Assembly: GCA_047495785.1 (NCBI GenBank)
Contig: JBLDXI010000054.1
Coordinates: forward strand, 3,596,001 to 3,660,000
Direction: 5' to 3'
Length of the DNA stretch: 64,000 nucleotides
DNA from: Lepidodermella squamata
Lineage: Eukaryota > Animalia > Gastrotricha
Shown here: positions 1 to 64,000 of the stretch, piece after piece
How positions within the stretch are numbered: position 1 is the stretch's first letter
Layout of the letters: every line of letters begins with the position of its first letter
The notes under the pieces: generated by a model
What the model was told of the DNA's origin: nothing
The model's database searches: none
The model's input: only the letters and a program-made list of their open reading frames with translations
Position numbers and translations under genes: made by a program

Positions 1-277
1 GCGCGCACGAGCGACTGCCGAAACAACAGAAAGCGGCGCAGTAAAAACAACACCGCCACTGCACTTGTTGGATCCGAATTCACTAAAAGACACGGCTCAT
101 TAGCCGGCCAACTTTTCTACTTTATAGATAGATGTAATCATACACCTCGATTTATTAACAGGACCATTAAGACTACTCAATTCAGTGCTAACTAAGCGCC
201 ATGCTTATCATTAATAATACTTTCGAATTGGAGAAAAAGAAATCAGGTGCTAATGTGAATGTAAAAAATAAACTCAC

Positions 278-620
278 TCGATGAATTGCCTGTTTTCACA
301 AGCTTCATAGTCAGCGTTGGAAATGAGGCAACAAGTTCTTTGAACAGCAGTTGTAAATCGTGCCACGTGCATCCTGCTACTTTGTAACTCTGCAGTTCCA
401 GAATAATTTCGTCAGGTTTGATGGTGCCGCTGTGAACACGAATTTTGTCGCTTTTGAAAGATGCGATATAGCAAAATTGGCCATATTCAGCCCCGCCTTT
501 GACAGGAAGCAGATTGCTACCAGGCGCATCGCCTGAATCTCTTTCCACCGATATCAAAACATCGTGAATTTTCTGCGTCCAGTATTTGCGATTTTTTCCG
601 TTTGATCGGTCATTTGACAT
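278..620 (-). CDS. MAGI: MAGI-family scaffold (membrane-associated guanylate kinase, inverted), first coding exon (PDZ0); gene continues out of the window
   Basis: Translation YWTQKIHDVLIS...VKGGAEYGQFCYI...DEIILELQSYKVAGCTWHDL...LTMKLVKTG matches the N-terminal PDZ0 of MAGI proteins; GTGAGT donor near 277. Confidence 0.8.
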
Positions 621-2275
621 CTTCAGTTATTTTCATGCAATTAATAACGGGAATGGTGCAATTTCAGCCAAAAAGTTTATCTGAATATCAGCAGCGATGC
701 GATCGGTTGTAAATGCATGATTAAAACATAGCACTATAAAAATGATCCAAATTATTAGCCTGTTGTCGTTAGAACACCGATTAAAGATTATTAGGAACCG
801 CGTCGATTTAACGCTAGGACGAGTCATGTTACCTGAGTATTTTATAGTTTCCTTCGACTTCTATATCGGGCGTAAAAGATCTATTTTGAATTCGACGTGT
901 TTCGCACCGAGGTTACATTAACCAGGCAAAAACGAATGCAATGAACTTATTCGCAGGCTAGTGGAGTAATGAGTAACTAAAGCGGTAGTTTTCTATCTGA
1001 TATCTGATAGCTGTTCCCAATATAATAAGAAAAATACTTCATGGAGCACTTTGCCGACACTCATCTAAATTAAACGAGCAATAACTCGAGACAGAACAAT
1101 AACTGGCAACCGAGAAAGTATAACCGACACAGCCGACGAAGTCACATGGAACTGCCTCACCTGCCCTCAGTACTCAGTGCTCAAAAGTTAAGAGCTATTG
1201 GAGTGCAGAGTAAAGATTAGTACCATTAGTATGGGCAAATGATAAAAGTGGCCAAAGGTAAGCGTTATGGGTAAAAATATGTAGCAATATAGTTTGAAAC
1301 GTAAGATGTATCAAGTTGATAACATAACTGCACCTTATATCCTAAAACATGATATTTATATGGGATTTGGAATTCGGAGTTCTGAGTGCCTTCAATCTTC
1401 AATATCATGGCAAATATTCCGTAAAGATTCATTAGCCATCAGCTATTACACAGAGAGCAGAGCATCATAAACGCAAGAATAGCGCATGCCATAAAAAATG
1501 ACAAGAAATGCGACCTCCCAAGAGAATTCATATCGCAGTCATAGTCTTATAAACCCCAGAATGAGCCGCTACATTAGCTAGGCAGAGTCTCTTGGGAAAT
1601 GCGTGGGCCAAAAGAATCACGTAAAAAATTCAATTTTGAATTTTTGCGTTGGCACAACAGCAATCGGCCTTGATGCATATAATTAAGAACACCATAATAA
1701 TCATGAACAATATTTAAAAATTGCTTTACAAAATTTTTCCAAATTGTGGCGGGAAATTCATTGGCGGCAAGTTCATCTTCTCAGCTCAAACCTTTTGAAA
1801 AGTGTATCGACTGGTATCGCTTCCAGCTAGGTCCCTGACGGAGTGTATCGCGACTTTAATTGCGAGTTTCTGACACGCATACGCCCGCAGCCACCGCTTA
1901 AGGAGGTAGACTTGGATGGCCTACAGTGTCGAATTCGTAAAAAACGTTTTATCCGTAATGTAGTTTTCTAGCTTTTGTATACGATTGTGACAAGAGTCCC
2001 GTTTAAACCGTCGCTACTGCGGCCAGCGATGTTTTGGGTTTCGGATTCCAATTTTCAAACATGCCTAGGCATATATTGGGGCGACTTGAGATTGGGTTTG
2101 CAATTGCTACTATCTTTTTCATCGCATTCAAGCTCTAAGCGTGTTGCTTGTTGTTCCAGCTAGAAGATTCAAACGACTGTTCCTTATTTGCTACTCTTGT
2201 TTGCTTTAACGACGTACGTATATGACAAATTGTACTCTTCAAAGTTTAGAATCTTTATCTGTACATTCACTGTAA

Positions 2276-5200
2276 ATGTCGGGAAAAAGGCGCAATGCTC
2301 ATGCTCGTCGCCGGGAACTTTCTCCCTCTGCTGAGCCGACAGACCGGACGTTCGACGAATTGTCCGATTTGCTGAATGTTCATCCTGTTGAGGATGAGTC
2401 TGAGGGAGAGGATCTATTTGGCGATAACATGGAAAGGTCAGCAATCCTTCTTTAATTGCTTTGTCAAATATTCTAAATGATTAATCATATTACAGGGACT
2501 ACCGCCCGATTCCAGAGCTCGATACATACGAAAACGACGGGGCAGACGAAGAGGACGTTTCAGAGCTGTCAGTCGCAGGTCGCCAAGCGGCGGAGCGTGA
2601 GCTGCGAAAGCGGGACCGTTCTCGGGTAGCTGGAGCCGGTCGCATGCGATTTGGGCTTTTATATGGTATGTGTTTACAAGCCTAATAATTATCGTTTCCA
2701 ATAAACTTTTGTGAGTAGAATCCGACGAAGAAGATGAAGCTGACGAAGAGGAACCTGAAACAGAACAAACTATTCGAAAACGCAAACCACCTGTTGAAGC
2801 TGGAGAAGAAGAAGTGAGTCTTTGCTACATTAAGTTCAATTTCTTCATTGCATATGTGGTTGCTAGCAAATTGAAAGCATCGAAAATTTGGAAGATCTGA
2901 AGGGTCACGAGGTGCGTGAATGGGTCCGCATGCTTGGCCCTCGTCGCGAAATCTACAATCGCTTTAAAAATTTCTTACGAAGCTGCACTACTGAGAGCGG
3001 TCAGAGCCATTTCCGCGAACTCATCAAGCAGATGGTTGAAAGTAGGTTGAGCTTATGCATGCGCGTTAAATGTTTCATCCAATTGTTTCCAGATTACGAA
3101 CAGAGTTTCCATGTCGACTACGAGAAGTTGGCGGCCGCTGAAAAGGTGTTGGCTTACTTCCTCCCCGAAGCGCCGCAAGAGGTTCTTCAGATTTTCGACG
3201 AAGCCGCTCGCGATTTCGTCCTTGCTCACTACCCGACATACGAACGCGTCGCACACGCCATTCATGTTCGCATCACTCAAATGCCAGTCATCGAAGAAAT
3301 TCGCTCGCTGCGATTCTGCCACGCCAATAAGCTTATCCGTACCTGCGGTGTCGTGACAAGTTGCTCGTCTGTCATTCCTCAGTTGACCCTGGTGAAATAC
3401 GACTGCGCGAAATGCGGTTTCGTTCTCGGCCCATTCTCGATCATCGGCGAAGATGAAGCCAGGCCAGGAACTTGCCCCGAATGTCAGAGCGGCGGACCTT
3501 TCGATGTTAATATGCAAGAAACCGTCTACCGCAACTACCAACGTATCACAATCCAAGAAAGCCCTGGCCGCGTGCCAGCTGGTCGTCTGCCCCGGTCGAA
3601 GGAAGCCATCCTCCTCGACGATTTGGTCGACAGCTGTAAACCAGGCGACGAAATCGAGCTGACTGGCATCTACGCTATCAGTTTTGAAACCACCCTTAAC
3701 GCATCAACTGGTTTCCCGGTTTTCGCCACCCTGTTTTACGCTAACAGCATCTTGAAACGCGAAGATAAGAACGCAGCGTCTCATTTGACCGACGACGATG
3801 TTCGCGAATTGAAGCGCCTTGCCGCCACTGATTCGATCATCGATCGCATTATTGCGAGCATTGGCCCGTCAATCTACGGCCACGACGACATTAAACGCGC
3901 CCTTGCCGTTTCGATGTTCGGCGGCGAGCCGAAAAACCCGGGCGGTAAGCACAAGCTGCGTGGTGATATCAATGTCCTGCTTTGCGGTGATCCTGGTACT
4001 GCGAAGTCTCAATTCTTGAAGTACACCCACAACACGGCGCCTCGTTGCGTTTACACGACTGGCCAGGGCGCGTCGGCTGTTGGTTTGACAGCCTACGTCC
4101 ATAAACACCCGCAAACCCGCGAGTGGACCCTCGAAGCCGGTGCGATGGTGCTCGCCGACCGCGGCATTTGCGTAATCGACGAGTTCGATAAAATGAACGA
4201 CGCCGATCGTACATCGATCCACGAAGCTATGGAGCAGCAGTCGATCTCGATTTCAAAGGCCGGCATCGTGACGTCACTTCAAGCCCGTTGCGCTGTTATC
4301 GCCGCGGCCAATCCGATCGGCGGCCGTTACGACGCTTCGATGACATTCGCCGATAACGTCGACCTAACCGAGCCGATTTTGTCCCGTTTCGATTTGCTAT
4401 GCGTCGTTCAAGACCGCGTTGATCTCGTCGAGGATGATAACATCGCTCGTTTCGTGTTGAACAGCCACATGAAGAACCACCCGACATCAGCTGCGATGGA
4501 AAACGAGCTCGAGCTGTTGGACGAGCCGTCTATCCAGCGTTCGAACGCCTTCGAGCCGCTGCCTCAGGATATTTTGAAGAAGTACATCACCTTCGCCCGA
4601 GAACGTTGCCATCCCGAGTTGGTCAACATCGATCAGGACCGTATTTCTCGAATGTACTCCGACCTGCGCCGCGAGGCCCTGGCTACCGGGTCGATTCCGA
4701 TCACGGTTCGTCACATCGAGTCGGTTGTTCGTGTTTCAGAGGCGTACGCTCGCATGCGCCTTCGCGACGTTGTCACTGAGGCTGATGTTTCGCTGGCGAT
4801 GCGGACCATGTTGGAAAGTTTCATTGCCACGCAGAAATTTTCGCACCAGAAGCAGATGCGCCGCACGTTTTCGCGCTATTTGAACTACAATCGCGACAAC
4901 GCCGAACTGCTGCTGTTTTCGCTGCGTCAATTGGCGCGTGATCAAATTGCGTTCGAACGCAGCCGCTTGGCTGACCCAAATGCCGTTGTCGAGCGAGTTG
5001 AAATTCCTGAAGATGACTTGCTTGAAAAGGCAAGCTTTACATTTTATTCGGGTTTTCTTATAGAATTTGCGCTAAAATTGACATTTTTTAAATTCACCTT
5101 AATTAAATTTTTTAAATTGAAAATTAAATGTAGGTAATTTGGCCATTCCACATGCTTAGTTTATTGAAAGGTGCCAAACTTGATATTTTTCTAATTTCTT

Positions 5201-5450
5201 TGCTTATTGTGTATTTTATGCGAATATTTTGAAAAAATTTGACGATAAATTTTAAAGTGGATTTTTAAAAAAAAAATTCTATTTAAATTTTTATCAAAAT
5301 TACTTATCGATTTCTTCAATTTTTCAATTTTAGGCTCGTCAGTTGGGCATCAGCGCTCCTTTCGTAACGAATTTCTACGAGAATGCGTCTTTCCACGCCA
5401 ATCACTTCCGTTACGATGCGTCTAAGAAGATCATCGTTCAAACTTTCTAG
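2276..5450 (+). CDS. MCM2: DNA replication licensing factor MCM2 (multi-exon)
   Basis: Spliced product begins MSGKRR...[12 protein letters not shown]|[12 protein letters not shown] (MCM2 histone-binding region). It has a C4 zinc finger (CAKC...CPEC), Walker [17 protein letters not shown], the SRFD arginine finger, and a last exon ARQLGI...IIVQTF* (5334-5450). A stop-free in-frame intron lies at ~3042-3092; the last intron is GC-AG (5030-5333). Confidence 0.97.
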
Positions 5451-6590
5451 AAACCGTCCGATCTCTGTTGCCGCTAGTGCTGATTTCAAAAATTCCTGCT
5501 TCCTAACAGTACAGATGATTACGTTCCAGATTATTGACGATCAATTTTCTCTTATTACGTTTCAATGTTTTTAAAACGATCGTGGCTGATATAGCACGGT
5601 TAACAGCCTTATCTCATTGCATGCTTTGATCTTTTATCCGTCTTGCCTGAACTGTCTAAAATTGTCGGTGTAATAGAAATATACTGGATATAGCCTGAAT
5701 AAAAATCGTATTCTTCCTCACAGATGCTATTGTGATAACGAGTGGGCGACTCGAGGGTGTGCAATTGGTATTTCCTAATATCGCAGACGTGCTTGCCGTG
5801 TTTGCTCAAAGGGACCGTAAACAAATCGCGACTTGGCAATGTCAAAAGGTTAGCGCACCAAACGCTGCACCGGTAGTACCGCCGCCTATAACAGTTCGCG
5901 GCTTTTACCGTCCGGATGGCATTGCTCGAGAGAATGAGGAAATATTTACTCGCAGAGTGAAGCGACTCTGAAGCAACAAGATCATAAAAGGTGCGGTGTC
6001 TTGTTTCGCGAGCGCAAGCGCGAGTCGAGTAGCGTGTGGATAAAAGTCAACCCGTGTGGATGAAGAAATGGCGTATTATATCATTACTTATCTCGGCAAT
6101 GAACATTCGCGTAGCAAATTGCGGTTATACGCGGTTATATACCTACTTCAGGTTGCCCATTTCCTATTACCTTCCATCAGCAATAGCTATTATTCGTTCA
6201 AGGTAATGACCAATTTTCTCATAGAATCTCGTCCTATAAAAAGAACGAATACCATATTGTTTTACCGATGGTTTTATTTTGTTCACCCAAATCCGAGTTT
6301 CACATATCAACAGCAGATAATTTCAGGGGGCCATACAGCGTGCTCCATAAATTGCGCGACCGATATTTTAATATCACAACTTTATTCAGATAATTATTTA
6401 ACAAAATTTAACGTACAAGAAGCATTTCCTATCTATTATCCGCGCTAGAAATGGAAAATTTATTGGAGAAAACCTGAAAAAAACCCGATGGTAATTGAAT
6501 CGGTAACTACCGGTATTTTAACTAGTTTGACCTAATTTCTCCGGATTTTTATCGCCATTTATCACCTTTAATTATATTATTTCAGATCCC

Positions 6591-7194
6591 TTTTCATGGA
6601 TTTCCTTTAGGACACCCGGTATAGGACACATAGCATAGGACCCAGCGAAGAAACTCAGTCCTTTGAGACATCCAGCCTAAATATAAAATTCAACATTGCT
6701 CGTTTCGTGTTGAACAGCCACATGAAGAACCACCCGACATCAGCTGCGATGGAAAACGAGCTCGAGCTGTTGGACGAGCCGTCTATCCAGCGTTCGAACG
6801 CCTTCGAGCCGCTGCCTCAGGATATTTTGAAGAAGTACATCACCTTCGCCCGAGAACGTTGCCATCCCGAGTTGGTCAACATCGATCAAGACCGTATTTC
6901 TCGAATGTATTCCGACCTGCGTCGCGAGGCCCTGGCCACCGGGTCGATCCCGATCACGGTTCGTCACATCGAGTCGGTTGTCCGTGTTTCTGAGGCGTAC
7001 GCTCGTATGCGCCTTCGCGACGTTGTCACCGAGGCTGATGTTTCGCTGGCGATGCGGACCATGTTGGAAAGTTTCATTGCCACGCAGAAGTTTTCATGGA
7101 TTTCCTTTAGGACACCCGGTATAGGACACATAGCATAGGACCCAGCGAAGAAACTCAGTCCTTTGAGACATCCAGCCTAAATATAAAATTCAAC
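6591..7194 (+). repeat. 104-bp perfect direct repeat (6591-6694 and 7091-7194) flanking an MCM2 fragment
   Basis: TTTTCATGGATTTCC...ATATAAAATTCAAC occurs twice, exactly 500 bp apart. Confidence 0.95.
6692..7095 (+). pseudogene. MCM2: Partial MCM2 copy (corresponds to 4439-4842)
   Basis: Colinear with 4439-4842 with 11 substitutions, all synonymous; no recognisable start or other exons. Confidence 0.93.
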
Positions 7195-7567
7195 TCATCT
7201 TGCGCATTACTGCTAAAGCCCATAACATTCTTGAATAATTTAAATATTAGCAGACAGGTGGAAAAATCTCGATTAATCATCGACAGGGCAACGTACAGCA
7301 CGTGGCAACGCATCGTATTTGATATTGATGACTCACTCAAACTTGAACGTTTCCTTCTAGGTATCGATTCCATTAAGCTTGGGCAATAGGTTTTTAATAA
7401 TTCAAAAACCAGGCGTGAGTCAACGCATTTCTGCTACAGATATTATTTTCGAGAAAAGTACAAAATCTGCTTGGATACCTACACTTGAATACTGAATACA
7501 TTATACCTCAAAACGTTAGAACACCCGATTATCATGTCTTGGTCCTGATCTTTGCAGAGCTGCTCTA

Positions 7568-8765
7568 ATGAAAATGAAAGCCTGGGTCCTCAATCTATTC
7601 ACGATATCAACATTGCAGCGTTGTTTAGTGACCAGCTCGCTAACCTGGCTGCTATCAATCATCGCCTACCATTTCATTCCACCCTTCCAATCGCTGGTCG
7701 AAGATGTGTTCATTTTCAACGCTCGTCCAACAACTTACTACTACGCGATCACTCCCGCATGGGAACAGCCATCTAAATCGAACAATCGCCCAGCAGGCAT
7801 TTTCAATTCAATCAACCCGATGAATGGGGTGGAAATCGCTGAAAATTTAACGGATATCGCGCTACCTGAACGAAGGGTGGCTATTACGTATGCCGATCGG
7901 TGTTGCTTGCATTCGAAGAGCATCATGTGCAAATCAGCCATTGCGAACGGCTTTTCGGAATGCATCGCCCACAGTCGCCTATCGATCGATCCGGTGTTTG
8001 CCGCGCAAAACGAGGCGATCTTGAAACAAAAACGAGGCGGAGGATACTGGTATAAATCCGATCCGATAAAAATTACTTGAATCTACAATTATTTTTTATG
8101 ATAGGTTGTGGAAACCTTACGTCATTTTCAAGTCCCTTTTGAACTTGAACGACGGCGATTTCCTGATGTATTGCGATGCTGGGTCTTATTTCATCGCCAA
8201 TGCGGAACCTTTGTTCAACTATGCCAAAAACTTGAACCAGTAAGCTAGAAGCAAATTAAGGTCCTCGGAATTGATTTCTTTATTCTATAGGGACATTGTC
8301 GTCTTTCAGTTGTCGCCAAACGCCGGGAGGGCAGAACGGAAATTTACGAAGCATGACGCGTTTGTGCTGATGAACTGCACCGACGAAGCTAAATGCTTGA
8401 ATTCGACGCAAAGATTGGCTACTTTCATACTATTGCGCAAATCATTTACCTCGATACGTTTCGCCTCGCAATATCTTGCTTACGCAACTGATCCTCGCCT
8501 TATTACAGACGCCAAGAGCCAGCTAGGTTCGGAAGGGTCTGATTTTGTTGATCACCGGCATGACCAAAGCGTTCTGTCACTGCTATCGAAAAAATGGGGC
8601 ATCGAAGCTTGGCCTGTAAGAATTATTCGAATCATAATTTTTTATTTTCAATTTGCTTTTTTATAGGATCCTAGCCAGTATGGCATGAATGACCCTGGCC
8701 CTACTTCCGACATATCACGTGACATCGGAGGGAAATTACTGGCGTTGCATAGATACAAATTCTGA
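7568..8765 (+). CDS. Uncharacterised type II membrane glycosyltransferase-like protein (RGGGYWLWKP / HRHDQS family), 4 exons
   Basis: N-terminal hydrophobic anchor; spliced motifs KRGGGYW|LWKPYVI, DGDFLMYCDAGS, ERKFTKHDAF, DHRHDQSVLSLL, DPSQYG; three short GT-AG introns; AATAAA at ~8850. Confidence 0.75.
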
Positions 8766-10204
8766 TGAATCATGTCCTTAGTTCCAAGAGGTGCTCGATT
8801 GTACAAATCCGTTTTTTTTACATCTGCCGTAGTAAATTATTATTTACTCAATAAAATTTCGTTTTAGTAAAATGAATGAATTTTTACTTGGGTATAATAA
8901 GATCAATCAAGTTTTTGAGTTGTTTTTCGATCCCCAATGTAGCTTTTTTCCTGCTGGATTTGCCTGGCAAGTGCGTTGTTTTTGCGAGCCGGGCGCCGCG
9001 CTATTGACCAAATCTAGAGGCGCCGCTGTGCCAGCAGCAGAAGATTTTCTCCTGCACAGTATGGTCACCCTTCAAACAACAATCGCGGTGTGGCAATTGT
9101 GCATTATTTTAACACGCCAAAAGTAATACATCATCATTGTAATGATGATCGAAACATGCATCCGCTCTACACGCAAGAACATAAACATTTTTCTGCTGGC
9201 GATGATGATGGCCACATGCATGCGCGCGTGTGTTTGTCTACTTTTAGCTGCCGCTAAAATAATAATGTTATTATTATTTTCTTCCAGGCAGCAAGCGCGA
9301 CGAGATGCGCTCTTGTTTATAGAACATATGACGAATAAAACGAAGCGATGATTGCGGCAAAATAACGCGTGAAACCGATGTACCACATAATGCAGGTAAG
9401 AAAAAAAAGCGCGAGTTATAAATCGTTCACAAACGTAAATATTATTGCTACATGCATATTATCTAACAATTTTCACCACCTCAAGTCACTTGTAACAGGT
9501 ATTTTATTACCTCTATAAGCCGAAGCGCAACCCGTGTTTCGCGGAGGTGTTGCGAAAACCAGACTTTTTATTGTTTTCTTCCGGATTATTTTTCATTATC
9601 CGTCTCGTACAAAGAGGAACTAACAGCGCTTATTAGGTGCATTTCTTAAATAATCAAACGCGAGGAACGTCCTGGTTTCAAAGTATGCAAATCATTTTTT
9701 TCGGAATCTTCATAGCGCTTTGGGATTTGCGAGACGTTTGTTTTTTTTGGAAATTTTCCTGAAATGTTTTTTTTTGCTGTTAGAAATACAGCTAAAATTA
9801 CGTGCAAATTATCAAATGATGAGGTGTCATCAACTTGCGCGACATTTTCGCTACGACAATGGCGCAAATCCTAGCAAATTTTAAATTTGTACCTATCTAC
9901 GAAATTCTTCGAATAAGTAGAATGTTCCTTTTATTGAGGACAGCGGGGCGTTTTGAAGTTGCCCCGGGCGCAGTTTTTTATGCAGAATTTTTGGGCCATG
10001 ATTTCTATTACGCGAAATTAACTCGTTGTGTATTTATTTTCCAGCGCACTAATATCGTGCAGTTGCGGGGCGCGCGTGAAAAATAAATATTTTTCTCGAA
10101 TTTTTCTATTGTTTTTCATCATTTGAACGGCATATAAAAATGCAAATGCCATTTAAATCAGTTTTTCGTTTTATAGAAATTCGCCGCCGCTAAACGCAAC
10201 GCGT

Positions 10205-12807
10205 ATGTCACTTAACCCAGCAACGCCGCCACCGTCGTCGATTTTATTTTTCTCATTCTCAACCGCTTCGTCGCCGCCGCCGCCGCCGTCGCCACCACAG
10301 CAACAGTCAGCATCGACTATGCCGCTGCACTTGTTCTATCAAGTTAAGCCGAACCCGTTCGATACGGCCGACCACGAAACACTGCCTTCCGCTCCGTATG
10401 TCACAGCGCGCTTCGACAGCGCCACGCCGTCGCTGATTTTCAGCAATCGCCACCACATCAACACCCAGGCGCCGCTGACTTCGACGAATAAGCTGACGCT
10501 GTACAGCCAGTCGCAGAAACGCCTCGCCGACTACCCGATTAGTGAACTTGTCATGAATCACGGACTTGTTACCATCATCGGATTCTGCCTACTCATCCTG
10601 TTATCGCTAGCCACAGCAATCCTATACCTTTCAGCCCGTCATTGCCGCCAAGGCACTGGGCAGCTATTGCTGTTTCTCTACGCTCTGAGCATTGTCGGCA
10701 TGAGCTCGTTGATGCTGTTCGGCTTCTACCAGCCGCCAGCTATTATATCACCCGATATTCGACTGTCATGCGTCGTAGTTTCAGTTGCGACTCACGTCCT
10801 TGTATTGATTTCGTTCGGAATACTCGCTTGCTACGGCGTTCATCTCGTCTATCGCATACGCCACCCTGGAAAGTTGCCCAACTTATTCGTCCTTAAATCG
10901 GTTCTTCCCACAATCGCCATTTCAATAGCGCTTCCTATTGCTCTTTCTGTTCTCAGACCTGAGGGTAAGTCATGTTTTTTTCTAATTATTTTTTTAATTT
11001 TGCTTAACTAGATTATCTCGACAATTTTTCTTGCTGTTTCCCGCACGAATATGTTGGAAATTTTGCGATGTTTCTACCTATTGCTCTGGTATCCTTGGCG
11101 AATTTCGCGATTTTAGCCCTGTTCCCTATGTTCTACGTCCCAGCGCCTAGCTCGAATAGCCGCGTGAAAGATTTTCAGTGTTTGAAACGCAATTTCGGTG
11201 ACAAGCTGGACTGGTCGCCGGTGTACAAAAACGAAAGCCTAGCGCAGCAATCCTCGCCAAATCGTGATGGCGTTGTGATCACGAACGAAGCGGCTATTAA
11301 CGGACATCCCGATGATGACGAAGAACTAGGTCATGACTACAGCATGCCAGAACGTGGCCGGCCTTCTTGTCTACATGCTCTAGCAGTTTTAGGCCTCGGA
11401 TTTCTTGAGGGTAATAGACAAGCGCCTGAAATAATTTTTCTAATTTTATAAACTTTTAAGGTGGAGTGTTGATAATGTTTTCAGTCGCGAATTTCTCCGG
11501 TTATTTGCATGCGGCATTAATGGATCCGAATGCGCCTGTGTCTTATAACCCGGATTCACGCAGTTATCACGTCGCTTTCCTTGTCTTGGCTTTCCTTCTC
11601 GGAATAAGTTTACTCCTTGAAATGGCTACTTTAGAGGACGAATCTCTGACAGCTTGCAAGTGAGTTTTGGAAGATTCAATTATTCGCAAATTATGCCGAT
11701 TTTTCCAGGGCTTGCTGCTTTGGCCAAGAGTACTTTCAGCCAGTTCCAGAGGAGGACAACCTGTACCGCCAAACCATCGTAATCCCTGCGTCGAACTTGA
11801 TTCAGGTGAACACCTCCATCATGCCTCAGACTCGCAAAGCATCGATGCAGATCGATCAGCGACCCTACGTCATACCGGCGTCGAATGCAGGCGCCACGAT
11901 GCTGCAGCGAGCCCAGCTCTACTCCCACAGCCTGCCTCAGTTGGCGAGCTTCGACGACAGCAGTGACGACAACGAGATTAACCTACTGACCAGCGGCAGT
12001 ATTAGTAACGTGAAAACTGGCCAAGCATCTGTTGAAGTCAACCGTCGCGCTTCGCTGGGTCGGCCCATTTTAAAGGCCACCCGATCAGCCGGTGTTGGAG
12101 GGTTCAGTGATGATGAAACTTATGACAACTTACCCGAACCGCCGCCGAGGCCTAATCGCAACATCTCCCGATCGGCAAAGCAGCTTACTGAACAGCTACC
12201 TTTGGAGCCAACTCACATGCCTCTTCCTTACTTTGAGTCGAAACAAAACTATTCTCAGGTTATTAAAAAGTTTTAATATTATTTGCGACTTATAAGGATT
12301 TGCTCACATCAGGTTACTTTTGAGGGAGATCGAAATCAATCGAATACTCGGTACTTCCCGCCGAATTATCATCAACCTCCGGCTAGTAACAGTAATTACG
12401 CCCACTATGTGACACCCTGGCCTTTGCCGTTTACGAAACCGCCCAATAATAACTGCCACAACTGCCCACCTTCGCCCGCCTATAACCACGTCTACGTTAT
12501 ACCAGGCGGTGATTCAACCCCTTCAGACGTAGTGGCGCCGTATTTGCCACCTGTAGGCTTCCAAAACCGCAATAAGCCTGCGAAAATGGACAGTTGCCGT
12601 TGCAATTGCCATGGCAAATCTAGTTCTTGTTATGGTAACAATAATAACCCCACCTCGGCAGCTTCAGTCGCTCCGCTACCGGTTAACCGGTCTTCAATCG
12701 ATAGTCATACTATGTCTACGGCTTCAACTATCATGTCAAGCAGTAATTCAAGCAACTCAACCAACACGGCGAAGCCGAACTTACAGTATTGGGCTAATTT
12801 ACGCTAA
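10205..12807 (+). CDS. Divergent family-B/adhesion-like 7TM receptor with long Pro/Ser-rich C-tail
   Basis: Successive hydrophobic helices, TM3 Cys (LSCVVVSVATHVLV), ECL2 DYLDNFSCCFP after splicing, several short introns. Probable 5'UTR intron 9396-10176. No GPS motif visible. Confidence 0.6.
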
Positions 12808-13885
12808 AAAAACCTATATGTTTATAAAAGTATTTTTTATGATTAATTTTGATTATTATATTTTGGCCGAGAACAATAAAAATCCTATCGCACTGATCCA
12901 GGGTTAGTCATCAAACAGACGAGCTAAAACAAATAAACGAAATGGCTGGTTTTTTTCCGGTGTTAACTCAGTTTAGCGCGTTTTGTTTATAATTCTCATC
13001 GCACAGCTGGAAATGAGTTATTTTTCGAAAATTACACCTCGTTATATAGGTACCTGGTCGCTCGTTATTGCGCAGTGTTATCTTGGCGGATATTTCTACT
13101 ATTTATGGTTACACCATTTTTGTTCTTTTTATCTCGCGGCTATAGGTATCCATTTAAAGATAAATTTGGGAGTAGCTGACGTAACGTTAGGCCGATAAGA
13201 TGGCTAATCGAGTGGACGATCATCGTAACACATGTAAGATGGGTCCACGATAATAAAAAGGCCTAATAACCGCGAGATAAGCAGCAGGCTGATATACTTT
13301 TAATAAGTATAGCCGCGCGCGCGGTTCGTAAAAACAGCTCGAGCGGTGTCTCGCCAAAGGGCGCGCCTATGCGCTCATTCATTAGAAGCGCGCGGCTTTT
13401 ATTGCCGGCCAGTAGGCAACCGGACTGCGCTCGCGATAAGCCGATTTTGTTCGCGTTTTTATCATTAAGACGCCGGGCAGTGTGAGCGCGAGCGCATCTG
13501 TTTCTGGGGTGTTCGTTCGAAGTGGGCCGGGCGGCAAGAGAGGCAGACAACAACTCGAATAACAAACACAAGCATCAACAAGCATATTAGTTATAATAAA
13601 CGGCTCAACAACTCCTCACTTTTATTAAAGAACCAATCATCCGCTGTGTTTGACCCAGTGTAGCGCACTGCGATATTATGATGACCCAGAAAGGCGACGA
13701 AAACATCTGCCGTTTTTATTACAGCTTCTCGCCGCTTCTCCCCCGCAAATTAATGCGACACTTCGATTTCATAAATATCGGTTACGCAAAACACGCATCG
13801 AAGCGCACGCGATATTTGATATTATTAAATTCTATAGGCTGTTGTTAAATTTTCTAGAATTTTCTTGGTTTTCAATTGCGACGCA

Positions 13886-16800
13886 ATGAAACCAGGCTTA
13901 TTTTTACTCGCTACCTTGGCCGTTTTGGCGATGTACCTCCCGGCAGGTGAAAGCCAGGCCGGTGGTTATATGGCGGCGTTACAGAAACGCTGCTGCGATT
14001 TGGGCCAAAATTACGCTGGACGAACTTTGTCGACGCAGCGCCGTTGCTCGAAATTCGACCGATATCCGCCGGAACTCAGCAACGAAGAAAAGGAAATGTG
14101 CCAAGAAATTGGTTCGATGTGCTGCTTGAAGGAAGTTCAACTACAACAATGTACCGCCGGCCGGCAAACGGCGTTCACTCGCCACGTTTGCGAAGTTCCT
14201 CCTCAGGAGGGCGAGGAGACGTTTAAAGAATGCTGTACATGCTGCAAGTTGGGAATGGCTGCGGCGCGGTTGCGTGAAAGCTGTAACTTGCTAAAAGTCG
14301 GCAACCCGTGTGACATGGCTTTCCGCGAGTGTTGTTTCAATTTCTCGGTAGCCGGGCCAGGTGCTAGCAGCTGCGACCGGTACAACCCATGTGAACAAAT
14401 TTGCGAGGAGGAAGGAGCCGAAATCAAGTGTTCATGTTATCCTGGCTACGAACCGGACCCTTCGAATTTATTCAACTGCATCGGTGAGAAATTAAATATT
14501 CCTCCTTAAAACAATTTTGAATAAGCTTTAATTTTTGCCATTTTTACCGAATTTATCGCACGTTTGACTGGAAATTTTATGGATTAATTTAAAGAATTTT
14601 GAAAAATCAATCGCTGATTGATGATTTTATTTTATTTTAGTTATTTCATAAAAAAAACATAATTATTTTAAATTTATTTTCTTTTAATTTTAGATGTCGA
14701 TGAATGCTCGCGCGGTCTCGCTTCGTGCCAGCCTAACCAGAGCTGCTTCAACAAGAAGGGTTCATACGAGTGCCTGACTCTACCACCTGGCTCATCTCAG
14801 CACCAAAATCTGCAAGAATTCGGCGAGGGTGAGGAGGAAGAAGTGAGTGCCGAGGATGAAGTCCACCACCGCAACATACAGCAGCCTAGTAACGAACTTG
14901 GCAACGAACTAGGTACCGGCGAGGAATCAGTCACCGGAGCGGCTTGGGCCTCGTGTCCTCGTGGCTACGCCTTGAACGAAGCGAATGACAAATGTCTTGA
15001 TATCGACGAGTGCATTCTCTACCCTGACGTCTGCGACATTGACAAGGTAAGAGTGTCCCAAGGTCTTATAGTTACGATATTTAATTAGTTTTTTTTAGGT
15101 TTGCTACAACACACCCGGTTCTTACGAATGTCGAGAGGAGGGCCTTGATGGGCCGTCGGAGCAGGCTAGCAAAATCGCTGAAACTTGCCCGATAGGTTAT
15201 CGCCTCAACCAGCTGACCGGAGCTTGCGAATCTGGAGCCTCGGCCTCTCGAGACGACGATCTTGTCGCACCCGGCCGTAGTAAAACAACTACTGTCCCAA
15301 CAATGCCCGATGGTTCTATTCGGGGCTACCCGTTGCCGAAGCAGCAGGCTCCAACGGCGAGATCTAGCGATTGCCCCGCTGATAATGGGTGCTCCCAGGG
15401 CTGCCGCATGGTTGACGGGGTCGCCAAGTGCCAATGCAACGCTGGTTTCAGGCTAGTCGACGAGAAAATCTGTGAAGGTAAAAGAATTTTGGCCCTCATT
15501 AAATTCGTTAAAATATCTGTAACTTTAATTTAGATATTGACGAATGTTTGCCATCGGCTTTTGGAAATAACTGTTCAGTCGCGTCTCAGAACTGCCGTAA
15601 CACCCCTGGCAGTTACATCTGCGAGTGCAAGCCTGGTTTCCAGAAGATTCCAGGCTCGCCTTACCTGTGCGAAGACGTCAACGAATGCGCCCTCGACCTC
15701 GACAACTGCGAGGCCGGGCAGCGTTGCGAAAACACGATGGGCTCGTTCGAATGCCGCCGCCAGGTCAACTGCCCAACTGGTTACACGTTGGACGCAGCTA
15801 CGCAACAGTGCCAGGATGTTGACGAATGTAAACTAAGCCTTCACAACTGCGGCAAGGCTTACCTTTGCTACAACACCCGCGGCTCGTTCCGATGCGAGAG
15901 GAAGCAATGCGCGTTAGGCAAACGGCTGAATGTCAATACTGGCGATTGCGAAAACGTGGAATGCACCGAGGGGTTCAAAGTATCCGCTGACGGCCAGTGC
16001 CAAGATATCGACGAGTGCCGGCAGGGTGCTCAGTGCAAGGTGTATCAACGCTGCGTTAACACCCAGGGATCTTATTTGTGCCAGAATATCTACAACTGCC
16101 CGCAGGGTTACGAATTTTCCGAATCCGGTCACTGCATAGGTAATTGCCAATAATTCATAAAAATTACATCCAGCTTAATAATTCGATTTATTGAAGATAT
16201 CGACGAATGCGCTAAGGGGACCCATGAATGCAAAGCCAACCAAGTTTGTACCAACAGACCCGGTGGTCACACCTGTTCTTGCCACCCTGGTTTCGAGCTA
16301 GGAGCTAACCGGGAATGCACAGGTTTGTTAAGGAGGACTTTTCAGCTTTTTCCAATCACAATTCGAAAATTTTAGATATCGATGAATGCCAACGGTATCA
16401 ATGGATGTTGTGCCAGGATAACGCTGAATCTTGCCAAAACACGCCCGGATCTTACCGATGCGTTTGTAAATCTGGATTCCGGCCGGCTGGAAATGACACC
16501 CAGTGCGTTGATATTGACGAATGCGAGGAAAGTTCTAAAATCTGCGACCACAACTGCCGTAACACGAAGGGCGGTTTCCAATGCACTTGCAAATCTGGTT
16601 ACCAACTTGGGCCCGATAACCGCACGTGTACTGACGTGGATGAGTGTAAAGTTTGGGCGGAGCGAAGTACTTTACTCTGCTTGGGCCTGTGCCAGAATAC
16701 CGAGGGATCGTACTACTGCAAATGCCCGCCTGGCTATACGCTGAAGGAAGACAAAGTCACCTGCCAAGGTATGCCTTGATTATCCGATGCTAATCTTCTA

Positions 16801-17560
16801 CAATGTTGTGAATTGATTTTAGACATTGATGAGTGCGGTAATCGAACTGCCGATTGCCCGGCCGGCAGTGCATGCTTCAACATTCGAGGCGGCTTCCGGT
16901 GTATCGAAGATCAATGCCCCAGAGGTTACCGCAAGGTCGAACTCGAAAGGAGAAGGTACGTCATCTATTTTTCGTGTGAACTTTGGCGTGGTTTTTCCGA
17001 GTCATTTTCCGAGTGAAAACTAACATGAAAAATGCCTGCATCTTCATTATTACAAGCGCATGGTGTGGTTTGCCGTGATTTCCGGATGAAAAATCAAGGA
17101 TTTAAAAGTTGTTTTCGCTGTAACCAGCGGCCGGCGCAGCTTTATCTGTGTCAAAGAAAGCGTGTTCTGCCGACCCGGGGACCACGACTGCGCCTCGGGG
17201 CCTGTTTCTTACTCGTACTACTTCTTCACGATGACGATAAAACAGACGCAGGTGTCGGACTGGATATTCAAAATCCGCGCCTATCAAGATACAAATCGGC
17301 CGGCGAATTTCGCCTTTGATTACCGAATGTTATCGGCGCGAAATCCGAACAACGGCCGGCAGGATGTTTATCAGGACTTTATGGATCTGCGCCGCGTGAG
17401 CGATTCCGAGGCGCGATTGGTGCTGATAAGAAATATCACCCGACCTCAGGATATAGAGGTCGAACTGAACATGGAGGCGACGGCGAAAGATAGCTCCGAA
17501 GCCTTCCTCGGTGCCCGGCTCGTCAAAATCTACTACTTTATCACAGAACACGATTTTTGA
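13886..17560 (+). CDS. FBLN1: Fibulin (fibulin-1/2 type), isoform using the proximal C-terminal exon
   Basis: Signal peptide, anaphylatoxin-like CC modules (KRCCDLG...MCCLK...[10 protein letters not shown]...RECC), many cbEGF repeats (D[IV]DEC), fibulin-type C-terminal domain ending [11 protein letters not shown]. Confidence 0.9.
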
Positions 17561-17760
17561 ATTGGCGAATCACCTCCTGAAAGGCGCTAAATTATTTTTC
17601 TAAAGAAGGCTTATTATAGATGAAGGAACCTCCTCCTGAGCTGTGACATTTCTAAGGAACTGCTGTTATGTTGTATTATATAGGCAATACGAATCGGAAA
17701 ATGACTCGGAATAAAGCGCTAAAATTTTCGGTATTTTTTAATAAAAATTTTCTTCCACAG

Positions 17761-18215
17761 AATTTTAGCTGTTGGAGAGGAGGGTGTTGAGTGTCATAGG
17801 ATGCCGTGTACGAACAACGATGTTGAGTGCATTATGAACAAAACTCGAACTGTTACCATTCAAATGATCGCGCTGCCAAGTATTCCCGAACTTCGTATGC
17901 GTTTTAAAACAAGCCAATTTACCAATATTTACCAATTTTTCAATTATAGCTCAACCAACAGTTATAATGACTGTTCAAACGATTCGAGGGCTTGACGCGA
18001 AATTTTCGATTTTATCTGGGAATGTGAACAATTTATTTGATTTGCATGTGCCCAAGGAGGATCCCGATCACGGCTTGCTGCGGTTGTTGAAGCCGCTGAG
18101 TGGCCCTCGCGAGTTCTGGCTGCAGTTGCTGTTGCAAAGCGTCAATAAAGCCGGCCTGGTCATGTATAGCCACATTGCTTTCGTCATTATCAACTTCTCG
18201 CAATACGAGTTTTGA
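17761..18215 (+). CDS. FBLN1: Alternative fibulin C-terminal domain (two exons, 17761-17894 and 17950-18215)
   Basis: Acceptor at 17760 is in phase with the donor at ~16956. Encodes CHRMPCTNNDVECI...IALPSIPEL...FSILSGN...LLKPLSGPREF...FSQYEF*, a second fibulin domain III, with its own AATAAA (~18438). Confidence 0.85.
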
Positions 18216-18795
18216 AGAATCTTTCACGAAAATGTCCCTAGCTGCTAAAAAAATTCTCCCGTACTTCATCTGCCAAACAGCTTAGATATTACTATCAAAC
18301 CCTTGCTCAACCACCCTATGTGCTCAAACGCCGGATCAATGCTTCAACTTACAACGTCGATTCCTGAAATCATGTGCAATTTTTCTAGCTTTGTTAAATA
18401 TTATTATTGTAACATTGCGGCTGTCTGAGCGTTTATTCAATAAAATTTAGAGAAAACTTTGACAAAGCATAGCATATTATCAACTTTTATTATCTGAATT
18501 TCGTTACATGTTATCAACATATGCCGTTTCAGTAGATAGCAACCGCTTTCAACAAGAAGACTTCAAAATGGAGCATAAAACCGACTTTTCAGTCGATGTT
18601 CCTGGCACACCAAAAAAGATATTTTGAGCCATTTACCTAACATTCGGTGAGCTATTCTCCCAAAACCAAAAACTGCAGGATAATTGGCATCAACAATAAT
18701 CGATTGAGCTCACAATTGCTGCGGCAAAAAGCACAACGAAACCATAAAATTTCAACATTTCGCAACCAGATAAATTATTTCTCGTGCAATGAATG

Positions 18796-18819
18796 GGTAG
18801 GTAGGTAGGTAGGTAGGTA
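18796..18819 (+). repeat. (GGTA)n microsatellite
   Basis: GGTAGGTAGGTAGGTAGGTAGGTA seen directly. Confidence 0.85.
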
Positions 18820-19000
18820 CATATTGCAATCACTCGATAATTTACAAACTACAAATTTGCAATGAACAAAGAACATTGCGGAAGAATAAAGAATAAAGAA
18901 TATGAGGTAACAGCTCTAACAAGGTGCATTAAATAGGAAGTGTTCATATAGGCACATTATAATATCGTCTTCAAATGCGATGCGTTTTGCGATTATCGCT

Positions 19001-22000
19001 TCAATACTCGACAGTGACGCATTTCGTCTTCAGGTATTCATTGAGCGCCTCCTCGCCCAGGTCCTTGCCGAAACCGGACTGCTTGAAGCCGCCAAACGGC
19101 GCGGCTACATCAGTTTTGTTGTAGGTATTCACGAAAACGGTGCCGGCTTCGAGGCGATCGGCAACTGTCAGCGCTTTGTTAATATCACGGGTGAAAACAC
19201 CGCTGGCCAAGCCGAATTCGGTACCATTAGCACGTTTGATGACTTCATCAATATCTCTGCAATAAAGAAAATTAAATAAAATTCGACGAAAATAGAAAAT
19301 AGGATTTTCATATTATATTAAGGAGGATTTTTTAAATAGACTGAGGGTAAAACTTAGGAAAAAATGTTTTTTTAAGATAAAAGCTTTCGCTCGAAAAATT
19401 CAAATTTGAAATTTGAACCTGGGGTGGGCGATGTGATAACTGATTTTCCAGCAAATTTGGAGAATTTTTCTATTTTTACCTGATTTTTTGGCAATTTAAA
19501 ACGTGTGGACTAAAACCTTGGCCAATTAACGGTTGATTTTGGCTTGTTAGTTTCAAGATCCCCCCTTGAAATATGGTACGGATTTTGAAGATGGGTCTCA
19601 AAACGACAACAAAAAACTGCCCTCACATTCTCGGAAAATCCGTTTTCCTTTCATATATTTTTTTTTTACTCAATTTTGATTTTAATTTTCATGTAAAATA
19701 GGGCTACAAGAAGGAGAATTCTGTGCAAAAAATCCTGTTTCCAATGAAAATTCAAGTCTGAAGGGTTCAATGATACCCTCCCCGCAATCTCCCATTCCCG
19801 CGGTATGGTAATCTCCAAAATCGAAATCAATAAAATTCAAAAAATTCAAAATTTTACCCGTCTTGGAATTTCGAAATGATCATAACTGGGCCGAAGGACT
19901 CTTCAATTGCGATGTAGTTGTCATCTTCGACTTCTGTGAACACGGTGGGCGTAAAGTACAACCCTGGTCTGTTGACCTGGGTGCCGCCGTATATCAGTTT
20001 CGCTCCTTCAGCAACACCACGCCGGCAGTACTCGACCAGCTTCTCCATGTGAGCGCGGTGGTTCTGCGGGCCGTGGTCAGTCGACCGGTCCAGCGGGTCG
20101 CCAATCTTCATTTTCTTGACCTCGTGTACAACCTGTTCGACAAATTCGTCGTGAATCGACGACTCGACAAACAACCGACCAGCGGCGATACAGTTCTCGC
20201 CCTTGTTGAAGAAAACAGCGCTCAGGGCCATGCGGACAGCCTTTTCAAGATCGCAATCGTTGAAAATGATCAGCGGACTCTTGCCGCCGAGTTCGAGTGA
20301 AACTTTCTTCAAATTGCTCTTCGCGCAACTCTCCATGATAGTTTTGCCGATATCCGTCGAGCCGGTGAAGCCGATTTTGCGAACACGGGGGTGGTCGGCC
20401 AGCGCCTGGCCAACAACAGCGCCAGACCCGGGGATAATATTGATAACGCCAGGCGGGAAGCCAGCTTTCGCGACGAGCTCGCCGAACTTCAAAGCAGTCA
20501 GTGACGTAACTTGGGCTGGTTTCAGGACAACAACATTGCCAGCGGCGAGGCACGCCGACATTTTCCACGCCAGCATCATAAGCGGGTAGTTCCACGGGAT
20601 GATAATGCCGCAAATGCCGACCGGTTCCTTCTTCGTGAACGTCAAATTGGCATTAGGCCGGGCGTTGTTGATCGGAATTGTCCTGCCCTGGATTTTGTCG
20701 CACCAACCGGCAAAGTAGCGGAACGTGTCGATCGACATGCCAATGTGCGTTTTCAGGGCCAGGGTGTACACAGCCCCGCTGTCAAGGCTCTCAAGAGTTG
20801 CCAGCTCCTCGCGATGCTGGTCCATCAACTCAGCGAGGCGGAACATGAGGGCGCCGCGGTCGCGAGCGTTCATTAAGCCCCACGGTCCGCGAAGAGCAGC
20901 CTTAAAAAATCAAATAAAAATTGCAATCAGACGAACAGGAAATTATATAAAAATCGACGCAAATATCATATTTTATAAACCAAATGAGTAGTCTCGATTT
21001 CTCATTTTTATCAGAAAATAACAACTTTTATTCGGTTGAAATGTCGTTCATGACTGAAAACTACCGAGTAGGCGATGCAGGTAGCCTCTGGCTTCTTGAC
21101 ATGGTTAACTACGCTACAATATCCCTACTAATGTTTTCGATCGCTGTTGGGATTACATGCAAGCTGTGCGACTTGTGCAATCGTTCCGTGCTTTATTTTC
21201 GTGAACTACACGAGCGGTACCGAGATAAAAAACGCCGCAAACCCGTCACCCTGGTCAGTATCGACCCGCCTGCGCAACTGCCGCACATTTACGTTCCTCG
21301 CAACGCTAACAAATCCGAATTTCGAGCGCATGTTTTAGCCGGTAATTTTCTACCACCAGGCAGTCCTATTTACTCGAATAGATTTCCCTTCGAAATTGAT
21401 GAGAAAACGCTTTGAAAAATAAAAATAATAACGCCTAATCGTACCTAAAGGAGAATTTTTTTATATTTATCGAAATTATAATGGATCGGTCCAAACCATA
21501 TCCCAAGTTGATATGCTCCTATTTTTAAGAGACCCTCGGGTTCTCCAATCCCTGAGCATCCTAAATCCTGAATAATTGGGCTCCCTAGGCTAAACTTGAT
21601 ATAATTTTTGATAGAAAATCGGAATACAGTATTCTAAGGACATTTCCAATGCCAAAATGTAGTTCACTCATGATGCAAAACTAACCTCAGCAGCATCAAC
21701 AGCCAACTCAACATCGTCCTTGTTGCCCTTAGAAACATGGCAAATGACAGACTCATCCGCTGGATTAACCGCCGGGAAAGTTTGGTTCGACAGCGAGTCG
21801 ACAAATTCGTTATTAATGAACAGCTGGTGTGGGAATTTGAGCTCCATATTATTGGCCTTGAGCACAACCGCGTCGTAGATGAACTCCTTCTTAGTCTCTA
21901 GACCGCGCTGTTTGCGAATAACCCGTTGCATGAGGCGGTCGAAAACCGGCGCCATGTACACGTCATCGGTGACCAATTTAACACCGCTGATTTTGAAATT

Positions 22001-23263
22001 AATCTCCTCAACAAGTCGAACAACGTCCATCGAACCGGCGCCAAGTTTGAAAAAGTCGCTGTCAGCGTCGATTTTGCTAGTGCCGAGAATGCCGGCCCAA
22101 ATATCGCGAATTTTCGCCTCAGATTCCTTCTCGCCATCCGTGGGCTCGAGCCGCTTCTCCTCAAGGTCAGTTCGACCGTAATCGCATGCATTGATCATAC
22201 GACCGTCTTCGAAAACAATCTGGCGAATGTTAACCGCCTTCCCGTCATTTCCGAAAAATAACATCCCACCGCGATGAACAATCGATGGTTTATTAGTTTC
22301 AGGCGCCTTATCCAGCTTAACTTCATTGCCGCGTGGGAAGAACGATTTCGACCAAACTTGCGAGCCGAAAAGCGTGACCTTTTGACCTCCAATCACAGTC
22401 CACGCCCCTGGGACTTTATCATTACCACGGATCCAGTTGTGAATCGCCTCGGCGGGTTGGTTCAAGTTAATTTCAACCAAATCCTTCTTAATCATTGCAT
22501 CGTAAGTCGCTCCCTCTTCTGTTTGCTTGATTTTCGGCGCTTTTCCCTCTGCGATCAATCGAACAGCTTTGGCCTACAAATAAAATTCAGGTAAATTTTG
22601 AATACATTTTACAAGTGTTAAATACCATAGCTTTGACACCGGCTGGGAATAAAAACCGGTTGTAAATCGAGTCCAAGGTGTCATTTGGGTCAAGTCGAAT
22701 ATCCTCTTGCAGCAAGATTTCACCAGTGTCAAGGCCGTCGTCAGGCCAGAAAATGGTGAAACCAGCCTTTTTATCGCCTTGCATCAAAGTCCTATCAGAC
22801 AAAATCTAAAAAAATAATACATAAAGTTGGCTTAATTTACCAATTAATAGCCGAAGCACCACGGTGTCTAGGCAAGATGGACGGATGGTAGCAAATTGAT
22901 TGATGTTTCGGGAAGTTGATGACGTCCATAGGAATGAATTGCGAGCAGAAGGCGAGTACGTTCAAATCGGCGTTCACCGATTTGTAAGCTTCAAACACCT
23001 CTGTGATGAGCGTTCCTTTAATACGCCATGTTTTGAACTTGAACACCTTCACTCCAGCCTTTTCAGCAGTTGCAGCTATTTAATCAATATTTCAGTCGTG
23101 TTTCTAGGTCAAAATGACGGTTTTACTAACCTAGAACATCAGGCTTTCCGCCCTGGTCAGGAATCGTGAAAACACCGACAATTTCGTGGCCTTCCTTTCG
23201 CAGCAGTTTGAATACTTCGGTGCCAAATTGACTCTGGCCGATGAGCGCAATTCGTAGAGGCAT
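19001..23263 (-). CDS. ALDH1L1: 10-formyltetrahydrofolate dehydrogenase (ALDH1L)
   Basis: Starts [14 protein letters not shown]; formyltransferase domain ([24 protein letters not shown]), ACP linker ([15 protein letters not shown]), ALDH domain ([27 protein letters not shown]), ends [10 protein letters not shown]. No obvious mitochondrial presequence. Confidence 0.96.
21041..21415 (+). CDS. Orphan single-pass membrane protein nested antisense in an ALDH1L intron
   Basis: 124-143 aa ORF inside the ~780-bp intron (~20902-21685); one TM segment followed by CKLCDLC and a basic stretch RYRDKKRRK; AATAAA 2 nt after the stop; similar to the gene at 23518. Confidence 0.65.
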   Translation: MSFMTENYRVGDAGSLWLLDMVNYATISLLMFSIAVGITCKLCDLCNRSVLYFRELHERYRDKKRRKPVTLVSIDPPAQLPHIYVPRNANKSEFRAHVLAGNFLPPGSPIYSNRFPFEIDEKTL

Positions 23264-23517
23264 GTTTTGCGTACCAGCAATCAATATCAATCAAGAAATA
23301 ACTTCCGTTCTAAAAGATGGCCAAAACAAACACAGCGTCAATTTAGATAAAGACCACAACAAAGGCAAGCAAGTTGCAGCAAATCAATCGATAACGCGAC
23401 TTAGGCAATGGGTGCGCAAAGTGAATCGACAGAAAACATTTAAGATTAGTAGTATTATTAGCTATTAAGGGCGCTAGTTATTTAGAGCTTTCAGCAAAAT
23501 ATCTATTTTTTTCAAAA

Positions 23518-24024
23518 ATGGAATCGACGACGGTTGATGGCGTGTATTTTCCTCCCGATGACGAGGAATACGACCCGCATCAATGGGTTCTAGCCCTGGT
23601 AACTCGAGCGCAGATAGGCATTGGGATTCTAACTGTCGGCGTGTATTCATTCGGTAAAATTGCGAATCCTCCTTAAAAATAATTCAACTAGTTTTTTACA
23701 GCGATTCTTTTCGACTATGGTCACCGATTTATGCACGCGGTGAGGCGGAGTCTCGCGCGAATGCGAAAACGTCGTCAAATCGCGTTGTTGCTGAGCGAGC
23801 AGAATCAAGTAACGTCGAGCATTGAGCGAAATGCTAAGCGATGGCGGCATGAAAAACGAGTCGTCTACGACCACGATCGCTATCTAACGTATCTGCCCAA
23901 ATTCCTCGGGCAAAATAAAGCGAAGCTCGCTCAGGCTGCCCAGCAATATACCTCACCGGGTAGATCGAGGCGAGGATTCATACCAGCTATTGTACCAGCT
24001 TATACTAATGAAGCGGCTGTATGA
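23518..24024 (+). CDS. Orphan single-pass membrane protein (2 exons; intron 23654-23701)
   Basis: AAAAATG start; spliced MESTTVDGVYFPPDDEEYDPHQWVLALVTRAQIGIGILTVGVYSF|AILFDYGHRFMHAVRRSLARMRKRRQ...; AATAAA at ~24042. Confidence 0.7.
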
Positions 24025-24443
24025 AAGGATCAATTTTTGGCAATAAAAACGACTGGATTGTAAAATTCGTCCAAAATAGAACTATGCCAAATTTTGCATT
24101 CTACAGCCGACCAGGCTTGGTTTAAACTCAATAGTAGCTACACGTTCGCGCGCAGCAGAGAAAAAACAATAATAATGTACGGACAGCTTGTTGCGAGAGA
24201 CATCTTTTGTTTGACCACAAAACTTCCACACATAAAACTATTGTCCCTTTTATCTAAAACCAAAGCAGCTTTGAGGCAGTTGAACTTCTCTTTATATAAT
24301 TATTATATATAGTTTTGCACAAAGGTACCTCCAAAGATAAGTAAGAATTATTATCACTAGACCGTAACCAGACATTTTATATCAACAAAACAACTATTTT
24401 AGATAAAAATAACCGGTGCTCAATTTCTCAAATCGTTCATCCG

Positions 24444-25437
24444 CTATTCATCGGCAGTGTGGTACAAAGACTGGAGTGACCGTTTCGTAACTTCATAGGC
24501 TAAAAATAAAGCACCAGTGGCAGGGAAAGTGCGCAGAAGGGTAGGACCAAGCCCTCGATATAATCCCCGAATTCCTTCGGTTCGAATAATTGAAAGCACC
24601 ATTTTGTACATTCCGTCTTGTTTTCCGAGAGATTTATCCATCGTCATCACTTGCTTCCGCGATTTTATCACATCAGCCGGAAATATAACTGCCCATAATG
24701 TGCAGCCGCCAATGCCACCTGAAATAATTGTAGGGATCGCTCCGATATCATCCTTGCTTTCGACTTTCAACATGTCTTTGAACGAAGTACGGGAAAGATC
24801 GTAGGCGGCGAAAAAGAAAAAGTAACCCGGCATTTCACGCCAAAATGTAGGCACCAAGCCATGATAAAATCCACGAACTCCTTCAGCTCTAAAAACATCA
24901 CGGCATAGAGCGAAAACTCCTGTTTGTGCCGCCTTGTTTTCAGCTCCCTTTTGCTCACGTAATGCCTGAATATAAATAATATGTTGCAAGCTTCAAAGTC
25001 GCTCAACGCAAACATACTTGAAGTCTGCATTTTACAAGTTCTGTTGGGCAGAGAGTAAGACTGGAGAAAAATGCCGCGCAAAAACCGGCAAGGCCATTTT
25101 CAAAGGTGCTCAGATCGTTTTCGTGCTTTTTACCAACTGAGCTCATAATAAGTCGTTGAACTGTTCCATAGCACATAAACAAGACTGAGTTTTCAGCAAC
25201 GTTAGCAGCGATTGCTGGCAGCGTTCCAGCGTAAAGTCCGTTGCGAACGCCTTCAACTCGTAGAGTTGTAGTAAAACAACTCAGTGCGTTTTTATAGAGA
25301 TGCGGGAAGGTTTGGATTTTGACTTTCACGGTGTCCAACGGTTGGCCAACTAATACTGAAACTGTCCCGCCGAGAGTGCCACCGGTGAAGTCCACAATCG
25401 AATCAAGTGCGCTTTGCTCAGCTTTTTCTGTCCTCAT
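24444..25437 (-). CDS. SLC25A15: Mitochondrial ornithine carrier (SLC25A15/ORNT-like), 2 exons
   Basis: Three carrier motifs (QPLDTVKVKIQ, CPTELVKCRLQ, FPADVIKSRKQ) plus ornithine-carrier residues ANVAENSVLF, REMPGYFFFF, RTFPATGALFLAYE. Confidence 0.92.
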
Positions 25438-25586
25438 GATGGTATTAATAAATGAGATTTCAAGTAATTCAGATCCTAAATGATAAAAAATACACAAATC
25501 ACTCAGGGTACACTTCAATGTAAAAATAGCACCGCAAATAAATAAATGATGATCATCATAAAACTATTTCAAGGACTAATAATGAA

Positions 25587-26177
25587 TCATGAAAGCACTT
25601 TGTTGAGCCATACAACAGCATCAGTTCGTTGAATTAGCCCTCCTTCGTTCGACTTTGCGGCATTGACAGCAGCAAGTTTTTCAAGAAATCCAGCGGGTAT
25701 CATGCCCTGAGCAATACCTGAAGCGTATGCGATCGGTTCACAAGGAATGTAACCAAGCCGTCGGTAAAACTCAGCCTGTTCGGGCTTGGCTGTCAAGACA
25801 ATGCGGTTGCGGGGAGGATTGAGCTTATTGAGCATGTACTCTTCGATAAAAGCAACTAGAATCCGTCCAAGGCCTTTTCCACGAAGGTCCTTTCGAATTA
25901 CAACGCTTTCCAGCAGGCAAGCATTGTCCAGACCGACAACAGCCGATAACTGACAATAACCAACAGCAGAGAAAGGTTGGTGGCTAGAAACGAGGGAAAA
26001 GGAAGTAGGCAACGCGTCGCGTGAACGGGAAATCGCTCGATGACGCAATGCTTCGGCTCGCGGCCATTCACTTTGAAGAATTTCAATTATCTCAGCATGA
26101 ATTTTAGACATTGTCTCAGCAGAATCAAACGATGCATGGAGTGGGACCAAAGAGTATTCGTTCGGTAAGTATGGCAT
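25587..26177 (-). CDS. NAA80: N-alpha-acetyltransferase 80 (actin N-terminal acetyltransferase, GNAT)
   Basis: LVPLH...SEWPR...SRSRDALP...LLESVVIRKDLRGKGLGR...FYRRLGY...WLNK matches the NAA80/NAT6 pattern. Confidence 0.85.
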   Translation of the reverse strand: MPYLPNEYSLVPLHASFDSAETMSKIHAEIIEILQSEWPRAEALRHRAISRSRDALPTSFSLVSSHQPFSAVGYCQLSAVVGLDNACLLESVVIRKDLRGKGLGRILVAFIEEYMLNKLNPPRNRIVLTAKPEQAEFYRRLGYIPCEPIAYASGIAQGMIPAGFLEKLAAVNAAKSNEGGLIQRTDAVVWLNKVLS

Positions 26178-27280
26178 TTGCGCCGTAGGAAACTGCTGAG
26201 TAATCGCCCTACATGAATGAAAAATAAAATTTGTAAAATGTTTCGCCACGCAAGTCAGATTGACGAGGTCAAGTGATAACAAATGGACTGTACGAGACAC
26301 GAGCTTGAACTAAGCACGTGTTCCAGCCATATAAGAAAGTTTGAGTAAATTAATTAGCAACCAGTCAAAATAATGTATGACTCGGCAGAAACGATGAAGA
26401 TCTTTCTGTTTTCTCTGTGTCTTTGATTGATCACTGTAAACACTCTGATTCTGAACTCTCAAGTAACCCACAATGAGCAGTATAACATACGTAATCAAGG
26501 ACTAGAAGCCCTGAAGCCTATGAGGTTAGGAACTTTCTTGTTGTCCTTCGATGCCAAAAATAAACTAAAATCTCAAAGATCAGCTGGAAATACCTGGATT
26601 GCAAATCGGCCCAGTAGTCCAGGAGGTTTATAGTTTTGTTGTATTCTCTCCTGCTTGCAGGCGCACGTGAGATGGGCGATATGGTCTGTTCTGTTACGAT
26701 GCCGGCCCGTCATCCATTATCGTTCGTAATTTACCGAGCGTTATCATCAGCTGCCCTGAATTAAGTGGGTCCGTCATTCAACTACGGCTGCGAACTCGCA
26801 GAAAGTTATGTCTCTGATGCAAATTTTGCGCGGCAAAATCTCACTCCAAGAGCCACAAGAGCGCCGAAATTAAGGGCACGACGGAGGCATTCAAATCGCG
26901 GCTTGGGTCAAGCCGGCAAGGGCCGGCGCCGATTTGCCCTTATTCACCCGTGCGCACATCGCCCGCATTATCCCCCTGGGCGCACCGCCGCCCCCATTTT
27001 CCGCTACCTGAGCCCCACGCCCGTTCTCTCTGCTCGCCTGCCGCTACCGAGCCGGTCGCCCCGTATGTCGGCGCACCTGAACTCCTGGTAGCCGATCTGC
27101 TTCCGGCGCTCCTGAAGCCTACCGATGATAGTGAGCAATTATTCTTCTCTCGATGCTGCTGCGATCATCACTCGTTGATTTGGCATAGCTCTCCTTCCTA
27201 CTCGTTTGCATTCATAAATCCATCCATGTATCGCTCATCTATCTAGCTCGCTGTGGGGTGCGCAAGCGAGAGGAAGCGGA

Positions 27281-27360
27281 GCCCACTGAGAGGGAGCCCT
27301 CTGAGAGTGAGCCATCTGAGGGGTAGGCCCTATACTTAATGGCTACCCTCTGAGAGGGCA
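27281..27360. repeat. Four degenerate copies of a GCCCTCTGAGAG-like motif in the divergent NAA80 / snoRNA-host intergenic region
   Basis: gcccactgagag, gccctctgagag, gccatctgaggg, accctctgagag within 80 bp. Confidence 0.5.
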
Positions 27361-27928
27361 TTTCTACCCACGAAATTGAAAATGGCCTCACGTGAAATTG
27401 AACCTCACGTAGGTACCAGTTTTCATTTCGACGTTTTTGAAAAATTCCCCGACGATAAACTAACTAAGCTTATGGTTCTCTACGAACAAGGCTGTTTTGT
27501 GGTACTTTTATCTTTGCAAACTATTTCCAAGTCCGATGTCTCACATCGAGGGTGTGTCAACCAAAGGTAAAACCGCAAGGTAAACGGCGAAATACGCTAT
27601 ACCGCCATTTCTGACAACTATTTAGTTTCGAACTCCTTAATTGCAAAAATTGAAATTAATATTCAGTTTTTATATTAATAATATTTATGTAATATTGTAA
27701 ATGTCAGCTGACCTGAAACGCGTGGTACCCTCAGTTAGGCGTGCTTTTTGGTCTGTTTGTTGGCAGCGTGCTAAGCCATGCGTCACCACCACATAAATAC
27801 GACGATTTGCGATGTTCTATTCAATCAAGTCAGTCTTCATTCGTTTATTGCTTATTACATCATCTCCTCACGCAATCCACTCATCCTCACGAAATGGTTA
27901 GTCTACAAGCCTTGAAAGCAAAGTTTGC

Positions 27929-28004
27929 TTCTCAAATGATGCAAAACAAATGATAATTGAAAATTCATGATCATTATCGAGCTTTTTAACTCTGAACTTT
28001 GAGA
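27929..28004 (+). ncRNA. SNORD36: Box C/D snoRNA, SNORD36/snR47 family, copy 1
   Basis: C box ATGATGC (27936), D box CTGA (27992), terminal stem TTCTCAA/TTGAGAA. Guide CGAGCTTTTTAACT is complementary to the conserved 18S AGTTAAAAAGCTCG. Confidence 0.88.
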
Positions 28005-28197
28005 AAGTTTTTAACTATGTCGTTCAGTGACTAATCATTATTCTAAAACGCATTTCTTTTGTTAATTGCAGCTTGAATCGCGAAGCCAAGCTCCAAGCTC
28101 CCTAATCTGTCATCTCTCCACTGGCCCAGGCCACTTTGTACGAAGTCTCGTCTGATTATTTCAGGTATTGTTGAGATACCCATTAGTTTTGAATACG

Positions 28198-28265
28198 ATT
28201 TTATGATGCATTATTAATCCTGATTACAATGATTTATCATTTCGAGCTTTTTAACACTGACTTCG
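28198..28265 (+). ncRNA. SNORD36: Box C/D snoRNA, SNORD36/snR47 family, copy 2
   Basis: C box ATGATGC (28203), D' CTGA (28220), C'-like ATGATTT, and CGAGCTTTTTAACA-CTGA (D box 28257), as in vertebrate U36. Confidence 0.88.
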
Positions 28266-28410
28266 ATATACCATCAACTCTCTTCGATTGATTAGTCAAA
28301 CGTTGATAGCTAATTTGTTCGTTTATTCCAACAGTTTTGTGCCTTGCGAGCCATGTAAAAGCAGAATCTACTGCATCTATATGTAAGTCGCCGTGTTTTT
28401 ATTAATTTGA

Positions 28411-28540
28411 TTGCACCTGGTATCTACGGCGGCGACAAACTGTGTCGTCATCGTTCAATTGTGTGCGATATGAACTCATTGTCATCGTTTTCTCATTGCT
28501 TCATCGTAGTAATGCGAATGGTTAAACCTCTGATACATTT
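28411..28540 (+). ncRNA. SNORA8: Box H/ACA snoRNA, SNORA8/snR31-like
   Basis: Two hairpins, H box ATATGA (28468), ACA (28535) followed by TTT. Pocket 1 (GGTATCT / TCGT) fits 18S ACGA-UC-AGAUACC; pocket 2 (CATCGTT / TGGT) fits 18S ACCA-UA-AACGAUG. These are the two recalled SNORA8 targets. Confidence 0.78.
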
Positions 28541-28644
28541 TGTTTTGCAGAATTCCAAGTCATTCCAATGTGAGCGACAGCTTGAAATCGCGTCTGTCTT
28601 GATCGAGAACCAGGTAAATTACTAAAATATTTCATCTATCTAGA

Positions 28645-28782
28645 ATGCATTAGTTATTGGCACAAGTTATGAACATGTAACAGTTCTTGACTTGACAACT
28701 AAATGCTACATTCAGCCATATTGCAACTTCGTTTTAGCATTTTACCCTGTTGCATAACGATTACTAAAAGATGGCAACATTT
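28645..28782 (+). ncRNA. Box H/ACA snoRNA candidate (pocket 1 fits 18S CAAGUC-UG-GUGCCA, SNORA24-like target)
   Basis: Hairpins GCATTAGTT/AACTAAATGC and GCCAT/ATGGC, ACA-TTT at 28777, pocket strands TGGCAC and GACTTG. H box is non-canonical (ACATTC). Confidence 0.62.
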
Positions 28783-28883
28783 TCTATTTCAGATCAATGC
28801 ATCGTTCAATTCGCGCTACTAATCCCGACTTTGATTGGCTTTATTATTCGAGGTTTGTCTTTCGATATTATAATTCATTAGTT

Positions 28884-29016
28884 GTGCAACATTACCAGCG
28901 AGGCTTCTCTGTTGAGTGAGTCGATCTTTCTAATCTTGTTGCTACATTAACGTAAATAGTTTGAGAGTGCTATCATTCATAGCGTTGATAGTTTTCTTAG
29001 GAATTCCACTACATTT
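28884..29016 (+). ncRNA. Box H/ACA snoRNA candidate
   Basis: Hairpin GCAACA/TGTTGC, H box ACATTA (28944), second hairpin GCTATCA/TGATAGT, ACA-TTT at 29011. The 3' pocket TTAGGAATTCC is complementary to 18S GGAAUUCCUAG and starts 14 nt from ACA. Confidence 0.65.
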
Positions 29017-29257
29017 CATATTTCATCTAGGTTGCTAACGGTCCAATCGATACTTGTGCCTAAATATGATGAGGTAAGCTGAACATTCTCTAATGTCACT
29101 TTCATTATTTCGTTTTAATTTCAGGGTTTGAAGAGTACTGTACCCTAGCCACAACAATCCTCGTTTCCTCTGGACTATTTATCTCGGAATTTCTTATTCG
29201 GAGTATTATGTTTTCTAGTTATATTTTGTTACAAATAAAACTGATCGGTGCCTCAAT

Positions 29258-30552
29258 ATGCCATTGTTTACTCCTACAAACCAAAAACGTCTAACAAATG
29301 TTGCTGTTGTGCGTCTGAGGAAAGGCGGCAAGCGCTTCGAGATCGCCTGCTACCCGAATAAGGTCAATGCCTGGCGAGAAAAGCTGGAAAAAGATTTGGA
29401 CGAGGTTTTGCAAGCTCGCCAAGTCTTCACCAACGTTTCTAAAGGCGAAGGCGCAAAGAAAGACGAACTGGCCAAGGCTTTTGGCTTTGACGATCTCGAC
29501 AAAATTTGCATCGAGGTTGATTATTTTATTAGATTATCTGAACGATTTTACTAGTTTTTGTTGTAACGCAAATCAGATTTTGGACAAAGGCGAACTTCAA
29601 GTTTCTGCCAAGGAACGAGAAGAACAGCTTGACTCGCAATTCAAGGAAATCGCCACGATCGTAGCCTCGAAATGCATTAATCCTGTCACTAAAAAGCTGT
29701 ACACTGTTACAAGTATCGAGCAGGCTATGAAAGGTACTAGTCTCGCTAAATTTGAATTATTAGCTTTTTTACAATCTTGCTTGCATTGATAAGATGCTCA
29801 CATTGCGCTGAGGCCGAATCGAAATGCGAAGCAGCAAGCTTTAGAGGCTATTCGGAAGTTGAAAGATACGGGTCTCAAAATCCAACGTGCACGCATGCGT
29901 CTGTCGATCGCGGTTTCGAAGCGATCAGTCGCCGAGAAGCTTCGCCCTCTTGCATTCAAGCTCGAGAGCGAATCGTATGATGAAGACTCGCATGTTACTA
30001 CGATGGTTTTGATCTGCGAACCAGCTGACTACCGAACTATCGATGAACTGGTCGCGAAAAGCGCTGTCAGTGACAAAAGCGGCGCTCAAGCTGTTGCTAA
30101 AGTTGAGATCGTCGATTTACAGGTAAATTGATGAACAAATTACCTATCCTCTTAGGTTCTATTGATTTATTCTTCAGGTTCCGCTCGATGAAGACGAAGA
30201 CGAAGGTGACGATGAACCCCATCAGGAAACAGCTCACGCCTCGAAGCCTGCCAAGGGCGCGAAACCACATCACGATGAAGAAGAACACGAGAAAGAAGCT
30301 CCGTCGAAAGCTTCAAAGAAGAAACCCGCAAAGAAGGCTGACAGTGATGAAGACGAGGAGCCTCATCGCGGGCGCGGGAAGCATCAGCAACTAGGAGAAA
30401 TCGAAGTGCCCCGTGTCGAATCAGCCAAGGGTGGTAAGAAGGGGCAGAAGGGTCCGAAACCGGCGGTAAACAAAGCGGACGATTCCGATGATGACCAATC
30501 TCATCGTCGCAGCAATCGCGGCAAATTCATTGACGTTCCGACTGATGATTGA
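29258..30552 (+). CDS. SBDS: Ribosome maturation protein SBDS with C-terminal charged extension (4 exons)
   Basis: [61 protein letters not shown]; last exon 30178-30552 is a D/E/K-rich tail. Confidence 0.96.
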
Positions 30553-31984
30553 AAACATTTCAACAATAACTCAACAGCTGTATTTGCCAGTAATATTCTT
30601 CGTGCTATGACTTTCAGGAATTATTCATAAAGAGTTATTGTAATTTGGTACCAGAGCTTCTACGTCTCTTTTGTAACAGTTGATAAAAATAAAGTTAAAT
30701 AAAGTTTAAAATGTTAAACGGTTGTTGGATTTGGGCTTTGAGCCGCTGTTATTTTCTATACCTAGCTTGCGAGTTGCGGGACAAGGTATCCTGATGCGAA
30801 ATGCAGAATGAGTAATACCGAAATACATGCAACTTTGCTCGTTTTTTATTACTTGCTTTTGAATTTCTTGAACTTCAAATGTTATAATAATAATAATGCA
30901 GTTGCATAATAATGCAAATAATGCAGTTGAAGTTAATTTTATCTTCTTCAGTGATTGTACACATTTTCTATAAAGATTTTTCATTACTTCAAAACAATTT
31001 TCATAGGAGCTTAGAGGAACAAAGACGTTTTTTGCTACTTCGTTCAACTCATTTGTTTCGATTAGGTAATATTGCGGGAAATTTGTTTTGAAGAAATGAA
31101 AAACACGACAAAAGGTGTTATCGACACTCGAAATGGCAGAGAAATGAACTTACTTGAGCAATTTTTTACCACTAGAATCAATGGTGGAAAAGAGGTTTTT
31201 CAAAAATGATAGGGCAGAGAAATTTTGGACAGTGTAACTTTGCCGGCTTTGCAGGTAAACCACTTTGCAATGCCGGACTATAAAAGTAATGTGTTTGTTG
31301 AATTAAATTTTCCATCTCTTGAGCATTCTAATGGCGCAAGTCCCAAGGTGACAGGAGCAATACTTGATTTTTGAGAAATATTATAAGCAAGGAACTCAAA
31401 CGTCGATTTGGGCCCCATCATATCTCACCAACGAAAAATGATTTCGTGACAAAAATTGGCAACGACGTACATCGCTCGCCCGTTATCGATATTAAAATCT
31501 AGATCCGACGATTGTTTTGTAGTGCTTCCAGGTGAAAATCAAATTAGAAATTATTCCGAAATAATTGAAACTGAAAACTCACAGTGCCATTTCGTATACA
31601 AATGAGCAGCACCAAAAATTACACACCAAATTTGTCCAATTTTTTCTTTTCGATCGTGAAAAATCAGGATAATCACCAAAATGAACAGATAAATCGGTCA
31701 CCTCCTTACACACCTTTGTACTAAACACCATCGATTTCTGAATCAAGACTGATTTTTAATCCTCGAAAACACCGTTTCGTCCAAAATTACCCCTCCCTAC
31801 TCCCTACGCCCTACGGTACATTAATTAAATAGTTTAGGAAGTATCAATGTCATCTCATTCTTTGATTTACAAGTCTTCTCCAACTGCTGTCTGAGTTGGC
31901 TTAGCTGAAATTTATGCTCATCACATTCAGAGTTATTACGTCTGGAAACTTTTTGCCCCTCAATGCTTTTTTGGCTTATGAAAA

Positions 31985-32569
31985 ATGGAGACCGATCAGG
32001 AAACCCCACGACGGTCTCGTTATTCTCACCGGGAAAACTTCCACCTGGACTCGCATGCCGAAAATGCTGGCCATGGCACTCCCTCAACGGTCATCACAGT
32101 AAAATCGCGCCGATTTTTCAATGGATGCTGCTGTTGCGCTTTGCTTAGCTTTGCATTTTTCATGCTGATGGCAAGTGGAAGTGTTTATGTTGGTCTACTG
32201 ACTTCATCAGATTGCTGGGAAGGCTGTCAAATGCGGTGTTCCCTGAACCACACCACCCGAATAAGGTGTAATTTAAAATGTATCGGCGTTTGCAGAGCGA
32301 CCCACTGGGCGTCTTGCAATGACAGCGCCGCGACCTGCAGAGCATTAAACACTTTTCATCACTCTCATGTTGACCATGTTCACCTTCGAGAGATAACTAC
32401 TACTTTGATTCCCAACATCACAGAAATAACAACCATGGAGACTTCTTTCGTGACGTCTGAAAATGTGACGAATACGACGATTGAGACTTCTGTCGTGAGT
32501 TCTGAAAATGTGACGAATTCAACCATTTCCACTTCCCCAGAATCGACACAGGATGAATATTCAACATGA
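31985..32569 (+). CDS. Orphan Cys-rich membrane protein, paralogue 1 (with Thr/Ser-rich tail)
   Basis: GCCCC-TM-LLTSSDCWEGC...C...CRATHWASC...TCRAL; tail has two ETSxVxSENVTNxT repeats; AATAAA at ~32588. Confidence 0.75.
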   Translation: METDQETPRRSRYSHRENFHLDSHAENAGHGTPSTVITVKSRRFFNGCCCCALLSFAFFMLMASGSVYVGLLTSSDCWEGCQMRCSLNHTTRIRCNLKCIGVCRATHWASCNDSAATCRALNTFHHSHVDHVHLREITTTLIPNITEITTMETSFVTSENVTNTTIETSVVSSENVTNSTISTSPESTQDEYST

Positions 32570-33209
32570 ATATTAGCTGCAATAGCAATAAAATGATAGA
32601 TCACTATTTTTGCTCTCTTTCCAGTTGTTTTTCGTCTGGTTATTGCTAATTAACGATTTCTTTCCGCTCACCGCACATTCGTTTATTACTAGTCTTATTA
32701 CTGGTCGCCGTGGTCGTCGTTGCCTTACTGATGACCCGGTTACGTGGCTCGGCTGCCATAACATCAAAGACGAGCGGGCGGGAAGTAGTGCCAAGCTGTT
32801 GTAATAAAGCAACGATGTGCCGCACGTGCCCAGCTATCATCAGCTGGGCCACAGTCTGCTGTTGCCATTACACATTTCTTAAATCGCGGCATTAAGTGAG
32901 ATTTTTGGTGTATTTTCATGGATTAATCGTTAAAAACTGTTCATTAAAAAGCCCACCTTAATAATAACGCTCGCATTTCAAAGCTCTATAAATTATTTAT
33001 GCGTTTGTAATCCGACGCCGTATAAAACAACAGTGTGTGTGCATTTATTAACGGCGAACACGTGGTTGTTCGCGGGGTCAACGAGCGGTCCCAATTTCAC
33101 TTGACTATTTCCGGCTAGCCTAACCTAACGCTTTGTGTGTTGTGCTTTCATTGTAGGATTATCGCTTGTATTGTATTACGACAACTACGTTTGACAGCAG
33201 CAATAGAAG

Positions 33210-33647
33210 ATGCCTGGCGTTCGTAACGATGACACGATGGTAGAGCGACTTCTGATCGAGGACGGTGAGCCAAACGCGACGGCAAACATGACACAATCAT
33301 CAAGCCGCCGGCTAATTACAATCATCCGCGGGCCGCAGCCGACGCCTCCGATTGTTGTTACAGGTGGCCGTCGATCGGGCTGCTGCGCAGGTTGTGGCTG
33401 CTGCTGCTGCACCATATTTTTCCTGCTGATCGTGCTGCCGGTTGTTATTTACGGCATGCTGCTGATCACATCACCCTGCTGGAAAGGCTGCATGCAAGTC
33501 TGCCCTCAAGATTGCGTTAGCAACTGCTTCAGCTCTTGCTGGAAAACCCACTGGACCCAGTGTCCTGAAGACGGCATCAGGGCCTGCGCTTTTCTGGGCA
33601 CGAACACCGTCAAGGACATTGCCAGCCTCTTCGGCGTTACTCACTGA
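33210..33647 (+). CDS. Orphan Cys-rich membrane protein, paralogue 2
   Basis: GCCAGCGCCCC-TM-LLITSPCWKGC...CWKTHWTQCPEDGIRACAFLG. Confidence 0.8.
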   Translation: MPGVRNDDTMVERLLIEDGEPNATANMTQSSSRRLITIIRGPQPTPPIVVTGGRRSGCCAGCGCCCCTIFFLLIVLPVVIYGMLLITSPCWKGCMQVCPQDCVSNCFSSCWKTHWTQCPEDGIRACAFLGTNTVKDIASLFGVTH

Positions 33648-34571
33648 CCGACCGTTAATTGCTCTATGTGAAAAAACCGACTTTTCTCTTCGCTTTTCAA
33701 ATGATACTTACTTACTCTTAAAAACTCGTGATCAATTTTACTTCTCGGCATAACAACAAAATTTTATTACGGTGATGATTTCGATATATTTCACTATTGT
33801 CAATAAATACTTACAAGCAATGCTATACGGCTAGCGATCGACCAAGGGTGTTTTTCTGTCAAAAAATTACTGAAGCATTCTCATCATTGCTCGCAAAATA
33901 TTATCCGTGTTATTTCTGGCTGCAGCGCCGCTACCCATCGGCGCAATAATTTGCATGCGATGAAGAACTACTGTTCTCGTTATATCTTGCTGTCAGCACT
34001 AAGTAGGGAAGAAAACGCGGTTGGGCCAAAACCGCGCCTATTTGTTAGTATTAGTGCGAAAATGGCTGGCGCACACACATAATACTTTCTTCTCGCCATT
34101 TCAACCAGAGCGCAAGTACTCCCTTTAATAATATTTATTAACAATAACACATGCCGACATTTTCTTCCCTCTCCCTCTCACTCGCTGCTGCTAACGCATG
34201 TCTGCTATACCAGAAGTAGGGAGGCATCGCTAGACGAGGAAGAAATTTCAAGCGAGCGATGTAATGATAATATCAGCCGCGCGCGCGGCATATGCACTGC
34301 GAATTCTATCGATTTTATTGCACAAGACGTCGGCAACTGGGCCGAAACAGCGAGTGTGATGCATTATGGACGAGAGAAGCTCATCATCTATTGTTGGCCC
34401 GCTAATCAGGCACGAACATCGCGATTATTCGCCTACTACTACTACTGACGCTATATCTTTCACCCGCGTAACATGCCCCACCAGTTTTTTTTTATGATCT
34501 TATGATCCACTCATCTTTTTTATATAGGAATATTGTTTTAATTTCTTTGTTGCCATTATAATAACAATAAT

Positions 34572-34835
34572 ATGGGCTGCGGTTGTCGGCTTATTCTGGG
34601 ACTTATCGGATCGCTGCTAAGCCTTATTATCATCGCCGTTATCGCCTACGTCGTACTTCTTCTGACCTCGCCCTGCTGGAAGGGTTGCCCTCAAGATACG
34701 GCATACTGCGTCGAGGCATGCCGATACACGCACTGGGCCAAGTGCCCCGATGATGGCGAGAAGACGTGCGTCGCGCTGGGCATCAGTGGTATTAAAAACG
34801 TCATGAACAAGGTGTCAGACGTGTTCAGCGGCTAA
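34572..34835 (+). CDS. Orphan Cys-rich membrane protein, paralogue 3
   Basis: MGCGC-TM-LLLTSPCWKGCPQD...CRYTHWAKCPDDGEKTCVALG. Confidence 0.8.
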   Translation: MGCGCRLILGLIGSLLSLIIIAVIAYVVLLLTSPCWKGCPQDTAYCVEACRYTHWAKCPDDGEKTCVALGISGIKNVMNKVSDVFSG

Positions 34836-35704
34836 TTTCGACGTCAACCAATGCGGTTTCTTTTTGCCAAAAATCAGAAAAGCTACAGCACTACCTAACC
34901 ATCATGTGTCGTCATAGAGAAATGATTGATCAGGTACAGCGATCGGCTTTTGAAGTCGTTATACCAGGATTTTCATAATTTTTAATAAATTGAACTGATT
35001 TTTGAAATTTCTGGCCGAAGTTTTACCCGATCATTCCTTGCTTTATGATTTGTAATTTTATGTTAGAGTCTCATTGTCATCTTACATATAATTGCGATGA
35101 GAATGCTTTTTTTCGCTGTTTTAATGATAATTATGGTGAATATTATTCTAGCCCGTCGTGTCGATTTTTGCTTCTCTTTTTAATGGCGCGAAAAGGTGAA
35201 ACTAAATAAAAATCGGCCGAATTTTTTAATTACGAAGCGTCTCATGTCACGCGGTCAATTTTTGTTGTCAGGTATGCGGTTATAATCGGATTATCACGTT
35301 TACATATTGCCGATCAAGTAGTGCAGAGGCGCCACGTGATGGCTGGTTAATTATAAATTTCCACAATGTAACCATAACGCGATACCTATCAGGTGAGTTA
35401 TCGTGTCCTCACCGCACGTACAGATATGGCTTCGAAAATTAATCACGCGCCGGCTAAATATTTTGTTTTTCCATCATCACGTTGAAGCAATCGAGGCGAA
35501 AAATGATAAACATAATCCGTGTCATCGCGATATAAAGAGCATAAATTTCTGTGTTGCGCAATAGTTATCCTGTCTTGCTCTGAATTAAGTTTTGTTGGAC
35601 AAGCGTTTATCCCGTGTGGAATAATTCTGGATTTTGGACAAGAACAATCATTTGCCTCTTTTAAATCAACCCTTTTTGGAAGTATTTCACGAAGTAAATG
35701 AGTC

Positions 35705-37972
35705 ATGGACATCGCGGCTAATTTAGTGCCAATGCTTTTACCGTTTTTCGCTCCGCAACCGGGACCTCCGCCTCTGATCCCGGCTGTCAACAGTCCGCCT
35801 ACAGCAGGCTTGAAAAGGGACCAAGAGAACGATGATCAACACTGCCGAGTTTGCGGGTCGCCAGCCAACAAAATTCGATGTGGCGTCATAGCATGCGAAG
35901 CTTGCAAGGTGACTATCATTTTTCCATGACGTGTCCCTTTCTAAACTAAAACATTATTTCGATGACCCTTTTTAGCAAGTGTAACTAGGGACACATAATT
36001 CATGTTGCCCATTTTCTATCAATTAATGAGAATTTTTCATTGTAGAAATTTTTCCTGCGCAATCGTGACAATTTGGCCCAGTTGCAGTGTGTCACCCAGC
36101 GTGGTGATTGCATCGTAAGTTTCGCCACGGCAGCTGCCGGCCCCGGGGGTAACAACAAGCGATCGGCGTGTTCTCGATGCCGTCTAGCTAAGTGTTTCGC
36201 AGTCGGCATGCGAATTAAAGGTCTGAAATTCAACCCTCGCTTCTGAAATCGATCTATTTGTGTGTTGTTGTAAAAGGAAACGTTTATACGAAGCCGAGGC
36301 CGCGGAGGGCAGGACGACAGGTCAGCGATAGCCCTGATCACCAGGTAGGAGCTGCATCTGAGACTTCGTCGTCCGGCTTCGGTCAATCGGAAGCATCGGC
36401 GTCCGTTCGCGAGCCGAGCATCGGCGATGACGAGTTCATCGAGGTCGTCGATATCACGCCGCCGCGCGACGCATCATCGCCGCGCTATCAATTATTAGCC
36501 CAGCAGCAGCAGGGTGTTGATAGCAACAGCAGCAGCGACAGCAGAGACGCGCAAATTAAAGAGAGTGCGACGAGCGTGATGGCGCGGCTTCTCGCCCAGC
36601 CGCGTAATCAATCACCGACGCGAGGTTCCATACCGCTTGAGCCACCGTCCGACTGCACCATGTCAACGCACGAAACTCTGAGAAATGTCATGGCTGCCGC
36701 TGCCGAGCTATCCATGTTTCAATCAGTGAGTCTAAAAAAAAGTGATAAAATAAGAAAAAAACAACGTAAACAATGGATAAATTAGAACAATCCACAATCC
36801 ACACCATTCTGCCCTTCTTGCGCTCATTTAGGAGGGCTTATAAAATTGCTGTTACCTGATGGTAGCCTTGAACTTCAGCTTGCCAGCGGTACCATATACA
36901 CGTCATTCTGAAAAATACCTGATTTTTTAGAAAATTTATTAAGTCTCTAAAAATTCCCGAATTTTATAAAAAAAAATGCAGACGAGTTGTTTAAATTTAC
37001 CCATAACTTCAATTATTTCTATAAAATCAAGGTAAATTTAAAAAATTCAGGAAATTTTCATAGCATCGGTACTCCCTATGTTCTCGAAATTTCAAATTTT
37101 TTCTGATTTTTCTGATATATTGTGCTGATTTATTTAGTTACCATGGACAATAAGGCGCGATACCATCAAAACCGACCGTGCAATGTGGGACATGACGATG
37201 GAGAACTTTGATTTCGCCGTTTTTCATTCGTACCAGTTCATTCAACAGCTACCTGGCTACAACGACCTCCCGCTCGCTGATAGATGTCACTTGTTTGCCG
37301 GCTCATTCATTCCTAGCGTAGTGGCCCAGGTCACCCTACCGGGGTGCACTGGCGCATCGTTTTTCGGCCAAAATGACTACAACCACGAGATGTTTTTCCG
37401 CTGTTTCCCGCATTTTTTTAACCTCGAATCGGTTATTAATGCCGCTGGAGCAGCGATGAAGCTATGGAACCCTACTTTCATGGAGTACGCGATTCTCCAG
37501 GCGCTCTTATTTTTTCAAGGTAAAATTCTGAAAAATTACGAAAAAATTAATTCCACTTCCTATATTCATTTTAGTCGACACTTTGAACCAGTTAACGCGA
37601 CCCGACATCGTCGTGCAGGCAAATCGGAAGTTGAAACAGGCCCTGAATTCGTTCTACCAGGCGAACAAGGAGTACTATTTGAACATTCATCACTTTCAAC
37701 GAGTCTACACTCTGCTGCGGCAGGTCGAGAGCGTCTACGATGTTGATATGTACATATTCGCCAACAACCGGCCGGACCTCATTCACAAAAATCGCCTGTT
37801 CGCCGAAATGTTCTATTTGCCGGTAATATATAGTTTTTCCCTTTTTAGGCAATAAATATCAAGTTGACGATTTTTTTTCTCGTAGGCTGAGGGTCGCGAG
37901 CAACGCTGGTATCAGATGAAAGCTTCGATCGAAGCGCCGCCGAAATCAGCCTCACCTGCACCCTCCTTATAG
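35705..37972 (+). CDS. Divergent nuclear hormone receptor (NR1-like), P-box CEACKK
   Basis: CRVCGSPA...ACEACK|KFFLR...C...C...CSRCRLAKCFAVGM DBD; LBD signature FIQQLPGYNDLPLADRCHL, EYAILQALLFF, AF-2-like LFAEMF. Confidence 0.88.
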
Positions 37973-38358
37973 CGACTTCAGAGAAGGGCGATGACTTCGA
38001 AGTTTACTTATTAATTCATATATGTGATGATTATTTGCACGCAGAAATTTGAAATGTAAATTGTTATTTTACTTGTATCTCGTGAAGAATGTTTCCAATA
38101 AAAAGCTGCTTTGAGACGGCATTGGTGTGCGAAATTTCGCGTAGGATTTTCATATAATTTAAGCAGGTCAAAAAGTTTGCGCTGGATTCAGGTCAATTTC
38201 ATTTGTTTACCGTAGTTCAGCGGCTGATATTATATAGACTGGTCCATCGCCTTTTATCGCCTAAATTTTTATCAAATTATTACCCCGCATTGTTCCGGAA
38301 AATTGGAAAACTTTTATCTGAGTGTTTATTTAATTTCCGAACTTCTGATTAGTAAGAT

Positions 38359-39528
38359 ATGAATGCAACCGAATATTGTTTGTCCGTACATTACAAAGTT
38401 CCGTGCTTTGCGGCCTGCTTCGAAGAATTCCTATGGAACTACATCTATCCTCCGGTCGTTGTTTTAGGACTGCTATTGAATACAGTTTCAGCCATCGTTT
38501 TCTTCTGCAACTCATCCTTGGTCGGTCCAGCTTATACCTTGCTGCGAGCCACTAATATCAATGGGTTGATATATTTCTCGACATGGTGGTCAAACATGAT
38601 CTTCCACTGCACCACCGTGCCAGAAATCTGCCGGCGACACGTGTCATCACCGGTTTTGCGGCATGTGATTGTCGTTTTGAACGACAGTTCGGCATATCTG
38701 CTGGCGGAAACTGCAATCTGGGCTAATAACATTATCATAATCTTCTACGGAATCCAGCGGTGGATGGTAATGTCGCTTGATCCGAACAAACGTCAAAATA
38801 ATATCGGAAGAAAGTTCTTTCAACACCGTTTTACTGTAAAAACCGCGAGGTATTGCATTGCTCTAGCATTACAGGTGATTATTCCGTAAAAACTGAATAT
38901 TTCGAGTAATTTTTCTTCGCTTCAGATCGCGTTTTACAAGCGACTAATGGAGGTAAGCTATACCATGAATATGGATACCAAAAGTCCGTTCGGCTCTTAT
39001 GGATCCACCTTTATCAGCGTAATCGAAGTGAAGCGATTTATCACTCGTTTCGCTTTTGCATTGATGCAAATCGGCAATTTGGGCCTTCTAATATTCTCCA
39101 TCATGTCACTTGGACTTACCTGTCGAAGGTTGCGAAATATTGCTAGGAGAAAAGGCAAGTGCACCGAATCTATGGACGGCTTCATTTTCTGCGAGCGGCA
39201 GATTCGGATCACGCGACTCTACGTATCAATTGCTACAGGACACGCCATCCATGGGGTCTATGAATTCTTCTACAACTCGTTGTATGCGTATCAAGGTGAA
39301 GACAGCTCTTTGCCGTTGGAAACAAGGTGTGAGCTGTACACGATTCTAGCTGAAATTCACAATATTTTGGCGTTGATTGCTGAAATAGCCGTGCCTGTTA
39401 TGTGCCTTGTTGTGAACAATGCTTTTCGCAAAGTTTTACTGTTGAAAATGCGCCAATTCCTCATACGATTTCGGGAAGTGATTTTCAAAATATCGGATAA
39501 TCAGGAATATCTAGTGGCTCAGGGCTGA
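38359..39528 (+). CDS. Orphan class A GPCR (peptide-receptor/Srw-like, divergent), 2 exons
   Basis: TM1 YIYPPVVVLGLLLN, TM3 end GIQRW (DRY-like), ERQIRITRLYV in ICL3, TM7 PVMCLVVNNAFRK; intron ~38875-38925. Confidence 0.8.
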
Positions 39529-40014
39529 AGTTTCTGATTGTATCCGCATTTCTAGCTGATGACAATTTGACAGAATAAAGCTCGAACTTAGAGATCAGTC
39601 GTTAGAAGGAATCGGGTTAAAAGTTATTTACATGCACCGAAATTTCCCAACGCCTCTTGCATAATGAAAAACCTAAAAATTGCAAGTTCCATCACGTGTG
39701 CTGTCTGTGCGTTACTACTCCAAGTACTGATTGATAATTAGTATAATTAAGCCTTGTGATGTTTTGCTCAGGTCAATGTGTCCGGTGGGATGGAATTCAA
39801 GTTCAAGCAATACCCCGCAAGTTCTACCTCCGTAATATATAACCTTTTACTCTGATTTGTATGAGAGGCCGATGTCGGTTCGTGTCGATGACGTTGATCT
39901 GTCTAAAATGGAAGTAGTTCATAATGCGTGGCAAGCTTTTAAGGTAATTGATAGAGTGGTCAAGCAAAAACATGGGAATAAAAAGACAGAATCATCAGAT
40001 CATACATTCAAATC

Positions 40015-42408
40015 ATGAATCTATATTCGAATTTTCTGCTTTTAATCTTGTTAACGGAAGGCTTATATGCTGCAGAGCAAGCAAAATTGCGCTTGCTGGC
40101 CTTCATTCGAAGAACTGGGAATGAACCCAGAGATGGGGTGTCTTGCATGGCATCCATGAAAATTGCCCTCGACGCCGCGAACAACTCGACCGTTATCCTG
40201 CCTAACTACGATGTTGTGGTTCAATACGCTGACGAGGCAGCACAGGGAAGCGCCAGCATCGCAACAACCGTTCGCTTTGCAAGAAACACCAGCATAGAAG
40301 AGGCGAAGTCACCGATTGTGGTCGCACCTTTCTGGTCAACTGGCTGCAAGCCTTTTGCGAATATTCTTCACCGTATCGACATGGTTGGAATCAGCCCTAG
40401 TTGCTCAGGTTCCTTGCTTCCTCCGGACCGAGTGCGGTACCCCAACCTCTACCGCATAAGGGCACCTGGAACTCTAGCCCTTCAAGTAATGGCCTACTTC
40501 ATAGGCAAAATTGGCGGATGGAAGAAGGTAGCACTGCTTGGCTATGCCGCAAGTGCTCGAGATTACACTGACGCCACGCTATTCGGGAACGTAAGTAATG
40601 GATATAAATTGGAGTTTGTATTTGCTCGAATTTTCCTCGACCTTCATCCTGAACTGATGGCTGACTTGATCAACAGCGATGCTAGGATTATGACTCTGTT
40701 CTCCACGACGAACACAGTAATCATCGACTTCATGTGCAAAACCTATAAATACGGACTGACTGGTCCAAGATTTGTCTTTTTGATCGCAACGGGTGGATTA
40801 CTTGATCCAGTTCTGGACGCCGTCAGCCGACCACCTGGTTGCACCCTCGACATGATCGGTGAGCAGATGTCCATTACTTATTGGATTGGAAGTGTGCTGA
40901 ATGCAGTTCAGAACAACGGCGTAACTACCTTTGGCTATGACTTGACTGAATTCGAGCGCCGCTTCGATGCTGCGACAAACAAATCCAGAACTGCAGATCA
41001 AATCAACAAGCATTCGTGTCATGACACCATGTTGCAAACGATCTTGACTCTAGATAAAACCGAGCGAGCTCTTAATGCCATGAGCATGACGCTAGCCGAC
41101 TACAAAACGCAGCCGGAACTGGTGTCGCTAGTTGCCAATTCAAGCGCGGCAACGCTGGAATACGTCGGCTTGAGATCTGGCCTCCAAAAGTATTCCAGTC
41201 GATTGGAATTGGACGATGAAGCACAAGTTGTCTTGTTGTGGGACAAGAAATCATCTTCATTCCGAACGCTGTACCAAATCAATCGTAATTTACTGGCCAA
41301 TGGCTTTGATGCTAATTCCTACACCTACAAACAGCTCTACGACAAGCCATTCGGGACTGTAGATGGTAGACCTCCCAAAGACTTCCCTGGTGAAATATTC
41401 GTTTTCCAAGACGAGGAACTTTCCTTTGCTTATCGTATAATTCAGTTCATCGCTGCGTTCTCCATTCTCGTCCAACTGATGCTGATAATTGCTATATGGT
41501 ACACGCATATCGGATATTCGATCAGCTTGAAAGTCAACAATTTTATGATCGTCCTAGGCTGCCTATTTTTGAATGCCAGTGCAATTTGTATGGTTGAAAA
41601 TGCCGTCGGAACACTAGGTACCGGGATATGTTTCCTCAGATATATTTTTTGGACCTTGGGAATGTCTCTCATTACCGCGATTCTGGTCTTCAGAATAGTT
41701 CAGTTTCAGAGGTGCAACCATGAGCAGCGCAAAACCAGCGCCGTGGAAGCCAAGAAGGCAAATAGTCTTTACGTGGCGCCTAATAGAGTACTGCCAGCCA
41801 TTATGAGCATTCAAATTCGGGCTAATTTCAAGTTATTAGAACAGAAAATGTGGAGAAATGGACTGGTATTCAAAGGCACGACGATTTCCCTCATGGTAAG
41901 CACATCGATTTTGATTGTATGGTTCCTTATCGACCTACCCCACAACGATGTTTCCAATCTTCTTGACCTACAAGAGTTCAACTCATCCGGCGACTTTTAT
42001 ATCACTCCAAAATCGATAATTTGCACTAGCGACTACGTAGGCTTCTGGTTACTGGGACTCTCAATTCTGGAACTTGTCCTTCTTTGCATCGGCTGCTTCT
42101 ACATCATCACTCTGAGAAACAGCATTATTCTCACCGAATCACCGGAGGCGAAATTCATTTGCGTTGCAGCTGGAAACAATATTTTACTTCACGTAGCAAC
42201 AATGTTAGTCTACATTGTTGCCGATGAGAATTCACTAGGAGGCCGTGTTGCTGTTAGTCTGATGTTAGTGCTTCTGTCGTTCTCTACGACGATAGCTGTT
42301 CAGTGGCCTGTTGTTCAGTCCATGCTAGGAGAATGTTTTAAAGCAAGTCGGCCTAGAAGTCGCGTTTCATTCGCCGTACCTACTGGATACAAGACAGGGT
42401 CACATTAA
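40015..42408 (+). CDS. Intronless GABA-B-like class C GPCR, paralogue 1
   Basis: Signal peptide, Venus flytrap domain (IALDAANN...ILPNY, RYPNLYR, GWKKVA, FMCKTYKYGLTGPRFVF, HDTML), DGRPPKD linker without a cysteine-rich domain, 7TM region with ESPEAKFI. Confidence 0.88.
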   Translation: MNLYSNFLLLILLTEGLYAAEQAKLRLLAFIRRTGNEPRDGVSCMASMKIALDAANNSTVILPNYDVVVQYADEAAQGSASIATTVRFARNTSIEEAKSPIVVAPFWSTGCKPFANILHRIDMVGISPSCSGSLLPPDRVRYPNLYRIRAPGTLALQVMAYFIGKIGGWKKVALLGYAASARDYTDATLFGNVSNGYKLEFVFARIFLDLHPELMADLINSDARIMTLFSTTNTVIIDFMCKTYKYGLTGPRFVFLIATGGLLDPVLDAVSRPPGCTLDMIGEQMSITYWIGSVLNAVQNNGVTTFGYDLTEFERRFDAATNKSRTADQINKHSCHDTMLQTILTLDKTERALNAMSMTLADYKTQPELVSLVANSSAATLEYVGLRSGLQKYSSRLELDDEAQVVLLWDKKSSSFRTLYQINRNLLANGFDANSYTYKQLYDKPFGTVDGRPPKDFPGEIFVFQDEELSFAYRIIQFIAAFSILVQLMLIIAIWYTHIGYSISLKVNNFMIVLGCLFLNASAICMVENAVGTLGTGICFLRYIFWTLGMSLITAILVFRIVQFQRCNHEQRKTSAVEAKKANSLYVAPNRVLPAIMSIQIRANFKLLEQKMWRNGLVFKGTTISLMVSTSILIVWFLIDLPHNDVSNLLDLQEFNSSGDFYITPKSIICTSDYVGFWLLGLSILELVLLCIGCFYIITLRNSIILTESPEAKFICVAAGNNILLHVATMLVYIVADENSLGGRVAVSLMLVLLSFSTTIAVQWPVVQSMLGECFKASRPRSRVSFAVPTGYKTGSH

Positions 42409-43086
42409 CATACCGCAGAAGACTGAAAATTCTACTCTGCAGCCGACAAAGTTTCATTACCATATCATATATTTTTTCGTGAAGTCATTAAAGAAAATTG
42501 AGATAGAAGTCTTGAGAAATAAATTGAGGAAGCTCTATAACGGTTGATTAGTCAGTTGTCTGGGCTCCGTTTGTCGGCGGACGAAAAGATCTCAATGAGT
42601 TCATTTGAATTTATGTACCTACTCGCGGAGCCATGGATTGTCTTGTCCGTCATAGCTTGATCTCAAGTTACAGCCATCCCGCATTGCTTACGTTTGAGTA
42701 AAGAATGTTAACGAGCAAGATTAAGCTCATCAGGTTACAAAATACAAATCCCAGCCATCGCCCAGGCTATTTTCATTTCAAAGGTCGCTTGCTGTCGATT
42801 TTGAAGATACATATATGTATGTAGCTGTTAATTACAACAGGTTATAGGATGGCATATTATGCTTATGGTTAAGTCACGTTCAGTGTCCAAAAATCGTGAT
42901 TTCAAAAATTCATATCACACTAATTGCATGTATAAATTTCATCACATACCACGCTGAGAATAACATCCGTAAAAAGTGTTCCACGATCACGCGCGTGAGA
43001 CTTGCAGATCAGAATAACCGCAATCCAATATAAACCGGCGCGTCGAACAAATTCTGTCCGCAATGTCAAATTTTATACCGCTCACT

Positions 43087-45447
43087 ATGCGAATTTCAGC
43101 ATGGCTCCTTTTGGCAATCTGTCCTGTGGCAGTACTTGCTGTCAAAGAAACCAAGCTTCACGTGCTCTCATTTGTTCGGATAACCGGAAGCGAGCCAAGA
43201 GATGGCGGATCCTGTAAGGCGGCGATGCAAATAGCAGCCGACGCCGCCAATAACTCAACTTCTATATTACCGAAGTTCGAAATCGTGCCTGTCTACGTAG
43301 ACGAGGCAGCTCAAGGCAGCTCAAGTGTTGCTGAGACTATTAGGTTTCTCGACGAGGACACATTGAAGTCACCAATAGTGGTGGCCCCATATTCAACAGT
43401 GGGCTGCAGACAGCTTGCGTTGGTACTGGATCATCTGAACCTCGTAGGAATAAGTCCGGGTTGTTCGGGATCCGCGATTGTTCCGGACAGAAACCTGTAC
43501 CCAAACATTTACCGTATCAGAGCTCATGCATCTCTGGGGATGTTCGTAATGGCTCGTTTCATTTTCGATATCGGTCGGTGGAAAAAGGTCGGGATCCTAA
43601 CTTTTGTTCAAAGCTCACGAGACTACTTGGATGCAAAGAACCTGATTGATATCTGCATTAAAGGCGGAGTTGAATTAGCATACGGAAGGCTATTCGTGGA
43701 TTTGAACACTGAAGTGATGACATCTCTCAAAGAAAGTGACGTTCGAGTCATTGTGCTCCAATCCTCTTCCTCTGCCGTTACTATCGATTTCCTCTGCAAA
43801 GCTTATCAGTACGGAATGACTGGCTCCCGCTTCGTTTTCATATTTCCATCACTAGCTATCTTTGATCCCATAATGGATGTAGTCAATCCACCTGCTGGAT
43901 GTACAACAGAAATAATTATCGAACAAATCAGACTAGTTTACTGGTCTGGTGGTGTGATGAATTCACTTCAGAACAACGGAATGACAGCTCTAGGATACGA
44001 TTTGACTGAATTTGAGCGTCGATTTGATTTAGCGAGAAATGGGACCCGATCAGCTGATGACATGCTTAAGCACTCATGCCACGATGCCATGCTACAAACA
44101 ATTCTAACCCTAGAGAACGCAGAAAATACGTTGAACAGATCGAGTTTATCGCTTTCTGATTTCTCCAAGTCACCGGCCTTGATATCGGATATGGTCAACA
44201 GGAGTGCAGCTAATATTGAGTACGTCAGCTTAAGAGCAGGATTGCAGAAATATTCTCGCCGCCTGGAAATGGACAATGAGTCGCAAGCTGTTTTGCGTTG
44301 GATTAAAAATGTATCATCCTATCGGCTGCTTTATCAGGTCTCTCGGCAGCAAAACGCGACAGCGGAAGATGTAAATGGTTACTTCATCGATAGAGTTTAC
44401 GACACCCCTTTCAGAACTCCCGATGGCCAACCCCCGAAAGATTTCCCGGGTACAATTGTTTTGATTATTGACAAAGGAATTGCGGCTTCCAAGCGAATTA
44501 TTCAAGCCTTGGCAGCAACCGCGCTTCTGTTTCAACTACTTATGCTTCTATTCACTTGCCGTAGTACCATGGATTTGAGCTCAAAGGCCAGCTCTAAAGG
44601 CAACAAAATTGCTATTTCCATCGGTTGCATGTCTATTACATCAGGGGTTTTATGTATGGTTGAAAACTCTTCAGGACTTCTTGGCGCAATTTCCTGCTAC
44701 CTTAGATTTGCCTTGGGTTTCTTCGGCTTTTCCCTGGTCAGTTCTCTAATAGTCTTCCGCTTGGTATTGTTTTCGCGCCGCCAACGGGATCAGCGCACAA
44801 TTAGCCTTTTAGATGTGAACGTGGCCAACGCGAGGCCATCTAACAGAAGTGGCTACATGACTACTCTGAAAAACGCGAATGTGAGACGGCTCGAAGCTCA
44901 GATTTGGAAGGATGGACCAGTCGCTAAGGGTGCAGTAGTGGTAATATCGATCACTCTGATAATCCTAATAGCTTGGTTGGTTGTGGATCCCATCATGAAT
45001 GACACCGAGATGGACAAGCAGTACTTTGACATTGCTAGTGATCATTACGTCATTCAGAGAAATCTCGACTGTGCAAGTAAGAATGAAGTCTATTGGCTTT
45101 CGGCTCTAATCTTGCAACAACTTCTACTGCAACTTATTGGAGGCTGTTTTCTTTTTGGCTTGAGAAACAGTTTGATCGCCCAACAGATAGAAGAGGCTCG
45201 CTGCTACTGCATTGCAGCAGCTAATTGCATAGTGCTATTTCTGGCAGTTGTTTTGGTTTACGTAATCACCGATCCCAGTTCAGTTGAAGGCCGCGTCGCT
45301 ACTTGTTTGATCCTATTAATGCTGTCCCTATCAACAACCTTGGCAACCAATTGGGTGCGGGTGCAATATGTCCTCAGGAGATTCATCTGCAAACAGGCAG
45401 CTCATCCGCCTATTTCAAGAGGCACATCGAATTCTAATAGCGTCTAA
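43087..45447 (+). CDS. Intronless GABA-B-like class C GPCR, paralogue 2
   Basis: Colinear with 40015-42408 (shared EPRDG, DEAAQGS, LGYDLTEFERRFD, KHSCHD, PPKDFPG, GRVA motifs). Start at 43063 or 43087. Confidence 0.88.
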   Translation: MRISAWLLLAICPVAVLAVKETKLHVLSFVRITGSEPRDGGSCKAAMQIAADAANNSTSILPKFEIVPVYVDEAAQGSSSVAETIRFLDEDTLKSPIVVAPYSTVGCRQLALVLDHLNLVGISPGCSGSAIVPDRNLYPNIYRIRAHASLGMFVMARFIFDIGRWKKVGILTFVQSSRDYLDAKNLIDICIKGGVELAYGRLFVDLNTEVMTSLKESDVRVIVLQSSSSAVTIDFLCKAYQYGMTGSRFVFIFPSLAIFDPIMDVVNPPAGCTTEIIIEQIRLVYWSGGVMNSLQNNGMTALGYDLTEFERRFDLARNGTRSADDMLKHSCHDAMLQTILTLENAENTLNRSSLSLSDFSKSPALISDMVNRSAANIEYVSLRAGLQKYSRRLEMDNESQAVLRWIKNVSSYRLLYQVSRQQNATAEDVNGYFIDRVYDTPFRTPDGQPPKDFPGTIVLIIDKGIAASKRIIQALAATALLFQLLMLLFTCRSTMDLSSKASSKGNKIAISIGCMSITSGVLCMVENSSGLLGAISCYLRFALGFFGFSLVSSLIVFRLVLFSRRQRDQRTISLLDVNVANARPSNRSGYMTTLKNANVRRLEAQIWKDGPVAKGAVVVISITLIILIAWLVVDPIMNDTEMDKQYFDIASDHYVIQRNLDCASKNEVYWLSALILQQLLLQLIGGCFLFGLRNSLIAQQIEEARCYCIAAANCIVLFLAVVLVYVITDPSSVEGRVATCLILLMLSLSTTLATNWVRVQYVLRRFICKQAAHPPISRGTSNSNSV

Positions 45448-45546
45448 CAAAATGTTCACTTTTCTTTTTTCTCTGAGTATTGATGTAATAAACGATATTA
45501 AAAACCAAATGATAAAAGGCACAAGTCCTATTTTGTTGGCTAAGGA

Positions 45547-47721
45547 TCATTTTGAGTTAGCTAATAGTTTACGCAAGATTCCAATTCCGACAATTCGCTG
45601 TCCGCGTATCAGGGCTCGAGTATCTTTTGCGCCTTTCGAATAGAGTAAAATTCTAAGTTCGGATTTGGACGCCGCGCTCAACGCATTGCATCCTTTGCTG
45701 TTGACAGCATTGACGTCAGACCCATTTTCCAGAAGAATTTTGACAGCAGTCGTGTGGCCGTTGCTAATTAAAACAGGAGACAGTATAGAGTTTCACCAAG
45801 ACGTAGGTTGAGAATGGCAATAATAAACTTATTTGTCAATGTCAATTCTGACCTTGCAGCTGCTATCAGCGCAGTATCGCCGTTATTATTTTGCATCCGG
45901 ACGTCTGCACCGCGATCAATCAGCAACTAAACACAGGTGGGAAATACGATATATATAAATACTTGAATCTTAATCCAATATCCCATAATGATTTTAGAGG
46001 GAATCGCATACCTGTACAGTGTCAGAGTGTCCGCCAAAGGAGGCAAATATCAAACTTGTATCACCAAAAGATGTTTTCGCGTTGATCTCAGCTCCAAGGT
46101 CTAGCAGCTGCTCGACAGCCTCGACGTGACCTTTTTCACTTGCCATCATCAGGGGCGTATACCCTGCGATCTGAGTACAGTCACGAACACTAGCCCCCTT
46201 GGTAACCAGCAGTTGGATTGTCGGAGCATGCCCCCCTGCTGCTGCGTGGATAATTGGCGAACAGCCTCCGTTATCCCTCACGTGCAAGTTCGCGCCCTTC
46301 GCCAACAGCACGTCAACTAGCGATGTTTTCCCGAACGAAGAAGCCGTTAGTAGTCCCGTGTTGGCTAACATTTGCCTCTCGTCATTATCTGCATGGTCAA
46401 GCAACATCGTAGCAACCTCGATATTACCGTTAGCGCACGCATTCACCATTGCGCTGGTTTTGTTGGGACCAATCTTAAGAGATAACAGGAGTTCAAGAAT
46501 TCAAGCACGAAAATCAAGACGAACCTTTTCAATTATCGCATTTTCTTCAGTGTCAAAGAAAGATGTCCAGTCAAGAATATTCCTCTCATCACGAATCCAC
46601 GATGCCGAGGGTTTAGAAAGTGTTGCAGGTAAAAACTTTGGGGCTGGGATAGTTAAATGCTCCAAGTCAATTATCTAAAATTTATTAAAATTTTACTGTA
46701 TTTATGAAACAGTAAGAGAAGAACTTACAACATTCCGAAGCTTTTTGACTTCCTTAGCATAGATTCCTATGTCGGATAAAGCATGTCCACGGATAAGCAG
46801 TGAATTCGCGATCTCCTCGGCTTTATTGTAGACTGCCTTAGCATCTTCAACTTTGAGTAAGGTTTCATCAACGATGAGGCTGATATCATGCTTGAGTTGC
46901 CTTGCCTCAGCCATAAGGACATCAACTTTTCGCTCGACCTCCGCTTCAAACATCTTCTTGGTCAACGATGACCAAGTTAGTATGACTGACTCGTAATTTT
47001 TGTCAAATCCATCTAAGACTCGAGTTAGCTTTGACAATACTCGTAGGGTTTTCATTTGCCAATGCGTTGAACGCTTCTCGAGCTGTAAATTGAAGGTGAG
47101 AAGGGGATAAGAGTATTTTGCCCATATCTTACAGATTCGAGGTCACTGAGCAGCCTGTCACTGAGCTCATTCGTGTGGGCTAGTTCGTGCATTTCGCAGA
47201 GCCATGATCCGCAATGATAACAGGCCATACTTGTGCTACTAAACGGGCACTGTGGGATCTGGCATTTCAGCACCCTATCTTCCTCCAATTCGTTCAATTC
47301 ACTGTCCAAAGGCGATAGAAGGGGTGATTTTGAGCCACTTCTATCAAATGTTCTGCTCTTCGGTATTGTAAGCCGATGAACTCCGCCTATGAAAAGTCTC
47401 AATAATTAATGGTTCATAGACAAATGCTGTACCTGATTGGTTGAATGGGCCAGTAATTGAATCTCCACATTGCTGGCAGCAGATAGCGTGTCTAACCTCT
47501 GCAGCGTGAGCTATACACCAAACGCACATGACCTGTTGGAAACAGCACGGTAATCGAAGTGTGGAGGCGGATACCCGCTGCTGCTGGCAGACATCGCATT
47601 CTCGAAAGTCACCCAACAGGCTCATTTGCGTGAAAGTGTTGAAGCTCTTAGATTTGGCTACTTTAGTAGGACTGCTGTTGGAAGAATGAATAGTAGCCAT
47701 TATAGTTATTGTGGATGACAT
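45547..47721 (-). CDS. RING - B-box - coiled-coil - ankyrin-repeat protein (TRIM-like), multi-exon
   Basis: RING-like CDVC...LPCC...CVWC...CQQC; B-box-like C..C...CYHCGSWLCEMHELAH; helical region; several ankyrin repeats (GCSPIIHAAAGGH, GYTPLMMASEKGH, GDTSLIFASFGGH, NGHTTAVKILLENGSDVNA); stop at 45547. Confidence 0.75.
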
Positions 47722-48524
47722 TGCGATATTTTTAAATCGGCAACAAAAAATGTTTTACTGGGCGCCAATTTTACTGCATCAAATACTTAGCGACGCAATT
47801 TGCAAGGTTATGCGATCAATAAATTTTGTCGGAGCTTTTACACATACTTGGAGAAACTAATAGCTATTTCCTACCTCATTCGATTGAATAGGTGAGTCGA
47901 TTTTGGTATGCAATAATAATCGGAAGCGGATAAAATAAGAACAGGAAATTGAAATACATTTTCCCCTCAATTGAAAAAATGATCTGAATTTTTAATGAGG
48001 ACGAATTTGATTTGATAGCTTATAATAAATTATTTAGTAGCCCTGAAATTTTTGAATCTGTGTAGCTGCCGCGCTTAGGGAAAATTGGTGCGTTGGCCTG
48101 CGTTGGTGAGCTTGGTAAAATCGCCAAATTATTATATACTGTTCGCATTAGGCCCGCGCTATAATTTGGGGATGCTCGAGGCGAGATTTTCCCCGCCAAA
48201 AAAATCACCGAATGAGCCAAATCGATTCGTACGGAGTTAAATGCCTGCTATTGCATACAGCATATATACTAACTCGGTGCGGTCGGCTTAATAAGAGAGC
48301 ACTGCGATATTTTTGTTCTTTAATTATCTTTTCCGAGGTCCCATTAGGACCCTGTCACTCATTGCATCGATTGAGCATCGGGCGATGCCTATGAGTATCT
48401 ATTGCTTTTTGCATTCGATAATTATTATAATTTTATTTAGCCAACAACAGCGTGAAGTTTACAAATATACGCAACGTCTAAAAGCGTTCGATAGTGACTA
48501 GAGGTCATTCCTTAGATTTGTCTT

Positions 48525-49832
48525 TTAAGACTCATTGTCGTGAGCTGTGATCATCAAATAGAATATAGCTGAATCAGCTATAATGTTAACAAGTACGACG
48601 ATGGAGAAAAATACGATATCAACAAATTCAATCAGGCCTATTTCAAGCTTTCTGTTCTGCTTACATAACAGCCCGCACAATGACAGACGGCAGGTCTTTA
48701 TCCCATCCATTTCCACCAACCTATTGCCGATCAAGGTGAAAATGGTACAGACGACTGCAGTCGCAGATTTTCCAAGTAAAAACAGAAATATATAAGGTGT
48801 GTCGGCATACACGGGCATCTTATCACTCAGAGAGGTCTGAAGAACCATGACTGAAAGCAGTACGGTTGTGCAATAGATCGGCCGATCAGGGTGGCCGGCT
48901 GGCATGATTCCGGCGACGAGGAGAAGCAAAACAAGGAAATAACCCGGTACAAATACCGTTACCATGTAGACCTTATAATTTCGTTGAAATCTCACGTTGA
49001 AATCCACGCGGTCGTAGTACAGGCCATATTTTCCAAGCACTTGCTGGCTGGTGGTGTATACTTTTGTGATGAGCCAAAGGCCACCTGGCTCATTGAATTC
49101 AGTCCAGTTATGAATGAAGAAACTATCAGCTGGATCTAAGATCAGGCGTTGAGTTGTATTAGGATCAGAAGATTGGTAGGCGAAATAGCATGTCTGTCTG
49201 TCAAACGGAAACGACTTCATTCTGAAACCACGAAAAGTCATGGTAATGATCTTAAGTCTTAAGCAATATTCAACATACTCAACTGTACAATCAGCATTGA
49301 GTATTGAGTTGATCTTCCAGTCAATGTAGCCTTTATTTATTGCCACTTCACTCCTATCCGCGTTGTCCGCAAAGAACGAAGATTCCTGGATAGCATCTAA
49401 GGGGTACAATTTAGGCAGCCAGAAGTTGTTGGCTCTATCACGGAGTTCAACCCCAACGGGATAGGATTCATAAGATTCCATGAGATTTATCAAACACGGG
49501 TGTTCCCACCGCAATTCTATCGTCCCTTTCACGGAAAAGCCATAATCGTCGATGTCGCGAAATTTAGTGAGGATCAGGTTGACATGGACTTCAACGGGGT
49601 CGGTTAAGAACCATGTTCCATTTTTGCTGTCCATGTCCATCGAATGTGATTTGAACGGTATTAATGTAACATCGTCCAAGTAACAATCTTTAATGATTGA
49701 TGCTTTGAACGACACTAACTTTGCCGAAAAGCTGTTCCAATTATTCACGACTTTTTCAGTTGACAGCACTAGATGCCACGCTGGAGAAAATATTAATATC
49801 CCAGATATGAAACAGCGCCTGGAATCCCCCAT
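48525..49832 (-). CDS. Divergent Cys-loop ligand-gated ion channel subunit, copy 1
   Basis: Signal peptide, WLPK loop A, C-x13-C Cys-loop (CTVE|MKSFPFDRQTC, split by a stop-free 57-nt intron), four TM helices, M2 TVLLS. Confidence 0.9.
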   Translation of the reverse strand: MGDSRRCFISGILIFSPAWHLVLSTEKVVNNWNSFSAKLVSFKASIIKDCYLDDVTLIPFKSHSMDMDSKNGTWFLTDPVEVHVNLILTKFRDIDDYGFSVKGTIELRWEHPCLINLMESYESYPVGVELRDRANNFWLPKLYPLDAIQESSFFADNADRSEVAINKGYIDWKINSILNADCTVEYVEYCLRLKIITMTFRGFRMKSFPFDRQTCYFAYQSSDPNTTQRLILDPADSFFIHNWTEFNEPGGLWLITKVYTTSQQVLGKYGLYYDRVDFNVRFQRNYKVYMVTVFVPGYFLVLLLLVAGIMPAGHPDRPIYCTTVLLSVMVLQTSLSDKMPVYADTPYIFLFLLGKSATAVVCTIFTLIGNRLVEMDGIKTCRLSLCGLLCKQNRKLEIGLIEFVDIVFFSIVVLVNIIADSAIFYLMITAHDNES

Positions 49833-50667
49833 TTTTGAACTGTTTATATATGTATAGTACTATATTTAAAAAGGATACGCCAGACGGGTATTATTTAAGG
49901 TTCCTTGGATTGCCGAAGATGCTGATCAATCCTTTGCTAGAAACTTTGATGTGTAGGAGTAGGATGCAGTGTTATTTGCTCAAAGAGATTCGTATTATTT
50001 TGATATGGTACAGTGCGAAAGCGGAAGCTGGAAATTCCAAGTAAACTCAACAGGCTAGAGGAGCTGCCATGAAACTTGTTTGGTGATGGGAGCTCAACAT
50101 TATTTATAGCCTATATTAAATGTGAGCGAAATCGTTGAAATCGATACAGCTTGTCAAAAGTTCTTTGTGCTGTATTTATTGTTTTTACTTCGTCAAAACC
50201 ATAGAGCTAGTTTTAAAAGTCAAAACACTAAATCGTCGGCTCAGATAATACGAAATGGTAATACGTGAAAACACGCCTGAACAAGATCATTACTTAACCA
50301 CGGCAGTGGCCATGAAATAGATTACTGCAGCGTCTGCTTTGACGATGATTAACGAGACAGGGGAGAAAAATAAAATAACAATATCAAGGATGTCGTTCGA
50401 AACTGACGGAAATAGCCAGCTGTACCTAAAGCAAAAGGACAGGCAGCTTTCTGCAAAAGGTCCTGCACTTTATTTAGCGAAGCAAAATCGGCAAATTCAC
50501 TCAAAAAAATTAGCAGGTCAGATTCTTCCCACGTATGAAGCGAGCCATAAATCGGACAGTGCGGAATGTGGCATTTCAATTAACAGTTTTCTTTCCCGCG
50601 TCTGGCCGTGTGCACCCTTCCGGGCTTTAAAGAAGACAAACCCTGAAAATTCTGATAGCTTTACTTA

Positions 50668-50899
50668 CCGTAAAGCGGTACAATTTTGAACAAGTACAAA
50701 GTTGAACATTTTTTCAAAAGTACAATTTTGAACGAACGTTTGCATTGAAAATTTCGTTAATGTTCAAAATTGTACTTCACACTCACGAAAGTACAATTGT
50801 GAACACTTTCATTTTTTTCAATGCAAACGTTCGTTCAAAATTGTACTTTTGAAAAAATGTTCAAAGTTGTACCCTGTTCAAAATTGTACCGCTCTACGG
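50668..50899. mobile_element. Palindromic MITE with CCGTA termini and TA target duplication (Tc1/mariner-pogo type)
   Basis: TA|CCGTAAAGCGGTACAATTTTGAACA ... TGTTCAAAATTGTACCGCTCTACGG|TA; internal repeats of GTACAATTTTGAAC. Confidence 0.85.
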
Positions 50900-51012
50900 T
50901 ATAGCTAACAACTTCGAATCACAAGAGGATCACAAGAGGAAAGAATGAAAGGAATCGCAGCGGCATAATCGACGTTCGCGACTCCTTCAAATGCCATGCC
51001 TCAGATTCTGCT

Positions 51013-52310
51013 TCATGGCTTCTCACTGTCATAAGCTGTAATCATGAAATAAAATATAGCTGTATCGGCGGACACGTTAACTACTGCGACTACAGAGAAA
51101 AACACGATATCAATCATTTCAATAAGGCCCAGTTCTATTTTTTTGCCCAATGCCCGCGATGACCAGCACAATTTCAGACGGCAGCTCTTTATCGCTTCCT
51201 TCTCCAAAATTCTGTTGCCGATCAAGGTGAATAGCGTACACACGACTGCGGTCGCTGATTTGCCGAGAAGAAACAGGAAAATATATGGCGTGTCAGCGTA
51301 AACTGGCATCCTATCAGTCAGAGAGGTCTGAAGAACTATCACCGAGAGTAGGACAGTTGTGCAGTAGATCGGGCGATCAGGGCGGCCGGCAGGCATGACA
51401 CCGGCAGCAAGAAGAAGGAAAACCAGAAAGTAACCCGGTAGGAAAACCGTTACCATGTAGACCTTGTAGTTGCGTTGAAACCGCACGTTGAAATCCACTC
51501 GGTCATAGTACAGGCCATCATCGCCTAACACCTGCCTGGTAGAAGTGTATACGTTTTTAATCAGCCAAAGACCTCCCGGTTCATTAAACTCGGTCCAATT
51601 CCGAATGTTGAAAGCATGGGCTGGGTCTGGGATCAGGCGCTGAGTTGTGTTGGGATCTGAGGATTGGTAAGCAAAGTAGCATGTTTGCCTGTCGAACGGG
51701 AACGGCTTCACTCTGAAATGAAGGAAAGGTTTATAGTTGACTTCAAAGAATGTCTGCCATACTCAATGGTGCAGTCAGAATTCAGGATGGAATTCACCCT
51801 CCACTCAATGTAACCATTTTTTATCGTTACTTCGCTCCTATCCGCTCGGTCAAGGAAGAAGGAAGCTTCTTGAACAGCATCCAAAGGGTAGAGCTTTGGC
51901 ACCCAGATACTGCTAGCCTTTTCTCGTAATTCGACGCCTGTTGGAAAAGTTTCCGAGGGTTGCATAACGCCTTTTAAACACGGATGATCCCATTGCAATT
52001 TTATAGTTCCTTTAACCGAAAAGCCGTACTCATTGACGTCGCGAAATTTACTGAAAAAGAGGTTGATGCGGATCTCAACGGGGTCGGGCGAGCAATTAGT
52101 TCCATTCTCGCAATTCATGGTCATTGTGTAAGCTTTGAAAGGAATCAAAGTCACATCATCCAAGTAACACTGTTTTATAATTGAGGCTTTGAGAGAGGCC
52201 AATTCGGTTGAAAAGCTTTTCCAATCCCCGATTATTTCGTCCGAACTCTGTTGCCACGTTGGGGAAAACAATAATATAAGCGATACGAAACGCGACAACC
52301 TTGATTTCAT
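51013..52310 (-). CDS. Divergent Cys-loop channel subunit, copy 2
   Basis: Same two-exon structure and motifs as copy 1. Confidence 0.9.
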
Positions 52311-53359
52311 TGTGCTAACTACACGAATAAAAAATGTGTAGTAAGCCAAGTTTTAAGGGGTCTCGGACACAAGCTCAAACAAAGTTGGACAAAAGTGAGT
52401 TTCGATAGCGTGTAATCAGTCACCGAGCAATGAAGCTCAACAACTACGCCAACTCGCTTTCGATGTAAAGTGAAGCTCAAAACACCTAATATGCGTATAG
52501 CTTTTCTCTGAATAGACGAATTCCATCAAAGAGAAAGTATGAACCAAATAGTGGGAACAAAAATGCAATCGCCCTCTGTTGCTTAGAGATATACAAATTA
52601 CAAATCGTTGAATGATGGACAGGCGACCGAGGTTCGAACCTCATCTCGTTCAATACTTTCTTAGTCTACAGGAGACCTCCTAAAACATTGGTTAACTACA
52701 AATACAAAAACATTAGAGTTTGGGAACGTTTAAAAATGCAATAGTAATAAGGAATAAAGCCGTGCAATTTTTTCGTGTTATGCGCAATGAAATGACTGTT
52801 ATGCGCACCGCTTACTTTTTTGATATCCATTCATATGGTTTTTTGCTGCGTAAATCGATTCGCTTGTCGATGACTGAAGAGAAAAGTCGAGTGGTTCAAA
52901 TTTTGAGTGCTATATTATAACCGAATTTCCGGCAGAATTAATCATGGGAATTTAAAAAGCACGGTATAAATAACGTCTATAGCGCATTTGTCGTTTACGC
53001 AAATTTAGTTCGTCAATGCCCACCGACAAAGCTTTACTACAAGGCCCAAGTAATGTTCTCCTCTCGAATTACTCGAACAAAAAACCTTTCAATTCTTCTG
53101 TAAAGCTTTCTGATCCCTTGAAGCATGCTTGCAGAACCAGGTTTAAGGCGTCCCCGTCGGAACATAAACAATGGAAACGTTGACATATATGTATTTTCTC
53201 TGCTAATGTAAATGTAAATGTACTGTGTGGAAGGCTCACATTTTTATGCAATTTGCATTGCCATGAACATTCACAAATTTAACAAATTTAACAAAAATTG
53301 GGTATTCACGAGTAAATATCAAATGAGTATAAAGCAGAGCTGGAAAACATGCAAAATTT

Positions 53360-54130
53360 CCTGGGAACGTCGATGCGTGTCTGATCCACAAGCTCTCCCT
53401 GCTGCCGCTGTCGCAAAACCTTGTTGACTGGATGGCCGACTACTTACGCGATCGCCGCCTCCAGGCCCGTGTCGCCGGATCCCTCAGTCATACTCATACT
53501 CATTTTTATTTGCAAATCGTAATGAACAGTTAGCAAATGGTAAATTTCAATGATCAGCAAGTATGTGATTTCGAGGCGCCTCACCGCAGATGTTACATGT
53601 TTATCAAATAGAGCAGAATTATGTTTAATATAGTTGCAGAACACTTGATGAGAATTATTTACGACAACAGAAGACAGACGGTTCCACGCAGCACGAACAC
53701 GCCTAGAGATGCAGAATTTATAGCTTAGGTTATTTCTACACGCGCTCATCTTCACAGAGTGAGGAGGTAGGCGAGAATCCCGGCAGATTTCAAAGAAATC
53801 AGAGAAACCAATGTCAACTAATCCCTGATACATTTTATGCATCAAAATCAAATCATGTTGGAGGCGGCGAACTTCAAGCGTCGTTAAGCCCAGTTTTTTC
53901 AGACGATCTTCGTAAGAGGCACCTTCGACCGATTCGACAGGTTACGGTTAATTGCGGTGTCCCACAGGGTTCCCCGCTCTCTCCGCATTTGTACACTGCC
54001 AACCTTCTCTCGACGCCCAGTGTCAATGGTGCCCTGCTCCTGGCTTACGCCGACGATCTTACCGTCGTAAACGAAGGGCGGTCTGTCAAAGCGGCGCAAC
54101 GCTGTACGCAGCTTGAACATATCCGGGTTT
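53360..54130 (+). mobile_element. Non-LTR retrotransposon reverse-transcriptase relic, interrupted by another LINE
   Basis: LIHKLSLLPLSQNLVDWMADYLRDRRLQARVAGSLS (to ~53490) resumes as VTVNCGVPQGSPLSPHLY...LLAYADDLTV (from ~53940). Confidence 0.82.
53487..53935 (-). mobile_element. 5'-truncated CR1-type LINE 3' end
   Basis: SYEDRLKKLGLTTLEVRRLQHDLILMHKM...RVRAAWNRL (CR1 ORF2 C-terminus), then AATAAA and an (ATGAGT)3-like tail. Confidence 0.82.
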
Positions 54131-54799
54131 TTCCGGCGTGCCCTGCACACCCCTGGTATTTCACGTCATTGGCGGCGGACGTTGTACCTCACGCTGAGCC
54201 ATTCGATCTGGTCGTTCGGCAATATCTACGTCTCCTCCGCGTCGAAACAGCAGCTGCGGCGGCTCTCTGTCAACTCAACAGGCTACAGAAGAGCTGTCAT
54301 GAAACGTGTTTGGTGATTGAAGCTCATCATTATTTATAGCCTATAGCCTGAGCTTAGGTACGCAATTGGAGGCGAACCGGTATTTATTACTTTTACTTAT
54401 TAAAACACTAAATCCCCGGCTCATACCCCTAAAACATTCTACGGGTGTTTTCGCTTTTAATTTGGAATACCTAACCTTAAAATAATCCTGAACAACTTCG
54501 GTTAAAAATATCAGAAAAACAAGTTTAACCCCAACTGGCAATTTGTTAAGAGTTGTTAATTTGTTCAGGGATTTTTAGCTTGCTTCATATTGATGGCGAA
54601 ACAACCGGAGGATACTTCGATTAGGACCTACATCGGGATATTTCGTTCGGGCGTCTGCCCCTTTTGAGCTACAAGGAAATAAAACGATAGCTTATTTACT
54701 AGCTGACATCGAAAAAGTCAGGCGAAGGAAGAATCATAAGAAATCATGGCGGCAATCAGCCTTGAGACTTCTACAAATGCCATGCATCGGATTCTTGAC

Positions 54800-56092
54800 T
54801 CAAGACTTCTCACTGTCATAGGCTGTGACCATGAAATAGAATAAAGCTGAATCAACCATCACGTTAACTACAGTGACTGCAGAGAAAAACACGATATCAA
54901 TCATTTCAATAAGACCGAGTTCCAGTTTTTTATCCCACGTTCGTGATAACCAGCATAATGTCAGATTGCAGTTCTTTATCGCTTCCTTCTCCACAATTCT
55001 GTTACCGATGAGGGTGAAAAGCGTACAGACGACTGCAGTTGCAGATTTGCCGAGTAAGAACATGAATATATATGGCGTGTCAGCGTAAACAGGCATCCTA
55101 TCAGTCAGAGAGGTCTGAAGAACTATCACCGAGAGTAGGACAGTTGTGCAGTAGATCGGGCGATCAGGGCGGCCGGCGGGCATGACACCGGCAACAAGCA
55201 GAAGAAAAACCAGAAAGTAACCCGGTATGAAAACCGTTACCATGTAGACCTTATAATTGCGTTGAAACCTCACGTTGAAATCCACTCGGTCGTAGTACAG
55301 GCCATCATCGCCTAACACCTGCCTGGTAGAAGTGTATACGTTTTTTATCAGCCAAAGACCTCCGGGCTCATTGAACTCGGTCCAATTCCGAATGCTGAAA
55401 TCATCGCCTGGGTCGGGGATTAGGCGTTGAGTTGTGTTGGGGTCAGAAGACTGGTAAGCAAAGTAGCATGTCTGCCTGTCAAACGGGAACGGCTTCACTC
55501 TGAAAGTAGTGAAAATTAATGTCTTGATTTCAAGCGATTTTTAAAAACCAAACTCAATAGTGCAATCAGAAGTTAGGATCGCGTTCACCCTCCACTCGAT
55601 GTAACCATTCCTTATCGTCACTTCGCTCCTATCCGCTCGGTCAGAGAAGAAGGAAGCTTCTAGAACAGCATCTAGAGGGTAGAGCTTGGGAACCCAGATA
55701 CTGCTAGCTTTTTCTTTTAATTCGACGCCAGCTGGAAAAGTTTGCATAACGCTTTTCAAACACGGATGATCCCATTGCAATTTTACGGTTCCTTTCACCG
55801 AAAACCCATACTCGTTGACGTCGCGAAATTTACTGAAAAAGAGGTTGATGCGGATCTCGACAGGATCGGCTGAGCAATTTGTTCCATTTTCGCAATCCAC
55901 GTTCATTGTGTATGCTTTGAAAGGTATTAAGGTGACATCGCCCAAGTAACATTGTTTTATAATTGATGCTTTGAGAGAGACCAATGTAGATGAAAAGCTT
56001 CTCCAATCCTCGACTTTCATGTCTGAACTCTGTTGCCATGTTGGAGAAAATAATAATATAACCGATATGAAACACCAGCAACTGGATTTCAT
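54800..56092 (-). CDS. Divergent Cys-loop channel subunit, copy 3
   Basis: Same two-exon structure and motifs; closest to copy 2. Confidence 0.9.
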
Positions 56093-56848
56093 GATGCTAA
56101 CTACACGAATGAAAAAATGAATCCACTACAGATGGTTGATTGCAGCTGGCTTGGATCAAGCTCTAGCTGGGAATTTGATACTATTGAATAGGACATTGTG
56201 TTTACATTGCCTAGAACTCAAACTTGGCTAGAGAGTGAAAAAGCGGAAGCTGAAAATTTCATTTAAACTCAGCAGGTGTTCATAAATAATGGTTTACCAG
56301 ACCTTTTTTTATATCAATTTATACTGTTGCAGCTAGGTAAATCGATTCGCTTGACGAAGAGTGAGGCGAAAAGTCGAGTGGTTCAAATTTGGAGTGCCAT
56401 ATTATAACCCAATTTCCGCCGGCAATTAATCATGGGAGCTTGAAAAGCACGGTATAAATAACAAATGCCTATAGCGCATTTGTCGTTCGTTGATGCCCTC
56501 CGACGCAAATGTCGGGCAACATAATACCGTCAGCGACTGTCACCATGGACTGTCCTTCCCTACTTGAAGACTTCCTTTCCCAAAAAAGCTTTTACGATTC
56601 TGAAGTTAAGGCGCATACTACTCGCAGCGTCTTAAGTCTCCAGTGTCCCAGTTGTGTAATATGTAATGATGTCATGATGTGCTTACAAATTTGCAAATGA
56701 AACGGCAGAAAATAATATGCACTGAAAATTATGATATCTTTACTTAGTTAACAACAGCATAGCGATAAAAATATTAAGATAGAATCAAATGAAATAAACA
56801 GGAATCGAACTTCAAGGGTGCCAGAAATAAGATCTCTTAGGTTCCGAT

Positions 56849-58148
56849 TCATGGCTTCTCACTGTCATAAGCTGTGATCATGAAGTAAAATATAGCTGAA
56901 TCAGCTATAATATTAATTATAGTGACAAGGGAGAAAAATGCAACATCAATAAACTCAACAAGACCTATTTCTAGTTTTGTGTCTTTTCTCCGCAAAAACC
57001 AGCACAAAGACAGGCGGCAGTTCTTTACCGCTTCCTTTTCCACAATTCTGTTTCCGATCAACGTGAAAAGCGTGCAAACGACTGCAGTGGCTGATTTGCC
57101 CAACAAGAACAGGAAAATGTAAGGAGTGTCTGCATACACAGGCATCTTATCGGTCAGAGAGGTCTGAAGAACCATGACTGAAAGCAGGACGGTTGTGCAG
57201 TAGATCGGCCGATCAGGGTGGCCGGCTGGCATGATACCGGCGACGAGGAGAAGCAAAACAAGGAAATAACCCGGTAAAAATACCGTTACAGTGTAGACCT
57301 TGTAGTTGCGTTGAAACCGCACGTTGAAATCCACTCGGTCGTAGTACAAACCATCATCCCCCAGCACTTGCTTGCTGGTGGTGTAAACCTTTTTAATCAG
57401 CCAAAGTCCTCCCGGCTCATTGAACTCGGTCCAATTCCAAATACTGAAATCATCGGCTGGGTCGGGGATTAGTCGTTGGGTTGTATTGGGATCAGAAGAC
57501 TGGTATGCGAAGTAGCATGTCTGCCTGTCAAACGGGAACGGCTTCACTCTAGAAAATAGCAAATTATTCATGCCAGTTGTATTAATATAATTGAACTTAC
57601 TCTATGGTACAATCAGAAGTTAGGATCGAGTTCACCCTCCACTCGATGTAACCATTCCTTATCGTCACTTCGCTTCTGTCAGCTCTGTCCGCAAAAAATG
57701 ATGCTTCTTGAACAGCATCCAATGGGTACAATTTTGGCAGCCAGTAACTGCTGGCCTTGTCGCGAACTGCTACCCCAGCTGGATAGGTTCCGGGTTGTTG
57801 CATGACGTTTTTCAAACACGGATGATCCCATTGCAATTTTACGGTTCCTTTAACCGAAAAGCCGTACTCATTGACGTCGCGAAATTTACTGAAAAATAGG
57901 TTGATACGGATCTCAATGGGGTCGGGCGAGCAATTTGTTCCATTTTCGCAATTCATGGTCATTGTGTATGCTTTGAAAGGCATCAAAGTCACATCATCCA
58001 AGTAACAATCTTTTATAATTGTTGCTTTTAAGGCGGCCAACTCGTTCGAAAAGCTTTTCCAGTTTTGGACCTGGTCCGTCATCAGTCGTTGTTGCCATGT
58101 TGCTGGCGAAAACAACAAAATCGCTGCAATAAAACCGCGGCAGCTCAT
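56849..58148 (-). CDS. Divergent Cys-loop channel subunit, copy 4
   Basis: Same two-exon structure and motifs. Confidence 0.9.
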
Positions 58149-58759
58149 TTGTGAACTAAGTTTGAGAACAATAGAATAGTTTCTTCAAAACTTTCTTCGA
58201 TGGGGAATATTTTCTTAGATTTTGGGCGTAACAGATAACTAAGCAAACAATCAATTGAATACATAAACAGGATGAAATGTTTGCTCAATTTTCCTGTCAA
58301 GATATATTCACAAAATACTCTTGAAGAGAACAATTTGATGACAGGGTGGGAACGAATGCATATCCCACTGAAAATAATTGCCGTTCGATTCATTTGACTA
58401 GACACTGTAATGAGAAATGTTTGAAGTCGACGAGAACTCAAAGCTCAATTTATCTGCTAGCCGGAAATGAGAGATTTCTCGATAATCGATAACTCCCAGG
58501 TGTTATACCTCGATACTCTGCTGTCTTCGTTTTAGATGGATTGGAGTCATCATTAAAGAAATCAATTCATTCCAGCCATTTATAATGAGCAAACCGTTGA
58601 ACAACTTTCATTTTTATTTGTTGCCATTACTCCACCGCTCATTAAAGGTTCCGTTTTGATTTGGTAAATTTTTCATATAATTCATAACGTACGCAACGAC
58701 AGCGTCAATTTGATGCAAAGCGAAATGAGTGTTATAGTATAGAATTCTCGCTTCTCGCT

Positions 58760-60068
58760 TCAGGGTTTCTCAGAATCATAAGCAGTTACCATGTAATAGA
58801 AAATAGCGGCATCTACAATTATGTTGATTAAGGAGACAACCGCGAAAAATAAGATATCTATGAACTCAATCAAGCCTAGCTCTAATTTATCAAGTGAGCC
58901 TGGTCGAAGCATCCAGCTAAAAGATAAACGGTGGCATTTAATAGTTTCTACTTCCACCAGCCTGTTACCGACCAGTGTGAAAATGGAACAAACGACGGCA
59001 GTTGCCGATTTGCCGAGTAAGAACATGAATATGTAAGGCGTATCGGCATAGACAGGCATCTTATCAGTCAGAGAGGTCTGAAGAACCATCACTGAGAGAA
59101 GGACAGTTGTGCAGTAGATAGGTCGATCTGGATGGCCCGCGGGCATGATTCCAGCTACAAGAAGGAGGAACACGAGAAAATAGGCTGGTACAAACACTGT
59201 AAAAGTGTAAATCCTGTAGTTACGCTGAAATCTCAAGTTGAAATCCACTCTGTCGTAGTACAGGCCATCATTTCCAAGCACTTGCCGACTGGTAGTGTAA
59301 ACCTTTGTTAGCAGCCAAAGACCCCCAGGTTCATTGAATTCCGACCAATTTCTGATGATAAAATTGTCAGATGGATCCAAGATCAGGCGCTGAGTTGTGT
59401 TCGGATCTGAAGATTGGTAAGCAAAGTAACATGTCTGCCTGTCAAATGGAAACGGCTTCACTCTGCAAAATAAGGAGAGGTTTAGGATCGGCGTTAAAGA
59501 ACATCTTTTCATACTCAATGGTGCAATCAGATGTTAGAATTGAATTGATCCTCCATTGGATGTCGCCGTTTTTGATTGTCACTTCAGTCCTGTCCGCTCT
59601 GTCCGCAAAGAAAGACGATTCTTGAACAGCATCTAGCGGATAAAGCTTGGGCACCCAGATAGTGCCAGCTTTTTCTCGCAATTCGACCCCGGCAGGAAAA
59701 GATTCCGGAGGTTGCATAGCGTTTTTCAGGCAAGGATGTTCCCATCGTAATTTTATCATCCCTTTCGCCGAAAATCCATACTCGTCAATGTTACGAAAGT
59801 TGTTCAGGACTAGATTCATGCGAACCTCAACGGGATCAGGTGAGCAATTCGATGCGTTATTGCAATCCTTGTTTGTTATGGTGGCTGGAATCAGGTTAAA
59901 ATCGTCCAATCGGCATTCCTTCATCATTTGATCCTTGTATTGGGCTAATTCGGTCGAGAAACTGCCCCAATTGTCCGCCTGCTCCGTCATTATTCGCTGC
60001 TGCCATGTTATTAGAGGAAAGAGAAAAACGAGGATGATAAAATTGGGGGTAAATTTAATCGGCTGCAT
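58760..60068 (-). CDS. Divergent Cys-loop channel subunit, copy 5
   Basis: Same two-exon structure and motifs. Confidence 0.9.
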
Positions 60069-61737
60069 TTTTACAAAATATGGATAATTGGTTCTGATCA
60101 ACCATATTACCGACTTGGAGTTTCTTGGACAGCCTGCGGCGCAAGTCGGGCGAAACGCTTAAGCAAATAGTTTCTTACTAAAATCTTGAGGGAAATTGAC
60201 GTTTTAACATGCAGTATTTGCCCGAGAGATTCTTAATAATTCATAGCTTTATAATTACTTCAGCCCATTTTTTTCAAGGGGAAATCTACAGCGGCTAGAG
60301 GTTACCTTCCATCAATTTAACCTCATACTCGAGTTGAAAAAGTGAGACAAATGCTTTTATTCAATTATTTATTCATAGAAGTGATCAATCTGCCATCGCA
60401 ATAATTCTCTACCAACATTTTAATCAACACACAAACGTTGATACATCTCCTGTTCGATGCTCGAGTTCGCCGCAGGGATAGTCAATATGCAGTCATACGT
60501 AATATAGAATTTGTTCTTTACTCGAAAACGAGATAAGAGGAAGCACACTTTTAAATATTATATTATTTTGTCAACAATCGCTTGCAATTGACTTTTTTGA
60601 CCCGCATGAGGTGGAACAGAATTTTGCCAGAGTGTATATATATAAAAGCTATCGTTGTTTTTTTGTTCTTTGGTATTCAGACATTCACACCGAGACTGCC
60701 AGAGGATATTAATAAAATAAATATGTACAGTTCATTTTCCACAGATAATACGCTTTAAAGTGACTGGTTGCAACGCGAGACATAAGTGCAATAATGGCTA
60801 TAATAATGTAAACTTGAAAAAATGTGCCCGATGGTGATGCCAAGATTGAGCATCGAAACGTCGCCACAGCTAACAATAAAAGGAAGGTTAGATGGTCAGC
60901 TGGTCACTTCTTCGCGTTATTGTTCCTTATAAAATCAACAAAAAACCGGCTAACAATTGAAGATATATTGCCGATTTTTTTTACACCAATAATAAAATCC
61001 GTGGAATACTAGATGTCACGCGCAAACCTGGTCACGCACTACCGAGAAGAAATCTGATGCGAACGTAGTACTTTTACCAATTAGATTTCGATATTAGATT
61101 TGGGTGTAAAAACCGACCTTTTACTATCGAAACTCACCTTCGGCGCGAGCAGTCCCAAGTTCGCTAAAACTCACCTGCTAAAACGCATTAGAGTTCATTT
61201 GGCGCATCTAAATGCGCTCGTAATACAGTCTATATGCGCACCACACAAAAACCTAACAAGCTTAATATGAATAATTCGTCTGTGACACAATTCAATGGCG
61301 ACTCGATTTTGGCAGCAACTCGTGACCGGATGCGCGTAAATGAAAACAGGTCGATTTTTGGCTCGATCGCGAATTCCAAGTCACCGCGAAATGGGAGCTT
61401 ACCATATTGCTAGCTACTGAAGCACTGATCGGCATTCGGAATAAACTTTTTCCAAGGTCTCGTTTCGTTTTTAGTCGCACTCGCCCACCCGGCCTCAGCT
61501 GGTCACTGATAAAATATTCGCGATGGTAAGAGCTGCACAATTTCTCAGGGTTGTTCAGAAAATAACAGAAATTTCCGTTAACAAAGCAGAACATATTTGC
61601 CTAATTCTTTCCATCGCCAGCTAAGCATTGCTTCGGAGATTTCGAGGGATTTAAAATACTCCTGAAAATTAAACACGAAAGACTAACAGTTAGCTTGATT
61701 ATTCCGGCATCTCACTAAATTTTTTCGATATCAGGAA

Positions 61738-62572
61738 GCACATTTCCCCTTCCGCCGGTGTTTCCTCCACGCGCGCATTCCTATTGGTTGGTTAATTTTA
61801 CGCGTAACCGCACGTCGCGCGCATTTATTGCGCAACAAATAATTGCAGCTTTCTACTAGTGCGCTGCAAAATCAAAGAAAACCACAAGTTATCTAGCCCG
61901 AATTGAACAAGTCCAGTATATCATGTGAAGCGCGCGCATCGAGAGTACATTTTTCAATTAGTACGAAGTTTAAAAAAATTGCAAATCAAGAAGATATGCG
62001 AAAAACAATGATGCCTTATAATCGACAGGGTGCTCAAAAATATTTCCAAGGAAAATAAAATCGCGCCACCATGGTTCATCATATGCTATTTATGTCGCTT
62101 TTATGAAATCGCAATTTTTCTAAATTTTTAGAGGCGCTTGAGTTTTGATCATACTAAGGAATTTTTACATCCACTTCTAGATAAGCGGCTCCGGTAATGA
62201 GCGGTAACTTTTCAAACGCACAAACTTTCAAGGGCAAAAAACATTTTTCAATCAATTCGATGTAGCGCGAAAATGATCAAATGGTTAGAGTCTCAAGCTA
62301 TATTTTGATGAAATTACCCCAAATTCACCGAAAATAGCTCGTGCCAAGTTAGGTGAAATATAAAATTTGCGCGCGCACTATTTTCTATTTTCTTTTCTAT
62401 TTTTTCTATTTGCTATTTTCTTGAAAGCATTTCGCTGACGCGCAGTCGTCTTTGCTCTCGTCCGTGCGCGCGCGCGCACACGAAGACTGTAATTATCTTA
62501 GTTGTTGCGCAATAAGGCCCAGCCAATAGGAGCGCGCGCGCGGAGGAAACACCGGCGGATGGGGAAATGTGC
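61738..62572. mobile_element. Non-autonomous TIR element with 9-bp target-site duplication (Mutator/MULE-like)
   Basis: ~55-bp imperfect TIRs GCACATTTCCCC.TCCGCCGGTGTTTCCTCC...; TSD TATCAGGAA at 61729-61737 and 62573-62581; G...C termini. Confidence 0.88.
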
Positions 62573-63864
62573 TATCAGGAACAGTATTCATGAGATAAAA
62601 TATCGCAACATCTGCAACGATGCTGACGAAAGCGACCAATGAGAAAAAGACGATGTCAATGAATTCAATGAGGCCTATGTCAAGTTTATCATCGCGTTCC
62701 CGAAATAACATCGAGCACAGAGATACGCGCCGATCCTTGATCTTTTCCGTATCGGCAAGTCTGTTCCCGATCAGAGTAAATATAGTACACACAACAGCAG
62801 TCGCTGATTTGCCCAACAGGAACAGGAAAATGTAAGGCGTATCGGCATAGACAGGCATCTTATCAGTCAGAGAAGTCTGAAGAACCATCACCGAGAGTAG
62901 GACAGTTGTGCAGTAGATCGGACGATCTGGATGGCCGGCGGGCATGATGCCGGCGACTAGGAGAAGAAACGCCAGAAAATAAGCGGGTATGAAGACCGTA
63001 AATATGTAAACTCTATGATTACGCTGATATCTCAAATTGAAAGCTACTCGGTCGTAATATTTTCCATTGCTGCCAATAACCTGTTGGCTACTTGTCCACA
63101 CTCGAATCAGATACCAAAGACCTCCTGGGTCATCGAATTCGGCCCAATTTTTGATACTGAATTTCTCAGCTGTATCCAAGAGTAAGCGCTGAGTCGAATT
63201 AGGATCAGCTGATTGGTAAAGGAAAAAGCATGTTTGCCTGTCGAATGGAAATAATTTCAGCCTAAAAAATGGCAAATATAGTTGGGAATAAACATTGAAA
63301 AAATCATAAAACCTACTCAACAGTGCAATCGGCAGATATGATCGAGTTAATCTCCCACTCGATTTCGTTATTTATTATCTTCACTTCACTATTGTCCGAT
63401 CTATCCAGGAAGAACGATGAGTCTTGAGTAGCATCCAAAGGGTAAAGCTTAGGCAGCCAAAAATTGCTCGCCCTCTCGCGAATTTCTAAATAAGCTGGAA
63501 AGGATTCAGGTTGCACAACTTTCTTCAGACATGGATGGGTCCATCTCAACGTCAAACTTCCTTTTACTGAAAATCCAGTCTCGTCGATACTCCGAAATTG
63601 GGTCAGGTATAAATTGAGGCGGACTTCAAGCGGGTCGGGTGAGCATTTTGTCGCGTTTTGGCAATTTCTGTTCGCTGAAAAAGCGCCAAACGGGATCAGG
63701 GTGATATCATCCAAACTGCAGTCTTTTATTAATTTTGTCTTATACGAAGCGAATTCGGCCGAGTAGCTGTCCCAATTTTCGATCTGTCCCGTTACAAGTC
63801 GCGGCTGCCACGGTCCAATGGCGAAAAACGCTAGAATAATGCATCTACGGTATAACTTACTCAT
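62493..63864 (-). CDS. Divergent Cys-loop channel subunit, copy 6 (C-terminus read into the TIR element)
   Basis: Same structure as the other copies; after M4 the frame runs into the transposon TIR and stops at 62493. Confidence 0.88.
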
Positions 63865-64000
63865 TTTAAAATTGTCCAATGTCCAAACTTGAAATCACGG
63901 TATAATTTTCCCATATAGCGTTTATACAGCTGAGATGCCTAGATGATTTCTTGTAGCGTTGGTGTGTAAACATTCAATTACTTGAGTTGCGGATATAATT

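Follow-up and report, generated by a model that had tools for sequence, protein, structure and literature searches.

Non-coding snoRNA host genes form a well-known class, whose transcripts are spliced, usually polyadenylated and derived from 5'-TOP promoters. UHG, GAS5 and the hosts of the SNHG family carry one snoRNA per intron, and their short exons, which lack a conserved reading frame and contain many upstream ATGs, drift while the snoRNAs stay conserved. At the human locus SNHG3-RCC1, a protein gene shares its promoter with upstream non-coding leader exons, whose introns carry snoRNAs and which can be spliced onto it. Leaders can also be discarded. In C. elegans, outrons end in a donor-less acceptor near the ATG, and in SL1-type operons the trans-splice site comes a few tens of bases after the AAUAAA, so that the two processing reactions compete.

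The locus described here is located in a window of 64,000 nucleotides, to which all positions refer, and all its features are encoded on the forward (+) strand. Positions 27830–29257, about 1.4 kb, represent a real, conserved, non-coding multi-snoRNA host, which is arranged head to tail against the gene for the ribosome-maturation factor SBDS. With UHG, GAS5 and the SNHG family this gene shares the single snoRNA per intron, the short exons without conserved frame, the many upstream ATGs and the drift of exons around conserved snoRNAs. However, in contrast to these hosts, no spacer separates its final exon from a protein-coding start codon. The likeness to SNHG3-RCC1 consists in a snoRNA-bearing non-coding chain which could share its promoter with a protein gene further downstream and could be spliced to it. 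Here, however, the downstream gene is SBDS, and the organism probably performs spliced-leader (SL) trans-splicing, so that the leader may be discarded instead of being kept. The donor-less acceptor near the ATG, together with a poly(A) signal and a candidate trans-splice site within tens of bases of each other, recalls C. elegans outrons and SL1-type operons and could likewise give rise to competing processing. Two differences set the present locus apart: its AATAAA is found 15 nt past the candidate acceptor, and a non-coding snoRNA host takes the place of the upstream 'cistron'.

A conserved non-coding host gene upstream of SBDS

Parsing of the window sequence for GT..AG boundaries divides the host into seven short non-coding exons and six introns of 175, 170, 168, 179, 178 and 51 nt. 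Exon 1 (27830..27896, with an inferred start) is followed by intron 1 (27897..28071, GTTAGT..GCAG), exon 2 (28072..28164), intron 2 (28165..28334), exon 3 (28335..28382), intron 3 (28383..28550), exon 4 (28551..28613), intron 4 (28614..28792), exon 5 (28793..28852), intron 5 (28853..29030), exon 6 (29031..29073), intron 6 (29074..29124) and exon 7 (29125..29257), which is immediately followed by the SBDS start codon. The five large introns (168–179 nt) exceed the neighbouring ones, namely host intron 6 and the introns of SBDS (51–61 nt), by a factor of about three. Each of them contains one snoRNA, of the C/D type in introns 1 and 2 and of the H/ACA type in introns 3 to 5, whereas intron 6 is of ordinary size and devoid of a snoRNA. 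A hidden chain of non-coding exons with five introns of about 170 nt, three times the usual size, which hosts snoRNAs, abuts SBDS and carries an AATAAA separated by 18 nt from the SBDS ATG, had been proposed in a sequence-only reading of this DNA, and the parsing bears out this architecture, with the AATAAA at 29234..29239 and the ATG at 29258. When joined, the host exons add up to 507 nt. They contain seven upstream ATGs, no reading frame is longer than 40 codons, and the last of the upstream frames extends across the SBDS ATG in a different phase.

A TATA-like element (CATAAATA, 27792..27799) is situated about 30 nt 5' of the Inr-like string TCAGTC at 27830, and from these two strings we infer that host transcription starts near 27830. 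At the matching position, the diverged relative L006 reads CTATTTAAG. Further upstream, the promoter-region motif CAGCTG..ACCT..CGCGTGG (27705..27725) recurs in L006 (2150–2170), and its distance to the first splice donor amounts to about 190 nt in the window versus 185 nt in the relative.

The comparison of synteny suggested in the same reading supports the arrangement: L006 retains the order GNAT, host, SBDS, and its final host exon is again contiguous with the SBDS ATG, so that the layout is kept across two diverged lineages. In the alignment to L006, the snoRNAs stand out with z-scores of 5.5–15, whereas the internal host exons show no detectable similarity (z about 0; −0.4 for exon 4 and the corresponding exon of the relative). 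Exon 1 is likewise without similarity to its counterpart (z = 0.9), and in exon 7 weak conservation is restricted to the final ~45 nt (z = 2.6). Even the two contigs of the relative are distinguished by indels in exon 3'. The splice sites, however, are conserved, and the sizes of the large introns are uniform. Conserved snoRNAs embedded in unconserved exons are the pattern classically expected of non-coding snoRNA hosts. An apparent difference of one intron between the spacers of L005 and L006 was rejected, since L005 simply carries a run of N. Searching JGI metagenome contigs with SBDS exon 1 yielded no close relative (best match 71% identical), and none of 20 more distant SBDS loci, out of 23 returned, has an Rfam snoRNA at gathering score nearby.

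The five snoRNAs and their predicted targets

The C/D snoRNA of intron 1 (27931..28005) displays a C box (TGATGC), a D box (CTGA) and a terminal stem of 6 bp (CTCAAA/TTTGAG). Its match to Rfam SNORD36 (RF00049) at 27934–28000 scores 29.3 bits, slightly under the gathering cut-off of 30 bits, and it is referred to as SNORD36-like. The second copy, located in intron 2 (28189..28267), exceeds this cut-off with 36.5 bits and has an orthologue in L006 at 2371–2439. The guides next to the D boxes pair without mismatch to the genome's own 18S rRNA, over 14 bp in copy 1 (positions 611–624) and 13 bp in copy 2 (612–624), the known conserved target site of SNORD36. Both guides place the predicted methylation at 18S A615, the fifth paired base. 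Thus, the C and D boxes and the D-box-adjacent guide GAGCUUUUUAAC toward the conserved 18S site are common to these snoRNAs and RF00049. Vertebrate SNORD36 sits in the introns of RPL7A; here, in contrast, the host is not RPL7A, and two copies are arranged in tandem. The distance between the 3' end of the snoRNA and the 3' splice site is 66 nt for copy 1 and 66–67 nt for both, near the known optimum spacing of intronic C/D snoRNAs. Besides the tandem pair, the genome contains at least two further SNORD36 matches, the top-scoring of which falls between exons of mitochondrial Hsp70.

Introns 3, 4 and 5 all fold into the succession hairpin, hinge, hairpin, ACA. H/ACA snoRNAs are characterized by an H box ANANNA and an ACA that leaves 3 nt to the 3' end, and are expected to have a bipartite pocket complementary to rRNA 14–16 nt from the box. 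The two boxes are displayed in this form by the snoRNAs of intron 3 (28410..28540; H box ATATGA at 28468, ACA at 28535) and intron 5 (28884..29016; H box ACATTA at 28944, ACA at 29011), in both of which the ACA is followed by TTT. In the snoRNA of intron 4 (28647..28782; ACA at 28777) the hinge ACATTCA at 28708, like AGAATGA in the L006 orthologue, conforms to ANANNNA and is one base longer than the consensus. For intron 3, the orthologue in intron B of L006 retains both pockets and reveals three compensatory pairs; for intron 4, the orthologue in intron C aligns with a z-score of 15 and reveals four, two sequences being compared in each case. Neither of these two snoRNAs has an Rfam match, even in a permissive search, from which a U7 match was discarded as spurious.

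The snoRNA of intron 5 occurs as one copy in the genome, and no orthologue was found on the relative's contigs. It aligns over the whole H/ACA structure to SNORA9 (RF00411), with which it shares the strings CCAGC and GUUUGAG in the pockets as well as a pocket that matches 28S rRNA. However, its score of 28 bits (E = 0.005 in a 3.1-kb search) is far under the family's gathering cut-off of 85 bits, and the snoRNA is for this reason named SNORA9-like only.

Since a brute-force search for H/ACA targets is noisy, its top scores being equalled by shuffled rRNA, targets were retained only if the guide strings are kept in the relative or fit the known rRNA of the family. The guide strings of the intron 3 and intron 4 snoRNAs are kept in L006. 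All retained pairings score within the range of shuffled rRNA. They comprise 13 bp around 18S U1028, 16 nt from the ACA, for the pocket CATCGTT/TGGTTA in hairpin 2 of intron 3; 10 bp at 18S U556 (distance 14) and 11 bp at 18S U1123 for hairpins 1 and 2 of intron 4; and 12 bp around 28S U1276 (distance 13) for the pocket AGTTTGAG/TAGG in hairpin 2 of intron 5. For the first hairpins of introns 3 and 5, no target was retained in the rRNA search. The 12-bp pocket match of intron 5 agrees with the assignment of SNORA9 to 28S H37/H38a (PMC12288042). The SNORA9-like snoRNA is thus predicted to guide, probably, 28S rather than 18S modification. The inventory of two SNORD36-like C/D and three H/ACA snoRNAs anticipated by the sequence-only reading is recovered, with box-bearing folds in all three H/ACA snoRNAs and compensatory pairs in two. 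Its statement that all guides match 18S stands for four of the five snoRNAs and has to be revised for the SNORA9-like one, whose best fit is 28S U1276.

The junction between host and SBDS

An exon-by-exon Pfam search assigns SBDS_N to SBDS coding exon 1 (29258..29515; E = 2e-24), SBDS_domain_II to exon 2 (29577..29733) and SBDS_domain_II together with SBDS_C to exon 3 (29794..30122). The SBDS/SDO1 domain set of N-terminal domain, domain II and C-terminal domain is thus complete. Exon 4 (30178..30552), defined by its reading frame, has no Pfam match and adds a charged tail of 124 residues followed by the stop codon. The protein comprises 372 residues, the introns measure 61, 60 and 55 nt, and the N-terminus is conserved from the first methionine at 29258. 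In the protein collection, word searches with SBDS exon 1 and the relative's C-terminal frame returned products of relatives only and none of the source species; GNAT, the neighbouring gene, was looked up exactly and by word search, likewise without yielding a product of the source species.

From 27 to 31 kb, the + strand contains only three AATAAA, about one per kb. The one at the junction is found at the same place in L006 and is absent in L009. No AG dinucleotide is present between this AATAAA and the SBDS ATG, hence no splice acceptor is possible downstream of the poly(A) signal. The sole acceptor-like site at the junction is the orphan TTTTCTAG (29211..29218), a candidate trans-splice site, which is situated 39 nt before the ATG and 15 nt upstream of the AATAAA. 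The usual order of SL operons, in which the poly(A) signal precedes the acceptor, is therefore not observed. In each of the three species (window, L006 and L009), an acceptor-like TAG lacking an upstream donor precedes the SBDS ATG by 38–39 nt, although in L006 its pyrimidine tract is weak. A TAG is also found ahead of neighbouring genes, at −33 of GNAT and at −41 of the carrier gene. In addition, a multicopy spliced-leader-like module is present in the rDNA spacer.

Given that exon 7 is contiguous with the ATG and that no acceptor follows the AATAAA, we infer that host and SBDS most likely form one transcription unit, from which SBDS would be released by SL trans-splicing at the acceptor 39 nt before its ATG; we assign this reading a probability of about one half. 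It is favoured by the donor-less TAG in three species, by the SL-like module in the rDNA spacer and by the leader of 507 nt with seven upstream ATGs, behind which a housekeeping protein would be poorly translated. The weak pyrimidine tract of the L006 acceptor counts against it, as do the TATA-like strings in the last exon, from which SBDS could start independently, and the position of the AATAAA downstream of the acceptor, kept in two of the three species, which fits a host RNA whose own poly(A) end reaches into the SBDS 5' UTR. According to the shared-transcript reading, transcription would begin at the TATA/Inr-type promoter near 27830, the five large introns would be spliced out and each trimmed to one snoRNA, and the host exons would be disposable. 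The products would be two SNORD36-type guides for 18S A615, two H/ACA snoRNAs for 18S and one SNORA9-like snoRNA most likely for 28S. Trans-splicing at 29211–29218 would cut the SBDS mRNA from the same primary transcript and leave a 5' UTR of 39 nt, and the AATAAA 15 nt beyond the acceptor may supply an alternative transcript end when trans-splicing fails to occur. More tentatively, the five-snoRNA chain could be regarded as, in effect, the outron of SBDS, cis-spliced for its mostly 18S-directed guides and discarded when the leader is joined; the AATAAA would then mark a competing end without SBDS, and one promoter would couple small-subunit guides to a large-subunit factor. To our knowledge, there is no published record of trans-splicing in the phylum, probably Gastrotricha, and no description of snoRNA-bearing introns inside an outron was found in the literature.

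Two other arrangements of the same region have to be weighed against trans-splicing from a shared transcript. Host and SBDS could be two slightly overlapping genes, the host being polyadenylated via the AATAAA at 29234 and cleaved at about the SBDS ATG, and SBDS possessing its own promoter in exon 7 or intron 6. The local rarity of AATAAA and its identical placement in L006 are consistent with such a layout, as are TATA-like strings 60–85 nt before the ATG in both the window and L006 and the fact that the final ~45 nt are the sole weakly conserved part of the exon. However, these TATA-like strings fail to align between the species, L009 has no AATAAA, a promoter within ~130 nt of actively transcribed exon would suffer interference, and the neighbouring genes carry the same acceptor-before-ATG pattern, all of which makes two genes rather unlikely. 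Alternatively, the non-coding exons could be cis-spliced onto SBDS and retained in its mRNA as an extended 5' leader, SBDS itself thus being the snoRNA host. The last non-coding exon is indeed unbroken into the ATG, and the relative has kept this arrangement. Nevertheless, a leader with so many upstream ATGs, whose last upstream frame overlaps the start codon out of frame, whose exons are not conserved and which includes both an AATAAA 18 nt before the ATG and an unpaired acceptor, would be odd, and we consider it unlikely.

The remaining explanations are far less probable. The sequence-only reading had also considered a dicistronic unit resolved at the AATAAA. In the classical form of such a unit, this signal would direct cleavage and polyadenylation of the host RNA, and SBDS would be trans-spliced downstream of it. 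The tight spacing would suit this arrangement. However, the stretch from AATAAA to ATG is free of AG, and an acceptor further 3' would truncate a protein that is conserved from its first methionine, which renders this proposal very improbable and leads us to abandon it. That AT-rich intergenic DNA mimics snoRNAs and introns here by chance might be argued from the two H/ACA candidates without Rfam match, the H/ACA target scores inside the shuffled range and the uninformative folding z-scores of the H/ACA candidates (+0.2 to −2.0). Chance, however, would hardly produce an Rfam match over the cut-off, perfect guides of 13–14 bp to the known SNORD36 site, orthologues with compensatory changes flanked by unconserved exons, conserved splice sites and uniform intron sizes, and we regard it as the least credible explanation.

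For a phylum nearly without RNA annotation, the locus provides five snoRNAs with concrete predicted targets, and the rule of host genes, conserved snoRNAs and disposable exons, holds here as well. If SBDS shares the transcript, guides of rRNA modification and a ribosome-maturation factor would be compactly co-regulated, and if leader splicing eliminates the chain, this would be a use of an outron for which we found no precedent in the literature. Nevertheless, the novelty is smaller than the sequence-only reading implied, as non-coding leader exons that bear snoRNAs are already known from protein genes, for instance at SNHG3-RCC1. Beyond the SBDS stop codon, a string search locates two AATAAA at 30688..30703, the likely poly(A) signals of SBDS.

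A non-coding snoRNA host 5' of SBDS

The genome surrounding the window is that of an animal, 121 Mb in size, with very short introns. Directly 5' of SBDS, GT..AG parsing of positions 27830–29257 (forward strand) yields seven exons of 43–133 nt and six introns. Introns 1 to 5 measure 175, 170, 168, 179 and 178 nt, respectively, whereas intron 6 (51 nt) and the three SBDS introns (61, 60 and 55 nt) span 51–61 nt, so that the roughly threefold excess over the local norm proposed in the sequence-only reading is borne out. The joined exons amount to 507 nt with seven upstream ATGs and a longest frame of 40 codons, and the last upstream frame runs across the SBDS ATG in a different register. The motif CAGCTG..ACCT..CGCGTGG and TATA-like strings are located at matching distances 5' of exon 1 in the window and in a diverged relative, represented by ENA metagenome contigs L005–L008, which suggests a putative transcription start of the host near 27830.

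The relative shares 85% identity with the window in SBDS exon 1, 63% in exon 3 and 59% in the neighboring GNAT acetyltransferase gene. It keeps snoRNA-bearing introns 5' of SBDS: a SNORD36-like RNA and orthologues of the RNAs of introns 3 and 4 reside in three large introns (163, 174 and 181 nt). Between window and relative, boxes and pocket strands of either H/ACA RNA are identical or almost so; their upper stems differ, three (intron 3 RNA) and four (intron 4 RNA) base pairs being changed on both sides. Compared with the relative, the snoRNAs reach z-scores of 5.5 to 15; similarity of the internal host exons stays at the level of shuffled sequence (z −0.4 to 0.9), and one exon of the relative varies by indels even between its two contigs. 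Judged by sequence, conserved snoRNAs between unconserved exons lacking a long frame are the classic pattern of hosts of the UHG/GAS5 type. Exon parse, folds and Rfam matches, and conservation all agree with the hidden five-snoRNA host originally proposed, which is real and well supported. In a scan of metagenome contigs, no Rfam snoRNA adjoined SBDS at the 20 loci examined out of 23 more distant ones, and therefore the linkage of host and SBDS looks lineage-specific.

The five snoRNAs and their predicted targets

Introns 1 and 2 harbor C/D snoRNAs. The copy in intron 2 (28189–28267) matches SNORD36 above the Rfam cut-off (36.5 versus 30 bits), and the copy in intron 1 (27934–28000) lies just below it at 29.3 bits. 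Checked against the rDNA of the same genome, the D-box guides form perfect duplexes of 14 bp (intron 1) and 13 bp (intron 2) with 18S positions 611–624, and A615 lies opposite the fifth nucleotide counted from the D box. This nucleotide is the site guided by SNORD36 in other animals (A668 in human). No convincing rRNA match was found for either D' guide in the own rDNA. The 3' ends of both snoRNAs are situated 66–67 nt from the 3' splice site, a spacing that favors assembly of intronic C/D snoRNAs. Genome-wide, the top SNORD36 copy (40.5 bits; contig C21, 2608769–2608842, corresponding to 1501–1574 of the extracted locus L034) is flanked by exons of a mitochondrial Hsp70 (HSPA9-like) gene, and a fourth, weaker copy is located on contig C25.

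Introns 3, 4 and 5 are each predicted to fold into two hairpins connected by a hinge, with an ACA three bases 5' of the predicted 3' end. Of these RNAs, only that of intron 5 resembles an Rfam entry, SNORA9 (28 bits, far below the cut-off of 85; E = 0.005 in local search); for introns 3 and 4, lowering the search stringency brought up no Rfam family either. Predicted targets are 18S U1028 for hairpin 2 of intron 3 (13 bp, 16 nt from the ACA), 18S U556 and U1123 for hairpins 1 and 2 of intron 4, and 28S U1276 for hairpin 2 of intron 5 (12 bp). Since shuffled rRNA yields top scores as high as real rRNA, these targets rest on guide conservation and agreement with known sites rather than on statistics. 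If the offset from the SNORD36 site is taken as constant, U556 would correspond to human 18S U609, where SNORA24 is known to guide pseudouridylation (PMC6776443). The 28S pocket match of the intron 5 RNA fits PMC12288042, which assigns SNORA9 to helices 37/38a of 28S. The earlier claim that all guides match 18S holds for four of the five snoRNAs; the SNORA9-like RNA best fits 28S.

The 3' ends of all three H/ACA RNAs lie just 10–14 nt from the 3' splice site (28535–28550, 28777–28792 and 29011–29030), and in intron B of the relative (L006 2737–2745) ACATTT directly adjoins the CAG acceptor. The strings that most resemble a branch point, CTGAT at 28530–28534 among them, fall within the last snoRNA stem; splicing may therefore compete with snoRNP assembly or be coupled to it. 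In the intron 4 RNA, the hinge box reads ACATTCA in the window (28708–28714) and AGAATGA in the relative (L006 ~2897–2903); both follow ANANNNA, which exceeds the ANANNA consensus by one base.

The junction between host and SBDS

Pfam searches with the individual exons confirmed the identity of SBDS (SBDS_N, domain II and C domain). SBDS proteins typically comprise about 250 residues; the product encoded here has 372, including an acidic, lysine-rich C-terminal tail of 124 residues (30178–30549) without a match in Pfam. A similar extension is present in the reading frame of the relative.

An AATAAA is located at 29234–29239 (forward strand), 18 nt 5' of the SBDS ATG at 29258. It is one of three on this strand within 4 kb, the remaining two being the SBDS 3' signals, and it occupies the same place in the diverged relative (L006). 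A closer relative (L009, 92% identity in SBDS exon 1) lacks it in its 147 nt of upstream sequence. The sole acceptor-like site, TTTTCTAG, is found at 29211–29218 (forward strand), 39 nt before the ATG, and no donor is present between intron 6 and this site. In both relatives a TAG is positioned 38–39 nt 5' of the ATG, with a weak pyrimidine tract in L006, and a pyrimidine tract followed by TAG likewise precedes the neighboring GNAT (−33) and mitochondrial carrier (−41) genes.

With a probability of about one half, host and SBDS may form one transcription unit, from which SBDS would be freed by leader splicing at 29218/29219. This arrangement is favored by the lack of a spacer, the orphan acceptor, the same motif at the neighbors and the expectation that a leader of 507 nt would be poorly translated. 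The last of these weighs against a true long cis-spliced leader of the SNHG3-RCC1 type, which is rather unlikely; the continuity of the last host exon with the SBDS ATG counts in its favor. The conserved AATAAA speaks for an independent SBDS start overlapped by a polyadenylated host RNA, a slightly more likely, though still doubtful, alternative. The sequence-only reading had also envisaged a dicistronic unit resolved at the AATAAA. Cleavage at this signal followed by trans-splicing further downstream is excluded, because the interval from AATAAA to ATG contains no AG and N-terminal conservation of SBDS already starts at the Met of this ATG; a classical dicistron and a chance pattern, contradicted by sequence and conservation, are together highly improbable.

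Coupling of the host to SBDS is plausible, if unproven. Non-coding snoRNA hosts are known already, as are leader exons with snoRNAs in front of protein genes (SNHG3-RCC1 type). Our literature search found no paper on snoRNA-bearing introns within an outron, the stretch discarded when a spliced leader is joined, nor on trans-splicing in gastrotrichs, and the protein collections searched contained no RNA-derived SBDS or GNAT protein of L. squamata.

Spliced-leader-like module and neighboring features

In each rDNA repeat a 5S gene is encoded on the strand opposite to 18S/28S (7426–7800, minus strand, of the rDNA locus L004). Just 5' of it, the spacer contains a module consisting of an exon of ~30 nt, a GTATGA donor, an Sm-like site AATTTGAGGG and a terminal stem-loop, which would fit a candidate spliced-leader RNA. 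At least 40 copies of the module exist; they recur along with the rDNA unit, many at intervals of ~8.5 kb.

Divergent from the host/SBDS unit, genes for the GNAT acetyltransferase, the mitochondrial carrier and 10-formyl-THF dehydrogenase occupy the minus strand in head-to-tail order (19854–26177). The gap between GNAT and carrier is ~150 nt, and a TAG acceptor-like site precedes the carrier ATG. Since their order is kept in the relative (L005 10–5876), the three genes form an operon-like cluster. The spacer between GNAT and host is ~1.2 kb longer than in the relative, explained in part by GC-rich repeats at 27260–27390 with units like GAGGGAGCCCTCTGAGAG. Matching copies occur as inverted pairs on contigs C15, C33, C9 and C55, and the repeats look like the terminal repeat of a putative DNA transposon or MITE. 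Further downstream, Cys-loop-channel-like reading frames form a tandem array on the minus strand (48525–63879).
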